The notes beneath the pieces are model-generated. The model was given only the letters and a program-made list of their open reading frames with translations, made no database searches and was not told where the DNA came from. A program made the translations under genes and the position numbers. Source: an uncultured Burkholderiales bacterium (GTDB lineage: Bacteria; Pseudomonadota; Gammaproteobacteria; Burkholderiales; Thiobacillaceae). Taken from it: a stretch of 64,000 bases of DNA. The stretch's first letter is position 1. Every line of letters starts with the position of its first letter. Shown piece by piece: positions 1-64,000 of the stretch. The stretch spans positions 19,541 through 83,540 of the forward strand of contig CALHRD010000012.1 in NCBI GenBank assembly GCA_938038385.1, in the 5' to 3' direction.

Positions 1-7
1 GGCGCTC

Positions 8-472
8 ATGCCGAACGATCTCCCCGAACCGGATGCCCGCCCTCGTCACCACCCAGCCGCTGATGCCCTGGCTACCCTTGCTGGCCAGGGCAATGCGGCG
101 GCCAGGTCGTTGCTCTGGGCCCTCTCTGCCCAGGGCCAGGCCGCTCTGGCAGCGGCGGCGGAGGTCCTGGCCCGACCCGAGACCCAGGAGGTGGTGAACC
201 ACCTGTTCAATGCCCTGGGTGCCGCATTCCGGCCTGCCGGTTGCGCTGCCGATGCGCCTCTTCCCGGTCTGGGGGCGGCGCGCGCGGCCTGTCCGCAACT
301 GGAGGCCGAGTGGGGGGCGGTCGAGGCCCTGGCCCGGGTCGGCGAGGCCCAGCTCACGCCCATCTTCGCGCGCAGCAGCGCCATCGGTTCGCTCATGCGG
401 CGCAAGATCACGCCGCTGGTGGAACCCCTCCTGGCGCATATCCGCACCTTGCGCGGTCAGAACGCGGCCTGA
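8..472 (+). CDS. hypothetical protein; frame is open to the window start, so possibly 5' partial
   Basis: 154-aa ORF with a balanced, Ala/Leu-rich, non-repetitive composition. No stop lies between position 2 and the ATG at 8. I recognise no motif. Confidence 0.35.
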   Translation: MPNDLPEPDARPRHHPAADALATLAGQGNAAARSLLWALSAQGQAALAAAAEVLARPETQEVVNHLFNALGAAFRPAGCAADAPLPGLGAARAACPQLEAEWGAVEALARVGEAQLTPIFARSSAIGSLMRRKITPLVEPLLAHIRTLRGQNAA

Positions 473-523
473 GCCGGTCCGGCCCGCGGTTGACCTGGGA
501 GCGAGGCTGGACGATACGCCTGA

Positions 524-1045
524 TCATCTGGCCGGGGGTTTTGCGAACTGCCCGAACCAGGACGCGGGATCGAAGGGCAGCGGCATCACCTGCGCCGGCG
601 TGGTGGCGGGGGGGCGACCGGGACTGGGCGACGGGTAGGGATTCATCAGCATGCCGGGCAATACGGCTCCGGTAGGCAGGAAGGGCAAGGCCATCGCCGG
701 CTGGCCGTAACCGCCGCCAAAGGGCAGGCCGGGGGTGTACCCCGGCGGCGCAAACGGGTTGGGCAGGGAGGTGCGCAGGTAGGGGTTACCGGCGGCCGGC
801 CCGCCCAGGTAGGGATTGGCCATGTATTGCAGGTGTTGGTGCGAGAGCATATTCGGCGCCATCTGCATGCCCGGATACATCAGACCACCCAACATCGGTG
901 TGCCCAGGCCCAGCGGCGCGCCCATGCCGAAGGGACTGAACGGGACGGGCGCCATCATGCTCAGGGGGTTGGCCATGCCCGGAAAACCCGTCTGGGCCAG
1001 GGCGGGTAGGGCGATGCACAGGGTTCCGGCCAGCAGGGTCTTCAT
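524..1045 (-). CDS. secreted Pro/Gly/Met-rich low-complexity protein
   Basis: N-terminal signal peptide MKTLLAGTLCIALPALA/QT. The remainder has almost no charged residues and recurring NPYL, PGM and GxP motifs. It starts 31 bp downstream of the DUF302 gene on the same strand. Confidence 0.6.
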   Translation of the reverse strand: MKTLLAGTLCIALPALAQTGFPGMANPLSMMAPVPFSPFGMGAPLGLGTPMLGGLMYPGMQMAPNMLSHQHLQYMANPYLGGPAAGNPYLRTSLPNPFAPPGYTPGLPFGGGYGQPAMALPFLPTGAVLPGMLMNPYPSPSPGRPPATTPAQVMPLPFDPASWFGQFAKPPAR

Positions 1046-1076
1046 ATCGTGGTCTCCTTGTGTCGTCGGTACGTCG

Positions 1077-1778
1077 TCAAAGGTCGCCTTCGGCGGCGGC
1101 GCGCATGATGTTGTCCATCTTCTCGCGGATGTCGATGGCCGCCTTGATCAGCTCCGGGGCACCCTCCATGCCCATTTTTCCGCTGATGGAGTCCAGCCAG
1201 GACACGTCCCAGTCCAGGGTCATGACCCAGATGTTCTTGTCCGCGTCCTCCATGATGCCGATGCGGCAGGGCAGGTAGACCAGGGACTCGGGGGCGTACA
1301 TCAGCACCGCACGCCCAGCGGCGATGTCGCAGTAGTGGAAGACCTCGACACGCGGTGCGTTCATATCGCCCAGCACCGCCTGGAAGTCCTTCCACATGGG
1401 CGAATGGCCCACCAGTTTGAAGTTGAGCTGGTTGGCGCGCAGCTTCATGGACTCCACCACGTCGTCGAAACTGAGCCCCTCCTTGGCCTTGTACTTCACC
1501 GCCATGTAATTCATCACATCGCGCACGTTCATGCGGGTGGCCTGGTTCATCCAGGGCATGAGCTGGCGCATCATGGCGTTCTTTTCCTGGGGCGTGATGA
1601 CACGGCTCATCTCATAGGGCCGCGTCGGCTGTTTGCCCTGGGTGGTGGGGAACATGAAGGGGCCGGTGGAGACGGGGATGTTCTGCAGATAGGGATTGGG
1701 CTTGGGGGGGTCGGCTGCGAGGGTCAGGCTGCTGGACAGGGTCAATAGGGTGGCCAGTAGGGCTGTACGGACTTTCAT
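1077..1778 (-). CDS. periplasmic DUF302-domain protein (233 aa)
   Basis: Internal ATG at 1778 is preceded by a GGAG RBS. Signal peptide MKVRTALLATLLTLSSSLTLA/A. The C-terminal half (FKLVGHSP...FHYCDIAAGRAVL...LPCRIGIMED...WVMTLDWD) resembles DUF302/TT1751. The upstream part of ORF 1077..2291 is Arg/Gly-rich junk that overlaps soxZ. Confidence 0.8.
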   Translation of the reverse strand: MKVRTALLATLLTLSSSLTLAADPPKPNPYLQNIPVSTGPFMFPTTQGKQPTRPYEMSRVITPQEKNAMMRQLMPWMNQATRMNVRDVMNYMAVKYKAKEGLSFDDVVESMKLRANQLNFKLVGHSPMWKDFQAVLGDMNAPRVEVFHYCDIAAGRAVLMYAPESLVYLPCRIGIMEDADKNIWVMTLDWDVSWLDSISGKMGMEGAPELIKAAIDIREKMDNIMRAAAEGDL

Positions 1779-1979
1779 GCTGGTCTCCTGTGTTGGCTGG
1801 TACGAATGAACTCTAGCGCCCGCACACGCATTGTGACGAGTGCCTGTGCTCCTGTCCAATACGATTGGGATGTATCGTGTCGGAGGCAGAGCCGGCAAGG
1901 CTAATGGAGTCTGTCGGCGCCGGCCGCGTTCCCGACCCGGTGCTGGCCCGGTGTGGGTGACGATATCGGCCGGGGTTGG

Positions 1980-2011
1980 AAAAAAAAGACCAGGCGACGA
2001 TGCCTGGTCTT
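1980..2011 (-). terminator. rho-independent terminator after soxZ
   Basis: Read on the minus strand: stem GACCAGGC, loop ATCGTC, stem GCCTGGTC, followed by a T8 run. It lies about 20 nt after the soxZ stop. Confidence 0.7.
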
Positions 2012-2032
2012 TGATTGCCGAGGCTGGGTTTA

Positions 2033-2344
2033 TCAGCCGATGGTGGCCTCGGAGGTTTCCTTGGCGCCCTGGTTGTCTTCCCAGCTCACCACCACCTTGT
2101 CGCCCTTCTTGGCACCTTTGACCTTGAACGCCAGATAGGGGTTGCGGCTGATGCCGCCGCCCCACTGCGCATCCAGGACGGTGTTGCCACCCACCGTGGC
2201 GACCACACTCTTGATGAAGTGCGCCGGTACCAGCTGACCCGTCTTGGCGTCCTTCCTCAGGCCCGTCTCCATCGGGTGGTTCATCAGGCACTTCACTTCG
2301 GCACTGTCCCCCGTCATGGAGGCACGAATCTTGATGCTCGACAT
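2033..2344 (-). CDS. soxZ: sulfur-compound chelating protein SoxZ
   Basis: 103 aa. MSSIKIRA...AEVKCLMNHPMETGLRKD...GQLVPAHFI...NPYLAFKVKG is the typical SoxZ sequence. It sits directly downstream of soxY. Confidence 0.93.
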   Translation of the reverse strand: MSSIKIRASMTGDSAEVKCLMNHPMETGLRKDAKTGQLVPAHFIKSVVATVGGNTVLDAQWGGGISRNPYLAFKVKGAKKGDKVVVSWEDNQGAKETSEATIG

Positions 2345-2378
2345 GTCTAGTTCCTTTCTCTATCCAGGTTTGCCCGTA

Positions 2379-2852
2379 TCAACCGCCGCAGCCGCCAATG
2401 GTGACCTTCACTTCCTTCGCCGCCGTGTACATCTTGCCACCGGCCTTCACCACCGCGCGCACGTTGGACGTGCTGCCCAGCTTGATGCGCGTGGACACAA
2501 ACCCTTCCGCTCCGTTCATCAGGTCGAACTGCGCAATCAGCGGCAGGTTGTTCTTCTCGCCAACGATGGCGATCGACTCGGTGCCCGGAATCGCCGAGAT
2601 CACCTCCACCGGCACCACCGCACCGTTCTCGGCAATGTCCGGCGCCTTCACCGTGATCTGCCCGCTCTCGGCCGCACCCGCACCGTTGATCGACTTGAGC
2701 ACGTCGGCCAGGCTGCGTGCCTCGAAGCCCGCCTGGTTCCACGGCGCTGCATACACCGCCGTGGGCCTGAGCAGCCCGGCAGCCATCGCCACCCCAACCG
2801 CACCGGCCGCACCGGCACCCTTCAGCACTTGTCTACGCTGGTGATTCATCAA
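2379..2852 (-). CDS. soxY: sulfur carrier protein SoxY
   Basis: Twin-arginine signal (HQRRQVLKGAG...) and the diagnostic C-terminal GGCGG swinging-arm motif. Confidence 0.93.
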   Translation of the reverse strand: MMNHQRRQVLKGAGAAGAVGVAMAAGLLRPTAVYAAPWNQAGFEARSLADVLKSINGAGAAESGQITVKAPDIAENGAVVPVEVISAIPGTESIAIVGEKNNLPLIAQFDLMNGAEGFVSTRIKLGSTSNVRAVVKAGGKMYTAAKEVKVTIGGCGG

Positions 2853-3058
2853 TTAGCTCCTTCACATCCATGGTTGCTCTCGCCACCCCGTGAGGATGGC
2901 AACCTGGGCAACGGCCCACTCCTATCAACGCACTACCGGCTACCCGCGCCTACAGTACTTTCGTCACATGCAGGATGAACGATTCGGCCAGCCGGGCGCC
3001 CTGAATACTAACCCAAAGCGAAAAAAGATGAACAGAGTGCCAAATCAACCAGTACGAA

Positions 3059-3685
3059 TCAACGCAGGCCCGAGATGAACTCGGCCACCGCGCGCATCTC
3101 CCGGTCAGTCATCTTCCTGGCGATCACCTGCATCATCCTGCCGCCGTCGTTCGCACGGTCCCCGCTGCGGAAGTTCCTCAGCTGCGTCTCCACGTAGCGG
3201 GCATGCTGGCCGGCCAGGCGGGGAAACTGCACCGGGATGCCGGCACCGTTCGGGCCATGGCAGGAGGCGCAGGCCGGCACACCGCTGCCTGGGTTGCCAC
3301 CCTTGTATAGGCGCTGTCCGGCGGCCACCAGTTCGGCATCCCTGGCCATTCTGGGTTTGGGCGTCTGGGCGGCGAAATAGGCGCCGAGGTTCAGCATGTC
3401 TTCGTCGCTGAGACCGACCACGTTCGGCGCCATGATCGCGTTCCTGCGTGCACCGGACTTGAAATCGTGCAACTGCTTGGTGATGTATTCGGGGTGCTGG
3501 CCGGCCAGCGTGGGATAGGCCGGAGTGTTGCTGTTGCCATCCGTGCCGTGGCAGGCGCCGCACACATCATCGACGATCTTCTGGGCCCTGGCCGGGTCGC
3601 CGCGGGTCGCCGCGGCCGGGGCCGTGGAGGCCCATGCCAACGGGGCGGACATGAGCGCGATCAGCAGCGCGTGGTGTAAACGCAT
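3059..3685 (-). CDS. dihaem cytochrome c4
   Basis: Signal peptide plus two CxxCH motifs (CGACHG and CASCHG) in two homologous halves, each followed by the QLxxF(K/R)SGxR motif. Confidence 0.9.
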   Translation of the reverse strand: MRLHHALLIALMSAPLAWASTAPAAATRGDPARAQKIVDDVCGACHGTDGNSNTPAYPTLAGQHPEYITKQLHDFKSGARRNAIMAPNVVGLSDEDMLNLGAYFAAQTPKPRMARDAELVAAGQRLYKGGNPGSGVPACASCHGPNGAGIPVQFPRLAGQHARYVETQLRNFRSGDRANDGGRMMQVIARKMTDREMRAVAEFISGLR

Positions 3686-3751
3686 GGCAATACTCCTAAA
3701 TCAGATAGCAGGGTCATCAAATCGCGGCATTCTAGCCGGGCAGCTGCTAGT

Positions 3752-4534
3752 ATGCCAAGCGTTCCAGTCCATGGCTGGGCCCGATGGATCGGATTTGCTT
3801 CGTCGGCGGAGTGGCGCTGGCGATGTGTCCGCGCCGGGACAACACCACATGCGCTCATCGCCTTGATCAACGCGACCTTCCATGTCACCGTCGCCAGCCT
3901 CGCCGGCCTGCCACAGGAGAGCGAGGCCGAGGTCGCCTTCGTCGGGCGATCCAATGCCGGCAAGTCGAGCGCCATCAACGTCCTGGCCAACCAGAAGCGA
4001 CTGGCCTACGTCAGCAAGACGCCGGGGCGCACCCAGCATCTGAACTATTTCCGCGTCGGGCCCGGGCGCTTTCTCGTCGACCTGCCGGGCTATGGCTATG
4101 CGCGTGCACCCCTCGCGCAACAGCGGGCCTGGCAGTCCCTGGCCGGGGATTACCTGGTCTCGCGCACAGCCTTGCGCGGTCTGATCCTGATCATGGACAT
4201 ACGCCATCCCCTGACCGATCTGGACCGGCAGTTGCTCGACTGGTGGCGGCAGACCGGTAAGCCGGTGCACATCCTCCTGTCCAAGGCCGACAAGCTCTCG
4301 CGCAGCCAGGCGTTGACCACCCTGCGTGCGGTGCGGGCCTACCTCGCGCAACAGGGGCTGCCGGGTGCGGCCCAGGTGTTCTCCGCCACGCGCCGGGTGG
4401 GGCTGGACGAGGCCGAAGCCGTGCTGCGCGCCTGGCTCGATCTTGCCCGGCGTCCGCTTGCGCACGGAGATACAGGAGCGCCGGACAAAAAAAACCCGGC
4501 TCAAGGGGACAAAGCCGGGTCGAATGAGCCTTAA
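3752..4534 (+). CDS. engB: ribosome-biogenesis GTPase EngB/YihA
   Basis: G1 motif GRSNAGKSSAIN, then KTPGRTQ and DLPGYGYA, and G4 motif SKADK. The true start is probably downstream of 3752, for example the TTG giving LINATFHV. It is divergent from cytochrome c4, as in many gammaproteobacteria. Confidence 0.85.
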   Translation: MPSVPVHGWARWIGFASSAEWRWRCVRAGTTPHALIALINATFHVTVASLAGLPQESEAEVAFVGRSNAGKSSAINVLANQKRLAYVSKTPGRTQHLNYFRVGPGRFLVDLPGYGYARAPLAQQRAWQSLAGDYLVSRTALRGLILIMDIRHPLTDLDRQLLDWWRQTGKPVHILLSKADKLSRSQALTTLRAVRAYLAQQGLPGAAQVFSATRRVGLDEAEAVLRAWLDLARRPLAHGDTGAPDKKNPAQGDKAGSNEP

Positions 4535-4682
4535 CTTTGCGTTAAGGCACCCGCTCAGGGAGGAGAAGCGGGAGACGAAGCGACTCGTCTCGACATACAG
4601 ATCGATTCTCGTTCAAAAAAGTTCCGCGACGATCTCAGGGCCGGTAATCCTTGCCCGCGCTGGTATCCTTGCGTCTTTCTGA

Positions 4683-5702
<1,020 letters not shown>

Positions 5703-5768
5703 GTGGAACGCCTAAGGGGCGGACCATAGGTCAGGACTTGGGTAGGGCTCCAGCCCGACAACCATAAC

Positions 5769-6503
5769 TCAGAGATAACGCTTGCGCCGCTCCCGCTCCG
5801 CACGCGTGATATAGCGCTGCAGGGCGGTCTCCAGGCCGGGGGGCAGGTCGATGAACTGGCACCCGGCCCGATGCGAGCGGCGTCCGTTGCGCAGCGTGAC
5901 CTCGAAGGTGCTGCGTACGATCAGGCTCACGGCGAACTGGCCGAGGGTGGGCAGGGTGAGGCGGCAGCCGTGGTAGACCCGGCCCACCTCCAGCTCGACG
6001 TCCGGCCTGTAGGCGATGATCCCGATGCCGCCTATGCTCAGGTCCACCACGGTGGCCTCCAGCTCGCCTCCATCGCAGGGGATATGGCATCTGATCGGGT
6101 CGACCACCGAGGTCACCAGGCGGTAGTACTCCCGCCGCTGCAGACGCAGGAGCTCCTCGGGCATGACGGCGCGCAGCACCTCGGCCTGTCGATGACGGAC
6201 CCGTTCCAGGGGAGGGGCGGTGAACTGCACCCGCACCCCGTCGTGGGTCGTGGACAAAGTCACCTCGCGGCAGGTCGCGAGGCGCGCGTTCATCTCCTCG
6301 TCCGCGCCGCAGTCGAGGTAAACGGACCTGCTGGCCGGATCCAGGGCGACGATGGCGGTGAGCATGCGTTCCCTGCCGTCGTCGGCATAGGCGGTGACGA
6401 TGCCGTTGTCCTGCATCACCTCGCGCAGGACGCGCTGCACCTCCGCCGGGTGGCGCACCAGATAGCGGTTGCGTTCCTCGCTGGATGTGAGCTCGATCTT
6501 CAT
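5769..6503 (-). CDS. PilZ-domain c-di-GMP receptor, YcgR-like (PilZN + PilZ)
   Basis: Trimmed to the ATG giving MKIELTS (244 aa, YcgR-sized). It carries the PilZ signatures RREYYR (RxxxR) and DLSIGG (DxSxxG). Confidence 0.8.
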   Translation of the reverse strand: MKIELTSSEERNRYLVRHPAEVQRVLREVMQDNGIVTAYADDGRERMLTAIVALDPASRSVYLDCGADEEMNARLATCREVTLSTTHDGVRVQFTAPPLERVRHRQAEVLRAVMPEELLRLQRREYYRLVTSVVDPIRCHIPCDGGELEATVVDLSIGGIGIIAYRPDVELEVGRVYHGCRLTLPTLGQFAVSLIVRSTFEVTLRNGRRSHRAGCQFIDLPPGLETALQRYITRAERERRKRYL

Positions 6504-6611
6504 GCCGCGGGACCAGGGGGTGAATCGGGTTGTTGGCCACTGTAATGAAACCATATACTGACTAACATTAAATAACTGTCGTTGGCTATAAGAGGTTCTG
6601 ATAGGCATCTC

Positions 6612-7406
6612 ATGGGACTGATGGAGCGGATCAAGCGGTCCGGCGCTGGCTGGAGCAAGACCATCGTCGCCTTCCGTTCACCCAACCCCCTGCGCAAGGG
6701 GGCGGAGCGCGCGAGCGACCGCCTCGTCACGCGCATCGAACGCACGCCGGAGGACGAATTCAAGATCCGCCTCGCCACGACAGGCGAGCGCGCCCAGCAG
6801 GCGAGCTTCCTGGTGCGCAAGCGCTATGCCGAGGTCGGCTATGTCGCGGCCGGCAGCGGCCAGCCCAAGGGTTGCCCGGCCGAGATCACCCTGTTGTCCT
6901 ACCTCAACGAGCAGGTCGTGGGCACGCTCACCGTCGGACTGGACGTCGGCCAGGGCCTCTACGCCGACGAACTGTACAAGGCGGAGACCGACCGCCTGCG
7001 CGCCGAGGGCCGCAAGCCGGCGGAATTCACCAAGCTGGCGGTAGACACCAAACGCGCCTCCAAGCAGGTGCTCGCCTCGCTCTTCCACATCGCTTACATC
7101 CATCTCAGGCGCATCTGGCGCTACACCGACATGGTCATCGAGGTGAATCCGGATCACGTCGAGTTTTACAAGCGTATGCTCGGTTTCGTCGACTTCGGCC
7201 CCGAGCGGCACTGCGCCCGCGTCAACGCCCCCGCCGTGCTGTTGTGGCTGGAGGCGGACAAGGTGGACAGATGGATCGAGGACTACGGCGGCAGGCCCGA
7301 ACTCGCCAAGCAGGTGCGCCTGCTCTATCCCTATTTCTTCTCGCCCAACAAAGACAGGGAGATCGCCAGGCATCTGATCGACAGCGAACGCGGTCAGGCG
7401 GAGTAG
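6612..7406 (+). CDS. FeeM-like long-chain N-acyl amino acid synthase, PEP-CTERM/exosortase-associated acyltransferase family
   Basis: About 264 aa. Its layout (RLATTGERAQQASFLVRKRYAEVGY...LTVGLD...AEFTKLAV...LFHIAYIHL...VNPDHVEFYKRMLGF) matches my recollection of the exosortase-associated acyltransferase family (TIGR03694-like), and PEP-CTERM genes lie nearby. The start is uncertain: TTG at 6582, ATG at 6612 or ATG at 6621. Confidence 0.65.
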   Translation: MGLMERIKRSGAGWSKTIVAFRSPNPLRKGAERASDRLVTRIERTPEDEFKIRLATTGERAQQASFLVRKRYAEVGYVAAGSGQPKGCPAEITLLSYLNEQVVGTLTVGLDVGQGLYADELYKAETDRLRAEGRKPAEFTKLAVDTKRASKQVLASLFHIAYIHLRRIWRYTDMVIEVNPDHVEFYKRMLGFVDFGPERHCARVNAPAVLLWLEADKVDRWIEDYGGRPELAKQVRLLYPYFFSPNKDREIARHLIDSERGQAE

Positions 7407-7665
7407 ATCGCACGGGGGGCAACCAGTTCGGGTAGGGCACCAAGACGCGCAGCGGCAGCGGCCATGTGGTCGTTGCTTGTTGCGGGTCAAGAAAACGACC
7501 GAGACGACGATATACACGGGTAACGGTGATCGCTGCAGCGGCCGTGGCGATGCGATGACCATGAGCCTTCGGGCACTACGGCTTCAAAGACACGGGGCCT
7601 TGGCTACGCCGGGCGCATCACCCTGCGCAGTGACAACCGAGTCATCAGGATTACGAGGAGAGAAG

Positions 7666-8742
7666 GTGGCCCTGTGCAAGAACTGCCTCCTGCCCGACAT
7701 CGTGCCCGGGGCCGATCTGGACGAGAGCGGGCTATGCGCGCATTGCCGCGCTTACGACCCGGCGCGTGCCGAGGCCGACGACCGCGAGGCCAGACGCGCC
7801 TATCAGGCCGACCTCGAGCAGTCGCTCGTCGCAGCCCGCGGCAGCGGCCGCTACGATGCCCTGGTCTGCCTGAGCGGCGGCAAGGACAGCCTCTATCTGC
7901 TCTACAAGCTCAAGGTCGAGTACGGGCTCAGCGTGTTGGCCTTCACCACCGACGTCAACATCCCGAAGCTCGCCTGGGACAACATCCGCCGCTGCATCGC
8001 CAGGCTGGGCGTGGATCACCTGGTCTATCGCCCGCCCGAGGCCTTCTACCGCAAGCTGTTCCGCTATCTGCTCACGCATCAGGAGGCGCGCGGTGCGGTC
8101 TATACCGTCTCTTACGTCTACGCCCCGCTGTTCGAAGGGGATGCGCTGACGGTGGCCATGGAAAAGGGCATCCCGCTCGTGCTGGCCGGCTACTCGCCCG
8201 GGCAGCCGGAGCCGGAGCGCATGGTGTACGAGTTTTCCCGCCGGCTGATCGGCGAGACCGACTGGACGCCGCCCGAACTGGCGTGCTGCGGCGAGTTCGA
8301 CGCGCAAGAGCTGGCGCGCTTCTGGAACCCGAAGCGCTATCCGGCCGGAAGTCGCTTTCCCCGCTATCTGGCCCCCTTCCACGCCTGGGACTACAACCAG
8401 GAGCTGGTCATGCGCGAAGTCGTCCGGCTTGGCCTGGTGAAGACCTCCCGCCATGCCAGCCCGGTGTTCAGCAACTATCCCATCAACTGGCTGTTGATGT
8501 ACTCGGACCTCCTGCATTTCGGCTACAACCCTTACACGCCGGAGTTTTCGGCCCTGATCCGGGCCGGCAAGGCCAGCCGCACCCACTGGCGCATCATGAC
8601 GCCCCTCGTCAACTTCATGATCCGGCACAAGGTCCTGCTGGGGGCCGAAGCCAGCCGCTCCCTGCGCTGGCTCGAGCTCCAGCCCGAGGACCTGCGCATC
8701 ACCCTGCCGCGCGGCGCCTATGATCCCCCTGTCAGTGTCTGA
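7666..8742 (+). CDS. PP-loop ATP pyrophosphatase, N-acetyl-sugar amidotransferase (WbpG-like) family
   Basis: GTG start preceded by a GAGGAG RBS. N-terminal zinc ribbon CKNC...x16...CAHC, then the PP-loop SGGKDS. Size (358 aa) and architecture resemble WbpG/LfnA. An alternative ATG start lies at 7555. Confidence 0.6.
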   Translation: MALCKNCLLPDIVPGADLDESGLCAHCRAYDPARAEADDREARRAYQADLEQSLVAARGSGRYDALVCLSGGKDSLYLLYKLKVEYGLSVLAFTTDVNIPKLAWDNIRRCIARLGVDHLVYRPPEAFYRKLFRYLLTHQEARGAVYTVSYVYAPLFEGDALTVAMEKGIPLVLAGYSPGQPEPERMVYEFSRRLIGETDWTPPELACCGEFDAQELARFWNPKRYPAGSRFPRYLAPFHAWDYNQELVMREVVRLGLVKTSRHASPVFSNYPINWLLMYSDLLHFGYNPYTPEFSALIRAGKASRTHWRIMTPLVNFMIRHKVLLGAEASRSLRWLELQPEDLRITLPRGAYDPPVSV

Positions 8743-10552
8743 AAAACTGGCCGATGCTGCCGGCGCCACGACCCTGCCGGCGTTGCTCGACGCCCGCGTC
8801 GCCGCCACGCCGGACGCCCCGGCCTATGCCGAACGAGGGGCGGGCAGGGGTTGGCGCACCACCACCTGGTCGGAGCACGCCCACCGGGTCAGGAGCCTGG
8901 CGCGGGGTTGTGCGCGACTGGGTTTGGCAAAGGGGGATAGGGTGTTGATCCTGGCACCCACCTGCCTCGCCTGGGAGCAGGTGCAGATGGCCATCCTGGG
9001 CTGTGGCGCCGTCGCCGTCGGCGTCGACCCGCGCACCGCCGACGCCCAGCTCGCGCAGATCGTGCGTCGGGTCGCGCCCGCCGCCGTGGTCGTCGGCGAC
9101 GTCGGCCTGCTCGAGCGCCTCCCGGCCGAGGTCGCGACGGCCGCGAAATTCCGCCTCAGCTTGAACCAGGCTGAGGGGCAGGCAGATTTACTGTCACTGG
9201 AGACCCTGGTCAAGGACGGGGAAAACCCAGACCGAGCCGATCCCTGGGGCCAGGTCCAGCCCGACGACCCCGCGCTCATCGTCTTCACCTCCGGCACCAC
9301 CGGCGAACCCAAGGGCATCGCCTACAGCCACCGTCAGGTGTGTCTGGCCTGTGCGGCCCTGCTCGCCACCTTTCCCCAGATCGAGCCGGGCGATCGCTTC
9401 GCCTGCTGGCTGCCGCTGGCCAATCTGTTCCAGCGCATGGTGAATTTCTTCGCCCTGCAGCGCGGCGTGACCACCTATTTCGTGGCGGACCCGCGCCAGC
9501 TCATGGCACTGCTGCCTGAAATCCGGCCGCACATGCTGATCGGCGTGCCCCGCTTCTATGAGAAGCTCTACGCCGGTATAGCCGCGCGCATCGAGGCCGC
9601 CGGGGCGATCAAACCCCTGCTGCGGTTGGCCCTGCGGGTGGGCGAGACGCATGCCGCGGCCCGCCGGCAAGGGCGGCGGCCCGGGCTGGCGTTGCGCATC
9701 CTGCACACCCTGCTCGACCCCTTGATACTGGCCCGATTCCGTAAAGCCCTGGGCGGCGAACTGCGTTTCCTGGTCAGCGGCTCCGCCCCGATGCCGGTCT
9801 GGCTGCTGGAGCGCCTGCACGGCCTCGGGCTGACCGTGCTGGAGGCCTATGGCACGAGCGAGAACATCACCCCGATCGCCGCCAACCGGCTCGACGCCTA
9901 CCGTTTCGGCAGCGTGGGACGGCCGCTGCCGGGCAACGAGGTGCGCATCAATGCGGAGGGCGAGCTGGAGGTGCGCGGGCCGGGTGTGTTCGCGGGTTAC
10001 CTGGATGATTCCGACCGCGGCATGTTCACCCTGGATGGCTTCCTCAGGACCGGCGACTATGCCGAATGGACCGGGGATGGTTTTCTCCGCCTCAAGGGGC
10101 GGCGCTCGGAGATCTTCAAGACCTCCACCGGCCGGCGCATCGCCCCCTTCGCCATCGAGCAGCGCCTGCTGGCCCTGCCCTGGGTGGAGCACGCCTTGGC
10201 CGCCGGGGCGGGGCGCAAGTTCGTCCTCGCCCTGCTCGCCATCAACGAAAAGGCCCTGGCGGATTGGGCGCGCGCACGTGGCCTGCCAGAGCAACTCGCC
10301 GAGCCGCCCGCTGCCGCATTGGCCGGCGCGCTTTGGCAGGACGTCGAGGCGGCGGCGGCCCCCCTGTCCGCACACGAGCGGCCGGCCGGCTGCGTGCTCG
10401 TCACCCGCCCCTTCGGCATCGTCAGCGGCGAGCTCACCCCCAACCTCAAGCTGCGCCGCGCCCAGGTGCTGGAGCGCTACGGCCCCTGTCTCGACCGGCT
10501 CTATGCCGAACTCGACGGCGGGGGCGGACAACGCCTGCGGGTGTGCGCATGA
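8720..10552 (+). CDS. AMP-dependent acyl-CoA/acyl-AMP ligase, long-chain type
   Basis: Adenylation core motifs FTSGTTGEPKGI, EAYGTSE and GDYAEW...GFLRLKGRRSEIFKTSTG. The 610-aa length fits the long-chain ACSL-like group. It overlaps the preceding gene by 23 nt. Confidence 0.85.
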   Translation: MIPLSVSEKLADAAGATTLPALLDARVAATPDAPAYAERGAGRGWRTTTWSEHAHRVRSLARGCARLGLAKGDRVLILAPTCLAWEQVQMAILGCGAVAVGVDPRTADAQLAQIVRRVAPAAVVVGDVGLLERLPAEVATAAKFRLSLNQAEGQADLLSLETLVKDGENPDRADPWGQVQPDDPALIVFTSGTTGEPKGIAYSHRQVCLACAALLATFPQIEPGDRFACWLPLANLFQRMVNFFALQRGVTTYFVADPRQLMALLPEIRPHMLIGVPRFYEKLYAGIAARIEAAGAIKPLLRLALRVGETHAAARRQGRRPGLALRILHTLLDPLILARFRKALGGELRFLVSGSAPMPVWLLERLHGLGLTVLEAYGTSENITPIAANRLDAYRFGSVGRPLPGNEVRINAEGELEVRGPGVFAGYLDDSDRGMFTLDGFLRTGDYAEWTGDGFLRLKGRRSEIFKTSTGRRIAPFAIEQRLLALPWVEHALAAGAGRKFVLALLAINEKALADWARARGLPEQLAEPPAAALAGALWQDVEAAAAPLSAHERPAGCVLVTRPFGIVSGELTPNLKLRRAQVLERYGPCLDRLYAELDGGGGQRLRVCA

Positions 10553-11676
10553 GCCGGGTCTGTTTCGTCACCGGGGCGACCGGCACCGTCGGCAGCGCCC
10601 TGATCCCCTTCCTGCTGGCCAACCCGGACAACGAAGTGCGCCTGCTGCTGCGCGCCCGCGACGTCGCCGATCTGGCCAGCCGGCTGGAAGCGTTACATGC
10701 CTTCTGGGGCCATGCCGCGGACGCACCCGAGCGCAGCCGTGTGCAGGCCCTGGCCGGTGACGTCGAACGGCCCCGCTTCGGCCTCTCGCCGCCTGATCAC
10801 GCGGAACTCACCCGTGTGTGCACCCACATCGTCCATTGCGCCGGCAAGGTGCGTATGAATCTGCCGATCGAGGCCGCCCGCAGCGCGGCCGTGGCCTCGG
10901 CGCGCAACGTGGTCGAATTGGCGCGCGCATGCCCAGGTCTGCAGAAGATCGAATTCGTCAGCACCGTCGGCGTCGGCGGTCGTATGCCGGGCGTCGTGCC
11001 CGAGATCTGGATCGACGCGCCGCGCGCCTTCCACAACACCTACGAGCAATCCAAGGCCGAGGCCGAGGACCTGATCCGCGCCGAGGTCGAACGCGGCCTG
11101 CCGCTCACCATCCACCGGCCCAGCATGGTGGTCGGCGAGGCGGCAGGCGGCCGCGTCATCCACTTCCAGATCTTCTACTACCTGTGTGAATTCCTCTCCG
11201 GCCGGCGCACGCGCGGACTGACCCCCGCCCTGGGTGAGGCACGTCTGGACATCATCCCGGCCGATTACGTCGGGCGCGCACTGGCCTGGGCGAGCCGTAC
11301 ACCGGAGACGAGCGGGCGCATCCTGCACCTGTGCGCCGGGCCCGAGGCTGCCATCCCGCTCTTCGAGCTGCAACGGCGCGTGCGTGCGGTCTGGCGGGCA
11401 CAGGGCATCGATCTGCCAAGGCTCAAGCCCCTGCCGCCGCGGCTGCTGCGCGCGGCGCTGCCCGTGCTGCGGCTGCTCACCCCCGCACCCGCCCGCAAGG
11501 CCCTCAACGCCCTGCCGGTCTTCCTCGACTATCTCGCCGACACCCAGGCCTTCGCCAACGATCAGACCCGGCGCCTGCTCGAGTCGGCGGGCATCGTCGC
11601 ACCGGTTCCGTCCGACTATCTGGATCGGTTGTTCGATTATTATTTCCGACGAGGCCCTGCCCGTGGCCGAGCCTGA
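10549..11676 (+). CDS. stand-alone thioester/acyl-CoA reductase (SDR, NAD_binding_4 type)
   Basis: ATGA overlap with the ligase stop. The Rossmann motif FVTGATGTVGSAL lies at the N-terminus. Y..SK (YEQSKAEAE) and HRPSMVVG are typical of terminal reductase domains. Confidence 0.8.
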   Translation: MSRVCFVTGATGTVGSALIPFLLANPDNEVRLLLRARDVADLASRLEALHAFWGHAADAPERSRVQALAGDVERPRFGLSPPDHAELTRVCTHIVHCAGKVRMNLPIEAARSAAVASARNVVELARACPGLQKIEFVSTVGVGGRMPGVVPEIWIDAPRAFHNTYEQSKAEAEDLIRAEVERGLPLTIHRPSMVVGEAAGGRVIHFQIFYYLCEFLSGRRTRGLTPALGEARLDIIPADYVGRALAWASRTPETSGRILHLCAGPEAAIPLFELQRRVRAVWRAQGIDLPRLKPLPPRLLRAALPVLRLLTPAPARKALNALPVFLDYLADTQAFANDQTRRLLESAGIVAPVPSDYLDRLFDYYFRRGPARGRA

Positions 11677-11736
11677 CGGCACAACGCACGCCCTGGGTAA
11701 AGCGGCTATCATGAAGGCGCCCTGCAGGAGATCGCC

Positions 11737-12489
11737 ATGAGTAACACCACCGAACGCGTCGACCGTCTCGAAGAGGCGTTGATGAAGCTCGCCTATGCCC
11801 AATTCAACACCGAGATGGAGATTCGCGATCTCAAAGGCGAGATGTTGGCGTTCAAGCGAGAAATGGCCGACTTCAAGAACGAGATGGCCGAGTTCAAGAA
11901 CGAGATGGCCGAGTTCAAGAACGAGATGGCCGAGTTCAAGAACGAGATGTCACAGTTCAAGGATGAGATGGCCGAGTTCAAGGATGAGATGTCACAGTTC
12001 AAGGACGAGGTCCGCCGCGACCAGCGTGCCATGAACAAGCGCTGGGGCGAAATCTCCAACAAGATGGGCACCCTAGTCGAGGACATCATCTATCCCTCGG
12101 TGCGCCGCATCGCGCGTGAACACTTTGGCGCGCCGGAGGAGATGGAATTCGAGGCGCAGCGCATCAAGCGTCGGCGTGCCACCGGCGACCGCCGCGAGTT
12201 CGACGGTGTCTTCGTCTGGGAGGGCCATGTGCTGCTGCTGGAGGCCAAGGCCAGCGTGCGTCCGGAGTATCTGGAGGCGTTCGACCGTTTCGTGCATCAG
12301 GGTGTGTTCTTCGACTACTTCCCGGAGTACGCCGGCCGGCGGCTGATACCGGTGTTCTCCGCCCTGGCGCTCACCGAGGCGGAGGTCGAGTGGCTGACCG
12401 CACACCGTCTCTATGCCGTGGCCATGGGCGAGGACGCCATGGCGTTGTTGAACGGTCCCGCCGTGGACAGCGTCAGCCTGCCGCACTAG
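11737..12489 (+). CDS. heptad-repeat coiled-coil protein with a C-terminal PD-(D/E)XK-like domain
   Basis: Eight EM(A/S)(E/Q/D)FK(N/D) heptads occupy residues 35-90. The C-terminal region has D156...E169-A-K171 (EFDGVFVWEGHVLLLEAKAS), a restriction-endonuclease-like signature. It lies on the same strand as its neighbours, with 60- and 53-bp gaps. Confidence 0.65.
   Translation: MSNTTERVDRLEEALMKLAYAQFNTEMEIRDLKGEMLAFKREMADFKNEMAEFKNEMAEFKNEMAEFKNEMSQFKDEMAEFKDEMSQFKDEVRRDQRAMNKRWGEISNKMGTLVEDIIYPSVRRIAREHFGAPEEMEFEAQRIKRRRATGDRREFDGVFVWEGHVLLLEAKASVRPEYLEAFDRFVHQGVFFDYFPEYAGRRLIPVFSALALTEAEVEWLTAHRLYAVAMGEDAMALLNGPAVDSVSLPH
11839..12006 (+). repeat. 8 x 21-bp in-frame tandem repeat; three consecutive units are identical
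   Basis: GAGATGGCCGAGTTCAAGAAC occurs identically at 11881, 11902 and 11923. The flanking units differ by a few bases. Confidence 0.95.
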
Positions 12490-12542
12490 CTCGCGTGCAC
12501 CGACCTGACCGCCCACCCGGCGAGTGTAAAAATTTCCGACAG

Positions 12543-14186
12543 ATGCCCGCCGCGCCGTCTTTGGACGATGCCCTCCTCGCCGCGCTGCGTGCGGCGGTGG
12601 GGCCAGAACACGTCCACACCGCCGCGGACGACCTCGAACGCCACTCGCGCTGCACCCTGCCCTGGGCGAGCCGTTGCGCCGCCGTGGTCCATCCCGGCTC
12701 GACGGAAGAGGTCGCGCAGGTGCTGGCCATCGCCAGCCGCCATCGCGTGCCGGTGTGGCCCTACAGCACCGGCCGCAACTGGGGCTACGGCGCCACCCTG
12801 GCCCCGGAATCCGGTGCCATCGTGCTGGTGCTGGCGCGCATGAACCGCATCCTGGAGGTCAACGAGGAACTGGCCTATGCCGTGGTCGAGCCCGGCGTCA
12901 CCTACGCCCAGCTCAACGCCCACCTCAAGGCGCACGGCCACCGGCTGTGGGTGGACTGCATCGACGGCACGCCGCACGGCAGCGTCATCGGCAACGCCCT
13001 CGACCGCGGCGTGGGCGAGACCCCCTACGGCGACCATTTCGGCAACCTGTGCGGTCTGGAGGTGGTGCTGCCCACCGGCGAGATCGTGCCCATCGGCGGT
13101 GCCGGCGAGCAGACCTGGCACCTGCACAAATGGGGCGTCGGGCCCTATCTCGAGGGCCTGTTCAGCCAGTCCAACCTGGGTGTGGTCACCCGCGCCGGCA
13201 TCTGGCTCATGCCCGAGCCCGAGGCCTATAACGCCTTCGTCTTCGAGCTCAGGGACGCGCGCCACTTCCCGGCGGTGGTCGACGCTTTCCGCCGGCTCGC
13301 CCTCGCCGGCGTGATCACCGCCAAGCTGCACATGATCAATGACGTGGTGAGCCTCACCCTGCTCACCCAGGTCAAGGACGAGGGCCTGCCCACCGAACGC
13401 GCGCTCACCGAGGGCGAGCTCGCCGCCCTGCGCGCCAAGTACCGCATCGCCCCGTGGAGCTGCGGCGGCGGGCTCTACGGCAGCGCCGCCCAGGTGCGCC
13501 TGCAGCGCCGCCTGCTCAGGCAGGCGGTGGGCTGCTACGGCAAGCTGCTGTTCATCGACGACACCCGGCTCGCCCTGCTCAAGCGCCTGATCGCCTGGTC
13601 GCGGGCAAATACGCTGGTGCGCCGCGTGGCCGAGACCCTGGTCGGCACCTCGCTGCCGGTGATGGCCTTCACCCCCTACATCTACGACATCCTGCGCGGC
13701 GTGCCCACCGAGCACTTCGTGCGCCACGCCTGGTTCCGCAACCGCCGTCCTCGCCCGGATTGCGACGTCGACCCGGCCGCCGACGCCTGCGGCCTGATCT
13801 GGTTCGCCCCCATCCTGCCCATGACGGGCGCGGCGCTCGCCCCCTATCTCGAGGACTGCCGTCGGCGTTTCGCCGCGCACGGCTTCGACTTCTACGTCGC
13901 CCTGTTGCTCATGAACCCGCGCGCGGTGATTCCGCTCATGGCCATCCTCTACGACCGCGCCGCCGCCGGGCAGGCCGAACGCGCCCGGGCGCTGCACGAC
14001 GAGCTCGTCGCCGCCATGCAGGCGGCCGGCTACCAGCCTTATCGGGCGGGACTGCTGACCTGGCCGCGGCTGTGGGCGAACGCGCCGGCGCTCGCCGCCC
14101 TCAACGCGCGGCTGAAGGCCGCCGTCGACCCCGCCGGGGTGCTCGCGCCGGGGCGCTACGGCATCGGCGCAAGCTCGGTCGAGTAG
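12543..14186 (+). CDS. FAD-linked oxidase, VAO/PCMH (vanillyl-alcohol oxidase / p-cresol methylhydroxylase) type
   Basis: Trimmed to the ATG giving MPAAPSLDD. It carries the FAD_binding_4 signature (VVHPGSTEEVAQVL...HRVPVWPYSTGRNWGYG). The 547-aa size is comparable to PchF/VAO. Confidence 0.8.
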   Translation: MPAAPSLDDALLAALRAAVGPEHVHTAADDLERHSRCTLPWASRCAAVVHPGSTEEVAQVLAIASRHRVPVWPYSTGRNWGYGATLAPESGAIVLVLARMNRILEVNEELAYAVVEPGVTYAQLNAHLKAHGHRLWVDCIDGTPHGSVIGNALDRGVGETPYGDHFGNLCGLEVVLPTGEIVPIGGAGEQTWHLHKWGVGPYLEGLFSQSNLGVVTRAGIWLMPEPEAYNAFVFELRDARHFPAVVDAFRRLALAGVITAKLHMINDVVSLTLLTQVKDEGLPTERALTEGELAALRAKYRIAPWSCGGGLYGSAAQVRLQRRLLRQAVGCYGKLLFIDDTRLALLKRLIAWSRANTLVRRVAETLVGTSLPVMAFTPYIYDILRGVPTEHFVRHAWFRNRRPRPDCDVDPAADACGLIWFAPILPMTGAALAPYLEDCRRRFAAHGFDFYVALLLMNPRAVIPLMAILYDRAAAGQAERARALHDELVAAMQAAGYQPYRAGLLTWPRLWANAPALAALNARLKAAVDPAGVLAPGRYGIGASSVE

Positions 14187-14298
14187 GGCGGTCATCCCCG
14201 CTCGCCGGCTTGGCGCACTGGCCCGGCCGGCCGCCCCGCATCCGGGTGTCGGATTTTTTTACGTTCCCCTCGTTGCGATCCCGACGCATCCGGCGCCG

Positions 14299-14330
14299 GT
14301 CGGACTCGTAGGTCGGACTTCGGTCCGACA
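14299..14330. repeat. REP-like hairpin, family 2 (GTAGGTCGG...CCGAC)
   Basis: GTCGGACTCGTAGGTCGGACTTCGGTCCGACA. The same GTCGG-N-loop-N-CCGAC hairpin with a (GT)AGGT/ACCTAC flank recurs at about 14508-14530, 15914-15934, 15968-15991, 16885-16909 and 45504-45527. Confidence 0.75.
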
Positions 14331-14366
14331 CTTTGACGTGAATGTCACGCAAGCGACCATGCAGCG

Positions 14367-14492
14367 CCCCTCACCATCCCTCACCCCCGACCCCTCCCCC
14401 CGAGGGGGAGGGGAGAGAGGGCCGGAGGGGCTGGGGAAGAGGGAACAGACGAGGCGACATGCATGCTACGGGGCCGCGTCGCCATGTCCGTT
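14367..14492. repeat. interspersed intergenic repeat, family 1 (copy A)
   Basis: A CCCCTC...GAGGGG palindrome, followed by GAGAGGGCCGGAGGGGCTGGGGAAGAGGGAACAGACGAGGCGACATGCATGCTACGGGGCCGCGTCGCCATGTCCGTT. It is clearly alignable with copy B. Coordinates are approximate. Confidence 0.8.
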
Positions 14493-14769
14493 GGCCCGAC
14501 GGGTGGGGTGTCGGGCTGAAGCCCGACCCACGGGTCATGCCGCCCGAGGGACACGCAATCGGCAGCCGCTACAGCGCCATCCCCACGCAGCGGACGGCAT
14601 CCGCGCAGCGATGGCGCACGCGGTGGTGCGCTCGGGCATGGGGTACGACGGCGCGGCGTTGGGCGCGCCCGGGCGCCCCGGCCGTGTGTCGGTTTTTTTT
14701 ACACACGCCCTGATCGAGGCCTGCCCCCGACTTGCGTACAGGCTGATCGTGCATCTATATATTCATATC

Positions 14770-14782
14770 TATCAATGCGTTA
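14770..14782 (+). promoter_or_regulatory. IHF-like site (TATCAATGCGTTA) in an AT-rich tract
   Basis: Matches WATCAANNNNTTR and is centred about 50 nt upstream of the predicted sigma-54 transcription start. Confidence 0.35.
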
Positions 14783-14801
14783 CGCGATACGTTTCAGGGG
14801 T

Positions 14802-14817
14802 TGGCACGGGCGTTGCT
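14802..14817 (+). promoter_or_regulatory. sigma-54 (-24/-12) promoter
   Basis: TGGCACGGGCGTTGCT is an exact fit to TGGCAC-N5-TTGC. It lies about 60 nt upstream of the PEP-CTERM protein gene. A sigma-54 activator (PrsR) is encoded in the window. Confidence 0.7.
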
Positions 14818-14874
14818 TAATGTTGGGCAAGCTTCTCCGAGGCGAAACTGCAACGACCTAACCAGCAAGAAAGG

Positions 14875-15831
14875 ATGATGATCATGAAACTGCGTCAAAT
14901 CACACTCGCCCTGGCCATGGCCGCGGTGGCCGGCAGTGCACAGGCACTGACCTGGACCGGCAACTTCCAGACCAGCAACGGCAGCACCTTCCATGACGGT
15001 GTCGTCGGTCTCTTGTCCGGCATGGACCTCCGGTCCAACGGCTCCTCCGCCTTCTTCTGCCACACGCCCACCGGTTGCGGTGGCGGTACGGTGTCTTTCG
15101 GTGCCCAGATCAACCCGGGTTCCGTCACCGATGTCACGTTTGGTGACATCGTACTCACCGTCTACCAGGGCATCGTCAGCAGCTTCAATCCAGGCGTAGC
15201 CACCCCCAACCTGATGTTCCCCGGCTCTTCTGCGACCGACCCCTACCAGATCACCCTGGCAGCCATGTTCACGGAAAAGGTGACTGGTGGTGCCGGCAAC
15301 ACGGCCATCCTGAGTACGCTGGGTGGGAAGTACGGTTTTTATTATGACGATGCCAATCTCAGCAATACCCTGATCACCAGCACAGCCGGCATCTTCAACG
15401 GTGTCGGCTTCACCGACGGCCTTGAGATCCTGAGCGGGTTCATCGGTGCGGGTATTTCGACTTATACGGTTCTCCCTGTTGGCTCGGGCACCGGCTTCGC
15501 GTCCATCGGGGCGAACGTCGTGTCTGCCGCAATAGGTTTCGATGATCCGGCCAACCTGGCCGACGTGGTGGGTTTCATGCCCAATGCGCCGGACGGCATC
15601 GTGTCCTCGACCACCATTCAGTATGGTAGTTTCACTGGTGGCAACACGGATCACCAGACGAAGAACTTCTTCGATGCTGCCAACGGCTGGACACCGATCG
15701 CAGTCAACCACGCTTTGACCGTGCGGGCCGACGCCAACACCGACTTCACGGTGCCGGAACCCACCACCCTGGCCCTGCTGGGTCTGGGCCTGGCCGGTCT
15801 GGGCCTCAGCCTGCGCCGCCGCGCTGCCTGA
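14875..15831 (+). CDS. PEP-CTERM sorting-domain protein, secreted, Gly/Thr/Ser/Asn-rich
   Basis: Signal peptide (MKLRQITLALAMAAVAGSAQA). The C-terminus VPEPTTLALLGLGLAGLGLSLRRRAA has the three PEP-CTERM parts: a PEP motif, a transmembrane helix and an Arg cluster. The start is 14875 or 14884. Confidence 0.9.
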   Translation: MMIMKLRQITLALAMAAVAGSAQALTWTGNFQTSNGSTFHDGVVGLLSGMDLRSNGSSAFFCHTPTGCGGGTVSFGAQINPGSVTDVTFGDIVLTVYQGIVSSFNPGVATPNLMFPGSSATDPYQITLAAMFTEKVTGGAGNTAILSTLGGKYGFYYDDANLSNTLITSTAGIFNGVGFTDGLEILSGFIGAGISTYTVLPVGSGTGFASIGANVVSAAIGFDDPANLADVVGFMPNAPDGIVSSTTIQYGSFTGGNTDHQTKNFFDAANGWTPIAVNHALTVRADANTDFTVPEPTTLALLGLGLAGLGLSLRRRAA

Positions 15832-15851
15832 GCTTTCAGCCTGGGTTGGAA

Positions 15852-15877
15852 AAGGGGCCGCAAGGCCCCTTTTTTTA
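15852..15877 (+). terminator. rho-independent terminator after the PEP-CTERM gene
   Basis: Stem AGGGGCC, loop GCAA, stem GGCCCCT, followed by a T7 run. Confidence 0.8.
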
Positions 15878-15967
15878 CGTCGGCTCGCGCTGCCGCTGCG
15901 GTGATTTGCAACGGTAGGTCAGGCCTCAGCCTGATGGGTTGGCTACGACGCATGCGGGTGTTGGGGT

Positions 15968-15991
15968 GTGTCGGGCTGAAGCCCGACCTAT
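15968..15991. repeat. REP-like hairpin, family 2
   Basis: GTGTCGGGCTGAAGCCCGACCTAT. The core is identical to the copy at 14508-14530. Degenerate CCGACCT direct repeats follow, up to about 16045. Confidence 0.75.
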
Positions 15992-16130
15992 GTTCCTACC
16001 TACATTCCGACCTACGGCCCGACCTTGGACCGGACGGGGCCGACCGATGAAGCGGGCACTGCCCTGTGGGCGGGCTTGCCTGTCGGCGGCGGCTGGGATA
16101 TACCTTGGCCCCATTCACCGGGCAGACACC

Positions 16131-16832
16131 ATGCAGACCGACTACAAGGACTACCTGCTCTCCACCCTGTTCATCGGCCTCGTGCTGGCCCTCACGGCCC
16201 TGGCGCTCGCCTGGGTGCAGGACACCCTGCTCGCGGCGCTGGGGCCGCTCTATGCCCCGATCGCCGTGGTGGTGCTGTTCCTCGCCCTCTACGGCGGGGT
16301 GAGCGCCCTGCTGCTCGCGCTGCTCGACCGCCTCTACCCGCTCAAGGCCGGCAGTTACCGCCTGGGCCACGCGCAGTTCCGGCTGTGGAAGCTGCGCCAC
16401 GTGGCCACCGCCCTGGCCAAGGCGGCGCTCACCCCCTTTTTCCCGGTGTTCTCGCGTCAGGCCCTGTATGCCCTGCTCGGCGCGCGCGTGGGCAGGAACG
16501 TGGCGGTGGCGGGCACGATCCTCGACCCCTCGCTCACCACCCTGGAGGACGGCAGCGTCATCGGCGAGGGGGCCATCGTCGCCTGCCACGTCATGGCGCG
16601 CGGCCGTTTCCTGCTGCGCGGGGTGTATGTCGGCCACGGCGCGACCGTGGGCGGCCGCGCCAGCGTCATGCACGGGGTGAAGGTCGGCGCCGGGGCGGTG
16701 ATCCTGCCGGGCGCGCTCGTCCAGGCCGACACCGAAATCCCGGCGGGCGAGGTCTGGGGCGGCATGCCGGCGGTGCGCGTGAAGGCGGCACGCCGGACGG
16801 GACAGGCGGAGCAGGAAGACCAGGCCGGATAG
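16131..16832 (+). CDS. membrane-anchored left-handed beta-helix (hexapeptide-repeat) acyl/acetyltransferase
   Basis: Hydrophobic helices at the N-terminus, followed by hexapeptide repeats (GARVGRNVAVAGTILDP...GEGAIV...GHGATVGGRASV...GAGAVILPGALV). Trimmed to the ATG at 16131; the upstream part of the ORF runs through REP elements. Confidence 0.75.
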   Translation: MQTDYKDYLLSTLFIGLVLALTALALAWVQDTLLAALGPLYAPIAVVVLFLALYGGVSALLLALLDRLYPLKAGSYRLGHAQFRLWKLRHVATALAKAALTPFFPVFSRQALYALLGARVGRNVAVAGTILDPSLTTLEDGSVIGEGAIVACHVMARGRFLLRGVYVGHGATVGGRASVMHGVKVGAGAVILPGALVQADTEIPAGEVWGGMPAVRVKAARRTGQAEQEDQAG

Positions 16833-16884
16833 ACGCTGGGGCGGCAAGCCCTAGCCGCCGGAAACGCGCCTGAGGCGCCGTCGA

Positions 16885-16909
16885 TGTCGGCAAGGGCTTG
16901 CCGACCTAC
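16885..16909. repeat. REP-like hairpin, family 2
   Basis: TGTCGGCAAGGGCTTGCCGACCTAC, in the convergent gap between the LbH acyltransferase and SRPBCC genes. Confidence 0.75.
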
Positions 16910-17403
16910 GCAACCCCCTCCACTCGTGCCTTCAACGCCGCGTTCATGCGTTCGAAGCCGACCAGCACGTTGCGCCTGAGCCACGGCGCCATCAGGGGTA
17001 CCAGCCAGCCGCTGAAGCGCTCGCTCTGGATCAGCCGCGAGCGGCCGCTTCCGAGCGGCTCGATGACGAAGCGGTGATCCCCGTCCATCAGGCCGGGCCG
17101 GCCCAGGTGTCCGAGCCAGCGCAGCTCGCGCGCGGGCTGCGCGCCGAGCACCTGCAAGACATAGGGGCCGCGTTTGAGACCGGGCCATGCGATCTCCACC
17201 TCGAGGCGGCTGCCGGCGTGGGCCGCGCCCGCGGCCCTGGGGATGCAGGGATTCCAATCGGCATAGGCGGGGAAATCGGTCAGAGCGGCCCAGATCCGCT
17301 CCGGTGCGGCGTCGATGTCGATCTGCGTGTGCAGTTCGAGACCACGCCACCCGGTGCGACGGGCGTACGAGGCGGGATGGGTGGGGTTGAGCAAAGCGGT
17401 CAT
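16906..17403 (-). CDS. SRPBCC (START/Bet v1-like) ligand-binding protein
   Basis: 165 aa. IDAAPERIWAALTDFPAYADWNP... is typical of the polyketide-cyclase/SRPBCC fold. Confidence 0.7.
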   Translation of the reverse strand: MTALLNPTHPASYARRTGWRGLELHTQIDIDAAPERIWAALTDFPAYADWNPCIPRAAGAAHAGSRLEVEIAWPGLKRGPYVLQVLGAQPARELRWLGHLGRPGLMDGDHRFVIEPLGSGRSRLIQSERFSGWLVPLMAPWLRRNVLVGFERMNAALKARVEGVA

Positions 17404-17487
17404 GTCAGTATGCGCCGGGCCGCCCCAAGTGTACTGACCACCCCCGCGGGGGGCGACGAACGCAGTGAGTCGGGGGGCCGTTTCATC

Positions 17488-19032
17488 CTAGCGTGGAGGG
17501 CGTTGCGATGCGAGATGATCCGCCACCCGCAAGGCGTTGGCGGCGATGGTGAGCGCCGGGTTGGTGCCGCCGCTGGTGGGGAAGAAGGCGGCGTCCACCA
17601 CCCACAGGTTGTCGAGGTCATGCGCGCGGTTGTAGCGGTCGAGCACGCTCGTCGCCGGGTCGTCGCCGAAGCGGCAGGTGCCGCAGGCGTGCGCCAGCAT
17701 GATGTTTTTTTCTGCCTGGCGCAGGGCGAGGAAGCGGTAGGGCCGCAGCGTGGCGCAAACCTGACGGCGGAAGACGTCGAGCCGCCTGCGGTCATCGGCA
17801 TGCAAATGGTATTCGACCGCCAGCGGCGGGCCGGGCAGGACCCGGTTGTCGGGATGGGGGAGATCCTCCAGGATGGCGGCAAGCAGGACGCCGCGCTCGA
17901 ACAGGCCATCCAGCAAGGGCCGCAGCAGCGGGCGCAGGGGTGCGATGAGGGGCGCAGCCCAGGGCGCCTTGGCGCGCAGCTCGCGGTCGAGGTCCTGCAG
18001 CAGCATGGCGGCCGGCGGCAGGGCGCCGAAGGCCTGCAGCGTGCCGAGCTTCTCACCGTCGCGCCGGTAGAGGTCGCTCAGGCCCAGCGCCTTGTGGTGC
18101 CGGTCGGTCTTTTCGTGCGTGAAGACCAGGTAGAGGTCGACCAGATGGCGCATGAGGTGGCGCCCCACGAGGCCGGAGCGGTTGGCCAGGCCGGCCGGCC
18201 AGTCGGCGCTGGCGGAGCGCAGCAACAGGGCGGGGGTTTGCAGCGCCCCGGCAGCGAGAATGATGTGCCGGGCGCGCAGGGTGAAGGTCGCGCCGGCCTG
18301 CCGGCAGAGGACGCCGGTGGCGCGTTGGGTGTCGGCCTCCAGGCGTAGCGCTTCGCATTCATCCAGCAGCGCGGCGCCGTGTTCGGCCAGCGCGGGCTCG
18401 AGGCAGACCCGGCTGGCGTCGTTCTTGCAGGCGCGCGGGCAGAGATAGCCCTGGCAGCAGGCGCAGCCGGGCAGGAATTCGCAGGCCTGCGGCAGTCGGT
18501 AGGGGTGCAGGCCTTCGCGCTGGAAGTGGGCGTGCAGTTCGGTCTGAGCCGGGCCTGGCGGCGGCGCCGGCGGCAGCCCCGGCGCCGGCGGGCGCAGGGG
18601 GTCGCGCTCACCGCGCACGACGTAGAGCGCCTCGGCTCGGTCGTAATACGGGGCGAGGTCTGCGTAGGTGATCGGCCAAGCGGCGAAATCCACCGGAAAG
18701 AAGCGCTCCATGGCCATGCCGTAGAGGGCGCTGGAGCCGCCGCTGCCACAACCCATGAGGGGCACGAAGGCATGCGCGCCGTCGCGCACGGGTTCCGCCA
18801 TGCGGCCGCCACGGCGCAGGCAGTCGGCCGGCGCCGCCGCGTCCGGACAGACGAGTTCGGGATAGTCGCCGCGCAGGCTGTCGCCGTGGCGAAAGGCAGC
18901 ACGCCCCTTTTCGAGGAACAGCACGCGCCAGCCGGCGCGCGCCAGGGCATGGCCCAGGGTGGCCCCGCCCACCCCGGTGCCGATCACCAGGGCATCCCAG
19001 TCCTGCGCGCGGATGGCCTCGAGGTCATGCAC
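17488..19032 (-). CDS. GMC-family FAD oxidoreductase
   Basis: N-terminal GxGxxG (DALVIGTGVGGATLGHALARAG...FLEKG). The C-terminal GMC region carries GTCRFG...VVD..FFPTSGGTNPALTIAANALR. It overlaps the GT gene by 8 nt. Confidence 0.85.
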   Translation of the reverse strand: MHDLEAIRAQDWDALVIGTGVGGATLGHALARAGWRVLFLEKGRAAFRHGDSLRGDYPELVCPDAAAPADCLRRGGRMAEPVRDGAHAFVPLMGCGSGGSSALYGMAMERFFPVDFAAWPITYADLAPYYDRAEALYVVRGERDPLRPPAPGLPPAPPPGPAQTELHAHFQREGLHPYRLPQACEFLPGCACCQGYLCPRACKNDASRVCLEPALAEHGAALLDECEALRLEADTQRATGVLCRQAGATFTLRARHIILAAGALQTPALLLRSASADWPAGLANRSGLVGRHLMRHLVDLYLVFTHEKTDRHHKALGLSDLYRRDGEKLGTLQAFGALPPAAMLLQDLDRELRAKAPWAAPLIAPLRPLLRPLLDGLFERGVLLAAILEDLPHPDNRVLPGPPLAVEYHLHADDRRRLDVFRRQVCATLRPYRFLALRQAEKNIMLAHACGTCRFGDDPATSVLDRYNRAHDLDNLWVVDAAFFPTSGGTNPALTIAANALRVADHLASQRPPR

Positions 19033-20239
19033 GTCCGGCCACCTCCTCGAGGATCGCGCTCAGGCGTTGCACCGGATCGTAGGCGGCGATGGCGCGCGCC
19101 ATCTCCCGCGCCCGCTGCCGCATCGCCGCGTCGTCGAGCAGCCGCTGCACGGCGACACGGATTTGCATCGCATCGAGACGGTCGGTGCGCAGGCGCAGGC
19201 CGACGCCGGCCTTTTCCACGTGATGCATGGACAGTTGCTGATCCATGTGCGCGGCAATGCCCAGGACCGGCTTGCCGGCGGCCAGGGCCTGATAGACACC
19301 CATACTGCCGCCGTTGCCGATCACCAGTTCGGCGCGCCGGCAGAGGGCCTCGCCGGGGGCATAGTCCAGCAGGCGCGCATTGGGCGGCGACGTGCCGGGC
19401 AGGTCGCGGCCGGCGCGCGTGGCCACTACGGTGACGGGCAGATCGGCGAGGGCTTCGAGCACCTTGGCCAGCACCGCCGGGTCGCCCGAGCTGCCGAGAG
19501 AGACGTAGATCAGGGGACGGTCGGCCGGCAGTTCATCCCACCAGGGCGGCAGGGGGACTGCCGGCGACCATGCGATGGGACCCAGGTAGCGGTGGGTGAC
19601 CGGGCGGCCAGGCGTGGGGATCAGTTCCTCGGCGTCGGCGTAGAGGGTGTGATCCGCTTCCGTATAGGGCCGCCGCCAGTCCCAACCCAGGGCCGCCAGG
19701 CCATGGTCCCGGCGCAGCCGGTTCAGCGGCCAGGAGTGCCAGGCGGCGGCCAGGGGCCACACCCGGTCGAACAGGGGCTGGGCGAGTGGCAGGCCGAGCC
19801 GGCGCGTGAGCGGCAGGTCGGGGACCGGGGTTGCGGCGTCGGCCCAGGGGCTCCAATAGGCGTTGTGGATGGCGAGGTATGGGATGCCTCGTAAGCGGGC
19901 GCTCACCGTCAGGGACAGGCGGTGATCTCCCACGACGGCCGCAGGCCGAACGGCGTCGAGCAGGGCGAGGTCCTCGCGCAGATAGGCGCGCAGGGTCTCC
20001 GTGTCGTACAGCCGGTGGCCCCGTGCGGCGGCACGCAGGAAGCGCTGCGTGGCCTGGGAGGAGATGGGATGCGCGGGGCAGGGCAGATCGGCGATGAGGC
20101 CGGCGTAACGCGGGTCGCAGGCGAAGACGACCGCGAAACGCTCCGGGTCGAGGCCCCGCGCCAGGGCGGCAGGGCGGGCCACATGCGCCAGGGTGACCGC
20201 GTCCGCCACGAACAGGATGCGGGGACGGGCGTCGCTCAC
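19025..20239 (-). CDS. GT1-family glycosyltransferase (UDP-glycosyltransferase/MGT type)
   Basis: About 400 aa with two Rossmann halves. The C-terminal donor-binding region is VIGNGGSMGVYQALAAGKPVLGIAAHMDQ, comparable to CrtX, RhlB and macrolide glycosyltransferases. Confidence 0.78.
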   Translation of the reverse strand: MSDARPRILFVADAVTLAHVARPAALARGLDPERFAVVFACDPRYAGLIADLPCPAHPISSQATQRFLRAAARGHRLYDTETLRAYLREDLALLDAVRPAAVVGDHRLSLTVSARLRGIPYLAIHNAYWSPWADAATPVPDLPLTRRLGLPLAQPLFDRVWPLAAAWHSWPLNRLRRDHGLAALGWDWRRPYTEADHTLYADAEELIPTPGRPVTHRYLGPIAWSPAVPLPPWWDELPADRPLIYVSLGSSGDPAVLAKVLEALADLPVTVVATRAGRDLPGTSPPNARLLDYAPGEALCRRAELVIGNGGSMGVYQALAAGKPVLGIAAHMDQQLSMHHVEKAGVGLRLRTDRLDAMQIRVAVQRLLDDAAMRQRAREMARAIAAYDPVQRLSAILEEVAGRA

Positions 20240-20281
20240 GGCAGCGGGCGGCTCAGGTCGGGGTGATGGGCTGGCCGGCGG

Positions 20282-21067
20282 TCACTGCAGCCGCTTGAGG
20301 TATTCCTTGGTGAACACGCGGTCGGGCAGGTCTCTGAGCCGCATGTTGTCGTATTCCAGGATCGACTGCTCCCCACCGCGCAGTGCGTCCTGCATGACCA
20401 GCCGCGTCGGGCGGTGTTGCCCGGCCATGGGCTGATAGTTTTCATAGCTGCAGGTTTTCAGCAGCCGGTTCGAGAGCGAATAGAACTCGGCCTTGCGCGG
20501 CCGGTTGTTGCGCTTGTTCACCCACAGCAGCACACGGTGGTAGGTCACGCCGCGATCGACGGCGTTGAGCTCCAGGACGTGATGCTCCTCGCCGTCCAGA
20601 CGCTCCGTCCTGAGCAGCCGGGGGTTGTAGTCGCCGGTGAAGTTGGCGCGCGCCAGATCGCCGTTGGCGACCTGTCCCATGAGGCGCTGGGCCAGCCCGA
20701 TGCGGATGGGTTGCGCCACCTCCGGCATGAACATCCACAGATCGCGCCCCTTCATGAGCATGATCTGGCCCCGGTCGGACGCCGGTTCGAGTACCATTAC
20801 CACCGTGTTTTCGTTGCCTTTGGAGAGGATGCGATATTTCCTGCGCGTCTCGTCACCGTCCTGGGAGGTGGTGATGTCGACATCGACTTGGAAGCCCTGG
20901 TTTGGGAAGCGGATCTCGTCGGCGCGCTGCAGGATGCCGCGGGCCTGCTCGTCCGCTTCCGGCGCTTCCTGGGCGTGCGTGACGGCCAGGGGCATGAGCG
21001 CCGCGACCAGCATCAGCGCCGCGATGCGCAGGAATGAACGGGGTGGTGCAGACACAGCCATATCCAT
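20282..21067 (-). CDS. periplasmic LolA-like outer-membrane lipoprotein-sorting protein family
   Basis: Trimmed to the ATG giving MDMAVS, with a GGAGG RBS. It has a signal peptide without a lipobox. The body (ILQRADEIRF...YRILSKG...MLMKGRDLWMFMP...VLLWVNKRNNRPRKAEFYS) matches my recollection of the LolA_like family. Confidence 0.7.
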   Translation of the reverse strand: MDMAVSAPPRSFLRIAALMLVAALMPLAVTHAQEAPEADEQARGILQRADEIRFPNQGFQVDVDITTSQDGDETRRKYRILSKGNENTVVMVLEPASDRGQIMLMKGRDLWMFMPEVAQPIRIGLAQRLMGQVANGDLARANFTGDYNPRLLRTERLDGEEHHVLELNAVDRGVTYHRVLLWVNKRNNRPRKAEFYSLSNRLLKTCSYENYQPMAGQHRPTRLVMQDALRGGEQSILEYDNMRLRDLPDRVFTKEYLKRLQ

Positions 21068-21103
21068 CAAGCCTCCAAAAACCCGCCACGGTACATCACG
21101 CTC

Positions 21104-21862
21104 ATGAGCCTCGTTCGCGTGCAAGGCGTCACCAAGGAATACCTGCTGGGTGAGCAGGTCGTGGTCGCGCTCGACGATATCACACTCTCCATCGAGGAAG
21201 GCGTGTTCATGGCCATCGCCGGTCCCTCCGGCAGCGGCAAGACCACCTTGCTCAACATCATCGGTTGCATCGACCTGCCCACACGGGGCCAAGTGTACAT
21301 CGACGGTCGGGAGGTCACCGGCCGCTCGGCAGACGACCTCGCCGACCTGCGTGCCCGTACCATCGGCTTCATCTTCCAGACCTTTAACCTCTTCCCGGTC
21401 CTGACCGCGGCGGAGAACGTCGAGTACCCGCTGCTGCAGCTGCCGGAGATCGGACGCGAGGAGCGGCGGCGGCGGGTGAAGAAGTTTCTGCGGGTGGTCG
21501 GTCTGGAGAAACAGGCCGACCACCGGCCCAACCAGTTGAGCGGGGGACAACGCCAGCGCGTGGCCATCGCCCGGGCACTGGCGATCAACCCGCGCATCGT
21601 GCTGGCCGACGAACCCACGGCCAACCTGGACAGCAGGACGGGGTCGGACATCCTCGCGCTGATGAAGCAGATCAACCGCGAGTACGGCACCACCTTCATC
21701 TTCTCCACCCATGACCGGCGGGTGATGGCCATGGCCGATCGTCTCGTGCGTATCGAGGATGGCCATGTGTCGATGCTGGCGGTCAGGGCGAACGACCAAT
21801 GGAAGTCGGTCCGCACGCGCGCCGACGGCAGGATCAACAATACCGGTAAGGAGGCAGCGTGA
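21104..21862 (+). CDS. ABC transporter ATP-binding protein, LolD/MacB type
   Basis: Walker A GPSGSGKT, signature LSGGQRQR and Walker B VLADEP. Its start codon is only 36 bp from the divergent LolA-like gene. Confidence 0.93.
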   Translation: MSLVRVQGVTKEYLLGEQVVVALDDITLSIEEGVFMAIAGPSGSGKTTLLNIIGCIDLPTRGQVYIDGREVTGRSADDLADLRARTIGFIFQTFNLFPVLTAAENVEYPLLQLPEIGREERRRRVKKFLRVVGLEKQADHRPNQLSGGQRQRVAIARALAINPRIVLADEPTANLDSRTGSDILALMKQINREYGTTFIFSTHDRRVMAMADRLVRIEDGHVSMLAVRANDQWKSVRTRADGRINNTGKEAA

Positions 21863-23439
21863 AGCGTATGGACAAGACCCTGATCGGCTTGACCCTGGGG
21901 CTGGCGGCATGCCTGCCGGCCGTGGTGGTCGCCGGCCCGACGCCGAAGACCGTGTCTGCGGCGAAGACGAGTCAAGCGACATTTGCGCCGGCAGACAGGT
22001 TGAACGTGGCGGCCAAGGAAGCGGACCTGCCACTGAGCCGGGATGCCCTGTTCGGTCTGGATGAGCCCGAGCGGCCGGAGGCCGTCAAGACTCCGGCACG
22101 CCAGGGCGATGCGGCCCTGCCCGGTTCGCTGAAGGATTTGTTCGAGATCGAGGAGGTGCGCCAGCCCGCCGCCGCGCCGCCGTCGCGGTTGGATACGCCT
22201 GCCGCGAGCCAAGCCGCCACACCGGCTCCCGTAGCGGAGGCACCCGCTTTGCGCGGCTATCTGCAGACCGAGCTGGCCTACACCTATGGTGAGCCGGCGC
22301 ACTGGTCCAAGACCCTGGCGCGCCTGCATCTCGGCACCGGCGGACGCCATGCCGGCGTGCAGTGGAAAATGAGCGCCCGGCTGGATTACAACCCGGTGTA
22401 CGACCTGACCGACCACTACCCCAAGGCGGTGCGCGACGATGACCGTCTGCGGCTGCTGCTGCATGAGACCTATGTCGATTTCACCACCGGCGGCTGGGAG
22501 TGGCGCGTGGGCCGGCAGAACGTCGTCTGGGGCGAGATGGTGGGGCTGTTCTTCGCCGACGTGGTCTCGGCCAAGGACCAGCGCGAGTTCGTCCTGCCCG
22601 ACTTCCAGATCCAGCGCATCCCGCAGTGGGCGGTGCGGGCCGAGCGTTTCGGAGCGGACGACTTTCACACCGAGCTGCTCTGGGTCCCCTATCCCAGCTA
22701 TGACCTGATCGGCAAGCCAGGCGGCGATTTCTATCCTTATCCGCCGCTGCTGCCGGGGCTCACCCCGGTCATCGAGGGCGAGCGCAAGCCGGCGCGCACG
22801 CTGAAGAACACCAACTATGGCCTGCGCATGGGCAAGTTGATCAATGGCTGGGACCTGTCGGCCTTCTATTACAACAGCCTGGACGCCGCGGCGAGCTTCT
22901 CGCGCACGCTCGCTCCCGCCACCCAGACCTACCGGCCGCAGCATACGCGCATCTGGCAGGCGGGCGGCACGCTGGGCAAGGACCTGGGCCCGTTCGTGCT
23001 GAAGGCGGAGCTGATCTACACGGATGGTCGCAGATACAACACCGTGGATCCAGCCGACGCGGACGGCCTGGTCGTGCAGGACACCCTGGATTGGGTGCTG
23101 GGCGCCGACTTCCAACCCGGCCCCGACACCCGTCTGAACACCCAGCTTTTCCAGCGCGTCTATTTCGACCATGACCCGGGCATCATCCCCGCGCGGCGCG
23201 AAAGCGGGGCATCGCTGCTGGTCAATCACAAATTCAACGCGCGCTGGGAGGGGGAGGCCCTGCTCATCGCCAGCCTCAACCGCAGCGACTGGATGCTGCG
23301 GCCCAAGCTCACCTGGAGGCCGCAGACCAACTGGCGCATGACGATGGGTGTGGATGTCTTCCACGGGCCGGCAACGGGCTTTTTCGGGCGCTACGACAAT
23401 CGCGACCGCGGCTACGTCGAGCTGCGCCGCGATTTCTGA
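21859..23439 (+). CDS. outer-membrane beta-barrel protein (DUF1302 / alginate-export-like) with a Pro/Ala-rich N-terminal linker
   Basis: GTGA overlap with the ATPase stop. Lipobox-like signal (LGLAAC), then a low-complexity linker of roughly 120 aa. WRVGRQNVVWGE is a DUF1302-like motif, and the terminal ...VELRRDF ends in Phe, as OM barrels do. Confidence 0.6.
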   Translation: MKRMDKTLIGLTLGLAACLPAVVVAGPTPKTVSAAKTSQATFAPADRLNVAAKEADLPLSRDALFGLDEPERPEAVKTPARQGDAALPGSLKDLFEIEEVRQPAAAPPSRLDTPAASQAATPAPVAEAPALRGYLQTELAYTYGEPAHWSKTLARLHLGTGGRHAGVQWKMSARLDYNPVYDLTDHYPKAVRDDDRLRLLLHETYVDFTTGGWEWRVGRQNVVWGEMVGLFFADVVSAKDQREFVLPDFQIQRIPQWAVRAERFGADDFHTELLWVPYPSYDLIGKPGGDFYPYPPLLPGLTPVIEGERKPARTLKNTNYGLRMGKLINGWDLSAFYYNSLDAAASFSRTLAPATQTYRPQHTRIWQAGGTLGKDLGPFVLKAELIYTDGRRYNTVDPADADGLVVQDTLDWVLGADFQPGPDTRLNTQLFQRVYFDHDPGIIPARRESGASLLVNHKFNARWEGEALLIASLNRSDWMLRPKLTWRPQTNWRMTMGVDVFHGPATGFFGRYDNRDRGYVELRRDF

Positions 23440-23484
23440 GCTCGTGGCCCGTTTGCAGGCGCAGCCCACCGCTCGACGCGAATT

Positions 23485-24696
23485 TCAGATGCTTTGCCGC
23501 AAGGCCTCGACCACGGGTATGCGGCGTATCCTGAGCGCCGGCAGCAGGGCGGCGCCGACCGTGGCAAGGAGGCCGATGGCGAAGGCGCTCGCCACCACCG
23601 CCGGCGTCAGGGTGATGCGTGCCGTGTAGGGCAGGTCGGAGTTGGGCGGCGGCGGCATGGGGATGCCCACCTGCGAGATCGCCATGGCCAAAACGATGCC
23701 CAACGACGTGCCGATGACGGCCCCCAGAACGCCGATGATCAGGTTCTCCGCCAGGATCAGGGCGAACACCCGGCCGGAGCGGTTGCCCAGGGCCATCATG
23801 GTGCCGAATTCGCCCACCCGCTCGTAAATACTCATGTTCACGCTGTTGGCCACGGACAGCAGCACCATGACCAGGATGATCAGGCGTAGCACACCGAACT
23901 GGGCGTCGTACATCTCGACGGTCTGGGTATAGAACTCGTTGAGTTCGAGCCAGGTGCTGATCTCCGCCCCCGCGAGTTCGGGTTTCTCCCGCAAGCTGGC
24001 TGCCACCCTGGCGGTGTTGCCGGTTTGGTCCAGCAGAACGACCAGCGTGTTGACGCCCGTCGTGGTCGATAGCTCCTGGGCGGCGGCCAGCGGGATGCGG
24101 ATGGCGCGGGCGTCATAATCCTTGGAGAAGGTCTGGAAGACGCCGACCACCTGGAATTCCATGCTGTTGAGCGCGCCTTCGGGGGTGTTGAGCACCAGTG
24201 TCGCCCAGTCGCCGGGTGCGAGCTTGAGGGCCTGGGCCAGGCCTTGGCCGAGCATGATGCCGTATTGATCGCCGGCCTCGAGCGCGCGGCCGGCGGTGAT
24301 GACCAGACTGGTGCCGAGGGTGCGCTCACCCTCCGGCTCCACGCCTTCGCCGATCACGGGTAGGTCCGAGCGGCCGTTGTTGAGCAGTCCGGTCAGGTAG
24401 AGCCGGCCCATGACGGCACGCACGCCGGGCGCGCCGGCGACCGCCTCGCGCAGCGGCCGCGGGTCGTCGATGAGGTATTTTTCCGGGCTGCGCGTGCCGC
24501 GCTCGAAATAGCCCTGGCGTGCGATCTGCAGGTGGCCGGACTGGGAGTGGATCAAAAGTTCTGCAAGTTGCCTGAAGATGTCGTGCACGAAGCCGCCGCT
24601 GAGGTTGAGCCCCACCGTGCCGATGACGATCACCATGAGCGTCATGGTGGTACGCAGCCTGTGGCGAAAGACGTTGCGCAGGGCCAGCTTCCACAT
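23485..24696 (-). CDS. ABC transporter permease, FtsX/LolC-E type
   Basis: Trimmed to the ATG giving MWKLALRNVFRHRLRT. One transmembrane helix, a large periplasmic domain, then three transmembrane helices forming the FtsX domain. Confidence 0.85.
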   Translation of the reverse strand: MWKLALRNVFRHRLRTTMTLMVIVIGTVGLNLSGGFVHDIFRQLAELLIHSQSGHLQIARQGYFERGTRSPEKYLIDDPRPLREAVAGAPGVRAVMGRLYLTGLLNNGRSDLPVIGEGVEPEGERTLGTSLVITAGRALEAGDQYGIMLGQGLAQALKLAPGDWATLVLNTPEGALNSMEFQVVGVFQTFSKDYDARAIRIPLAAAQELSTTTGVNTLVVLLDQTGNTARVAASLREKPELAGAEISTWLELNEFYTQTVEMYDAQFGVLRLIILVMVLLSVANSVNMSIYERVGEFGTMMALGNRSGRVFALILAENLIIGVLGAVIGTSLGIVLAMAISQVGIPMPPPPNSDLPYTARITLTPAVVASAFAIGLLATVGAALLPALRIRRIPVVEALRQSI

Positions 24697-24704
24697 GGTC
24701 GGGC

Positions 24705-25949
24705 TCAACGGTTGCGGCGCAAGGCGTCGACGATGACCAGTCTGGACGCGCGCCAGGCCGGGTAGAGGCTGGCGAGCCAGGTGGTGACGACGGCGAGCAG
24801 CAGGGCCTCGACGATGATCATGGGGGTGATGATGATGGCGGCGGTAAAGCCGCGCGACATGCCCGGTGAGGGCGGCATGGGGATGCCGACGTAGGAGATG
24901 AGTTCGGCCAACCCATAGCCGATGACGATGCCGACCAAGCCACCGAGCGCGCCCAGGGCCGTCCCCTCGACCAGGAACTGGCCCAGTATGCGCCGGCGGC
25001 GGACGCCCAGGGCCATGGCCGTGCCGATCTCGACGGTGCGTTCCATGACGTTCATGGTCATGGTGTTGGTGATGCCGATCAGGATGATGGTCGCGATGAT
25101 CAGCTTGACCACGTCGATCTGGCGGCTCAGGAGCTGCACCGTCTTGTTGTAGAAATCCGCCAGCTGGTGCCAGGGGGTGATCTCGAAACCGGCCAAGGCG
25201 GAGTCGCCCTCGAGTCTGGCGTAGACGGCATCGGTTTGGCCGGTATCGTGCAGGGACACCACCCACACATGGGCGCCGGCCACGCGCAGGAGTTTGCGCG
25301 CCAGGTCGATGGGCACCCAGAGCATGGTGTCGTCGTAGGCCTTCATGGAGGTGGAGGCAAGACCCTGGATGCGGGCCTCGACGGCGTTGATGCCGCCGCT
25401 GGCGGTGTTCGCCAGGAGCACCACCCGATCATCGACGCCGACGCCGAGATTGGCCGCCAGGCCGGTGCCGATCAGGATGCCTTGCGCGTCGCCGGGGCGC
25501 AGGCCCGCGCCCTCCGGGATGATCAGGTAGAGCAGGGAGGGGTCGCGCGCCGCATCGACGCCGATGGCGAGGAAGGTCAGCGTGCTGTCGCCATGGCTGA
25601 TGAGCCCGTTGAAGTCGATGCGCGGCGTGATCGCGCGGATGGCCGGATCGCGTGTCAGTTCGCTCAACCTCGGCACGGAGGCGGGCAGCAGATAGGCATA
25701 GGGATCGGACCGACCATCCCGGTGATAGCCGGGCTTGACCACCTGGATGTGCCCGATCTGGGTGACCGCGGTCCCTTCCCGGCTGGCCCAGAAGATCCAT
25801 TCGATGAAGCCGCCCGCGAGCATCATGGCGATGACGCCGAAGGCGATGGCCAGGATGGCCACGCCGCTACGCCTGGGCTGGCGCAGGATGTTGCGCAGGG
25901 CAATGCGCAGGAGGGTGGCGTAGGTGGTCATACCGGCAGCCATCGCCAT
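24705..25949 (-). CDS. ABC transporter permease, FtsX/LolC-E type (paralogue)
   Basis: LRIALRNILRQPRRS at the N-terminus and the same topology as the neighbouring permease, 8 bp upstream of it. Confidence 0.85.
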   Translation of the reverse strand: MAMAAGMTTYATLLRIALRNILRQPRRSGVAILAIAFGVIAMMLAGGFIEWIFWASREGTAVTQIGHIQVVKPGYHRDGRSDPYAYLLPASVPRLSELTRDPAIRAITPRIDFNGLISHGDSTLTFLAIGVDAARDPSLLYLIIPEGAGLRPGDAQGILIGTGLAANLGVGVDDRVVLLANTASGGINAVEARIQGLASTSMKAYDDTMLWVPIDLARKLLRVAGAHVWVVSLHDTGQTDAVYARLEGDSALAGFEITPWHQLADFYNKTVQLLSRQIDVVKLIIATIILIGITNTMTMNVMERTVEIGTAMALGVRRRRILGQFLVEGTALGALGGLVGIVIGYGLAELISYVGIPMPPSPGMSRGFTAAIIITPMIIVEALLLAVVTTWLASLYPAWRASRLVIVDALRRNR

Positions 25950-26003
25950 GTCAGACCCCTCCGGTGGCCGGTCGCAGTGTCTGCCGATGATGCGTCGGGC
26001 TGC

Positions 26004-28790
26004 TCACAATTTGCCCAGCAGGGCCTTCGCTTCCTGCAGCTCGGGGAAATCACGCTTGCCTTGCACGAGCCGGGTGAGTTCCTGCCGGGCCTTGTCGCGC
26101 TGTCCGCTTTGTGCGAGGGCGACGGCGTAATGGTAGCGGATGGTGTCGGCTTCCGGCACCTTGTCGAGGGCCTTGCGCAGCAGTTCCAGCCCCTTGGCCG
26201 CCTGATCCTGTCCAACCAGGATCCAGCCCAGGGTGTCGAGCACGGTGGCGGATTCGGGCGCGAGTTCCAGGGCGCGTTGCGCCGTGGCCAGGGCCCTGCT
26301 GTCGCCCGTGCGCTGGTAAAGCACCGCCAGATTGTTGAGCATGATGGGGTTGTCGGGGGTGTCGCGCAGCAACTGTTCGTACTGCGCGATGGCGGCATGG
26401 TCTTCGCCCCTGAGCATTTTGTATTCGGCGAAATAGGCCTTGGCCGCCTGATCCTGGGGATGTGTGCCGAGCCAGCGGGTGAGTTCCTGGTCGGCCTCGG
26501 CGACTTTGCCGGTGGCCAACAGGGCACGATGCAGCATGATCAGGGTACCGGCCTGCGCGCCGCGCTCGATGGCCTGTCGGTAGGCGGGGATGGCCAGCGC
26601 CGGCCTGCCCTGGGCCATGTGTAGGGCGCCCTCACGATCGTAGCCGATGTGCGAATCGGGAAAGCGGGCCTGGATCTGGCGGATGCGCGCCAAAGCCGCG
26701 TCGGCCTTGTTTTCGCTTACATCCAGCTGGATGAGGGTGTCGAGTGCCTGCACATGGCCGCGCTCCGCGGCCAGGGCCTTCTCCAGGTTGGCTCTGGCCT
26801 CGCGTGTGCGCTTTGCCGCCAATTGCGCCAGGGCCAGCCGGTAGTGCAGCTCCGGAGTCCCGGGCGCAAGGCGCAGGGCCTTTTCCAGCGAGGCGATACT
26901 GGCGGTCGCATCCCCCGAGCTGAGCTGTACCTGCGCCAGCAGGGCCATGGCCTCGGCGCTGTCCGGGGCGGTCTGCGCCAGGGCATTGGCGATTTCGAGG
27001 GCCTCCTTGTAACGTTTGTTGGCCAAGTGATGTTGCACCAGACGCGCACGCGGGGCCAGCGCTTTGGCATCAGCCCGTGCTGCCTTCTCGAGCCATTGCA
27101 CGGATTCCTTCTCGCGGCCTTCGCCGGCAGCCAGATCGGCCAGCGCCAGCATGGCCCGGAGGTTGTTCTTGTCCTGATCGAGGATGGATTCGAAGCGTTT
27201 GCGGGCGGCAGCCGGCTTCTTGTCCTCCAGGTCCAGCCTGGCCAGGCTGAAGGCGGCGGGGAAGAAATCGGGTTTCAGGGCCAGCGCCTGCTCCAGCGTT
27301 TCCCTGGCCGCCTTGCGGTCCTGTTTGCCCAGGTGGGCGGCCGCGCGCAGTTGAAAGACCACCGGATTGTCCGGAAACACTTTGGCCAACGCGGCGGTCT
27401 GCGCCAGGGCCTGATCGAACTCCTTGCGCTGCAGGTGCAGGAGGGTCAGCGCGAGATCGGCTCGGCCCTGGGTGCGCCCGGCGCGGGCGGCCTCCTGGAG
27501 CTCGGTCATGGCCCGGCCCACCTCACCTTTGGCCAGTCGACCGCTCACCCGCAAGTCCAACAGACGGGCGCTGTCCGGCCGGAGAGCCGTCGCCCGGTCC
27601 AAATAGGCCATGGCCTTGTCGTACTCGCGCTTGCGCATGTAGAGTTCGCCCGCCAGCGCAAGGATCTGGGCATCGTCGGGACGCTTTTTCAGCAGAGGCA
27701 GGAGGATTTCCTCGGCACCCTTGACGTCGTTCGTCCTCAGTCTGCCGGAGGCGACCAGCCGGGCTGCATCGGTGTTGTCGGGTAATTGTGCCCAGACCCG
27801 CTCCGCACTGCGCCGGCTTTGTTCGAAGTTGCCAAGACCTTCACCGATCATGGCCTGCACCAACAGCGACGGCAGGTGGTCCGGGCTGAGCTTGAGGACC
27901 TGCAGGATCGCATTGTTGGCCTCGTTCAGATTGCCCCGCGTGTATTCGAACACGGCACGCGCATACTTGACCAACGGCGATGCCGGTGCGGCCGCTTCTG
28001 CCGCCTTGAGCGCTGCATCGGCCTCTTTCAGCGCCTGCTCGGTCCCCTTCGCGCCACCCTGCTTCATGAGCAGTTTCGCGGTGGACAGGTGGGCCAGATA
28101 CTCTCCGGGATGGGCTGCCGTGATCTGCCGGTATACAGCCAGGGCGGCGGCATCCTTGCCTTCTTCCGTCAACAGGTGAGCCTTGAAATAAAGGGCGTCG
28201 CGCAAGGCGTCATCCCTGGCCAGCGCCGCATCGACCAGGGCCATGGCCAGATCGGGTCGCCCGGTCTCGCGCGCCATGACGGCCTTGGCGAACAAAACCT
28301 CGGGATGCTGAGGATCGCTTCTCTCGCCCTCGGCCAGATCCTTTTGGGCGGCCTCCCTGTTACCGAGTGCTAGGTGGGAACGCGCCCGATAGGCATGAAC
28401 GGTCGCCAGCGCAGCCATGCCCAAGGTGGGACCGGGGCGGACCTCCTCGATGAGTCGGGCATGCGCCCCCGTCATCAGCAGAAGGCGTGCGTGCAGGGGG
28501 GTCAGTCGATCGGCCGGCGCGCCCAGTTCGCGTGCCTTGGTGAATTCCTTGTCCGCCGAGTCATAGTCCCCCGTCTCCAGATAGGCCTGGCCGAGGAGCA
28601 TGCGGGCCTCTGCGCTGTCCGGTTGCTTCTGGATCGCCGCTTTCAGTTCGACGATGGCGGTCTTGTGGTCTTGCTTGCCGATCGAGGTCCTGGCGGACTC
28701 GACCAGTTCGGTGGGGCTTTTATCGCCGCAGCCCGTTGCACCAACGAGTACCAAGGCTAGCAAGGCGGTCCACATTTTTCTGCTCGACAT
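26004..28790 (-). CDS. prsT: PEP-CTERM system TPR-repeat lipoprotein PrsT
   Basis: Trimmed to the ATG giving MSSRKMWTALLALVLVGATGC (lipoprotein signal). About 928 aa of continuous TPR repeats. It sits next to prsR and prsK. Confidence 0.8.
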   Translation of the reverse strand: MSSRKMWTALLALVLVGATGCGDKSPTELVESARTSIGKQDHKTAIVELKAAIQKQPDSAEARMLLGQAYLETGDYDSADKEFTKARELGAPADRLTPLHARLLLMTGAHARLIEEVRPGPTLGMAALATVHAYRARSHLALGNREAAQKDLAEGERSDPQHPEVLFAKAVMARETGRPDLAMALVDAALARDDALRDALYFKAHLLTEEGKDAAALAVYRQITAAHPGEYLAHLSTAKLLMKQGGAKGTEQALKEADAALKAAEAAAPASPLVKYARAVFEYTRGNLNEANNAILQVLKLSPDHLPSLLVQAMIGEGLGNFEQSRRSAERVWAQLPDNTDAARLVASGRLRTNDVKGAEEILLPLLKKRPDDAQILALAGELYMRKREYDKAMAYLDRATALRPDSARLLDLRVSGRLAKGEVGRAMTELQEAARAGRTQGRADLALTLLHLQRKEFDQALAQTAALAKVFPDNPVVFQLRAAAHLGKQDRKAARETLEQALALKPDFFPAAFSLARLDLEDKKPAAARKRFESILDQDKNNLRAMLALADLAAGEGREKESVQWLEKAARADAKALAPRARLVQHHLANKRYKEALEIANALAQTAPDSAEAMALLAQVQLSSGDATASIASLEKALRLAPGTPELHYRLALAQLAAKRTREARANLEKALAAERGHVQALDTLIQLDVSENKADAALARIRQIQARFPDSHIGYDREGALHMAQGRPALAIPAYRQAIERGAQAGTLIMLHRALLATGKVAEADQELTRWLGTHPQDQAAKAYFAEYKMLRGEDHAAIAQYEQLLRDTPDNPIMLNNLAVLYQRTGDSRALATAQRALELAPESATVLDTLGWILVGQDQAAKGLELLRKALDKVPEADTIRYHYAVALAQSGQRDKARQELTRLVQGKRDFPELQEAKALLGKL

Positions 28791-28872
28791 CGATGTGGGC
28801 TCCTCTGGGGTAGTTGTGCGCGTCAAGTTGTGCAAAATATGTTGTTGCCGCTTCGGGCTAAGCCCTGCGCGG

Positions 28873-28982
28873 CCCCTCTCTCCCTGGGTGAGAGGGGCCG
28901 GCAGAGAGGACCGGAGGGGTTGGGAGAGAGGGAACGGACAAGGCGACAATCATGCTTCGGGGTGCGTCGCCATATCCGTTTT
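28873..28982. repeat. interspersed intergenic repeat, family 1 (copy B)
   Basis: CCCCTCTCTCCCTGGGTGAGAGGGGCCGGCAGAGAGGACCGGAGGGGTTGGGAGAGAGGGAACGGACAAGGCGACAATCATGCTTCGGGGTGCGTCGCCATATCCGTT, lying between the two prsT genes. Confidence 0.8.
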
Positions 28983-29162
28983 AGGTCCCTCGCAGCAAGA
29001 GGTATGCGTGCGCTCGATCCGCGTCTCACGGAGTCCATGTCCGGCTGGCATCTGCAGGGGGGCGGGTTGCCGTGCGTCCGCCGCGGGTCGGCAGCAATCA
29101 TGTTCCGAGCTACTTATTCAAGCATAGATAAGGGGCAGTTGACAGACCGATCGACGTCCGAG

Positions 29163-32075
29163 CTACCGAGGGCGCTGCCTGAGCGTGTTGAAAAACTGGA
29201 TGGCAGCCTGGCGGTTGGCGAAATCGCGCCCGCTGTTGAGCAGGCGTTCCAGTTCCGTCAGGGCGCGCGGGGTGTCCCCCGACTTGGCCAGGGCGACGGC
29301 CAGGTGCCAGTGGATGTCGGGTGCATCCGGGGCCTGTTTGTGTGCCTTCTCCAGCAGGCTGCGGCCGCGTTGCACCTGGCCCTGGTTGACCAGGATCCAG
29401 CCCAGGGTGTCGAGTGTGGAGGGATGCTCGGGTGCCAGGGCGTAGGCCGCTTCGGCCTGCGGCAGGGCGCGCGGGTCTTTGAGTTCGCCATAGATCCAGG
29501 CGAGGTTGTTGGCAGCCACCAGATCCCTGGCATTTGCCTTGAGCAGTTGTTCGTAATGCGGCTGCGCCTCGCGCAGGTTACCGCTCTTGAGCAGTCCATC
29601 GGCGAGGGCGTGACGGGCGACGGCATCGTTGGGGCGCTCGGCGAGCCACTGGCGCAGGAAGGCATCCGCCTGCCTGTGCTGCCCCGCAGTGACCAGTGTG
29701 CGGTAGGCGGTGGAGGCCAGCATACCGTTGCCCGCGATGCGGGCCGCCTTGGCATAGGCCTCGCCCGCGGCTGCGAAATGCTTGCCGTGGGCCAGGATGT
29801 CGGCCTCGGCGACGAAACCCACCGGTGATTTCGGTTCCTTTTGCTGCAGCGTCCTGGCCAGGCGCAGGCCCTCTTCCGGCCGCCCTGCCTCGGCCAGCGC
29901 GACCGCCTTGGCCGACTGGACGTCCACGGCATTCGGGGCGATGGCCAGTGCCCGATCCAGGGACTGCAGGGCGGCCTGGGTATCACCCATCATGCGCTGG
30001 ACCAGCCCGAGCTTGTAGTGCCCCTTGGGGTCGGCGGGCGCGGCCTTGACCCATTGCTGGAAGCTGACCAGGGCGCCGTTGCGGTCGTTCTGCATGAGCT
30101 GGGCGGTACCCATGGCGTCATGCAGGCGGACATGACCGCTGGCGTCGAGCCCTGCCTTGGCCTCCACCTGCGCCTTGGCAGGATCCTGTCGCTGCAGCCA
30201 GTACAGGGCCAACAACTCGTAGGGCGCGGGGTCCTTGGGGTTGGCCTGCTTGGCGCGTGTCAGATAATCCACGTAGGCCTTGTCGTCTTTCTGGGTGGCG
30301 GCCAGCCCGGCGAGTGCGACCAATGCCCGACTGTTGCGGGGATCCCTGGCCAGGACCGATTCGAAGCGGCCGCGCGCCGCCTTGGGGTCGTTGGCCTTGA
30401 GATCGAGGCGTGCGAGGTCGGCGGCCGCGGGGAGATAGGTGGCATCCCGTTTGAGGGCCTCGGCGAAGCTGGCGCGGGCACCGGCGCCGTCCCGTTCGGC
30501 CTGGCGTACGAGGCCGAGCAGGTGATAGCCGAGGGGGTCCTGCGGTCGCTCGCGGATGAGGCGTTCCGCCACGGCCATGGCCTCGCTGTGGCGGCCGGCC
30601 CTGAGGTGGGTCTGGACCAGGATCGCATCGGGCCGCCCGGTGGCAGTGTCCAGCTCTGCGGCGCGGTTCAGGGCGTCGATGGCCCCGGCGGTGTCGCCGC
30701 TGCCCATGCGGCTGCGGGCCAGTTCGACGAGCAGCGCCGGGTTGTCGGGGGCGAGGCGGCTGGCCTGCTCGAGGTGTTGCCGTGCGGCGGCGTAATCCCC
30801 TCTGCGCAGCGCGATGTCGCCCTGCAAGGACGCGGTGAGCAGGTCGTGGTCGCCGCGCAGTCCGGCGATCAGACGCTGGGCGTCATCCAGCTGGCCGCTG
30901 CTCACCATGGCCGCAGCCATCAGCTTGCGGGCATAGGCATGGTCCGGCATGCGCTCCAGGACCTTGCCCAGATGGCCGATGGCCGTCTGCCGGTTGCCCA
31001 GGGCGAACTCCACCGCACCGGCGAGCAGGTGGGCGGGCAGGAGGTCCGGTGCCCGTTTCAGGACCTGCTGGAGCTTGGCCTTCGCCTCGGCGGGGCGGTT
31101 ACGCCGGAAGTCGATGACGGCGCCCAGATAGCGCGCCATGGGGTGATCCGGGGCCAGCTTGGCGACCTGGGCCAGTTCCGCCTCGGCGCGGTCCAGATCG
31201 TTGGCCTCCAGGTGCAGCAGGCTCACGGCGACGTGGGCGGGGACGTTACCGGGGTCGAGTTCGAACACCTTGCGGTAGGCGGCGAGTGCCTGCTGTTTGT
31301 AGTGCTGTGCCTGCGGCCCGGAAGCATCGCCCGCGTCGCCGCCCGTGGCGGCCAAGTCGCTCTCGCTGCGGCCTGGTGAGCGACTCGACAGGCGCAGCAG
31401 GTCGCCCTTCATCATCCACAGGTCGGCCCGCTTGCCGTCGGCGGCGATGGCGCGATCGAGCAGGGTCATGGCCGTGTCCCGCTGACCGGCCATGACCGCG
31501 ATCTGGGCGCGGGTGACCAGGGTCTCGGGGTGATCGGGGCGCAAAGCGTCGGCCTCCCTCAGGCTTTGCTCCGCGGCGCCTTGGTCGCCGAGCATCAGCT
31601 GGGCGCGTGCGCGCAGGGCGAGGAGCGGGGCGGCCAGGTCCGGACTGGCGCCCTCGGGCACGGGGATCTCGTCCAGCACGCGCTTGGGCTGCCTGAGGCC
31701 GATGAGGGCCTGGGCCAAGAGGGTAGGCAGGTCATCCGCGCGATGGCCGCCGTCGCGCGCCCGCATGAGCTCTTTCTCCGCCGAGGCGTAGTCCTGACTG
31801 GCAAGGTGGAGCTTGCCCAGCTCATAGCGGACCCCGGCGTTGTCGGGCGCCAGTTGCAGGGCGTTCTTGAGTTCGATGACCGCCGCCTGCCGGTCGCCAC
31901 GATCCATGTGCGACTGGGCCGCCTCGATGTGGTCCTCGGGACTTTTCTGGCTGAGGACGTGATAGGCGCCGCCGGCGATGCCGATGCTGGCGACGACGCC
32001 GGCGATGAGGAGCAGACGGGATCGATCGAGTCGCAGCTTGCCGCGTCTCGAACGTCTACGGGAGTGGGTGGCCAT
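29163..32075 (-). CDS. PrsT-like TPR-repeat protein, N-terminally membrane-anchored paralogue
   Basis: 970 aa. A basic N-terminus and one transmembrane helix (RLLLIAGVVASIGIAGGAY), then TPR repeats colinear with the neighbouring PrsT (AAVIELKNALQLAPDN versus TAIVELKAAIQKQPDS). Confidence 0.75.
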   Translation of the reverse strand: MATHSRRRSRRGKLRLDRSRLLLIAGVVASIGIAGGAYHVLSQKSPEDHIEAAQSHMDRGDRQAAVIELKNALQLAPDNAGVRYELGKLHLASQDYASAEKELMRARDGGHRADDLPTLLAQALIGLRQPKRVLDEIPVPEGASPDLAAPLLALRARAQLMLGDQGAAEQSLREADALRPDHPETLVTRAQIAVMAGQRDTAMTLLDRAIAADGKRADLWMMKGDLLRLSSRSPGRSESDLAATGGDAGDASGPQAQHYKQQALAAYRKVFELDPGNVPAHVAVSLLHLEANDLDRAEAELAQVAKLAPDHPMARYLGAVIDFRRNRPAEAKAKLQQVLKRAPDLLPAHLLAGAVEFALGNRQTAIGHLGKVLERMPDHAYARKLMAAAMVSSGQLDDAQRLIAGLRGDHDLLTASLQGDIALRRGDYAAARQHLEQASRLAPDNPALLVELARSRMGSGDTAGAIDALNRAAELDTATGRPDAILVQTHLRAGRHSEAMAVAERLIRERPQDPLGYHLLGLVRQAERDGAGARASFAEALKRDATYLPAAADLARLDLKANDPKAARGRFESVLARDPRNSRALVALAGLAATQKDDKAYVDYLTRAKQANPKDPAPYELLALYWLQRQDPAKAQVEAKAGLDASGHVRLHDAMGTAQLMQNDRNGALVSFQQWVKAAPADPKGHYKLGLVQRMMGDTQAALQSLDRALAIAPNAVDVQSAKAVALAEAGRPEEGLRLARTLQQKEPKSPVGFVAEADILAHGKHFAAAGEAYAKAARIAGNGMLASTAYRTLVTAGQHRQADAFLRQWLAERPNDAVARHALADGLLKSGNLREAQPHYEQLLKANARDLVAANNLAWIYGELKDPRALPQAEAAYALAPEHPSTLDTLGWILVNQGQVQRGRSLLEKAHKQAPDAPDIHWHLAVALAKSGDTPRALTELERLLNSGRDFANRQAAIQFFNTLRQRPR

Positions 32076-32206
32076 GGTCGGAGGGTATCCTTGGATTCTG
32101 ATGGGCGTGTCGCCTCTGGCGGGGCAACTCTGCCGTATATCGATGCCTCAGCGATGTTTCTTGAGTCCTGCCCGGCAGGGCGATGTCGTAGGGGGGGTGG
32201 CCGCGT

Positions 32207-33555
<1,349 letters not shown>

Positions 33556-33559
<4 letters not shown>

Positions 33560-35628
33560 GCCACCTCTCGGGTCATGCCATTTGCGTCCGGCTCTGCCAG
33601 CGGGATCCGCACCGTGAAGCGGGAGCCGCGGCCCGGCGCGCTGTCCACGCTGATGTCACCGCCCAGCCCCTGGATGTACTCCTTGCACTCGTAGGTGCCC
33701 ACGCCCATGCCCGTACCCTTGGTGGAAACGAAGGGGCGGAAGAGCCGGTCGCGGATGAAGGCTGCGTCCATGCCCGTGCCGGTATCCTCCACCAGGATGC
33801 AGGCATGCCCACCTTCGCGCCAGAGTTTAACACCCACGCGGCCGGTATACGGGGTGGCCTCGATGGCGTTCTGTACCAGGTGTCCGAGCACACGGGCGAG
33901 CTTGTCCCGGTCGGCCAGGACCTCGAGCTGCGTATCCGCGATCTCGAGCTCGGGTTTCAGGCTGTAGCCCTTCTTGCTGGCGACCACGTCGCGCAGCAGC
34001 TCCTCCAGCTCCACCCGGCCGTTGCTGGCGCTCTCCTGCCGGTCCGCGAGTTTGAGCAGCATGCGGTTCATGCGCGCCACGGAGCTTTCGATGGTGGCCA
34101 GCATATCCTCCTGGAACTCGGGTTTGTGCTTGTGCTTCTGGGCGTTGGCCAGCAACAGGGACAGTTGCGCCACCAGGTTTTTGATGTCGTGCACCACGAA
34201 GGCGGCCGCACGGTTGAAGGACTCGAACTGGCGGGCGACGGTGAGCGCGTCGGCGGCCAGGAGCTGGGCCAGGTTGGTGGACGCCTGCCGGGCGGCGGTC
34301 TTGAGCAGGTCGCTCACCTCCCAGTCGAAATGCACCTTGCCCAGGGAATGTTCCAGCACCATGAAGCCCAGCAGCCGATCGTGCCAGAGCATGGGGATCA
34401 GGAGCCAGGCGCGCGGCTCGTCGACGATCCAGGCCGGCGGCTCGGCCCCCTCCAGGCTGGCCGGGTCGGCGCGGTACTCCTCCAGGTTGATCACCCACTG
34501 GCGTGCTTCCAGGAAGCGCACCAGGGGGGCGTCGGCCGGCAGCGTGCCGTTGAGATCGGACCAGTTCCAATAGGCGGCGCGGTGGAAGGCGCCGTCCTCC
34601 TTCTTCAGCCAGAGCACGCCGGCGGGGCTCTCCACCAGGCGGGCGATGGCCTCGATCGAGCGTTCGCACACCTGCATACCGGGGTTGCCGGTGGTCAGCG
34701 ACTGGGTGAAGCGCAGCCATTCCTCGCGGTAGTCGTAGCGGTAGCGGAAGAAATGCTTGGACAGGAAGACCCGCAGCCGCGCGCGGGCGGAACCGGAGAA
34801 CACCACCACCAGCAGCAGCACGCCGGCGCCGAACAGGAACACATATTGCAGCAGCAGGCCCCACTCGCCGCCGATCATGCGGATGTAATAGCCGGCGGCG
34901 GCCATCAGCAGCAGGTAGATGCCGGTGCCCACCAGGGCCACGGTGTGGAAGACCATGCGGTGCGAGATGGACACCGGCAGGAACTGAGTCAGCCGACTGA
35001 AGGACAGCCAGATCAGCGGCGCCAGCAGGGCGTTGACCACCCCCCGCGCCGCCCAGACCTCCGGGGTGAGATGGCGGAACAGCATGCCCTCGGAGTAGAG
35101 ATAGAAGTCGTAGGCGAACATGCCGCCCAGGGCCAGACAGAGGAACTTGATGCCCCAGCGGTCCTGGGTGCGGGCGTTGCGGTAGAACTGTTCCACCAGC
35201 ACCATGCCGGCCACCGCCAGCAAGGCCGGCAGCACGGTCTGGCCGAGAAAGGCCAGGGTGGGGCCGGGCCAGAACAGCTGCAGTACCTGCAGCGCCAGGG
35301 TCAGCGTCAGCAGCAGGGCGACGCCCCGGATGATCTGCCTGAGCCACGGCGACAGGGCGGCGTCGGGCTTGAGCAGACGCAGGCTGTGCACCAGGAACCA
35401 GAGCCAGGCCGCGTTCCTGCCCAGCTCCGTCAGCCCGGTCAGTTCCAGGCCCGCGTCGAGGGCGCTTTGCAGGGTGGCCGCCATCAGCCACAGGGCCGTG
35501 GCGGCGGCAGGCAGGAACAGGGGCGGGCTCTCGCGATTGCGCCGGCCATGCACCCTGAACAGCACGGCCAACACCGTGAAGGCGAGCGCCCCGAGGGCAT
35601 GGCTCACCACGGCAGCGTGCAGGAGCAT
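33556..35628 (-). CDS. prsK: PEP-CTERM system histidine kinase PrsK
   Basis: Multi-spanning N-terminal membrane domain, a GAF-like middle region, an H-box (FVVHDIKNL) and an HATPase_c domain (DTGTGM...GTGMGVG). Confidence 0.8.
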
Positions 35629-35662
35629 TTGACGTGTATGTCGCGTCAGCGACGCCTGCAGG

Positions 35663-35748
35663 CCCCCTCTTGCGCCATGCGGCAGAGGGGTGGGGAGAGA
35701 GGGAGCGGACCGGCGATAATCATGCCCGGGATGGCCGTCACCATGTCC
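35663..35748. repeat. interspersed intergenic repeat, family 1 (copy C, shorter)
   Basis: CCCCCTCT...AGAGGGGTGGGGAGAGAGGGAGCGGACCGGCGATAATCATGCCCGGGATGGCCGTCACCATGTCC, lying between the sugar transferase gene and prsK. Confidence 0.65.
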
Positions 35749-35749
35749 A

Positions 35750-37144
35750 TCAGCGCGCGCCCTTGCCCAAGACCACCACCTGCGCGGTCTGCAGCAGGAT
35801 CATCAGGTCCAGGAACAGGCTGTGGTTCTTGACGTAATAGAGGTCGTACTGCAGCTTGCCGATCGCGTCTTCCACGCTCGCGCCATACGGAAAACGCACC
35901 TGCGCCCAGCCGGTGATGCCCGGTTTCAGGCTGTGGCGGGCGTTGTAGTAGGGAATCTGGGCGGACAGCTCGTTGACGAAATAGGGGCGCTCCGGACGCG
36001 GCCCGACGAAACTCATCTGACCGAGGAAGACGTTGATGAGCTGGGGCAGCTCGTCGATGCGCAGCCGGCGGATGATGCGGCCGACACGGGTGGTGCGGTC
36101 GTCGTTCAGACGTGCCCACTGCGGCAGGCCATCCTTCTCGGCGTCGGTGAACATGCTGCGGAATTTGTAGATGGTGAAGGGACGGCCGAACTGACCGACG
36201 CGTTCCTGGGTATAGAACACGGGGCCCCTGCTCTCCAGCTTGATGGCCAGTGCGGTGACCAGGATGATCGGCAGGGTGAGCAGCAGCAGCCCGGCGCTCA
36301 CCGTCAGATCGAACACCCGCTTGACGAGGTCACGCGCGGTGCCGCTGTGGAACCCTTCGGAGAAGATCATCCAGCTCGCGTTGACCGATTCCAGGGGCAG
36401 GATGCCGGTCTGGCGCTCGAAGAAGGCCGGCAGGTCGAGGATGCGGATGCCGGAGAGCTTGCAGTCCAGCAGCTCAGCGATGGGCAGTCCGCCACCGCGC
36501 CGCTCCCTGACGGCCACGACGATCTCCTCGATGCCGTAGCGCTCGACGATGTCCAGCAGACTGCCTGATTCGTCGAGGATGCGTTCGTGCGGGACGTAAT
36601 GGTGCGAGCCGCCCAGAGGCAGATAGCCGACGATGTTCAGGCCAAGCGCCTGGCCGCGTGCGATCATCTCCTCGATCTTCGCCGCCCGGCTGCCGGTGCC
36701 CAATACCAGCACCCGTTTCTTGAAGGCGCGGGCGTTGTCCCATTGTACAAAGGCCAGGCGGGTGAGCAGCACCCCGGCGGCCGAGAGCAGGATGACTCCC
36801 AGCAATTCCTGGTCCTGTGCGAACAGGCCGGGCAGCAGCCGTGCGCCCCCGGCCAGAAGGGCAAGACCCAGTACGAAGCCGCCAAGTACGCGCACCAACA
36901 GGCTGCGCAGGCCCTTGGTCCATTCCCAGTCGTAGAGGCCGAACATGGCGATGATCAGGGTCATCAGGAACGAGTACAGCCAGGGCTTCAGGCTGTCGGC
37001 GAGTTCATGCGCCGGCCCGAAGGGCGGGCGGACCCCGAAGTGAGACGCGGCATACAGGCTGGCAAAGTAGAACAGCGCGAACTCGAGGCCGACCAGGAGC
37101 AATATGCTCAATGGCACGTAATGTCGGAAAAAACGGATCATCAC
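35750..37144 (-). CDS. polyprenyl-phosphate sugar phosphotransferase (priming sugar transferase), PEP-CTERM-system-associated EpsB/WbaP type
   Basis: N-terminal transmembrane helices, a CoA-binding-like domain and the C-terminal bacterial sugar transferase domain (KRVFDL...PVFYTQERVG..G.PF.IYKFRSM...DELPQL.NV..G.MS.VGPRP). Confidence 0.88.
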   Translation of the reverse strand: MMIRFFRHYVPLSILLLVGLEFALFYFASLYAASHFGVRPPFGPAHELADSLKPWLYSFLMTLIIAMFGLYDWEWTKGLRSLLVRVLGGFVLGLALLAGGARLLPGLFAQDQELLGVILLSAAGVLLTRLAFVQWDNARAFKKRVLVLGTGSRAAKIEEMIARGQALGLNIVGYLPLGGSHHYVPHERILDESGSLLDIVERYGIEEIVVAVRERRGGGLPIAELLDCKLSGIRILDLPAFFERQTGILPLESVNASWMIFSEGFHSGTARDLVKRVFDLTVSAGLLLLTLPIILVTALAIKLESRGPVFYTQERVGQFGRPFTIYKFRSMFTDAEKDGLPQWARLNDDRTTRVGRIIRRLRIDELPQLINVFLGQMSFVGPRPERPYFVNELSAQIPYYNARHSLKPGITGWAQVRFPYGASVEDAIGKLQYDLYYVKNHSLFLDLMILLQTAQVVVLGKGAR

Positions 37145-37395
37145 CGCGACGGTTTCCTCTCCTGATACCTGGACCTCTTATAACGTCATACGGTGTCATG
37201 CGCTTGAACCAGCCGCAAGACAGGCCCGATTCGCTCACCCACCCACTACGACATCGGCTCCATAGGCGCACGGCCAGGTCTGCAAGCCACTCCCGAGCCG
37301 GGGGCACAAGCGGGGCATGCGCCGGGCCGTCCCAAGCATGACCCGCGCCCCCTCGGGGGGCGGCTCGGGGGGGTTCCGAGCCGGGGGCACAACAA

Positions 37396-38025
37396 TTATC
37401 CCTCCGATCCCTCCGCCACGGCATCCTCGTCCCGCAGCAGTTGCGCGAGTTGCCTGGCATTCATCCGCCGCGGCCCGTCCTGACGGTTGCGTCCGCCGGC
37501 GTGGCGGCTCTCCGCGGGCAAGATGCGCACCCGTACATCGGCCGGTTCGGAATAGAGCAGATACATGCCCTGCCCGTTGCGGTCCTTGACCTTGAACTCG
37601 ATGCCTTCGTTGAGCAGGTGTTGTTCGAAGTCCTTGCTGGAATCCGCATACAGTTCGATTTCGATGTCCGAGTGACGCGAGACCGTCCCGCTCAGCACCC
37701 CACCCACCAGCAAGGGATCGAAGCGCTGGAACGCCTGCAGGACCTCCAGCGCTTGTCGGCGCAGGGCCTGCAGCAGGTGCCTGTGTTCGTCCGGGCGGTA
37801 GAGGCTCTGATGGGCGCGTAAGGCGGCCTCGATCTCGTCGTTGCCCGGCAGACTTTGCGATTCGGGCGCCCCCAGCTGCCGGGCGGCCTTGCGCTTGGCC
37901 AGGGCGAAATCGCGGATGCCGTGCTCCGCCATCAGCCGCGCGGCAAGTTGGGCGATGCGGATGCGCATCTGGGCATGACGGGGGGAGAGGTCCTTGGGCG
38001 GCATGGGCTGGGGCTGGCTCATCAA
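37396..38025 (-). CDS. conserved hypothetical protein with a minimal nucleotidyltransferase-like motif
   Basis: GGVLSGTVSRHSDIEIELY resembles the G-x-G...S-D-x-D/E motif of Pol-beta-fold nucleotidyltransferases. ATGA overlap with the mrcA stop. Confidence 0.5.
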   Translation of the reverse strand: MMSQPQPMPPKDLSPRHAQMRIRIAQLAARLMAEHGIRDFALAKRKAARQLGAPESQSLPGNDEIEAALRAHQSLYRPDEHRHLLQALRRQALEVLQAFQRFDPLLVGGVLSGTVSRHSDIEIELYADSSKDFEQHLLNEGIEFKVKDRNGQGMYLLYSEPADVRVRILPAESRHAGGRNRQDGPRRMNARQLAQLLRDEDAVAEGSEG

Positions 38026-40358
38026 TCGCCGAAGTTGGGCGGCGGCCTGTCGGGTGTGGCCTCGCTGATCGGCGTGGGGCTCTCTTCGCCCACGGCATCC
38101 ACGGCCGGCGCCCGCGACGGCGGGAACTCCTCGTAGAAGAACTCCAGTCGCCCCTCCGCATCCTCGGGCACTGGCGCCCCCGTGCGGGCATCCACCTTGA
38201 GCGTGACGATGCCGGGCGGCATGCCGTAGGGCTGATCCGGCACATCGCGCAGCACACGGCCCATGTAACCCATCCAGATCGGAAGCGCCGCCACGGAGCC
38301 CGTCTCGCCGCCGCCCATGGGCCGCGGTTGGTCATAGCCCACCCAGGCCACGGCCACGCGGGTGGGGTTGTAACCGGCGAACCAGGCGTCCCGGTGGTCG
38401 TTGGTGGTGCCGGTCTTGCCGGCCAGATCGCTGCGGCCCAGGCTCATGGCGGCGGTGGCGGTGCCGCGGCGGACCACGTCCTGCAGCAGGGTGGTCATGA
38501 TGAAGGCGTTGCGGGCGTCCAGGATGCGTTCGACGGGCGGGCTCTGGAAGGACTCCAGCACACGGTCCGTCTTGTCCGTGATGCGGGTGATGAGATAGGG
38601 CCTGACCAGATTGCCGCCGTTGGCGAAGGCGCTGTAGGCGGTGGCCATCGCCAGCGGCGTGACCTCCCCGGCCCCCAGCGCCATGGTCAGATAGGGCGGG
38701 ATGCGCGCCATGTCGAAGCCGAACCGGGCCACGTGCTGGCGCGCCGCGTCGATACCCACCGCCTGCAGCACCCGGATGGAGACCAGGTTTTTCGATTTCC
38801 TCAGGGCGTCGCGCAGGGTCATCGGGCCCTCCATGGTGCCGTCGAAGTTCTTCGGTTCCCACAGCACGCCGCCGGTTTCGAACGGGTCCAGGCTGATCGG
38901 CGCGTCATCCAGCACGGTGGCCGGCGTGAGGCCCCGATCGAGCGCGGCGGAATAGATGAAGGGCTTGAAGCTGGAACCGGGCTGCCGCCACGCCTGCGTG
39001 ATGCGGTTGAACTGGTTGCGGCTGAAATCGAAACCGCCGACCAGGGCGCGGATGGCGCCATTTTCCGGTGAGAGGGCGACCAGGGCCGCCTCGGCCTGGG
39101 GCAGATAGGTCAACTGCCAGTTCTTGCCGTCCGGGCGCACGACGCGGATCACCGATCCGCGGCGCAGACGCCTCTTGGCCTGCATCTCCGTGGACAGGAA
39201 GCGCTGGGCGAACTTCAGCTCGCCGGCGCCCAGCTCGATGTCCTCACCGCTGGCGAGCCGTGCCTGGATGCGCTTCTTGTCGATGGCCAGCACCACGGCG
39301 GGCAGCAGACCGCCCACCTCCTGCAGGTCGGGCAGATGGGTGTCGATGTAGTCGGCCGCCGCCTTGGGGTCGGCGGGCAGCGCCATCTGAGCTTCCGGGC
39401 CGGCATAGCCGCGGCGGCGGTTGAAATCCACCAGTCCCTTGAGCACGGCGTCGGCGGCGGCCTGCTGCTCGGCCCGCCGGATGGTCGTGTACACCTTCAT
39501 GCCGCTGACGTAGATCTGGTCGCCGTAGCGCTCGTACATGTATTGGCGCACCAGTTCGGCGACATGATCGGCCGGCACCTCGAACCCGCGGGGCGAATGA
39601 CGGATACGCAGACGTTCGTCGATGGCCTGGTCGTGCTGCGCCTGGGTGATGTAGCCCAGCTTCAGCATGCGCCCCAGCACATAGCGCTGTCGGGCCTGGG
39701 CACGGGTCGGGTTGACCACCGGATTGTAGGCGGAGGGGGCCTTGGGCAGGCCCGCCAGCATGGCCGCTTCGGCGAGGCTAAGGTTTTTCAGGGGCTTGCC
39801 GTAATAGATCTGGGCGGCGGCAGCGAAGCCATAGGCACGCTGCCCCAGGAAGATGTGGTTGATATAGAGCTCGAGTATCTCGTTTTTGGTGAGGGCATGT
39901 TCGATCTTGATCGCCAGCAGGGCCTCGTTGAGCTTGCGCCGGAAGGTCTTTTCGGAGGACAGGAAGAAATTGCGCGCCACCTGCATGGTGATGGTGGAGG
40001 CGCCCTCCTTGGCGCCGCCGGAGATGATATTGGACAAGGCGGCGCGCAGCACGCCCAGGGTGTCCACACCGCCATGCTCGTAGAAACGTTCGTCCTCCGC
40101 TGCCAGGATGGCCTGGCGCAGAATGACCGGGGTTTCGTCGAGGCGCACCACCGCGCGCCGTTCCTCGCCAAATTCGCCAAGCAGGGCGCCGTCCTCGGAA
40201 TAGATGCGCAGAGGCATCTTGGGGCGGTAGTCGGTCAGCACTTCCAGGCTGGGCAGCGACGGATAGATGAGCGCCGCGGACAGCCCGGCGATGGCCGCGG
40301 CAACCAGACCAAGGCCGAGAATACCGACCAGGAGATAAAATCCCCATCGCTTCAGCAT
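38022..40358 (-). CDS. mrcA: penicillin-binding protein 1A (bifunctional transglycosylase/transpeptidase)
   Basis: Glycosyltransferase-51 motifs (AILAAEDERFYEHGGVD, RKLNEALLA) and transpeptidase motifs SSFKP and KTGTT. Confidence 0.93.
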   Translation of the reverse strand: MLKRWGFYLLVGILGLGLVAAAIAGLSAALIYPSLPSLEVLTDYRPKMPLRIYSEDGALLGEFGEERRAVVRLDETPVILRQAILAAEDERFYEHGGVDTLGVLRAALSNIISGGAKEGASTITMQVARNFFLSSEKTFRRKLNEALLAIKIEHALTKNEILELYINHIFLGQRAYGFAAAAQIYYGKPLKNLSLAEAAMLAGLPKAPSAYNPVVNPTRAQARQRYVLGRMLKLGYITQAQHDQAIDERLRIRHSPRGFEVPADHVAELVRQYMYERYGDQIYVSGMKVYTTIRRAEQQAAADAVLKGLVDFNRRRGYAGPEAQMALPADPKAAADYIDTHLPDLQEVGGLLPAVVLAIDKKRIQARLASGEDIELGAGELKFAQRFLSTEMQAKRRLRRGSVIRVVRPDGKNWQLTYLPQAEAALVALSPENGAIRALVGGFDFSRNQFNRITQAWRQPGSSFKPFIYSAALDRGLTPATVLDDAPISLDPFETGGVLWEPKNFDGTMEGPMTLRDALRKSKNLVSIRVLQAVGIDAARQHVARFGFDMARIPPYLTMALGAGEVTPLAMATAYSAFANGGNLVRPYLITRITDKTDRVLESFQSPPVERILDARNAFIMTTLLQDVVRRGTATAAMSLGRSDLAGKTGTTNDHRDAWFAGYNPTRVAVAWVGYDQPRPMGGGETGSVAALPIWMGYMGRVLRDVPDQPYGMPPGIVTLKVDARTGAPVPEDAEGRLEFFYEEFPPSRAPAVDAVGEESPTPISEATPDRPPPNFGD

Positions 40359-40496
40359 GGTGAAGATAAGCTATGGCTGGCGTTGCGACGCCACGGAGAG
40401 GAAAAATTCGGTTGTGCGAAAAATCAAGTTGTTGCTAGGATTTGCCGCGGATAATTAATCAAGCACCTAAACAAGGCTTCGGGAAGGGAAAATCAC

Positions 40497-41570
40497 TTGC
40501 AACTGAGCTCGCTGTTCCGCCGCAACAAACCCCTGATCGGGGTGGATATTAGCTCATCGGCGGTAAAAATGCTCGAACTGGCCGAAAGCGGCCGGGATGT
40601 GCGGCGGGTGGAACGCTACTCCATTACCAGACTGCCCAAGGACGCCCTGGCCGACGGCGGCATCGCCAAGCCGGAGCTGGTGGAGGAATGCCTGCGCACT
40701 GCCTGGAAGGCCATGGAGACCAAGACCCGCGACGTGGCCCTCGCCCTGCCGGCCGCGGCGGTGATCACCAAGAAGATCCTGTTGCCCCAGGGTGCCAGCG
40801 AGCTGGACATCGAGACCCAGGTCATGGCCGAGGCCAACCAGATGGCCCCCTTCCCTTTGGACGAGGTGAGTCTGGACTACCAGATCCTGGGGCCTTCGGC
40901 ACGCACCCCGGAGGAAAACGAGGCCCTCATCGTCGTGTCCCGACGCGAGCGCCTGGAGGAGCGCGTGGCGCTGGCCGAGGCCGTCGGACTCAAGGCGGTG
41001 ATCGTGGATGTGGACAGCTTCGCCACCCTGAACGCCTACGAGCAGATCGCCTATCAACTGCCCGACAACGGACGCAATCAGACCGTGGCCATCATCGACA
41101 TCGGCGCCAACGCCACGCATGTGAGCATGGTGCACGACAACCAGCTGGTCTATCAGCGCGAGCATGCCCTGGGCGGCTACGTCCTGACGCAGGAGATCGC
41201 CCGTCGTTATGACCTGCCTACGGACGAGGCCGAGGATGCCAAGCGCAAGGGTCTGTTGCCCGACAGTTACGAATCCGAGGTGCTGCAGCCGTTCCTGGAT
41301 GCGGTGGCCCTGGAGATCGGCCGGGCCCTGCAGCTGTTCTTCGGTGCCACCTCCTACCACAGCGTCGACCACATCCTGCTGGCAGGCGGCTGTGCCGCCA
41401 TCCCCGGCCTGGACGACGTCGTGCACAGCCGCATGCAGACCAGCACCCTGATCGCCAACCCCTTCGCCAAGATGGCGGTGTCGAACCAGGTCAAGGCCCG
41501 CCAGCTGGCCGCGGACGCTCCGGCGCTGTTCGTCGCCTGCGGCCTGGCCATGCGGAGGTTCGACCCGTGA
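40497..41570 (+). CDS. pilM: type IV pilus assembly protein PilM
   Basis: TTG start. Actin-like ATPase fold protein (IGVDISSSAVKMLEL...IIDIGAN) at the head of the pilMNOPQ order, divergent from mrcA. Confidence 0.93.
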   Translation: MQLSSLFRRNKPLIGVDISSSAVKMLELAESGRDVRRVERYSITRLPKDALADGGIAKPELVEECLRTAWKAMETKTRDVALALPAAAVITKKILLPQGASELDIETQVMAEANQMAPFPLDEVSLDYQILGPSARTPEENEALIVVSRRERLEERVALAEAVGLKAVIVDVDSFATLNAYEQIAYQLPDNGRNQTVAIIDIGANATHVSMVHDNQLVYQREHALGGYVLTQEIARRYDLPTDEAEDAKRKGLLPDSYESEVLQPFLDAVALEIGRALQLFFGATSYHSVDHILLAGGCAAIPGLDDVVHSRMQTSTLIANPFAKMAVSNQVKARQLAADAPALFVACGLAMRRFDP

Positions 41571-42142
41571 GCAGCATACGCATCAACCTGCTGCCGCATC
41601 GGCAGCAAAAGCGCGCCCAGCAACAGCGCCTGATGGTGCTGTTGGCCGTCGCCATCGCCGCGGCGGGTGCCTTGACGGTGTTCGCGGGCCACATGGTGAT
41701 CGAAGACGCCAAGCGCATCCAGAACCAGCGCAATGAGCTGCTGCGCCAGGAAACGGCCGTGCTGGACAAGCAGATCGCCGAGATCAAGGCACTCAAGGAC
41801 AAGACCAAGGCCTTGTTGGATCGCAAGGCCGTGGTGGAATCCCTGCAGACCAACCGGTCCGAGGCGGTGCATCTGTTCGACCAGCTTGCCCGGCAGATCC
41901 CGGAAGGGGTGTATCTCAAGAGTCTCAAGCAGGCCGGAGAGACCCTCACATTGCAGGGCTTTGCCCAGTCCAGCGCGCGGGTATCCAGCTTCATGCGCAA
42001 CCTGGACGCCTCGCCCCTGTTCGAGTCGCCCAATCTGGTGGAGGTCAGGAGCGCGCTGGTGGGCAAGCTGCGGGCGAGCGAATTCACCCTCACCGTCAGG
42101 CTGACCGGGCAAGAGGACAAGCAGCAGGAAGGAGGGGCCTGA
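41567..42142 (+). CDS. pilN: type IV pilus assembly protein PilN
   Basis: INLLPHR motif, a single transmembrane helix, and a GTGA overlap with pilM. Confidence 0.9.
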   Translation: MSSIRINLLPHRQQKRAQQQRLMVLLAVAIAAAGALTVFAGHMVIEDAKRIQNQRNELLRQETAVLDKQIAEIKALKDKTKALLDRKAVVESLQTNRSEAVHLFDQLARQIPEGVYLKSLKQAGETLTLQGFAQSSARVSSFMRNLDASPLFESPNLVEVRSALVGKLRASEFTLTVRLTGQEDKQQEGGA

Positions 42143-42143
42143 G

Positions 42144-42767
42144 ATGGACATCAACGATCTCAAATCCCTGGACCTGAAGGACATCGCCCGCGCCCCGGCG
42201 CCGGTCAAGGCCGTGGTCCTCGCCGTCCTGTTCCTGGCCATCGTCGGTCTGGGCTACTACCTGGACTGGTCGGACGGCATGTCCGAGGTGGACAGGCTGC
42301 GGGCCGAGGAGGCCAGCCTGCGCGAGGTCTACGCGCAGAAGAAACGCCAGGCCATCCACTACGAGGCCTACAAGAAGCGACTCGAGGACATCGAGAAATC
42401 CCTGGCGGCGTTGCTGCGCCAGTTGCCCAACAAATCGGAAATGGACGCCCTGCTCACCGACATCAACCAGGTGGGTGTGGGGCGCGGGCTCGAGTTCGAA
42501 CTGTTCCGGCCGGGCGCCGAGGCGCCGGCGGACTTCTACGCCACCCTGCCCGTCACCATCAAGGTCAAAGGCGAATACCACGACATGGCCGGATTCGTGA
42601 GCGATGTGGCGCAGCTGCCACGCATCGTCACCCTGCACGACGTGAGCCTGACACCCGTGGCCGAGGGCGGCGGCCTGGTCATGGATGCCACGGTGCGCAC
42701 CTACCGCTATCTGGATGAGGTGGAACAGGAGAGCGCCAAAGGTGGCCGGGAGGGCAAAAAGGGATGA
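42144..42767 (+). CDS. pilO: type IV pilus assembly protein PilO
   Basis: Position in the operon, a transmembrane helix plus coiled coil, and the C-terminal PilO-like domain (YHDMAGFVSDVAQLPRIVTLHDVSL). Confidence 0.9.
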   Translation: MDINDLKSLDLKDIARAPAPVKAVVLAVLFLAIVGLGYYLDWSDGMSEVDRLRAEEASLREVYAQKKRQAIHYEAYKKRLEDIEKSLAALLRQLPNKSEMDALLTDINQVGVGRGLEFELFRPGAEAPADFYATLPVTIKVKGEYHDMAGFVSDVAQLPRIVTLHDVSLTPVAEGGGLVMDATVRTYRYLDEVEQESAKGGREGKKG

Positions 42768-43267
42768 GCCGCCGCTATCTAGCCTCGATCCTGCTCGCCC
42801 TGCTGGCGGGCTGCGCCAACGACGACACTGCCGACCTGCGCGAATTCATGGCGCAGGCGGGCCGGGACTCGCAGGAGAAGCTGGAGCCCCTGCCCCAGGT
42901 CAAGATGGCCGAGACCTTCAGCTACAACCCGGCGGGGCTCACCGACCCGTTCGCCAGCCGCAATCTGCGTCCGGCGAGGGCAGGAGGCGGCCCCGCGCCC
43001 GACATGAGCCGGCCCAAGGAGCCGCTCGAGCTCTTCCCCCTCGACGGACTGCGCATGGTCGGCACCCTGTCGCGGCAGGGTCAGCTCTACGCGCTGGTGC
43101 GCACGCCGGAGAACACCCTCTATCGGGTCAAGCGGGGGGATCGCATCGGCCAGAATTTCGGCGTCATCACCGCCATCACCGACACCGCCATCGAAATCAG
43201 GGAAACCGTGCAGGACGGGGTGGGCGACTGGACCGAAACCAGCGCCAGCCTCCCCCTGCAGGAATGA
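42764..43267 (+). CDS. pilP: type IV pilus assembly lipoprotein PilP
   Basis: Lipobox LLAGC, position in the operon, and the PilP core LRMVGTL...ALVRTP...YRVKRGDRIGQNFG. Confidence 0.85.
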   Translation: MSRRYLASILLALLAGCANDDTADLREFMAQAGRDSQEKLEPLPQVKMAETFSYNPAGLTDPFASRNLRPARAGGGPAPDMSRPKEPLELFPLDGLRMVGTLSRQGQLYALVRTPENTLYRVKRGDRIGQNFGVITAITDTAIEIRETVQDGVGDWTETSASLPLQE

Positions 43268-43283
43268 GGGTGGCGCGAGCCAC

Positions 43284-45488
43284 ATGCATAGGGGCAAGAT
43301 CATGAGCAAAATCTTCCGAGACACCCTCCTGCGCTGGGCCACGGGCGCGATTCTGGGCTTGATGGCCGTGGGCTGGGCCCAGGCGGCCGCCCTCAAATCC
43401 GTCAACGTCAGCCGCGGCACCAACGACAGCCAGGTGGTGAAGATCACCCTGGATGTGCCCCTGGCCGGAGAGCCGGTGCATTTCTCCACCACCAACCCGC
43501 ACCGCATCGTGCTCGACCTGGCCGACACCCGCAGTGCGCGCCTGTCCGAGACCCTGAACCAGGGTGTGATCCGCAACTACGACGTCATCCAGGCCGGGGA
43601 GCGTACCCGTGTGGTGCTGAACCTCAGCGGCCCCGCCGGCTATCAGGTGCGGCAGGTGGGCAACCAGCTGTTGGTCGTGGTCCGGGGTGAGCAGGGTAGT
43701 CCGGAGACACCCACGCCCACCCGCTTCGCCGAGGTCGGACCGAAACGCGAGCACGCCGTCAAGGACGTGGAGTTCAAGCGCGCGCCCACCGGCGAAGGCC
43801 GCATCATCGTCAGCCTCTCCGACCCTGGCGTGGGCGTGGACATCCGCAGCCGGGGCGGCGCCGTGCAGGTCGATTTCCTCAACACGGCGCTGCCCAACCC
43901 CCTGCAGCGGCGCCTGGACGTCAGCGATTTCGGCACCCCCGCCCAACTGGTGGAAACCGTGGAGCAGGGCAAGAACACCCGCATGAAGGTCGAAGCCCGC
44001 GGCAGCTGGGACTACTCGGCCTATCAGACCGGCAACCAGTTCATCCTGGAGATCCGCTCCCTGGACGATCCCCGGCTGCAGACTTTGGTCGACAAACCGC
44101 GCTACATCGGCGAAAAACTGACCCTGAACTTCCAGAACGTGGAGATCCGCGCCGTGCTGCAGGTCATCGCCGACTTCACGGGGCTCAACATCATCGCCAG
44201 CGACACCGTCACCGGCAGCATCACCCTGCGCCTCAAGGACGTGCCCTGGGACCAGGCCCTGGACATCATCCTGCGCGCCAAGGGCCTGGACAAGCGCGTG
44301 ACCGGCACCGTCATCTGGGTGGCGCCGCGCGACGAGTTGGCGGCCAAGGAGAAACTGGAGCTGGAGGCGCGCCAGCAGATCGCCGAGCTGGAGCCGCTGG
44401 TGACCGAGAGCATCCCGCTCAACTACCTGCGCGCGAACGAGGCCGAAGGAATGTTGCTCGGCAAGTCCATCGCCGCGCTACAGGCGGGGCAGGCCGTCTC
44501 GTGCGAGGCCTCGGCCACCGGCGTGGGCGGCCAGACGCAGACCGCCGCCACGGCCACGGGTGCGGGCCAGGCCGCCCAGCGCGTGTTGAGCAAACGCGGC
44601 TCCGTCACCTACGACCTCAAGACCAACACCCTGTTCGTTCAGGACACCGCCGCCAAACTGCGCGAGGCCCGCGAACTGCTGGCCAAGGTGGACGTGCCGA
44701 CCCGGCAGGTGATGATCGAAGCACGGGTCGTGGTGGCGGAGGACAACTTCAGTCGCAACCTCGGTGTCAGACTGGGCTTCAAGAGCCAGATCAACTCGAA
44801 GCGACTGGACAGGACGCCAATCGGCATCTCGACCACGGCCAACGACGCTGCGGCCGTGGCTGGCGGCAGCTTGGGTACGACCGTGCCCTTCAACGTGGAC
44901 CTCACGGGTACGTCCATAGGCACGCCCGGCAGCATCGGCTTCGCCATCATCGAGGGCGCCGGCAATGCCATCCTGGGCCTGGAACTGCAGGCCCTGGAGG
45001 CGGACGGGCGCGGCAAGATCGTCTCCAACCCGCGCGTGGTCACCTCCAACCAAAAGCCGGCCGTCATCCTGCAGGGTGAGGAGATCCCCTACGTCACGGT
45101 CACCAACAACACCACGACCACCCAGTTCCGCAATGCCGTGCTCTGTCTGCTGGTGGACCCGCAGATCCTCAACAACGACAACATCATTCTGGATGTTGAA
45201 GTGACCAAGGACGCCCGTGGGGCGTCTGCCGGCACATCGGGATTTGCCATCAACAAGAAAAGGGTGAAGACCCAGGTGCGTGTGGCCGATGGCGAGACGG
45301 CGGTGCTGGGCGGGATCTTCGAGCAGGACATCAAGAACGAGACGAACAAGATCCCCCTGCTGGGCGACCTGCCCATCCTCGGCCATCTGTTCCGCGACAA
45401 CTTCAAGCAGGATAAGAAGACCGAGCTGCTGATTTTCCTCACCCCCCGTATCCTGCCGGACAACTTCGCAGCGGCCCGTCTGCAGTGA
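43284..45488 (+). CDS. pilQ: type IV pilus secretin PilQ
   Basis: Signal peptide, AMIN-like repeats and a secretin C-domain (IPLLGDLPILGHLFR). The start may instead be the ATG at 43302. Confidence 0.93.
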   Translation: MHRGKIMSKIFRDTLLRWATGAILGLMAVGWAQAAALKSVNVSRGTNDSQVVKITLDVPLAGEPVHFSTTNPHRIVLDLADTRSARLSETLNQGVIRNYDVIQAGERTRVVLNLSGPAGYQVRQVGNQLLVVVRGEQGSPETPTPTRFAEVGPKREHAVKDVEFKRAPTGEGRIIVSLSDPGVGVDIRSRGGAVQVDFLNTALPNPLQRRLDVSDFGTPAQLVETVEQGKNTRMKVEARGSWDYSAYQTGNQFILEIRSLDDPRLQTLVDKPRYIGEKLTLNFQNVEIRAVLQVIADFTGLNIIASDTVTGSITLRLKDVPWDQALDIILRAKGLDKRVTGTVIWVAPRDELAAKEKLELEARQQIAELEPLVTESIPLNYLRANEAEGMLLGKSIAALQAGQAVSCEASATGVGGQTQTAATATGAGQAAQRVLSKRGSVTYDLKTNTLFVQDTAAKLREARELLAKVDVPTRQVMIEARVVVAEDNFSRNLGVRLGFKSQINSKRLDRTPIGISTTANDAAAVAGGSLGTTVPFNVDLTGTSIGTPGSIGFAIIEGAGNAILGLELQALEADGRGKIVSNPRVVTSNQKPAVILQGEEIPYVTVTNNTTTTQFRNAVLCLLVDPQILNNDNIILDVEVTKDARGASAGTSGFAINKKRVKTQVRVADGETAVLGGIFEQDIKNETNKIPLLGDLPILGHLFRDNFKQDKKTELLIFLTPRILPDNFAAARLQ

Positions 45489-45503
45489 CCCGGGGCGAAC
45501 GCC

Positions 45504-45527
45504 GTAGGTCGGCAATCCCTTGCCGAC
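45504..45527. repeat. REP-like hairpin, family 2
   Basis: GTAGGTCGGCAATCCCTTGCCGAC, just after the pilQ stop. Confidence 0.75.
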
Positions 45528-45622
45528 GAAAACCGATGGGCACGGGACACGACCGGCGGCATGGGCATGCCACCCTACGCGAGAGGCCACGGATGATGGT
45601 GAGTCAACTCGTGAGCGCCAGC

Positions 45623-45802
45623 TCACCCGAGCAGGCGACGCATCAGCATGAGTAGACCGATGGTGGCGGCGAGGGCCACGCCGCCCTTGAAGGCATAGCC
45701 GGCCAGCCTGAGCCAGCGCGGATCGCGGCTCAGGGCGTAGCCCAGCAGGGCGAAGATGACGGCGATTGCACAGGCGGCGGCCAGGATGCGCAGGGCGAGC
45801 AT
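45623..45802 (-). CDS. small two-helix membrane protein (59 aa), hypothetical
   Basis: [24 protein letters not shown]...GGVALAATIGLLMLM. Its ATG overlaps the lpxC stop by 1 nt (TGATG). Weak call. Confidence 0.35.
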   Translation of the reverse strand: MLALRILAAACAIAVIFALLGYALSRDPRWLRLAGYAFKGGVALAATIGLLMLMRRLLG

Positions 45803-46716
45803 CAGGCCGCGAGCGGGTGCAGCCGGAGGATGGCGCCGGGAGCGCTGGCCGCGTCGGTGTAACTCACCCACTCCCAGGCCGTGACGTCGGCCAGGAGCGC
45901 GCGCAGCAGTCTGTTGTTGAGGCCATGCCCGGACTTGTAGGCGGTGAATGCCCCGATGATCGGGTGGCCGGCCATGTACAGGTCGCCCACGGCGTCGAGC
46001 ACCTTGTGCTTGACGAACTCGTCGGCGTAGCGCAGCCCGCCTTCGTTGAGCACGCGGTATTCGTCCATCACCAGGGCGTTGTCCAGCGTACCGCCACGCG
46101 CCAGGCCCGCGCTGCGCAGGTGCTCCACCTCGCGCATGAAGCCGAAGGTGCGGGCGCGGCTGACCTCCTTGACGTAGGACTGTTCGGCCAGGTCGATGCT
46201 GACCTCCTGTCCGGAACGCTGCAGGACGGGGTGCTCGAAGTCGATGCGGAAGCTGAGCTTGTAGCCGTCGTGGGGCGAGAACTCGGCCCACTTGTCGCCC
46301 TCCTCCACGCGCACGCTGTGCCGCACGCGGATGTAGCGCCGGGGCGCGGACTGGTCCTCCAGACCGGCGGACTGGATGAGGAAGACGAAGGGGGCGGCGG
46401 AGCCGTCGAGGATGGGCACCTCGGGGCCGGTGAGATCGATGTGGACGTTGTCCACGCCCAGGCCGGCGAGCGCCGACATCAGGTGTTCGACGGTGGCGAT
46501 CTTCACGCCGTCACGCTCGATGGCCGAGCACAGCCGGGTGTCGGTCACCCGCTCTGGGGACACCGGGATATCCACGGGGGGGTCCACGTCGAGGCGCCGG
46601 AAGACGATGCCGGTGTCGGGCCGGGCCGGACGCAGGGTCATCTCGACCTTGCAGCCGGTGTGCAGCCCGACGCCGGTGGCGCGGACGATGGACTTCAGTG
46701 TGCGTTGCGGGATCAT
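45802..46716 (-). CDS. lpxC: UDP-3-O-acyl-N-acetylglucosamine deacetylase
   Basis: [21 protein letters not shown]...TVEHL.SAL.GLGVDN and [11 protein letters not shown] are typical LpxC motifs. Confidence 0.95.
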
Positions 46717-46879
46717 GCCGCTATTGTAGCCTTCGATGGGGTGCGGCCAGGCTGACAGGCGTCCGGGTGTCCGACGCGGTCAGCGATTTGTGGGTGTCGG
46801 ACTACATCCCTGGGGGTACGGGAGGGTTGCCGGGGCTAGCCTCCCGTGCGCGCAGCAGGCTGCCTCTCGCGTGACTGGG

Positions 46880-46963
46880 CCCTCTCCACCGGCCCTCCCC
46901 CGAGGAGGAGGGAGCGGTGCAGTGACCATGGGACTCCCGCCTGGGGGTATGCGCCTTCTCCCC
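46880..46963. repeat. interspersed intergenic repeat, family 1 (copy D, diverged)
   Basis: CCCTCTCC...GAGGAGGAGGGAGCGGTGCAGTGACCATGGGACTCCCGCC..., lying between lpxC and ftsZ. Similarity to the other copies is weaker. Confidence 0.45.
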
Positions 46964-46966
46964 GCA

Positions 46967-48157
<1,191 letters not shown>

Positions 48158-48256
48158 GTCACACCTCCTCGTCACGCGGAATAAAAACGGGAATGGGGGA
48201 TGGGGAAGGGGTGATGGGGTGGAGCTTCCCCCATTGCCCATCCTCCATCCCCGCTG

Positions 48257-49483
48257 TCAAAAATTCTGTTGAAACCATTGCTTCATCCTTTCGAACACCT
48301 GTTTGAAACTGGCCCCCTGGATCTTGCTGACCTGGTCGAGCTCGTGCTTTTCCAGACCGGCGAGCAGCAGCCCCACGCTGGTGGCGTAGCGCGGGCTGCG
48401 TACCCGTTCCGACAACCCGCCCACGTATTCGGGTATGCCGAGGCGCACGGGCATGTGGAAGACCTCCTCGGCCAGTTCCACCATGCCCTTCATGGCGCTG
48501 GAGCCGCCGCTCAAGACCAGGCCGGAGGAGATCTGCTCCTCGAAGCCGCTGCGCCGCAGCTCGGCCTGGATCAGGCTGTATAGCTCCTCCACGCGCGGCT
48601 CGATCACCTCCGAGAGGGTCTGCATGGACAGCATGCGCGGCCCGCGCTCGCCGATGCCGGGCACCTCGATCATGTCGCGCGGGGCGAGCTGGCGCAGGGC
48701 CACGCCGTGCTGGATCTTCAGGTCCTCCGCCTCGCGCGTGGGGGTGCGCAGGGTCATGGCGATGTCGTTGGTGATCTGGTCACCGGCGATGGGGATCACC
48801 GCCGTGTGCTGGATGGCGCCGCGGGTGAACACGGCGATGTCGGTGGTGCCGCCGCCGATGTCCACCAGACAGACGCCGAGGTCCTTCTCGTCCTCGTTGA
48901 GCACGGCGAGCGAGGAGGCGAGGGGCTGCAGGATCAGGTCCTTGACCTCCAGTCCGCAGCGGCGCACGCACTTGACGATGTTCTGGGCGGCGGAGACGGC
49001 GCCGGTGACGATGTGCACCTTCACCTCCAGGCGCACGCCGCTCATGCCCTGCGGTTCGCGCACGCCCTCCTGGCCGTCGATGATGAATTCCTGCGGCAGC
49101 ACGTGCAGGATCTGCTGGTCGGTGGAGATGTTCACAGCGCGCGCGGTCTCGATCACCCGTTCGATGTCGGCGTGGGTCACCTCGCGATCGCGGATGGGCA
49201 CCATGCCGTGGGAATTGAGCGAGCGGATGTGGCTGCCGCTCACGCCGGCATAGACCTGGGAGATCTTGCAGTTGGCCATCAGCTCCGCCTCTTCCAGGGC
49301 GCGCTGGATGGCCGAGACGGTGGTCTCGATGTTGACCACCACGCCTTTCCTGAGACCGCGCGAGGGGGCCGAGCCCATGCCCAGGATGTTGATGCCGCCA
49401 TCCAAGGTGACCTCGGCCACCAGGGTGACGATCTTGGAGGTGCCGATGTCCAGGCCGACGATGAGGTCCTTGTTTTCGCGCAT
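48257..49483 (-). CDS. ftsA: cell division protein FtsA
   Basis: Actin-like fold (LIVGLDIGTSKI...VDIGGGTTDIAVF) and its position between ftsQ and ftsZ. Confidence 0.95.
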   Translation of the reverse strand: MRENKDLIVGLDIGTSKIVTLVAEVTLDGGINILGMGSAPSRGLRKGVVVNIETTVSAIQRALEEAELMANCKISQVYAGVSGSHIRSLNSHGMVPIRDREVTHADIERVIETARAVNISTDQQILHVLPQEFIIDGQEGVREPQGMSGVRLEVKVHIVTGAVSAAQNIVKCVRRCGLEVKDLILQPLASSLAVLNEDEKDLGVCLVDIGGGTTDIAVFTRGAIQHTAVIPIAGDQITNDIAMTLRTPTREAEDLKIQHGVALRQLAPRDMIEVPGIGERGPRMLSMQTLSEVIEPRVEELYSLIQAELRRSGFEEQISSGLVLSGGSSAMKGMVELAEEVFHMPVRLGIPEYVGGLSERVRSPRYATSVGLLLAGLEKHELDQVSKIQGASFKQVFERMKQWFQQNF

Positions 49484-49484
49484 A

Positions 49485-50303
49485 TCAGCTGATGGAGTCG
49501 TATTGACGGGTGGCTGGTGAGGACAGGGCCGAGGGGGAGGACAGCGCGGCCGTGCGCTTCCTCTCGCCGACCTTGGGCAGGCGAGCGGCGAAGCCGTTGG
49601 GGTAGCGCAGGTCGATCTGGGTCAGCGGACCCAGGCGTGCCGTGGCGGCGTCGTAGAAGGTCAGGAAGCGTTGCACGCGTTCCGCCTGCCGGTCGCGGCC
49701 GAGTTCCAGGCTGACGCGCGGCGTGGGCCCGGCGGCGGCCAGGATCTCGCTGCGGGTCGGGGTCGCCGGCGCCAGGGCCAGACGCCAGGCGCCGCGCGGG
49801 CTGACCTGCAGAGAGGCGATGCGCCACCCGGCCGGGGCCACCAGGGTCTGGAACTCCGCCAGGCGGACGGCGACCTGACGTTGCATGCCCTCCGGCGCAT
49901 GGATGCGCGGTAAGCTATCCCAGGGACGCACTGGGAAGAGCTCGCCCTGCACGCTCAGGACCTGCTGCCCGTTCCAGGCCGCCGCCGGTACGTGCTCGCG
50001 CAACTCGACCAGCAGCCGGTTTGGCCACAGCCGGCGCACCGTGGCCTGCCGTACCCACGGCATGCGCTCGAAGGCCTGTCGGGCGGTGTCGAGGTCGAGG
50101 GTGAAGAACCCGCCCCGGAGGCCATGGATCACCTGTCTCAGCTCGCGCTGCGTCTCGGCCTGGCGGGCCCCGAGCACGGTCACTTCGCGGAAGGGGAACA
50201 GTTCCTCGGTGACGACCGGGACGACGACCATGCCCACGGCCAGTCCTGCCAGGAGCAGGATCCAGGCGCTCATCCGGTTGAGCCGGCGGTGGTCATTCCA
50301 CAT
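49485..50303 (-). CDS. ftsQ: cell division protein FtsQ
   Basis: Trimmed to the ATG giving [11 protein letters not shown] single transmembrane helix, then a POTRA-like region. It overlaps the ddl stop. Confidence 0.85.
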
Positions 50304-51240
50304 CGGCGTCCCTCCGGGCCGACGCCAGGATGCGCAGGCACAGCGCGTCGAAGTCGATGCCTGCCGCACGGGCGGCCATGGGCACCAGGCTGTGGTCGGT
50401 CATGCCCGGCGCGGTGTTGATCTCCAGCAGCTGGGGCCGACCCTGCTCGTCGAGCAGGATGTCCACCCGCCCCCACCCGCGGCAGCCCAATACGGCGAAG
50501 GCTTGCCGCGCGAGATCGCGCATCGTTGCCTCCTGGTCGGCGCTCAGTCCGGCGGGGCAGAGATAGCGCGTGTCGTCGCGGAAATACTTGGCCTCGTAGT
50601 CGTAGAACTCGGTTGCCGGAACGATGCGGATGACGGGCAGGGCCTCGAGATGCGCTTCGTCGCCGAGGATGGCCACGGTGTATTCACCGCCGCTCAGGTA
50701 GCGCTCGGCCAACACCAGCGCATCGTGCCGGGCCGCCTCCGCATAGGCCGCGCGCAGACCGCCGGCGGTCTTCACCTTGCTCACGCCGACACTGGAGCCC
50801 TCGCAGGCCGGCTTGACGAACAGGGGCAGGCCCAGCTCGCGTTCGACGGCGGCGAAATCGCTGCGTGGGTCGAGCAGTCGGTAGGCCGGAACCGGCAGCC
50901 CCGCACCCTGCCAGACCAGCTTGGTGCGCCACTTGTCCATCCCCAGGGCGGAGGCCATGACACCGCTGCCGGTGTAGGGGATGCCCATCAGCTCCAGGAC
51001 CCCCTGCAGGGTGCCGTCCTCGCCGCCCCGTCCGTGCAGGATGAGGAAGACGCGGTCGAAGCCCGAGCGCTCCAGTTCCGACAGCGTGTGTTCCGCCGGG
51101 TCGAAGGCGTGCGCGTCCACCCCCTGCCGGCGCAGCGCGGCGAGCACCGCGGCACCGCTTTTGAGCGAGATCTCGCGCTCGGCGGAGCGTCCCCCCATGA
51201 GCACACCCACCTTGCCCAAAGCCTTGACATCGATCTGCAT
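50293..51240 (-). CDS. ddl: D-alanine--D-alanine ligase
   Basis: [16 protein letters not shown]..., an ATP-grasp body, and ...LLEINT.PGMT. Confidence 0.93.
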
Positions 51241-51249
51241 GGCTCCCCC

Positions 51250-52206
51250 TTAGCCTCGCTCGCCCACGATCCTCACCTCGCGCGTGAGCCTCACCCCGGT
51301 CCTGGCCTCGACCACGGTCTCCACCCGCTCGATCAGGGCCTCGATGTCGCGCGCACGGGCGCCACCCGTGTTGACGATGAAATTGGCGTGCTTCTCCGAG
51401 ACCTGCGCGCCGCCGATGCGGGTACCCTTCAGGCCGCAAGACTCGATCAGCCGCGCGGCATGATCCCCCGGTGGATTGCGGAAGACGGAGCCGGCGTTGG
51501 GTAGGCTCAGCGGCTGGCTCGCCACGCGCCGCGCCAGCAGGCGCTTGATCTCCTCGCGCGAGGCTGCCCCGTCTCCCTTCTCCAGCATCAGCCAGGCCGC
51601 CACGAACCACTCCTCGCGTGGCTGGCTGGGGGCGACGTGGCGATAGCCGATCCCGAAATCACGCGGCTGGCGGGTATGGATTTCCCCGCCCCGGTCGATG
51701 GTCAACACCTGGGCGACGATCTCCCAGGTCTCGCGGCCGTAGCAGCCGGCGTTCATGGCCAGCGCCCCGCCCACGGTACCGGGGATGCCGGCCAGGAATT
51801 CCGCCCCCACCAGGCCATGGTTGGCGGCGAAGCGGGCGACCTTCGGGCTGGCCACGCCGGCCTCGGCGTAGATCACCCCCATGCCGGCCTCCTCACGACC
51901 CTCCCAGGGTGTGCCCCGTCGGCGGCTCTCCAGACACAGGGTGCCCAGGGCCTTGTGCAGGAGGATGACGGTGCCGCGGAAACCGCCGTCGCGCACCAGC
52001 AGGTTACTGCCCAGGCCGACGAAGCAAAGCGGCTCATGCGCCTCCAGGGTGCGCAGGAATACGACCAGGTCCTCCAGGTCGGCCGGGACGTAGAGCCGAT
52101 CTGCGACCCCGCCCGCCCGCCAGGAGACGCGGCGACTCATGTCGACATGGAAGGCCAGCTCGCCGCGCAGGCCGGGAATGGCGAGATCGGTCTCGGCAGC
52201 CATCAT
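51250..52206 (-). CDS. murB: UDP-N-acetylenolpyruvoylglucosamine reductase
   Basis: Trimmed to the ATG giving MMAAETD, which overlaps the murC stop. Carries [10 protein letters not shown], the [12 protein letters not shown]-binding motif and GSVFRNP. Confidence 0.9.
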
Positions 52207-53600
52207 GGTTTGACCCCCAAGGCGGCGAGCTGGCCGGGGACCTGACCGATGGAACCGGCGCCCATGGTCAGCACGACGTCGCCGTCGCGGATGAGGTCGA
52301 TGAGCGCCCGCGGCAGATCGGCCACCTCGGCGACGAACACGGGCTCCACCCTGCCCGCCACGCGCACGGCACGCGCCAGACTGCGGCCGTCGGCGGCGAC
52401 GATCGGGGTCTCGCCGGCGGCATAGACCTCGGTGAGCAACAGGGCGTCCGCCTGCGAGAGCACCTGCACGAAGTCCTCGAACAGGTCGCGGGTGCGGGTG
52501 TAGCGGTGCGGCTGGAAGACCAGCAGCAGGCGGCGGCCGGGATAGGCGCCACGGGCGGCGGCCAGGGTGGCCGCCATCTCGGCCGGGTGATGGCCATAAT
52601 CGTCCACCAGAGAGAAACGGCGGCCGTCCGGGAGCCGCACCTCGCCATGGCGCTGGAAGCGCCGGCCCACCCCGCTGAAACCGGCCAGGGCGCGCTGCAC
52701 CGACGCGTCGGGCAGTTGCAGCTCCCAGGCCACGGCGATGGCGGCCAGGGCGTTCAACACGTTGTGGCGGCCGGGCAGGCTCAAGCGCACCTCGATGGGT
52801 GAACGCTCGCCGTTGCGCAGGGCGGTAAAGGCCATGCTGCCGCCCTCCTCGCGCACGTCCACCGCTTGGATGGCGCAGTCCTCGCTCATGCCGTAGGTCA
52901 TCACCGGGCGGTCCACGCGCGGCAGGATGGCGCGCACATTGGGGTCGTCGGCGCACAGAACGGCCATGCCCCAGAACGGCAGGCGGTGCAGGAACTCGAC
53001 GAAGGCCGACTTCAGCCGCTCGAAGTCGTGGCCGTAGGTCTCCATGTGGTCCTGATCGATGTTGGTCACCACCGAGATCACCGGATTGAGGTGCAGGAAG
53101 GAGGCGTCGGACTCGTCCGCCTCGGCCACCAGGTATTCGCCCTGCCCCAGCCGCGCATTGGCCCCAGCGGCCAGCAGCTTGCCGCCGATGACGAAAGTGG
53201 GGTCACGGCCCGCCTCCGAGAGCACGCTGGCGATCAGGCTGGTGGTGGTGGTCTTGCCGTGGGTGCCGGCCACGGCGATGCCCTGCTTGAAGCGCATCAG
53301 CTCGGCGAGCATCATGGCCCGCGCCACCACCGGGATCCTGGCCGCGCGGGCGGCGAGCACCTCCGGGTTGTCCGCCTGCACGGCGGTGGAGGTCACCAGC
53401 ACGTCGGCACCTTGGATGTGCGCTGCATCATGACCGCGATGGATACGCGCGCCCAGCCCGGCCAGGCGCCGCGTGGCCGCATTCTCGCCCAGGTCGCTGC
53501 CGGACACCGTGTAGCCCAGGTTCAGCAGCACCTCGGCAATGCCGCTCATGCCGGCGCCGCCTATACCGACGAAATGTACGTGGCGTACCTTGTGTTTCAT
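52203..53600 (-). CDS. murC: UDP-N-acetylmuramate--L-alanine ligase
   Basis: Trimmed to the ATG giving [25 protein letters not shown], with an ATGA overlap with the murG stop. Carries the Mur ligase motif GTHGKTTT. Confidence 0.93.
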
Positions 53601-54694
53601 CCCGCCAACTCCTTCACCACGGCCGCCACCCGTGCGGTGGCGTCCGGCTTGGCCAGACTTCGCGCGCGGACGGCGCGTTCCAGCAACTCGGTGCGGCTGC
53701 GCGCGGCGAGCCAGTCGGCCAGACGCTGGGGGGTCAGGTCCTTCTGCTGCATCAGCCAGGCCGCGTCTGCATCGGCCAGAAAGCGGGCGTTCTCGGTCTG
53801 GTGGTCGTCTACCGCATAGGGGTAGGGGACGAACAGGGCGGCCACGCCGGCAGCGGCGATCTCCGCAACGGTGGCGGCCCCCGCCCGGCAGATGACCAGA
53901 TCCGCCCAGGCATAGGCCGCGGCCATGTCGGTGACGAACTCCAGGCATTCGGCCGCCACGTCGGCGGCGCCGTAGTGGGCCTGCAGCGCTTGCAGCTTGC
54001 CGCGACCGCCTTGGTGACGGACCAGGGGGCGGGCCTCCGGGGGCAGCAGGGCCAGTGCTTGAGGGACGATCTCATTCAGGGCCTGGGCCCCCTGGCTGCC
54101 GCCCACCACCAGCAGACGCAGGGGACCCGAACGCCCGGCATGGCGCAGGCCGGGCTCGGGCAGCGCGGCGATCTCCGGCCGCACCGGGTTGCCCACCCAT
54201 TGCGCTTCGACCTTGCCGCAGGGAAGCGGTCTATCCTTGCCGTGTGTGAAGGCGGCGGGCAGGCCCAGCAGAACCCGGTCGGCCAGGCAGGCCAGTACCC
54301 GATTGGTCAACCCGGCCACTGCATTCTGCTCATGGATGGCCAGCGGACGATTGAACAGGGCGGCCATCATGCCGCCGGGGAAGGCGGCGTAGCCCCCGAG
54401 GCCGAGCGCGGCGTCGGGGCGTACGCGGAAGATGGCGCGGGCGGCCTGCCAGAAGGCGACGAGCAGCCGCAGCGGCAGCAGGACCAGGCGCAGCGGCCCC
54501 CTGCCGCGCACCCCGCCGAAGGACAGCCACTCCATGTCATAGCCCCGCTCGGGTGCGAGCCGCGCCTCCATGCCGGTGCGCGTGCCCAGCCACACCACCC
54601 GCCAGCCGTCGCCGCGCAGCCGGTCGGCGACGGCGAGCGCCGGGAACACGTGGCCGCCGGTGCCTCCCGCCATGATGAGCACGGTGCGGGTCAT
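53597..54694 (-). CDS. murG: undecaprenyldiphospho-muramoylpentapeptide beta-N-acetylglucosaminyltransferase
   Basis: [23 protein letters not shown] is the canonical MurG N-terminus. An alternative GTG start lies at 54718. Confidence 0.9.
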
Positions 54695-54702
54695 GTCTTT
54701 TC

Positions 54703-54725
54703 CCCCCGCATCAGGCACCTGTTTT
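54703..54725. repeat. 23-bp direct repeat, copy 1 (upstream of the murG start)
   Basis: CCCCCGCATCAGGCACCTGTTTT is identical to the sequence at 54846-54868. An inverted 14-nt copy, AAACAGGTGCCTGA, lies at 54783-54796. Confidence 0.9.
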
Positions 54726-54833
54726 GGCTCCGGCCGCTGCTTCGCGGCTTGACATGCGCGGTGCGCACGTCAGCCTGCGCCGAAACAGGTGCCTGAACCG
54801 TGCCTGCGTTGACCCGCCTGTCTGAATCGAGCA

Positions 54834-55988
54834 TCACGCCCTTCTCCCCCGCATCAGGCACCTGTTTTCATAATCGATGCGCACCAGGAGGGCGAGGGCC
54901 AGGCAGTTGGCGACGATGCCGGAGCCGCCGTAGCTCATCAGGGGGAGGGTGAGGCCCTTGGTGGGCAGCAGCCCCAGGTTCACGCCCATGTTGATGAAAC
55001 CCTGCACGCCCATCCACACCCCGATGCCCTGCGCCACCAGGGCGGGAAAGTTGCGTTCCATCAGGGCCGCCTGCCAGCCGATGGAAAAGGCGCGCCAGGT
55101 GAGCCAGGCGAACAGGACGATGACGATCAGCACGCCGATCAGTCCGAGTTCCTCGCCGATCACCGCGAGCAGGAAGTCGTTGTGCGCCTCCGGCAGGTAA
55201 TGCAGCTTCTCCACGCTGTCGCCCAGGCCCACGCCGGTGAATTCGCCGCGGCCGAAGGCGATGAGGGCGTGGGTCAACTGATAGCCCTTGCCGAGGGGGT
55301 CGTCCCAGGGGTTGAGATAACCGGCCATGCGCGCCATGCGGTAGGGCGACATGGCGATGAGCAGCACGAAGCCCAGCGCCAGCAGCAGGATAAGGCCGAC
55401 GAACAGGCGCCAGTTCAGTCCGCCTAGGAACAGGATACCCAGCGCGATGACGACGATGACGGCGAAGGCGCCGAAGTCCGGCTCCAGCAGCAGGAGGGTG
55501 CCCACCGCCAGCATGACGGCGAACATCGGCATGAAGCCTTTGCGCACGCTGTCCATCAGAGCGGCCTTGCGCACTGTGTAGTCGGCGGCGTAGAGGACGA
55601 CGGCCAGCTTCATGAACTCGGAGGGCTGCAGATTGCCCAGCGTCCCCAGAGGGATCCAGCGCCGGGCGCCCTTGACCTCGTGGCCTATGCCTGGAATCAA
55701 TACCAGCAGCAGCAGGATGACGCCGAGGACGAACAGGCCGGGGGCCATCCGCTGCCACAGGCGGCTTGGCAACTGGAAGGCGGCATAGGCGAGCGACAGC
55801 CCCACCACCAGGTACATGCCGTGGCGGGTGAGGTAGTGGTTGGGATTGCCGCTGGCCGCCTCGGCGGTGGCCACGGACGCCGAGTAGACCATGACCAGAC
55901 CCATGCCCAGCAGGGCGAACGCCACCCACATCAGCCACCAGTCATAGGGGGCCAGACCGGAGCGCCGGAGACCGATGTTATTGAACAT
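54834..55988 (-). CDS. ftsW: peptidoglycan glycosyltransferase FtsW (SEDS family)
   Basis: Trimmed to the ATG giving MFNNIGL, with a GGAGG RBS. Polytopic SEDS protein (PSEF.K...HNDF...GL.P.KG...P..SYGGS). Confidence 0.9.
54846..54868. repeat. 23-bp direct repeat, copy 2 (encodes the FtsW C-terminus)
   Basis: CCCCCGCATCAGGCACCTGTTTT. On the minus strand it encodes ...NRCLMRG... of FtsW. Confidence 0.9.
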
Positions 55989-57456
55989 CGGGTCCTCCCG
56001 GCGGCGTGGGGATGGCGGGGCGGGGTGCGGCGGATTCGAGCTTGCGCACGGCGGCGACGAACACCTCGGCGCGGTGCAGGTAGTCGCGGAACATGTCGAA
56101 GCTGGCGCAGGCCGGGGAGAGCAGGACGGCGTCCCCGGGCTCGGCCTGGGCGTGTGCCAGGCCGACGGCCTCTTCCAGGCTGCCGGCATGCAGGCAGCGG
56201 GCGGCCCCCGCCAGCGCCGCCTCGATGAGGGGGGCGTCGCGGCCGATAAGGATCACCGCCCGGGCGCGACTCACGGCGGCGCGCAGGGGTGTGAAGTCCT
56301 GACCCTTGCCGTCGCCGCCGGCGATCAGCACCACCGGACATGCGAAACCGTTCAGGGCGGCCACGGTGGCGCCGACGTTGGTGCCCTTGGAGTCGTCATA
56401 CCAGGTGACGCCGTCGATCTCGGCCACCTTCTCGACGCGGTGCGGCAGCCCCCTGAAGGTGGCCAGGCCCTCGAGCAGATGCGGGAGGGGCAGGTCGATG
56501 GCCCGGCACAAGGCGAGGGCGGCCAGGGCATTGGCGGCATTGTGCAGGCCGGCGATGGGCAGATGCTCCACCGGCATGAGGGGCGTGGTCCCTTCCGCCA
56601 GCCACTTTTCGCGACCGCGCTCGGTGATCCCCCATTCGCCGGCCCCGAGTCCGGTAGACAAGCCGAAGGTCGACAGCCGCCAGCCGGGACGGGTCATCTT
56701 CATGACCAGCGGATCGTCGCGGTTGAGGACCTGGGTCTGGGTGCGCGGGATCAGCGGCGAAGGTACGGAGGCCAGAGGGCCGAAGATGCGCGCCTTGGCC
56801 GCTGCGTATTCGGTCATGCCGGCGTAGCGGTCCATGTGGTCTTCGCTCAGGTTCAGTACCGTGGCGGCGTCGGGCGCAAGGCTGGCCGTGGTCTCGAGCT
56901 GGAAGCTGGACAATTCCAGCACCCAGACCTCGGGCCGCACGCCGGCGTCTTCCGCCGCGGCCAGGGCGTCGAGCACCGGCAGACCGATGTTGCCGGCCAC
57001 CACCATGTGCCTGCCGGCCGCCCGGCACAGGTGTCCGGCGAGCGCGGTGACCGTGCTCTTGCCGTTCGAACCGGTGATGGCGAGCACAGCCGGGCGCGGG
57101 GGCCGGGGCGCCGGGGACGAGGCGGCGAGGGCGCGGGCGAAGAGTTCCACGTCGCCGACCACGTCCTTGCCGGCAGCGGCGGCGGCGGCGATCTCGGGCG
57201 TGGACACGGGCACGCCGGGGCTGACCACGATCATCTCCGCCCAGTCGAAATCAGCCGTGTCGAGCCGGCCCAGACGCATGGCCAGTTCGGGGTATTCGGT
57301 GCGCAGGCGCTCGGCGTGGGGGGTGGTGGCGCGGGTGTCTGTCGTGCGCACCTGGGCCCCGTGGCGGAGCAGCCAGCGCACGCATGACAGGCCGGTGTCG
57401 CCCAGCCCCACCACCAGGGCCTTGGTCCCAGTGTGGTTCGTCGTCTCCCGCCTCAT
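55978..57456 (-). CDS. murD: UDP-N-acetylmuramoylalanine--D-glutamate ligase
   Basis: [10 protein letters not shown] Rossmann N-terminus, GSNGKST and its position in the dcw order. Confidence 0.92.
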
Positions 57457-57466
57457 GCCACCTGCC

Positions 57467-58552
57467 TCACCTGAGCTTGAGCGTCGACAAGCCGATGAGC
57501 ACCAGCACGATGCTGATGATCCAGAAGCGCACCACCACCTGGGTCTCCTTCCAGCCCTTGATCTCGAAGTGGTGATGGATGGGGGCCATGAGGAAGATGC
57601 GCTTGCGCCTGAGTTTGTAGGAGCCGACCTGGAGCATCACGGAGATCGTCTCCAGCACGAACACCCCGCCCATGATGAAGAGCACGATCTCCTGACGCAC
57701 GATGACCGCCACCACCCCGAGGGCGGCCCCCAGGGCCAGCGCCCCCACGTCGCCCATGAACACCTCGGCCGGGTAGGCATTGAACCAGAGGAAGGCGAGC
57801 CCCGCCCCCACCAGGGCGGCACAGAAGATGGTCAGTTCGCCGGCGCCGGGGATGTGCGGGAGACCCAGGTACTTCGAGAACACGGCATGGCCGGCCACGT
57901 AGGCGAAAATGCCCAGGGCGCCCGCCACCATCACCGTGGGCAGGATGGCCAGCCCGTCCGCGCCGTCGGTGAGGTTGACGGCATTGCTGGTACCGACGAT
58001 GACGAAGTAGGCCAGCACGACGAAACCCAAGACCCCCAGGGGCATGACGATCTGCTTGAAGAAAGGGACGATGAGTTCGGTCTGGGCCGGCAGGTGGGCG
58101 GAGTAGGCCAGGAAGGAGGCCACCGCCAGGGCGATCACCGACTGCCAGAGATACTTCCAGCGCGCCGGCAGGCCGCGCGGATTGCGTTCCACCACCTTGC
58201 GCCAGTCGTCCACCCAGCCGATGGCGCCGAAGCCCAGCAGGGTGAGGAGGGCGATCCACACATAGGTGTTTCTGAGATCGGCCCAGAGCAGGGTGGCCAG
58301 CCCCATGCTGATGAGGATCAGCGCCCCGCCCATGGTGGGGGTGCCGGCCTTGGTCAGATGGCTCTGGGGGCCGTCATCGCGCACGGCCTGGCCGATCTTG
58401 AGCGCCGTCAGGCGCCGGATCATCCAGGGGCCGACCATGAAGGAGATCACCAGGGCGGTGAGCGCCGCCAGCACCGAGCGCAGGGTGATGTACTGGAAGA
58501 CGTTGAAGGCGCGGATGTCGTGGCCCAGCCACTGGGCGAGCATCAGGAGCAT
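57467..58552 (-). CDS. mraY: phospho-N-acetylmuramoyl-pentapeptide transferase
   Basis: MLLMLAQWL...[10 protein letters not shown]...GTPTMGG...[12 protein letters not shown]. Confidence 0.95.
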
Positions 58553-59901
58553 AGGCGGCGCTCCTCGACGAAGGACTGCACCACCCGTTCCATCTGCATG
58601 AAGCGGGAGCCCTTGACCAGGACCGTGACCCCGGGGGCGAGGGCATTCTCGACCTCGGCCAGCAGCTCCTCGATGCGCTCGAAGTGCATCGCGCCGGGAC
58701 CGAAGCCCTGCACGGCGTGCAGGGACTGCTCACCCAGGGCGAGCAGGCGGTCGATACCGGCGGCCTTGGCCCGCACGCCGATCTCGCGGTGCAGTTCGGC
58801 CGCGCCGGGGCCCAGTTCCCCCATATCGCCGAGAACCAGGATGCGCCTGCCCGGCATCGCGCTCAAAACCTGGATGGCGGCGGCGACCGAGTCGGGGTTG
58901 GCGTTGTAGGTGTCGTCGATGAGCCGCGCCCCCAGGATGCAGGGATGGATCTGCAGACGCCCCTTGACCCCCCGGTAAGCCGCGAGTCCCTGCGCGATGG
59001 CCTGCGCCGGCACCGCCAGGGCGATGGCGGCCGCGGCCGCCGCGGCGGCGTTGCGCACGTTGTGCAGACCGGGCACGGCAAGGCGGGTCCCGATGCGGCC
59101 GACCGGCGTGTGCAGGGTCAGGCCGGTGTCGTCGTCGCCCGGCGCTCGTTCCGCCCGCACGTCCGCCTCCGGTCCGAGACCGAAGCGCAGCACCCGCCTG
59201 CCACGGTTGAGGTCCAGCCAGAGCGCGGCGTGCGGGTCATCGATGTTGACCAGGGCCACACCGCCCTCCCCGAGCCCCTCGTAGATCTCGCCCTTGGCGC
59301 GGGCCACCGCCTCCACCGTGACCAGGCCCTCCAGATGGGCGCGCTGGGCGTTGTTCACCAGAGCGGCGTCGGGCCGGGTGAGTCGCGTGAGATAGGCGAT
59401 TTCGCCGGCATGGTTCATGCCCATCTCGATCACCCCGTAGCGGTGTTCGGGGTTGAGCCCGAGCAGGGTGAGCGGCACGCCGATGTCGTTGTTGAGATTG
59501 CCCTCGGTGGCGAGCACCGCCGCATCGCCCGCATGCGTGCGCAGGATGGCGGCGGTCATCTCCTTGACCGTGGTCTTGCCGTTGCTGCCGGTGACGGCGA
59601 GGATGCGCGCCGGCATGCGGCTGCGGTGCCAGGCGGCGAGTCGCCCCAGGGCGAGGCGGGTGTCGGCGACGACGAGCGCGGGCTGAAGACCGGGGGCGTG
59701 CCGTGCATCGACCATCACCGCGGCGGCACCCCGTTCGATGGCCTGGCCGATGAAGGTATGGCCGTCGAAGCGGGCGCCCTTGAGCGCCACGAACAGGCAG
59801 CCGGGCGTGAGCCTGCGGGTGTCGGTCTCCACCCGGTCGAATTCGATGTCGGCACCCACGGCGGTGGCGCCGATGGCCGCGGCAGCTTCATGCAGGCGCA
59901 T
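58543..59901 (-). CDS. murF: UDP-N-acetylmuramoyl-tripeptide--D-alanyl-D-alanine ligase
   Basis: Trimmed to the ATG giving [11 protein letters not shown]. Carries [12 protein letters not shown] and GSNGKTT. It overlaps the murE stop. Confidence 0.9.
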
Positions 59902-61366
59902 GACGGCTCCTTTCCTCCAGTGCAGCGCGGGCGACCTCCAGGTCGGAGAAGGGTTGGCGCACGCCGTGGATCTCCTGGTAGTCCTCGTGCCCCTTGCCGG
60001 CGACCAACACCACGTCCTCGATCCCCGCCGTGAGGATGGCCCTGCGGATGGCCTCGGCACGGTCGATGATGGCGGTCTGGCCTGGCGGCATGCCGGCCAG
60101 GATGTCGGCGATGATCGCGGCGGGGTCCTCGTTGCGCGGGTTGTCGCTGGTGACCACGACCGCATCGGCGAGCGCGGCGGCGATGCCACCCATGAGGGGG
60201 CGCTTGCCGCGGTCGCGTCCGCCGCCGGCGCCGAAGACGCACCACAGCCGTCCGGCGGTCAGTGGGCGCAGGGCCTTCAGTGTCTTTTCCAGGGCATCTG
60301 GGGTATGCGCATAATCGACCACCACCGTCGGCCCCTCAGCCCCGAGCCTCAGGGTCTGCATGCGACCGGCCACGGGGCGGAGCTGACCCAGTTGCCGGAG
60401 GGCATCGTCGAATTGCACCCCGGCGGCGAGCAGGCCGCCCAGTACGGCCAGCAGGTTGTAGGCGTTGAACTCGCCCAGCAGGGGACTTGCGATCTCGCCC
60501 CGGCCCCAGGGCGTGGCGATCGTCATGCGTATGCCCCGGGCATCGAGCCCGAGCGCACTGCCGAGGACCTCGCCACGGTGCAAGCCGTAGCCGAGACGCT
60601 GCACATCCGTGCCTTCCAGACGCTGGTAAAGCGCCCGGCCGAACTCGTCGTCCAGGTTGAGGACCGCCCACTTGAGCCCCGGCCAGCCGAACAGCTTGGC
60701 CTTGGCCTGGGCGTAGGCCTCCATGTCGCCGTGGTAGTCCAGATGGTCGCGCGACAGGTTGGTGAGGATGGCCACGTCGAAGTGCACACCCCGCACCCGG
60801 CCCTGATCCAGGCCATGCGAGGAGACCTCCATGACCGCAGCCTCGGCGCCGGCGGTGCGGTAGTCGGCGAGCAGGCGCTGCAGGGTGACGCAGTCCGGCG
60901 TGGTGTGGCTGGCAGGGGTGAGCGCCCCGCAAAGACCGTTGCCCAGCGTGCCGAGGATGGCGCTGGTCCTGCCTGTGCCGGTCAGGGCCTGCCCCAGCCA
61001 GTGGGCGACGGAGGTCTTGCCGTTGGTGCCGGTGACGCCGGTCATCCACAAGGCGCGGCTGGGGTCGTCATACCAGCGTGCGGCGAGCGCCGCGGCCAGG
61101 CTGCGCAGCCCAGGCACGGGCAGGTTCGGCAGCTCTGTCTGCAGCGACCAGTGGTAACCCTCGGCCTCCCAGAGCACGGCCGATACGCCGGCCGCCACGG
61201 CCTGGGGGATGTAGTGACGGCCGTCGTGGACATCGCCGGGGAAGGCGAGGAAGACGTCGCCGGCGCCGATGAGGCGGCTGTCCGCGCTCAGGCCGGCTTC
61301 GGCCGGACAGTGTGCGCGCAGCCAGTGCAGCAGCGCATCGACGGCGGCGGCCGGATGTGTCGTCAC
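59888..61366 (-). CDS. murE: UDP-N-acetylmuramoyl-L-alanyl-D-glutamate--2,6-diaminopimelate ligase
   Basis: GVTGTNGKTS and the DNPR motif (VVVTSDNPRNEDP) that marks meso-DAP-adding MurE. Confidence 0.93.
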   Translation of the reverse strand: MTTHPAAAVDALLHWLRAHCPAEAGLSADSRLIGAGDVFLAFPGDVHDGRHYIPQAVAAGVSAVLWEAEGYHWSLQTELPNLPVPGLRSLAAALAARWYDDPSRALWMTGVTGTNGKTSVAHWLGQALTGTGRTSAILGTLGNGLCGALTPASHTTPDCVTLQRLLADYRTAGAEAAVMEVSSHGLDQGRVRGVHFDVAILTNLSRDHLDYHGDMEAYAQAKAKLFGWPGLKWAVLNLDDEFGRALYQRLEGTDVQRLGYGLHRGEVLGSALGLDARGIRMTIATPWGRGEIASPLLGEFNAYNLLAVLGGLLAAGVQFDDALRQLGQLRPVAGRMQTLRLGAEGPTVVVDYAHTPDALEKTLKALRPLTAGRLWCVFGAGGGRDRGKRPLMGGIAAALADAVVVTSDNPRNEDPAAIIADILAGMPPGQTAIIDRAEAIRRAILTAGIEDVVLVAGKGHEDYQEIHGVRQPFSDLEVARAALEERSRHAPA

Positions 61367-63114
61367 ACCGCCTCTCCCACCACCGGCGCAGTGGAACTGG
61401 GCGCGGTCACGGCGTCCATGGGCGCGTCGGGCGGCACGGCCATCAGCCTGAGCGCCCCGGCCATCACCCTGGAGAACACCGGCGCGGCCACCAGACCGCC
61501 GTAGTACTCGCGGCCCCCAGGCTCGTCGATCATCACCGCCACCACCAGACGCGGGTCCGACGCGGGCGCCAGACCGACGAAGGAGGCGATGTACTTGTCC
61601 GCGGCATAGCTGCCGCCCACCAGCTTGTGCGCCGTGCCGGTCTTGCCGGCGACGCGGTAACCCATCACCCTGGCCTGCGGGGCGGTGCCGCCATTGTGGG
61701 TCACACGTTCCAGCATCTCGCGCACGATCTGCGCAGTCTCCGCCGTCATGACGCGCTTGCCGACGGCCTGTTCCCGGTGCTTGAGCACGGTCAGGGGGGG
61801 CATGATGCCGTCGTTGGCGAATGCAGCGTAAGCCCGGGCCAGTTGCAGCAGGCTCACGGACATGCCATGACCGAAGCCCATGGTGGCCTTCTCGATCGGA
61901 CGCCAGGTCCGGTAGGGCCGCAGGGTGCCCGCTGCCTCGCCGGGCAGGCCCGCGCGCGGCGGCGCCCCGAAACCGGCCTGGTCGAGCAGCCGCCAGTAAT
62001 CCTCGGCCTTCAGATCCATGGCGATACGGGCGGCGGCGACGTTGCTCGAGACCTGCAAGGCCTCGGTGAGGGTCAATACGCCCTTGGGATGCACGTCGGT
62101 GATGCGCTTGTCGCCGATGTAGTAATAACCCGGCCCGGTGTCGATGCGCGTGTCTGCATTCACGATGCCGGCGTCGATGGCGGCAGCCATGAGGAAGGGC
62201 TTCATGGTCGAGCCGGGCTCGAAGGTGTCGGTGGCTGGCCGGTTGCGTGCCCGGTCTGCGCTATAGGTGGCGCGGTTGTTGGGGTTGAATGAAGGCACGG
62301 TGGCCATGGCCAGGATCTCCCCGGTGCGGCTGTCCACCACCACCACCGAACCGGCGCGGGCGCGATGCCGCTGCACGGCCTCGGTCAATTCCCGGTGGGC
62401 CAGGTACTGGATCTGCAGATTGAAGGAGAGGGTCAGGTCGTTGCCGGGCTTGGGCAGGCGTATGAGCTCCAGCTCCTCCACCACGTTGCCCTTGCGGTCC
62501 CGGACAACACGCTTCATGCCGTCCTCGCCCGCAAGCCAGGTGTTGTAGATCAGCTCCAGGCCCTCGATGCCGCGGTCTTCGACATTGGTCATGCCCACGA
62601 CCTGGGCCATGACCTCGCCGGCGGGGTAGAAGCGGCGAAACTCGGGCTGGGCGTGCAGGCCCTTGATGCCCAGCGCCAGACATTGCCTGGCCAGATCGGG
62701 CGACATCTGCCGCCGCAGGTAGACGAAGGTCCTGGACTCGTCGGCAAAGGTCCTGGCCAGGGTGGCGTGATCCTCTCCGAGCAGCGCGGCCAGGGCCTGG
62801 ATCTGCTCGTCGCTGGCCTCCGCTTCGCGCGGATTGACCCAGAGGGATTCGACCGGTGTGCTGATGGCCAGCGGCTCGCCCCGGCGGTCCAGGATCATGC
62901 CGCGATGGGCGGTGATGGGGACCACCCGGTTCACCCGCTTTTCGCCTTGCAGGTTCAGGAATTCGGTCTGCCAGGCCTGCAGATAGGTCGCGCGCACGGT
63001 CAGTGCCGCGAAGCCGCCAAAGAGAAGCGCCATGACCAGGCGCATGCGCCAGCGCTGCAGGTCGAGGCGCAGCAGCGGATTGGCGTGCCGGTTGGCGTGA
63101 CGCATGCGGCTCAT
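61363..63114 (-). CDS. ftsI: peptidoglycan D,D-transpeptidase FtsI (PBP3)
   Basis: Trimmed to the ATG giving MSRMRHANR, with an ATGA overlap with the ftsL stop. A transmembrane helix, then transpeptidase motifs STMKP, SSN and KTGTA. Confidence 0.9.
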   Translation of the reverse strand: MSRMRHANRHANPLLRLDLQRWRMRLVMALLFGGFAALTVRATYLQAWQTEFLNLQGEKRVNRVVPITAHRGMILDRRGEPLAISTPVESLWVNPREAEASDEQIQALAALLGEDHATLARTFADESRTFVYLRRQMSPDLARQCLALGIKGLHAQPEFRRFYPAGEVMAQVVGMTNVEDRGIEGLELIYNTWLAGEDGMKRVVRDRKGNVVEELELIRLPKPGNDLTLSFNLQIQYLAHRELTEAVQRHRARAGSVVVVDSRTGEILAMATVPSFNPNNRATYSADRARNRPATDTFEPGSTMKPFLMAAAIDAGIVNADTRIDTGPGYYYIGDKRITDVHPKGVLTLTEALQVSSNVAAARIAMDLKAEDYWRLLDQAGFGAPPRAGLPGEAAGTLRPYRTWRPIEKATMGFGHGMSVSLLQLARAYAAFANDGIMPPLTVLKHREQAVGKRVMTAETAQIVREMLERVTHNGGTAPQARVMGYRVAGKTGTAHKLVGGSYAADKYIASFVGLAPASDPRLVVAVMIDEPGGREYYGGLVAAPVFSRVMAGALRLMAVPPDAPMDAVTAPSSTAPVVGEAV

Positions 63115-63389
63115 GGCCCGACCGCCTCCGGCGGCAGGAGCAGATGGATGCGCGCAGCATCGGGTACGGCCATGTGCAGCTGGTGCTGAGCCACGACCTC
63201 GACCCGGCTGTGCATGGCCCAGGTGCTTTGTTCCAGAAGGAGCCTGCCCCACTCGATGTCCAGTGCGCGCGCCTGGGCCTGGGCCTGCTGCAGTTCCACG
63301 AACAGCTTGCGCGCCTGGTGGCGCGCCGACACCACGGCGATGGCACAGACGAGCAGGAGCAGGGCGAGCGCGGCGTTGAGCCTCAGCAT
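63111..63389 (-). CDS. ftsL: cell division protein FtsL
   Basis: 92 aa with a single transmembrane helix followed by a coiled coil ([30 protein letters not shown]). It lies between rsmH and ftsI. Confidence 0.85.
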
Positions 63390-64000
63390 GCGCCACCCTC
63401 CTCACGACGCTCGGCCACCCTCAGGACGGCACTGCGGGCGCGGGGGTTGACCGCCGCTTCGGCGGCGGTGGGGCGTATGGCCTTGCCGACGAGGCGCAGG
63501 CGTCCGACGGGCAGGGCATCCCGGGTCAGGGGGATCTCGGGCGGGATCTCGGCGCCCTTCTCCTCCGCCCGCATGAAGCGTTTGACCAGGCGATCCTCCA
63601 GGGAGTGAAAGCTGATCACCGCGAGCCTCCCCCCCGGCCGGAGGAGATCGACCGCCTGGGGCAGCGCGCGAGCCAGTTCTTCAAGTTCACGGTTAATGTG
63701 AATCCGGATAGCCTGGAAGGTGCGCGTGGCGGGATCCTGGCCGGGTTCCCGGGTGCGGATGGCCTGAGCGCAGAGCCGGGCGAGCTGACCGGTGGTGGTG
63801 ATGGGGGCCTCGGCGCGCGCTGCGACAATCGCCCTTGCAACCGACTTAGCAAACCGCTCCTCGCCATATTCCCGGACCACGCGGGTGATCTCCTGTTCAT
63901 CGGCTTCGTTCAACCACTCGGCCGCCGTGGGGCCGCGGCTCGTATCCATACGCATGTCCAGCGGCGCGTCGAGCCGGAAGCTGAAACCCCGCTCGGGTGT
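63383..64000 (-). CDS. rsmH: 16S rRNA (cytosine1402-N4)-methyltransferase RsmH, 5' end beyond the window
   Basis: The reading frame stays open to position 64000. Carries [24 protein letters not shown] and a typical RsmH C-terminus. Confidence 0.9.

What the first reader, a model, noticed from the sequence alone, without database searches (positions are those of the whole stretch)
6582..14186. Six-gene operon combining NAS, PP-loop amidotransferase, acyl ligase, thioester reductase, nuclease-fold protein and VAO-type oxidase: candidate pathway for a modified lipo-amino acid
Seen: the six co-directional genes have overlaps or gaps of 60 bp or less, except for the ~260-bp gap after the first gene. 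Their order is:
- FeeM-like N-acyl amino acid synthase
- WbpG-like Zn-ribbon/PP-loop enzyme (23-nt overlap with the next gene)
- 610-aa AMP-forming acyl ligase (ATGA overlap with the next gene)
- stand-alone thioester/acyl-CoA reductase
- heptad-repeat/PD-(D/E)XK-like protein
- VAO/PCMH-type flavoprotein
No ACP/PCP, condensation or KS domain is present.
Known: long-chain N-acyl amino acid synthases are genomically linked to the PEP-CTERM/exosortase system (Craig, Cherry and Brady, J Bacteriol 2011, as I recall). They usually acylate aromatic or basic amino acids. VAO/PCMH enzymes oxidise para-substituted phenols.
Inference: an N-acyl (possibly tyrosine-type) amino acid may be carboxyl-activated and reduced to an aldehyde or alcohol, amidated, and oxidised on the phenol side chain. 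I do not know of a characterised cluster with this gene combination. Its position next to PEP-CTERM cargo and regulators suggests the product is a signal or an anchor/acceptor lipid for that system.
Basis: partly seen in the sequence, partly recalled or inferred. Interest (0 to 1): 0.8.

Follow-up and report, generated by a model that had tools for sequence, protein, structure and literature searches.

The report
Conserved lipo-amino-acid tailoring gene module
The six genes are real, and four or five of them belong to a widespread but uncharacterised enzyme set that sits in cell-surface (PEP-CTERM) loci and probably converts a fatty-acylated aromatic amino acid into a modified envelope lipid of unknown structure.

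Summary
The six co-directional ORFs, their overlaps and their domain calls are confirmed.

- **Core module.** It has three genes: a tetracysteine/PP-loop enzyme (G2), a long-chain acyl ligase (G3) and a stand-alone thioester reductase (G4). All 64 informative genomes have all three, and 61 keep the same order. Distant relatives carry them as fused proteins.
[quoted passage not shown] It is either FeeM-type, as here, or TIGR03694-type. A 4-phenol (VAO/PCMH) flavoenzyme occurs in about 40%, a GT1 glycosyltransferase in about 25%, a Lol-like exporter in about 60%, and PEP-CTERM/EPS markers in about 67%.
- **Gene 5.** This coiled-coil/PD-(D/E)XK-like gene is a lineage-specific insertion, not a pathway member.
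- **Likely product.** A reduced, amide-activated, phenol-oxidised and possibly glycosylated N-acyl-tyrosine-type lipid. The chemistry is inferred, not shown.

No Pfam or NCBIfam model at threshold, source name or paper found here covers G2 or the triad. Verdict: a new variant of the known N-acyl amino acid clusters, and moderately to highly interesting.

The parts
6582..7406 (+). G1: FeeM-type N-acyl amino acid synthase (GNAT fold). The start may be ATG 6612.
   Evidence: Pfam PF21926 at 7.8e-46. PDB FeeM 2g0b at 1.2e-11. No TIGR03694 hit. FeeM-like or TIGR03694 genes lie within 10 kb of G2 in 34 of 68 loci, and directly upstream in 16.
7666..8742 (+). G2: tetracysteine zinc-ribbon and PP-loop ATP pyrophosphatase. 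It is a distant relative of the N-acetyl-sugar amidotransferases and belongs to a family not captured at threshold by any Pfam or NCBIfam model.
   Evidence: No Pfam hit. TIGR03573 scores 96 bits against a cut-off of 203. It has SGGKDS and CxxC..GxCxxC motifs, and homologues are 65-90% identical across phyla. The AF2 model has pLDDT 88.5, and its best fold match is 8wex at TM 0.65.
8720..10552 (+). G3: long-chain AMP-forming acyl ligase (FadD11/ACSL-like)
   Evidence: PF00501 at 9e-65 and AMP-binding_C_3. NF038343 FadD11 scores 275 bits, below its cut-off. The TSGTTGEPKG, YGTSE, TGD and C-terminal Lys motifs can be read in the translation. It follows G2 in 61 of 64 loci.
10549..11676 (+). G4: stand-alone thioester (acyl-CoA) reductase, with an ATGA overlap with G3
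   Evidence: PF07993 at 4e-49. TIGR01746 scores 120 bits against a cut-off of 213. Best PDB matches are the MxaA R domain 4u7w and the PKS R domain 8v1x at 1e-26. GATGxxG and YxxxK motifs are present in the translation.
11737..12489 (+). G5: coiled-coil plus PD-(D/E)XK-like protein. It is a lineage-specific insertion and not part of the pathway.
   Evidence: It is found only in the window's two closest relatives. The family is small, with 65 proteins, and its members lie in unrelated contexts. Fold matches to Can2, NucS and restriction nucleases are weak, at E about 1e-3.
12543..14186 (+). G6: VAO/PCMH-type 4-phenol oxidoreductase without the histidyl-FAD link residue
   Evidence: PDB matches: VAD at 6e-83, PCMH at 1e-71 and VAO at 1e-60. 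Tyr82, Tyr500 and Arg501 are invariant in 23 of 23 module-linked homologues. Leu replaces VAD His387. It is present in 41% of well-covered loci.
14246..14817 (+). Regulatory region of the next gene. It has two PEP-CTERM-box motif-1 copies (14246-14263 and 14686-14703) and a perfect sigma-54 -24/-12 promoter (14802-14817).
   Evidence: The motif is described in PMC1569441.
14885..15831 (+). PepA-like PEP-CTERM cargo protein
   Evidence: PF07589. NF033554 floc_PepA scores 79.7 bits against a cut-off of 80. A PEP-CTERM-like ORF lies within 3 kb of the module in 23 of 44 loci.
15939..16832 (+). Hexapeptide-repeat acyltransferase, a possible sugar O-acyltransferase
   Evidence: Hexapep at 1.4e-6. 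It is conserved in the closest relatives. HyeG of the hyellamide cluster is an analogue.
16906..17403 (-). SRPBCC (Polyketide_cyc2) lipid-binding-fold protein
   Evidence: conserved in L090.
17488..19032 (-). GMC oxidoreductase, a probable tailoring oxidase of the same pathway
   Evidence: GMC_oxred_N and GMC_oxred_C. It is 53% identical to the GMC gene in the Nannocystis locus, which also holds FeeM, a PP-loop gene, the ligase, the reductase, the VAO and the GT1.
19025..20239 (-). GT1 (EryCIII/MGT-like) glycosyltransferase, a probable tailoring enzyme
   Evidence: A GT1 is present in 26% of well-covered loci. It is adjacent to the module in the Verrucomicrobia locus L003 and 46% identical to the GT1 in the Nannocystis locus.
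20285..26003 (.). Lol-like exporter set. It comprises TP_0789/LolA-like (20285-21067, -), ABC ATPase (21038-21862, +), DUF1302-like outer-membrane protein (21850-23439, +) and two FtsX/MacB permeases (about 23485-24700 and 24705-26003, -).
   Evidence: At least one of these parts lies within 10 kb of G2 in 23 of 39 well-covered loci, and directly upstream of G2 in L004.
26004..37177 (-). Context: the XrtA/PEP-CTERM regulators and EPS priming enzyme. These are PrsT x2, PrsR, PrsK and the TIGR03013 glycosyltransferase.
   Evidence: NCBIfam scores above cut-off: TIGR02917 at 758 bits, TIGR02915 at 736, TIGR02916 at 793 and TIGR03013 at 528.

Best explanation
The locus encodes a pathway that builds and tailors a lipo-amino-acid-derived envelope lipid.

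Shown:
- The conserved heart is a three-enzyme unit, G2 (zinc-ribbon/PP-loop ATP pyrophosphatase), G3 (long-chain acyl ligase) and G4 (thioester reductase).
- The three genes travel together in all informative genomes and occur fused in distant relatives.
- They are often joined by a 4-phenol flavoenzyme, a GT1 glycosyltransferase, a methyltransferase and a Lol-like exporter, mostly inside PEP-CTERM/EPS loci.

Inferred mechanism:
1. G1 N-acylates an aromatic, tyrosine-type amino acid.
2. G3 activates the free alpha-carboxylate as an acyl-AMP or acyl-CoA.
3. G4 reduces it to the aldehyde, or further to the alcohol. Together G3 and G4 act like a split carboxylic-acid reductase without a carrier protein.
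4. G2 adenylates the amide oxygen, as N-acetyl-sugar amidotransferases are thought to do. The oxygen is then replaced by nitrogen (an amidine) or the ring closes onto the neighbouring aldehyde.
5. G6 oxidises the benzylic carbon of the phenol side chain through a quinone methide.
6. The GMC oxidase, the GT1 and the hexapeptide transferase at 15.9-20.3 kb add oxidation, a sugar and an O-acyl group.
7. The ABC/FtsX/LolA-like/DUF1302 set exports the product to the envelope, where it acts together with PEP-CTERM proteins and exopolysaccharide.

G5 is an unrelated inserted gene.
For: Core unit:
- G2, G3 and G4 are present in 64 of 64 informative loci, and 61 keep the same order and strand.
- G2 is much more conserved (62-87% identity) than G3 (33-73%) or G4 (36-79%) in the same loci.
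- Fusions exist: reductase-PP-loop (P0262, P0293, P0313, P0328), PP-loop-ligase (P0272) and A-PCP-R-PP-loop (P0304).
- A sister PP-loop family again sits beside a reductase and a ligase in a Pseudobdellovibrionaceae genome.

Link to an N-acyl amino acid:
- Two unrelated NAS families alternate immediately upstream of G2. One is FeeM-type; the other is TIGR03694, scoring 227 bits.
- The Nannocystis locus L091 shares FeeM, the PP-loop gene, the ligase, the reductase, the VAO, the GMC oxidase and the GT1 with the window at 32-53% identity, in a different gene order.
- The phenolate triad is invariant in module-linked VAOs.
- Other loci carry different small-molecule tailoring enzymes: an FGE/EgtB-like protein in Bacteroidetes and two B12-radical-SAM enzymes plus a GT1 in Verrucomicrobia.

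G2 chemistry:
- G2 has the two hallmark NASAT motifs, and its whole-length fold is closest to Legionella NASAT 8wex.

Export and context:
- Lol-like exporter parts occur in 59% of well-covered loci and PEP-CTERM/EPS markers in 67%.

Precedents for NAS plus an ATP-dependent enzyme plus an oxidase, and for NAS-type lipids with a sugar and an LbH acetyltransferase:
- tyz, PMC10404671.
- Stieleriacines, PMC7293339.
- Hyellamide, PMC11959600.
Against: - No product is known for any member, so every chemical step is inference.
- Half of the loci have no NAS within 10 kb. The triad may therefore work on plain fatty acids, or the NAS may lie elsewhere in those genomes, which could not be tested here.
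- VAO presence is not clearly tied to NAS presence: 10 of 19 NAS loci have it, against 6 of 20 loci without a NAS.
- G2 scores below the curated NASAT cut-off, and its substrate cannot be read from sequence.
- G3 could instead supply acyl-CoA to G1.
- No sigma-54 promoter (up to 2 mismatches) or PEP-CTERM box (up to 3 mismatches) lies upstream of G1 or G2, so co-regulation with PEP-CTERM cargo is not shown.
- The GMC oxidase, SRPBCC protein and hexapeptide gene recur with the module only in close relatives, and the GMC oxidase also in Nannocystis.
Confidence: 0.5

Rival explanations
1. Fatty aldehyde/alcohol pathway, or another fatty-acid-derived product, that is independent of the NAS. G3 and G4 convert ordinary long-chain fatty acids to aldehydes or alcohols. 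G2 acts on that product or on a different small substrate. The NAS and VAO are merely frequent neighbours in the same surface-lipid loci.
For: - Half of the loci lack a NAS within 10 kb.
- G3 is closest to fatty-acid CoA ligases such as FadD11.
- G4 carries the 'male sterility' fatty-acyl reductase domain.
- The sister triad in L093 lies next to fabH-fabD-fabG-acpP-fabF.
Against: - A PP-loop amide- or carboxylate-activating enzyme has no obvious role on a plain aldehyde or alcohol.
- Two unrelated NAS families converge on the position directly upstream of G2.
- The Nannocystis locus keeps FeeM with the triad.
- Accessory enzymes point to an aromatic moiety.
Confidence: 0.2
2. Exopolysaccharide sugar modification. 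G2 is a genuine N-acetyl-sugar amidotransferase that makes acetamidino sugars for the PEP-CTERM-associated EPS. G3 and G4 modify or acylate the polymer.
For: - The only characterised relatives of G2 are NASAT enzymes.
- The module lies directly after the EpsB-type priming transferase in Methylomonas, and inside EPS loci in many genomes.
Against: - G2 scores far below the NASAT cut-off and is 19% identical to 8wex.
- Its fusion partners are thioester reductases, acyl ligases and a carrier protein, not sugar enzymes.
- The Nannocystis, Bacteroidetes and Pseudobdellovibrionaceae loci showed no PEP-CTERM or EPS genes in their flanks, only a T9SS-signal protein in the Bacteroidetes one.
Confidence: 0.1
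3. The product is the lipid acceptor, or anchor, to which exosortase XrtA transfers cleaved PEP-CTERM proteins. This is a functional reading compatible with the best explanation, not a different chemistry.
For: - PEP-CTERM-like genes lie within 3 kb of the module in 23 of 44 loci.
- In a Bacteroidetes locus a T9SS-signal cargo gene sits inside the module.
- An amidine or amine-bearing lipid would be a plausible transpeptidation nucleophile (inference).
- Disrupting the exosortase-associated NAS gene in Methylomonas LW13 abolished formation of the polysaccharide band (PMC11072679).
Against: - No exosortase gene was found among the window genes scanned against Pfam or NCBIfam; ORFs beyond 54 kb were not scanned.
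- No biochemical precedent exists for XrtA acceptors.
- The module also occurs in the Pseudobdellovibrionaceae genome L093 with no PEP-CTERM genes among the called neighbours.
Confidence: 0.12
4. Chance juxtaposition of unrelated genes.
For: - G5 is indeed unrelated.
- The VAO and NAS are not universal.
Against: - The triad co-occurs in 64 of 64 informative loci.
- The components occur as fusions.
- Seven genes are shared with a myxobacterial locus.
Confidence: 0.02

Closest known systems
fee cluster of soil eDNA (FeeM N-acyl tyrosine synthase with tailoring enzymes such as the FeeG oxidative decarboxylase)
   Same: G1 belongs to the FeeM Pfam family and matches the FeeM crystal structure sequence. 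Both are NAS-centred clusters that tailor an N-acyl tyrosine-type lipid by flavoenzyme oxidation.
   Different: No PP-loop enzyme is reported for the fee pathway (my recollection). The window has no dedicated ACP and no FeeG/CndG-type decarboxylase. Its oxidase is a VAO/PCMH enzyme.
Acyl-oxazolone (tyrazolone) pathway TyzABC / OxzAB, and the proposed stieleriacine cluster
   Same: The logic is the same: a NAS, an ATP-dependent enzyme acting at the amide/carboxylate, and a flavin oxidase acting on the tyrosine C-alpha/C-beta (PMC10404671; PMC7293339). The stieleriacine cluster also lies beside a PEP-CTERM gene.
   Different: There the ATP enzyme is a ThiF/E1 homologue and the oxidase a nitroreductase-superfamily enzyme. 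Here they are a PP-loop NASAT-like enzyme and a VAO-type enzyme. The obligatory ligase-reductase pair here implies loss of the carboxylate, which an oxazolone needs.
Hyellamide (hye) cluster of Hyella patelloides
   Same: It makes a glycosylated, O-acetylated N-acyl-tyrosine-derived lipid. An N-acyltransferase, a glycosyltransferase and an LbH/hexapeptide acetyltransferase occur together. The window has a NAS, a GT1 and a hexapeptide transferase.
   Different: hye uses an SGNH-type acyltransferase and a FeeG-like decarboxylase. No PP-loop enzyme, ligase, reductase or VAO is mentioned for it.
N-acetyl sugar amidotransferases (NASAT: WbuX, WbpG, LpNASAT; TIGR03573)
   Same: G2 has the SGGxDS PP-loop and the CxxCxn[GN]xCxxC zinc motif. 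Its whole-length fold is closest to 8wex, at TM 0.65.
   Different: G2 scores 96 bits against a cut-off of 203 and is 19% identical to 8wex. Its conserved partners are an acyl ligase and a thioester reductase rather than sugar-nucleotide enzymes, and it is fused to those domains in relatives.
Carboxylic acid reductases and terminal NRPS/PKS reductase domains (A-PCP-R)
   Same: G3 plus G4 reproduce the A and R parts, with translational coupling. G4's best solved relatives are the MxaA and PKS R domains. One relative, P0304, is a true A-PCP-R followed by the PP-loop domain.
   Different: There is no carrier protein in the window module. G3 is an ACSL/FadD11-type ligase rather than an NRPS-type A domain.
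TIGR03694 exosortase-associated N-acyl amino acid synthases (Craig, Cherry and Brady 2011)
   Same: The genomic setting is the same, inside XrtA/PEP-CTERM loci. TIGR03694 genes occupy the same position upstream of G2 in other genomes.
   Different: G1 itself gives no TIGR03694 hit. The 2011 paper could not be read here, so whether it noted the neighbouring triad is unknown.
4-phenol oxidising VAO/PCMH flavoenzymes (VAO, EUGO, PCMH, VAD)
   Same: G6 matches them at 1e-60 to 6e-83 and keeps the Tyr/Tyr/Arg phenolate site.
   Different: The cap domain aligns only weakly to VAD, at 37 bits. There is no His at the flavin-linking position and no cytochrome partner gene nearby. The context is lipid biosynthesis rather than aromatic catabolism.

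Membership tests
FeeM-type N-acyl amino acid synthase (PF21926) | Profile match above the curated cut-off | tested here: met
   156.2 bits against a cut-off of 27, covering profile positions 2-157 of 158. PDB FeeM 2g0b at 1.2e-11.
FeeM-type N-acyl amino acid synthase (PF21926) | Catalyses N-acylation of an amino acid from acyl-ACP or acyl-CoA | not testable with these tools
   Needs an enzyme assay or heterologous expression.
TIGR03694 PEP-CTERM/exosortase-associated acyltransferase | Profile match above the cut-off of 111.95 bits | tested here: not met
   G1 gives no hit at E<=0.01. A control sequence from another locus scores 227 bits.
N-acetyl sugar amidotransferase (NASAT, TIGR03573) | Profile match above the cut-off of 203.2 bits | tested here: not met
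   96.3 bits.
N-acetyl sugar amidotransferase (NASAT, TIGR03573) | PP-loop SGGxDS and tetracysteine CxxCxn[GN]xCxxC motifs (PMC10607449) | tested here: met
   SGGKDS, and CKNC..(16)..GLCAHC. All are invariant in 12 diverse homologues.
N-acetyl sugar amidotransferase (NASAT, TIGR03573) | Whole-length fold like LpNASAT | tested here: met
   Foldseek E 1.9e-11, TMq 0.65, about 360 aligned columns, 19% identity. The next hits share only the PP-loop domain, at TM about 0.36.
N-acetyl sugar amidotransferase (NASAT, TIGR03573) | Converts a sugar N-acetyl group to an acetamidino group | not testable with these tools
   The context and the fusions argue for a different substrate.
AMP-forming acyl-CoA ligase (PF00501) | Profile match and the adenylate-forming core motifs | tested here: met
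   219 bits. The TSGTTGEPKG, YGTSE, TGD, GRRSEIFKTSTGRRIAP and C-terminal Lys motifs are seen in the translation.
TIGR03098 exosortase A-associated acyl-CoA ligase | Profile match above the cut-off of 592 bits | tested here: not met
   90 bits.
Thioester reductase (PF07993 / TIGR01746) | NAD_binding_4 profile, nucleotide-binding glycine motif and YxxxK | tested here: met
   PF07993 scores 167.5 bits. VTGATGTVG and YEQSK are seen in the translation. TIGR01746 itself scores 120.5 bits, below its cut-off of 213.
4-phenol oxidising VAO/PCMH subgroup | FAD_binding_4 domain and close similarity to VAO, EUGO, PCMH and VAD | tested here: met
   PF01565 scores 109.8 bits. VAD 6e-83, PCMH 1.4e-71, VAO 2e-60; AGPS scores only 1e-7.
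4-phenol oxidising VAO/PCMH subgroup | Phenolate-binding Tyr, Tyr and Arg | tested here: met
   GRNWGYG and YQPYR align to VAD GKNFAYG and YGEYR. They are invariant in 23 of 23 module-linked homologues.
4-phenol oxidising VAO/PCMH subgroup | Covalent flavin link (His as in VAO/VAD, or Tyr as in PCMH) | tested here: inconclusive
   The position of VAD His387 is Leu, and is never His in the clade. The PCMH Tyr384 position could not be aligned here. Non-covalent members exist (nsVAO, PMC7617285).
PD-(D/E)XK nuclease fold (G5) | Alpha/beta core with a D...(D/E)xK motif | tested here: inconclusive
   D156, E169 and K171 are invariant. The model has pLDDT 86. The best fold hits are all PD-(D/E)XK nucleases, but at E about 1e-3 and TM about 0.3.
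Single operon G1-G6 | Co-directional genes with overlaps or short gaps and no internal terminator | tested here: met
   There is no + strand terminator-like site between 6582 and 14186. Transcription itself was not tested.

The most novel reading that the evidence does not exclude
G2 defines a new class of ATP-dependent amide-activating enzymes. They would act on the N-acyl-alpha-amino aldehyde released by the ligase-reductase pair and turn it into a cationic fatty amidine or a 2-alkyl azole (imidazole or oxazole). The result would be a previously unseen class of bacterial envelope lipids. These lipids would be exported by a Lol-like system and serve the PEP-CTERM/exosortase system, for example as the acceptor for sorted proteins or as an EPS-binding lipid. 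Carriers include nitrifiers, methanotrophs, Accumulibacter and sulfur oxidisers.
Probability: 0.18. Interest if true: 0.85.

Novelty: new variant of a known kind. Interest (0 to 1): 0.68.

Why it matters
[quoted passage not shown] This locus shows that the synthase is often only the first step of a conserved tailoring and export pathway.

- **Its core has no description.** The core enzyme family (G2) matches no Pfam or NCBIfam model at threshold, carries no informative name in the sources searched, and appears in none of the papers found.
- **It is widespread.** Relatives were found in 187 stretches of the one-genome-per-species collection. Carriers include Nitrosomonas europaea, Methylomonas, Candidatus Accumulibacter, Thiobacillus and Thiothrix, all important in nitrification, methane oxidation and wastewater flocs.
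- **It yields direct tests.** Concrete, cultivable test systems and a defined gene set follow from the survey, so one can ask what lipid is made and whether floc formation or PEP-CTERM protein sorting needs it.

Tried and rejected
1. **Ether-lipid idea.** The idea was acyl ligase plus fatty-acyl reductase plus an AGPS-like flavoenzyme. It is rejected: G6 matches alkyl-DHAP synthase only at 1e-7, against 6e-83 for 4-phenol enzymes.
2. **PrsR/sigma-54 control of the operon.** No sigma-54 consensus (up to 2 mismatches) or PEP-CTERM box lies upstream of G1 or G2. The boxes and the perfect promoter belong to the downstream PepA-like gene.
3. **Hidden ACP, small ORF or conserved element in the 259-bp G1-G2 gap.** The gap is not conserved even among the closest relatives. 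There is no Rfam hit in the cluster.
4. **G5 as a pathway enzyme.** Rejected on distribution and context.
5. **VAO presence tracking NAS presence.** No clear association was found.
6. **Reading Craig et al. 2011.** The paper is not held.
7. **Literature search for the triad or for G2.** Searches on NAS clusters, floc/PEP-CTERM work and NASAT found no description of them.
8. **Plasmid collection search with G2.** It gave only distant PP-loop hits, among them an NRPS with an embedded PP-loop domain. This was not informative for this module.
9. **My first ORF-clustering pass.** It lost genes to longer antisense ORFs in this GC-rich DNA. Counts were redone on six-frame translations with family HMMs.

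Full report
**1. The observation**

The window is GC-rich, about 67%. ORF listing and translation confirm six co-directional genes on the + strand:
- G1: 6582-7406.
- G2: the ORF opens at 7477, but 120 homologues of 349-441 aa (most 355-360) and a GAGGAGAG-GTG start place the real start at 7666. The stop is at 8742.
- G3: 8720-10552.
- G4: 10549-11676.
- G5: 11737-12489.
- G6: 12543-14186.

The stated spacings all hold:
- The gap after G1 is 259 bp.
- G2 and G3 overlap by 23 nt.
- G3 and G4 share an ATGA overlap.
- The remaining gaps are 60 and 53 bp.

No + strand terminator-like site lies inside 6582-14186.

**2. Family assignments**

- **G1** is a FeeM-family GNAT. Pfam PF21926 scores 156 bits, and the FeeM crystal-structure sequence 2g0b matches at 1e-11. 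It gives no hit to TIGR03694, the exosortase-associated acyltransferase model.
- **G2** has no Pfam domain and scores 96 bits on TIGR03573 (WbuX/NASAT), below the cut-off of 203.
  - It carries the two hallmark NASAT motifs, SGGKDS and CxxC...GxCxxC.
  - Its AlphaFold model has pLDDT 88.5. The model matches the Legionella N-acetyl-sugar amidotransferase 8wex over its whole length, at TM 0.65 and 19% identity.
  - Other PP-loop enzymes match only the nucleotide-binding half.
- **G3** is an AMP-forming ligase closest to FadD11-type long-chain ligases, with all core motifs.
- **G4** is a stand-alone thioester reductase. Its best solved relatives are the MxaA and PKS terminal R domains.
- **G6** belongs to the 4-phenol-oxidising VAO/PCMH subgroup.
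  - It matches VAD at 6e-83, PCMH at 1e-71 and VAO at 1e-60. Alkyl-DHAP synthase scores only 1e-7.
  - The phenolate-binding Tyr/Tyr/Arg residues are present, and they are invariant in all 23 module-linked homologues.
  - The flavin-linking His of VAD is replaced by Leu (PMC7617285).
- **G5** is a roughly 110-residue helix followed by a small alpha/beta domain. That domain has invariant D, E and K residues, and its best, though weak, fold matches are PD-(D/E)XK nucleases.

**3. Synteny**

G2 homologues are remarkably conserved, at 65-90% identity across Burkholderiales, Verrucomicrobia, Bacteroidetes and Desulfobacterota. Every source calls them hypothetical. A scan of one genome per species found 187 stretches encoding a G2 relative, and 80 loci were fetched.

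Local tblastn and HMM searches of those loci gave these results:
- G3 and G4 accompany G2 in 64 of 64 loci with enough flanking DNA. In 61 of them the order G2>G3>G4 on one strand is kept.
- Within the same loci G2 is 62-87% identical to the window protein, G3 33-73% and G4 36-79%. G2 is therefore under unusually strong constraint.
- A NAS-like GNAT lies within 10 kb in 34 of 68 loci. It is FeeM-like in 24 and TIGR03694 in 13 (three loci were counted under both models), and it sits directly upstream of G2 in 16. Two unrelated acyltransferase families occupying the same slot argues for a functional link.

In the 39 loci with the widest flanks, partner frequencies are as follows:

| Partner | Share of loci |
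|---|---|
| VAO-type enzyme | 41% |
| Any NAS | 49% |
| GT1 glycosyltransferase | 26% |
| Methyltransferase | 18% |
| Any Lol-like exporter part (FtsX, TP_0789/LolA-like or DUF1302-like) | 59% |
| Any PEP-CTERM/EPS marker | 67% |

Further points:
- A PEP-CTERM-like ORF lies within 3 kb of the module in 23 of 44 loci.
- G5 occurs only in the two closest relatives. Its small family sits in unrelated contexts elsewhere, so it is an inserted gene.
- Other genomes show similar insertions: a DUF2887 nuclease-like gene between the ligase and the reductase, and an IS200 transposase next to the VAO.

**4. Fusions and a sister family**

A full HMMER scan of 1.84 billion representatives collapses the G2 orthologues into essentially one 50%-identity cluster. 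It also finds more distant full-length relatives, with 192 representatives at E<=1e-30. Several of these are fusions:
- Reductase-PP-loop: P0262, P0293, P0313 and P0328.
- PP-loop-ligase: P0272.
- A-PCP-R-PP-loop: P0304.

The fused reductase and ligase parts visibly resemble G4 and G3.

Contexts of the stand-alone sister family are telling:
- A Pseudobdellovibrionaceae genome has PP-loop-reductase-ligase next to the fab genes.
- Nannocystis radixulma has FeeM, the PP-loop gene, the ligase, the reductase, a VAO, a GMC oxidoreductase and a GT1 within 15 kb. All are 32-53% identical to the window proteins, in a different order and orientation.

The cluster in the window therefore most likely includes the GMC oxidase (17488-19032, -) and the GT1 (19025-20239, -). 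It probably also includes the neighbouring SRPBCC and hexapeptide-transferase genes and the exporter at 20.3-26.0 kb. The close relative L090 has exactly this layout.

**5. Surroundings**

- Downstream of G6 lie two PEP-CTERM-box motifs and a perfect sigma-54 promoter. They precede a PepA-like PEP-CTERM gene.
- Two PrsT paralogues, PrsR, PrsK and the TIGR03013 priming glycosyltransferase follow at 26-37 kb. All score above the curated cut-offs.
- Beyond them are housekeeping genes: PBP1A, pilMNOPQ, lpxC, ftsZAQ, ddl and murC.
- No exosortase gene was found among the window genes scanned against Pfam or NCBIfam; ORFs beyond 54 kb were not scanned.
- No box or sigma-54 promoter was found upstream of G1 or G2.

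**6. How it most likely works**

Shown: the enzyme families, the obligatory triad, the fusions, the alternation of two NAS families, the phenol-binding site of G6, and the recurrent exporter and PEP-CTERM context.

Inferred:
1. G1 makes an N-acyl aromatic amino acid.
2. G3 and G4 act as a split carboxylic-acid reductase on its free carboxylate and give the aldehyde or alcohol.
3. G2 adenylates the amide oxygen, as proposed for NASAT enzymes. The oxygen is then replaced by nitrogen, or the ring closes onto the adjacent aldehyde.
4. G6 oxidises the benzylic carbon.
5. The GMC oxidase, the GT1 and the hexapeptide enzyme add further decoration.
6. The Lol-like system exports the product.

Three precedents support the general logic:
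- The tyz/oxz acyl-oxazolone pathway uses a NAS, an ATP-dependent cyclase and a flavin desaturase.
- The stieleriacine cluster lies beside a PEP-CTERM gene.
- Hyellamide is a glycosylated, O-acetylated N-acyl-tyrosine derivative whose cluster holds a glycosyltransferase and an LbH acetyltransferase.

I put 0.5 on the general statement, a tailored N-acyl-amino-acid-derived lipid. Any single step deserves less.

**7. Rivals**

- **Plain fatty aldehyde or alcohol route that does not use the NAS (0.2).** Half of the loci lack a nearby NAS, which supports it. It leaves G2 without a role and does not explain the converging NAS families.
- **True sugar amidotransferase working on EPS precursors (0.1).** Its fusion partners and the loci without PEP-CTERM or EPS genes in their flanks argue against it.
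- **Chance juxtaposition.** This is excluded for the core.
It remains an open functional reading and is compatible with the chemistry proposed here.

**8. Novelty**

G2 matches no Pfam or NCBIfam model at threshold and carries no informative source name. No paper found in four literature searches describes G2 or the triad. The key 2011 paper could not be read.

The locus is a new variant of a known kind, namely NAS-centred lipo-amino-acid clusters. Its core is conserved and uncharacterised, and it is present in environmentally important bacteria. It also makes the long-open question of what NAS products do in PEP-CTERM systems directly testable.

Noticed in passing
window 4486-4575 (-): Rfam anti-hemB sRNA (RF02837) scores 72.9 bits against a gathering score of 49.5. 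It lies just upstream of and antisense to the hemB gene (4698-5702).
   Followed up: no
window 14246-14263, 14686-14703 and 14802-14817 (+): Two perfect copies of GTGTCGGWTTTTTTTACR, which ends in the TTTACA of PEP-CTERM-box motif 1, and a perfect sigma-54 -24/-12 promoter lie ahead of the PepA-like PEP-CTERM gene. The 'terminator-like' hairpins reported after G6 are in fact these boxes.
   Followed up: partly
window 12525-12542 (-): A weaker, inverted PEP-CTERM-box-like motif (3 mismatches) sits in the G5-G6 spacer directly before the G6 start codon. None is expected by chance in 100 shuffles. Its role is unknown.
   Followed up: no
window ~14375-14440: A C-rich/G-rich inverted repeat (CCCCTCCCCCC...GGGGGAGGGG) lies between the two PEP-CTERM boxes, in a 700-bp non-coding stretch.
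   Followed up: no
window 26004-28949 and 29163-32147 (-): Two tandem PrsT-like TPR lipoprotein genes stand where one is usual, next to PrsR and PrsK.
   Followed up: no
window 5769-6608 (-): A YcgR-like PilZN+PilZ (c-di-GMP-binding) gene is transcribed divergently from G1. Its likely start is at 6503. The arrangement is conserved in the close relative L090.
   Followed up: partly
L001 10001-16495 (Bacteroidetes MAG): The module here is FeeM, G2, an FGE-sulfatase/EgtB-like protein, a small protein with a T9SS Por_Secre_tail sorting signal, the ligase and the reductase. A cargo protein of a different sorting system occupies the place that PEP-CTERM genes take in Proteobacteria.
   Followed up: partly
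L003 1-9951 (Verrucomicrobia MAG): This module variant carries a GT1 and two B12-binding radical-SAM enzymes interleaved with G2, the ligase, the reductase and FeeM.
   Followed up: no
L064 8078-8926; L012 7713-8156: Selfish genes are inserted in or next to the module in other genomes. One is a DUF2887/DUF4351 gene between the ligase and the reductase; the other is an IS200 Y1 transposase beside the VAO. Both parallel the G5 insertion here.
   Followed up: no
L094 6415-14463 (Roseovarius pelagicus plasmid NZ_CP106737.1): A 2682-aa NRPS contains an embedded G2-like PP-loop segment at about residues 860-1050, 35% identical to the N-terminal half of G2.
   Followed up: partly
window 2033-3700 (-): SoxZ, SoxY and a di-haem-type cytochrome c gene show that the organism is a sulfur oxidiser. 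The closest loci come from Hydrogenophilales and Thiobacillus-like MAGs.
   Followed up: no

Follow-up and report, generated by a model that had tools for sequence, protein, structure and literature searches.

What is carried by a Lol-like transport module encoded beside PEP-CTERM genes, and is it anything other than the housekeeping lipoprotein-sorting (Lol) system? We analyzed a stretch of 64,000 nucleotides (the window) from an uncultured Burkholderiales bacterium of the Thiobacillaceae (contig CALHRD010000012.1). An earlier note on this DNA had described five adjacent genes as a paralogous Lol-like export module. All five were found where it placed them, at 20282–25949, in the order LolA-like protein, ABC ATPase, DUF1302 barrel, permease B, and permease A (Table 1). 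Four of them have exactly the same products (261, 252, 526, and 414 aa) in an independent gene call from a public collection.

Table 1. Features of the module and its surroundings (positions in the window)
Feature	Position	Strand	Evidence or remark
FeeM-type synthase	6621..7406	+	PF21926, E=7e-46
Lineage-specific lipid-tailoring block between synthase and module	7666..20239	.	Domain searches
PepA-like PEP-CTERM gene (14875–15831) with promoter	14802..15831	+	NF033554, 79.7 bits (cutoff 80)
Periplasmic LolA-fold carrier, 261 aa	20282..21067	-	PF17131, E=6e-51
Divergent intergenic region, LolA-like gene/ATPase gene	21068..21103	.	36 bp
ABC ATPase, LolD/DevA/MacB-NBD type, 252 aa	21104..21862	+	PF00005
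Barrel protein, signal peptide	21859..21936	+	GTG start inside ATPase stop
Barrel protein, disordered Ala/Pro-rich periplasmic tether	21937..22242	+	pLDDT <50, residues 17–125
Barrel protein, DUF1302-type outer-membrane beta-barrel, C-terminal Phe	22243..23439	+	PF06980
Permease B, type VII ABC permease, LolE-like, 403 aa	23485..24696	-	Pfam FtsX + MacB_PCD
Permease A, type VII ABC permease, LolC-like, without Hook, 414 aa	24705..25949	-	FtsX + MacB_PCD
PrsT, PEP-CTERM system TPR lipoprotein (associated gene)	26004..28949	-	TIGR02917, 758 bits
Second PrsT paralogue, PrsR, PrsK, XrtA-system sugar transferase EpsB (associated)	29163..37102	-	NCBIfam scores

The LolA-like and ATPase genes are divergent, and their start codons are separated by the short distance noted earlier. 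The ATG of the LolA-like gene is preceded by GGAGG at a distance of 4 nt. Neither a sigma-70-like nor a sigma-54-like consensus was found in this 36-bp region. The GTGA overlap was confirmed: the ATPase TGA occupies 21860–21862 and the barrel GTG 21859–21861. Of 74 related loci, 33 have the 4-nt overlap at this junction and 12 have a gap of 1 nt (together 45/74), and the translational coupling of ATPase and barrel is conserved. The permease genes converge on the barrel gene with a gap of 45 bp. They are paralogues of the FtsX type, as had been claimed, sharing 36% identity. The HMM assignment that the earlier note had called for returned PF17131 for the carrier, MacB_PCD for the permeases, and DUF1302 for the barrel.

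The signal peptide of the LolA-like carrier is of type I (...LAVTHA↓QE), and the protein contains no cysteine. It is the orthologue of N. europaea NE2245 (E=2e-95), a crystallized orphan (PDB 3BUU), and has 4555 homologues at E<=1e-20. Canonical LolA models did not match it in a profile search. The ATPase has intact Walker A, signature (LSGGQ), Walker B, and H-switch motifs. Its top NCBIfam match was DevA with 223 bits, followed by LolD with 219 bits (LolD cutoff, 308 bits), each under its own cutoff.

The best PDB match of permease B was LolE (72.6 bits vs 40.8 for LolC), and that of permease A was LolC (62 bits vs 34 for LolE). Against TIGR02212 (LolC/E), they scored 86–89 bits (permease B, 89), and the cutoff is 362. 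The AlphaFold model of permease A had a pLDDT of 82, and its top Foldseek matches were LolE and LolC chains of LolCDE complexes (TM 0.62–0.71), ahead of MacB, YtrF, HrtB, and YbbP. The note's description of a paralogous, non-housekeeping module thus held, with LolC/LolE as the closest solved structures and scores far under the NCBIfam cutoffs. Permease A has a 6-residue gap opposite LolC 172–177 (FTPMGR). The LolC Hook was missing from both permeases, so that hand-off to the carrier has no modeled interface.

The barrel protein (526 aa, 21859–23439, + strand) ends in ...RRDF. It matched PF06980 with 29.9 bits (gathering score 23.2), and the same assignment was precomputed for 118 of 120 homologues. 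AlphaFold gave a confident beta-barrel for residues ~130–526 (pLDDT mostly 80–95); Foldseek found matches to general porins only, with a TM of about 0.55. The terminal Phe and the Pro/Ala-rich linker (23% Ala, 14% Pro) were as previously described. A lipobox-like signal had also been proposed. LAAC18 is indeed present, but only in this sequence and its nearest relative; the family as a whole does not conserve it, and ordinary AxA-type signals stand in its place in other members. The tether contains two copies of a motif, S-R/K-D/E-x-L-F-G: LPLSRDALF at 22027–22053 and LPGSLKDLF at 22117–22143. The strict motif occurred in 43/64 orthologues, and visual inspection showed a core variant, [SG][RK][DE]xLF[GD], in most of the other 21. 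It had 0 occurrences in 382,207 residues of neighboring ORFs. The non-conservation of the lipobox and the conserved, repeated tether motif are the new details here.

The barrel family was present in at least 534 of 185,579 species genomes, a lower bound from pattern-based detection. With so few genomes, the module cannot belong to PEP-CTERM sorting in general. We compared 80 loci, 48 of them fully flanked (at least 8 kb on each side). All are from related Betaproteobacteria, and the counts are not independent events. The LolA-like/ATPase/barrel triad was found in 48/48 fully flanked loci, an arrangement far beyond chance. The permease pair was within 10 kb in 34/48 and not within 10 kb in 14/48. 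Co-occurrence of the five genes across genomes was observed, as was the linkage of the module to prsT/prsK/prsR across related loci, the check that the earlier note had proposed. Many loci kept the order PrsT-PermA-PermB, and PEP-CTERM markers (PepA-type genes, prsT/K/R, epsB) were present in 35/48.

Two kinds of genes are the conserved partners of the module: N-acyl amino acid synthases (35/80 loci; 30/48 fully flanked) and PepA-type PEP-CTERM genes within 10 kb (35/80; 28/48). Some of the latter are bona fide PepA (103–171 bits). No sequence similarity could be detected between the synthase families (FeeM-type, TIGR03694, and a 435-aa variant). That such families are found at differing positions argues for repeated retention of the synthase–module linkage. 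The module has housekeeping genes as neighbors in 11/48 fully flanked loci, those of the Sulfuriferula isolates included, and in these neither a synthase nor a PEP-CTERM marker was located within 10 kb.

Both partners are present in the window. The FeeM-type synthase matched the FeeM structure 2G0B (E=1e-11). On the other side, PrsT shares the strand of permease A and is located 54 bp upstream of it, and epsB-prsK-prsR-prsT-prsT-permA-permB are collinear; the genes in 29163–37102 matched TIGR02917, TIGR02915, TIGR02916, and TIGR03013 with 700, 736, 793, and 529 bits, respectively. The tailoring block encodes a WbuX-like amidotransferase, a fatty acyl-AMP ligase (FAAL), a thioester reductase, and an FAD oxidase, and further a hexapeptide acyltransferase, an SRPBCC protein, a GMC oxidoreductase, and a GT1 glycosyltransferase. 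Whole or in part, it adjoins the module in loci L001, L003, L024, L031, L069, and L072, and its individual genes recur in only 2–7/80 loci. The earlier suggestion that these biosynthetic genes are the source of the cargo did not stand as written: they accompany the module in only about 3–7/80 loci and thus are not its conserved partners.

We give about an even chance to the reading that the module, self-contained and distinct from the housekeeping system, is a Lol-type route by which acylated cargo of the PEP-CTERM floc system moves from the inner to the outer membrane, with an N-acyl amino acid lipid favored. The location of the module beside genes for a floc-forming PEP-CTERM protein as well as for an N-acyl amino acid lipid suggests what is carried, and on this gene neighborhood the cargo is most likely the lipid. 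TIGR03694-family enzymes make long-chain N-acyl amides and have already been linked to the exosortase system. From the folds, domains, gene geometry, conservation, and linkage observed, we infer a transport direction, an order of hand-off, and a role for the tether. Permeases A (LolC-like) and B (LolE-like) would form a heterodimeric type VII ABC permease, powered by two copies of the LolD/DevA-like ATPase. By mechanotransmission, it would extract acyl-bearing cargo from the periplasmic leaflet of the inner membrane, the site of action of type VII ABC transporters. No flippase was identified that would handle an N-acyl amino acid made in the cytoplasm. The cargo would then be handed to the soluble periplasmic LolA-fold carrier. 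The barrel may occupy the LolB position, as the earlier note proposed. The ~100-residue disordered tether of the barrel, with its motif repeats, probably serves, as a substitute for the Hook, to capture the carrier (or else the TPR lipoprotein PrsT). In this genome, the inserted ligase, reductase, oxidase, and glycosyltransferase genes may further tailor the cargo. The module would thereby serve the PEP-CTERM/PepA/exopolysaccharide flocculation system as an accessory.

As far as the literature was searched, no characterized system has this composition, which agrees with the earlier note. Two close analogues were found. Clusters of DUF1302, LolA-superfamily DUF1329, and RND genes are cofit and were proposed to export an envelope component; their inner-membrane pump is of the RND type. 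A Borrelia cluster of a LolA-like protein, a MacB-like ABC transporter, and an Omp85 barrel was described computationally.

Because a PepA-type gene is about as frequent a neighbor as a synthase, a protein cargo is also possible, though we consider it unlikely. The module would then be a Lol pathway that brings exosortase-cleaved, lipid-joined PepA-type proteins to the outer membrane or cell surface; the lipid may be the N-acyl amino acid product, and PrsT together with the barrel would work in the manner of a split Slam translocon. This would account for three conserved neighbors together: PEP-CTERM genes are often directly beside the triad, several being true PepA, and prsT is collinear with the permeases, whose closest structural relatives handle lipoproteins. 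In Aquincola, PepA occurs in several processed or modified forms, and flocs require pepA and prsT. However, no xrtA gene was found in the 64,000-nt window, the module is missing from most PEP-CTERM-bearing lineages, and the variable small-molecule tailoring genes beside it suggest that the product is a lipid. For PrsT, the match to the Slam TPR model was one of about 30 generic TPR matches, and bacterial exosortases are not known to attach a lipid. It is improbable that the cargo is a glycolipid or other lipid made by the flanking GT1, GMC, SRPBCC, acyltransferase, ligase, and reductase genes independently of the synthase. In its favor, the window and its nearest relatives (L001, L003, L031) have these genes directly next to the LolA-like gene, and the ATPase's top match, DevA, comes from the heterocyst glycolipid exporter. 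The rarity of the block contrasts with the invariant module, ThiF-like and nitroreductase genes, or only a synthase, take that position in other lineages, and in the window the FeeM-type synthase still bounds the block.

Efflux or uptake of exogenous or toxic hydrophobic compounds, as in DUF1302/DUF1329/RND clusters or MacB-type resistance pumps, is quite improbable. Those clusters occur in monoterpene, aromatic, and fatty-ester catabolic contexts. AmeAB (DUF1302 and LolA-superfamily) is induced on monoterpenes, and growth on these depends on AmeB; PP_0765/0766 mutants have a fitness defect on fatty esters, and there is MacB-type homology. Near the module, however, no catabolic genes are conserved, the conserved neighbors are biosynthetic or regulatory, a membrane-fusion protein and a TolC-type partner are absent, and type VII ABC systems are not importers. 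These systems include the non-transporting FtsEX, so ATP hydrolysis might instead switch the LolA-like protein or PrsT and thereby control exopolysaccharide or PrsK signaling. The module does adjoin the prsK/R two-component system and, in Accumulibacter, HDOD-kinase and GGDEF/EAL genes. We regard such a mechanotransducer as very unlikely, as the LolA fold is that of a lipid carrier, the nearest relatives are LolC/E and not FtsX, and the translationally coupled outer-membrane barrel would have no role. Least credible, to the point of being nearly negligible, is a housekeeping Lol system. The module's best matches among solved structures are LolC/LolE, and it includes a LolA-fold protein, but Lol is universal in Proteobacteria, whereas the barrel family was detected in only 534 species genomes. 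The low permease and LolD scores, together with the absence of a canonical LolA match, LolB, and the Hook, argue against it.

A search at the module genes found no sigma-54/PrsR-type promoter, whereas the PepA-like gene has the sigma-54 promoter TGGCACGGGCGTTGCT at 14802–14817. TTTACA is located 104 nt upstream of this promoter.

Genes in the window were called by third-position G+C, and each was then checked by family search. As the window has about 67% G+C, open reading frames alone are little evidence. The five genes of the module were found exactly where an earlier note on this DNA had placed them, and its family assignments also held, with PF17131 in the LolA-like carrier, the MacB periplasmic core domain in both permeases and DUF1302 in the barrel. 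The start codons of the divergent LolA-like and ATPase genes are 36 bp apart, a GGAGG lies 4 nt upstream of the LolA-like ATG, and the TGA of the ATPase gene overlaps the GTG start of the barrel gene. The two permeases share 36% identity. A public collection holds the same products with identical lengths and sequences (261, 252, 526 and 414 aa), indicating that an independent gene caller picked the same starts. Sigma-70 and terminator scans returned nothing above shuffled sequences.

Coordinates of the module genes and of other features in the window
Feature	Position (nt)	Strand	Remarks
anti-hemB sRNA (RF02837)	4486-4575	-	72.9 bits vs gathering score 49.5
hemB	4698-5702		
FeeM-family N-acyl amino acid synthase	6621-7406	+	PF21926, E=7e-46; matches FeeM structure 2G0B
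Non-coding region upstream of PepA-like gene	14187-14874		690 bp
TTTACA	~14698		104 nt upstream of sigma-54 promoter
Sigma-54 promoter	14802		TGGCACGGGCGTTGCT
PEP-CTERM protein gene, PepA-like	14875-15831		PepA model, 79.7 bits (cutoff 80)
GMC oxidoreductase and SRPBCC (Polyketide_cyc2) genes	16906-19032	-	separate ORFs, 93 bp apart
LolA-like protein (carrier)	20282-21067	-	261 aa; PF17131, E=6e-51
ABC ATPase	21104-21862	+	252 aa
526-aa protein (barrel)	21859-23439	+	PF06980 (DUF1302), 29.9 bits vs gathering score 23.2
Permease B	23485-24696	-	403 aa; FtsX and MacB periplasmic core domain
Permease A	24705-25949	-	414 aa; FtsX and MacB periplasmic core domain
Two tandem full-length PrsT paralogues	26004-32075	-	
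Core genes	38022-57456		pbp1A, pilMNOPQ, then dcw cluster (lpxC, ftsZ, ftsA, ftsQ, ddl, murB, murC, murG, ftsW, murD)

Close homologues of the barrel number at least 1368. In a library clustered at 50% identity, its relatives fall into 268 clusters at E<=1e-30, rising to 2197 at E<=1e-3. A pattern scan with one genome per species found a barrel relative in at least 534 genomes, and the best 80 of these 534 were all Betaproteobacteria (Thiobacillus, Sulfuriferula, Hydrogenophilales, Accumulibacter, Propionivibrio, Azonexus, Methyloversatilis and Sulfuritalea). The window proteins were compared with these loci by tblastn. In all 48 loci flanked on each side by 8 kb or more, the order LolA-like(-) ATPase(+) barrel(+) was kept, and 34 of the 48 had the permease pair within 10 kb. 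The ATPase stop and barrel start overlapped by 4 nt in 33 of 74 loci and were separated by 1 nt in another 12; translational coupling of the two genes is a family trait. The invariant triad (carrier, ATPase and barrel), the linked permeases and the stop/start overlap indicated that the five genes are a real conserved unit; their co-occurrence in other genomes bears out the earlier note. In seven loci where the cognate permease pair was not within 10 kb (L040, L041, L049, L053 and L057-L059), a zinc alcohol dehydrogenase-like gene and another, distinct ABC ATPase gene (39% identity, 30% in L059) lie 3' of the barrel. L057 and L058 also have an FtsX-type permease (26% identity) between these two genes.

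The ATPase contains all catalytic motifs. It is about equally near to DevA (223 bits), the MacB nucleotide-binding domain (219.5 bits) and LolD (TIGR02211, 219.3 bits vs cutoff 307.75), and it is under every NCBIfam cutoff. Both permeases matched PF02687 and PF12704, which places them among type VII ABC proteins. Against solved structures, permease A was nearest LolC (62 bits vs 34 bits for LolE) and permease B was nearest LolE (72.6 bits vs 40.8 bits for LolC); MacB and YtrF scored lower. Modelled by AlphaFold (pLDDT 82), permease A shows a type VII ABC topology, with four long helices and a periplasmic domain of 190 residues. Foldseek placed this model nearest the LolE and LolC chains of LolCDE complexes (TM 0.62-0.71), with E values of 1e-24 to 1e-16 against LolC/E, MacB and Spr0694-0695. 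A GIPMPPxPGMSRGF loop between the final two helices is conserved in both permeases.

The scores against housekeeping models were far lower than their cutoffs. The permeases gave 89.2 and 86.0 bits with the LolC/E equivalog TIGR02212 (cutoff 362), and 50-63 bits with the LolC- and LolE-specific models (cutoffs 439-540). In an alignment of 20-23% identity, which makes the observation indicative rather than conclusive, six residues are missing from both permeases opposite E. coli LolC 172-177 (FTPMGR), the hairpin called the Hook that recruits LolA. No LolB-like gene is present within the module. With scores under the NCBIfam cutoffs, Hook and LolB missing and a narrow distribution, the possibility that the module is the housekeeping Lol system was rejected. 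The proposal of the earlier note that it is a paralogous, Lol-like module fits these data, with LolC and LolE as the nearest solved structures. Neither a HlyD-type membrane-fusion adaptor nor a TolC-type outer-membrane factor was found among the five proteins or their neighbours.

The carrier has an ordinary signal peptide and zero cysteine residues. It is an orthologue of Nitrosomonas europaea NE2245 (PDB 3BUU, E=2e-95), deposited as an 'uncharacterized LolA superfamily protein'. Its PF17131 match (173 bits vs gathering score 30) covers model positions 1-184 of 184. In a newer Pfam release, PF17131 (LolA_like) is relabelled 'TP_0789-like', which is also the precomputed label. Canonical LolA models did not match the carrier, and the sole NCBIfam match was LolA1_Flavo at 23.5 bits (cutoff 100). 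The fold, judged by 3BUU, is LolA-like despite the missing canonical family match; the match to PDB 4Z48 was weak (E=1e-6). One paper superposed 3BUU as 'the N. europaea LolA'. As its orthologue here is part of an accessory module and has no match to canonical LolA models, 3BUU is probably the wrong protein for the housekeeping LolA of N. europaea. A functional study of NE2245, PF17131 or TP0789 was not found in the literature searched, and the module offers a functional context for this orphan crystal structure.

AlphaFold modeled the 526-aa protein as a confident β-barrel at residues ~130-526, preceded by disorder at residues 17-125; the C-terminal residue is Phe. The PF06980 match spans model positions 106-405 of 541 and is weak at the sequence level; 118 of 120 barrel homologues carry PF06980. 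Published work regards DUF1302 barrels as a non-prototypical class with 16-18 strands. Searches for a specific structural relative were unsuccessful, as the family profile found no solved barrel relative among PDB sequences and Foldseek returned general porins alone. The lipobox that the earlier note had read as a feature of the barrel did not extend to the family: LAAC is present here and in the nearest relative only, and the other members have AxA-type signals. A lipoprotein barrel as a family trait was therefore rejected, since the Cys is not conserved.

The disordered tether in front of the barrel contains two repeats, LPLSRDALF and LPGSLKDLF, and the tether peptides are LPLSRDALFGLDE. Of 64 orthologues, 43 have 1-3 copies of the strict motif, in every case N-terminal to the barrel, and no copy was found in 382,207 residues of neighbouring ORFs. 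Most of the other 21 orthologues have, by eye, a core variant [SG][RK][DE]xLF[GD] with following acidic residues. The linker is not simply Pro/Ala-rich filler. Distant barrel relatives (P0424-P0528, less than about 45% identity) have other N-terminal regions without the motif, so the motif cannot define the wider DUF1302 family. By eye only, these regions resemble OmpA-like peptidoglycan-binding, AMIN/LysM-like and coiled-coil segments.

To the right of the module, on the strand of the permeases, are two PrsT paralogues (TIGR02917, 758 and 700 bits), PrsR (736 bits), PrsK (793 bits) and the XrtA-system sugar transferase EpsB (529 bits). A spacing of 54 bp separates prsT and permease A. Two PrsT genes are likewise present in several related loci. 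xrtA was not found within the window. Beyond the prs genes lies an ordinary chromosomal core. To the left are genes for a GT1 glycosyltransferase, a GMC oxidoreductase, an SRPBCC protein, a hexapeptide acyltransferase, an FAD oxidase, a thioester reductase, a fatty acyl-AMP ligase and a WbuX-like amidotransferase, together with the synthase and the PepA-like gene.

A textbook sigma-54 promoter and a TTTACA lie 5' of the PepA-like gene, an arrangement that fits the PrsR-type cis element reported by Haft et al. 2006. Strict and relaxed scans for the same motif (ending TTTACA, plus a -24/-12 element) did not find it at the module genes. PrsR/sigma-54 control of the module was rejected, as the motif was present solely at the PepA-like gene in both scans. 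The third-position G+C of the PepA-like gene is below that of its neighbours, and the composition-based gene call missed it.

The link to prsT, prsK and prsR proposed in the earlier note was borne out across genomes. In the window the module genes are collinear with prsT, and at least one marker of the PEP-CTERM system (prsT/K/R, epsB, TIGR03694 or a PEP-CTERM gene) was within 10 kb in 35 of the 48 fully flanked loci. When markers and synthases were combined, the count was 37 of 48. In the 11 exceptions, Sulfuriferula isolates included, the module is surrounded by housekeeping genes. By a regular-expression scan, 35 of the 80 loci (28 of the 48 fully flanked) have a gene for a PEP-CTERM protein no more than 10 kb away, often directly beside the triad, and several of the adjacent genes encode true PepA (103-171 bits). 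The flanking glycosyltransferase block, which the earlier note put forward as a candidate source of cargo, is not a conserved one: the tailoring genes of the window recur in just ~3-7 of the 80 loci.

N-acyl amino acid synthases near the module belong to three families, including the FeeM-type of the window and a 435-aa FeeM-family variant directly 3' of the barrel. FeeM-type and TIGR03694 synthases have no detectable similarity, and TIGR03694 membership of the window synthase was rejected. Different enzymes with the same activity are held in different positions, which argues that function, and not synteny passed on by descent, ties them to the module. Often found with the synthase are a ThiF-like adenylyltransferase (PRK08223, 347 bits) and an Acg-type nitroreductase. 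The 989-aa fusion model PRK14852 is made up of counterparts of the FeeM-type synthase and these two proteins, and all three recur together next to the module (window 6621-7406, L006:486-1367 and L022:1896-3080). That these genes recur together and match parts of the PRK14852 fusion suggests a three-enzyme pathway.

The module very probably forms an inner-to-outer-membrane route for hydrophobic or acylated cargo. The LolC/E-like heterodimer and the ATPase would pull acylated cargo out of the inner membrane's outer leaflet, the NE2245-type carrier would ferry it through the periplasm, and the DUF1302 barrel would take it over at the outer membrane. Because the permeases apparently lack a Hook and a conserved hydrophobic-acidic motif recurs in the long tether of the barrel, the tether is suggested to act as the docking element, for the carrier or for the TPR protein PrsT. 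The cargo is most likely an N-acyl amino acid lipid made next door and decorated here by the inserted tailoring genes, since such a lipid agrees best with the variable small-molecule enzymes that surround the module. For the complete relay with a lipid cargo, we put the chances at about even. The main competing explanation, which we consider unlikely, is that the cargo is PepA joined by exosortase to an N-acyl amino acid lipid. XrtA would cut PepA-type proteins and attach the amine-bearing lipid from the neighbouring synthase, and the LolC/E-like ABC complex would extract the C-terminally lipid-anchored proteins. The NE2245-type carrier would ferry them, and the barrel would flip them to the surface, with Slam-like recruitment of PrsT or the carrier via the S-R/K-D/E-x-L-F-G tether. 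This model accounts for every conserved neighbour together, but it depends on unproven chemistry. A second Lol pathway for exosortase products, comprising XrtA cleavage and lipid joining, Lol-like extraction, the carrier and flipping by the barrel, is rated improbable as a whole.

A protein cargo, if true, would explain the roles of the exosortase-linked synthases, PrsT and the module, as well as the surface delivery of PEP-CTERM proteins. How these proteins and the matrix reach the surface, and what the synthases and PrsT are for, have been questions since 2006-2011. The PEP-CTERM system underlies floc formation in activated sludge. TIGR03694-type synthases were reportedly tied to the exosortase system by Craig, Cherry and Brady in 2011. 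Floc formation in Aquincola needs PepA, prsT, prsK and epsB, and processed or modified forms of its PepA were seen. [quoted passage not shown] In the literature searched, no paper treated exosortase and LolA together. The five module genes were unlisted as components of the PEP-CTERM system in that literature, which excluded the gene maps of Craig, Cherry and Brady 2011. An ATP-driven, conserved route lying amid these genes, with its LolA-type carrier and outer-membrane barrel, would supply a concrete missing step that can be tested.

The module joins two known themes, the Lol pathway and the DUF1302/LolA-superfamily clusters, and is not a new category. Like LolCDE-LolA-LolB of E. coli, it has a heterodimeric type VII ABC permease with subunits nearest LolC and LolE, a LolD-like ATPase and a soluble periplasmic LolA-fold carrier, and it is predicted to extract acylated cargo from the inner membrane. 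Unlike that system, all its components score far under the family cutoffs, its carrier is PF17131 rather than LolA family, and it appears to lack the LolC Hook. Its outer-membrane partner would be a long-tethered DUF1302 barrel instead of the lipoprotein LolB, its ATPase gene is coupled to the barrel gene with the permeases behind prsT, and its phylogenetic range is restricted. It thus adds a Lol-like example without Hook or LolB, in which a disordered tether with a short repeated motif may dock.

Judged by architecture, the two nearest analogues are the DUF1302/DUF1329/RND clusters and a Borrelia plasmid cluster. The former (AmeABCD of Castellaniella defragrans, Sama_1588-1591 and PP_0765/0766) also combine a DUF1302 barrel, a periplasmic LolA-superfamily protein and an inner-membrane pump. 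Clusters with DUF1302, DUF1329, a propeller and RND are cofit in several bacteria and were proposed as exporters of an envelope component; both they and the module are proposed movers of a hydrophobic or envelope component, with the mechanism uncharacterised. They have an RND transporter and DUF1329 (~450 aa), whereas the module has a type VII ABC transporter and PF17131 (261 aa) and lacks the BNR propeller; their context is catabolic or pleiotropic, and that of the module is PEP-CTERM and N-acyl amino acid synthase genes. DUF1329 (PF07044), a COG4447 propeller and an RND pump were all absent from the module and its flanks. In a comparison within the family of this barrel, the S-R/K-D/E-x-L-F-G tether was seen in close orthologues and not in more distant relatives. 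The module would be an ABC-driven counterpart of these clusters. The Borrelia lp38 cluster BBJ23-BBJ29 likewise has a MacB-like type VII ABC permease, an ATPase, a LolA-like protein and a barrel; its 2026 description is in silico only and proposes the barrel as the acceptor replacing LolB. That barrel is Omp85/BamA-like rather than DUF1302, the permease is homodimeric with extra chaperone genes, and the cluster is on a spirochaete plasmid without a PEP-CTERM link.

DevBCA-HgdD, which exports heterocyst glycolipids, and MacAB-TolC share with the module FtsX-type permeases, the export of amphiphiles and an ATPase about equally similar to DevA, LolD and MacB. They differ in having a membrane-fusion adaptor and a TolC-type duct; in the module, a soluble carrier and a barrel would replace the continuous channel. 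The prsT, prsK, prsR, epsB and PepA-type genes and TIGR03694/FeeM synthases of the PEP-CTERM/exosortase system flank the module, but the module is found in just part of the lineages having that system. It is widespread in environmentally important Betaproteobacteria, and its carriers include the cultured or tractable Nitrosomonas europaea and Sulfuriferula isolates, making experiments feasible.

Several minor features were also observed. In 15 Accumulibacter-type loci (L040, L043, L044, L046, L049, L050, L052, L053, L055, L057-L059, L066, L073 and L079), a PAS-GGDEF-EAL response regulator is encoded upstream of the triad, directly upstream of the LolA-like or TIGR03694 gene. An HDOD-domain histidine kinase accompanies it in all of them except L073. 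These domains, assigned by eye, hint at c-di-GMP control in such loci. An Rfam scan of the whole window found nothing besides the anti-hemB sRNA, which lies just upstream of hemB and antisense to its start region. The GMC oxidoreductase and SRPBCC protein, separate in the window, are one 714-aa fusion in Hydrogenophilales bacterium 28-61-23 (L082:12019-14163).
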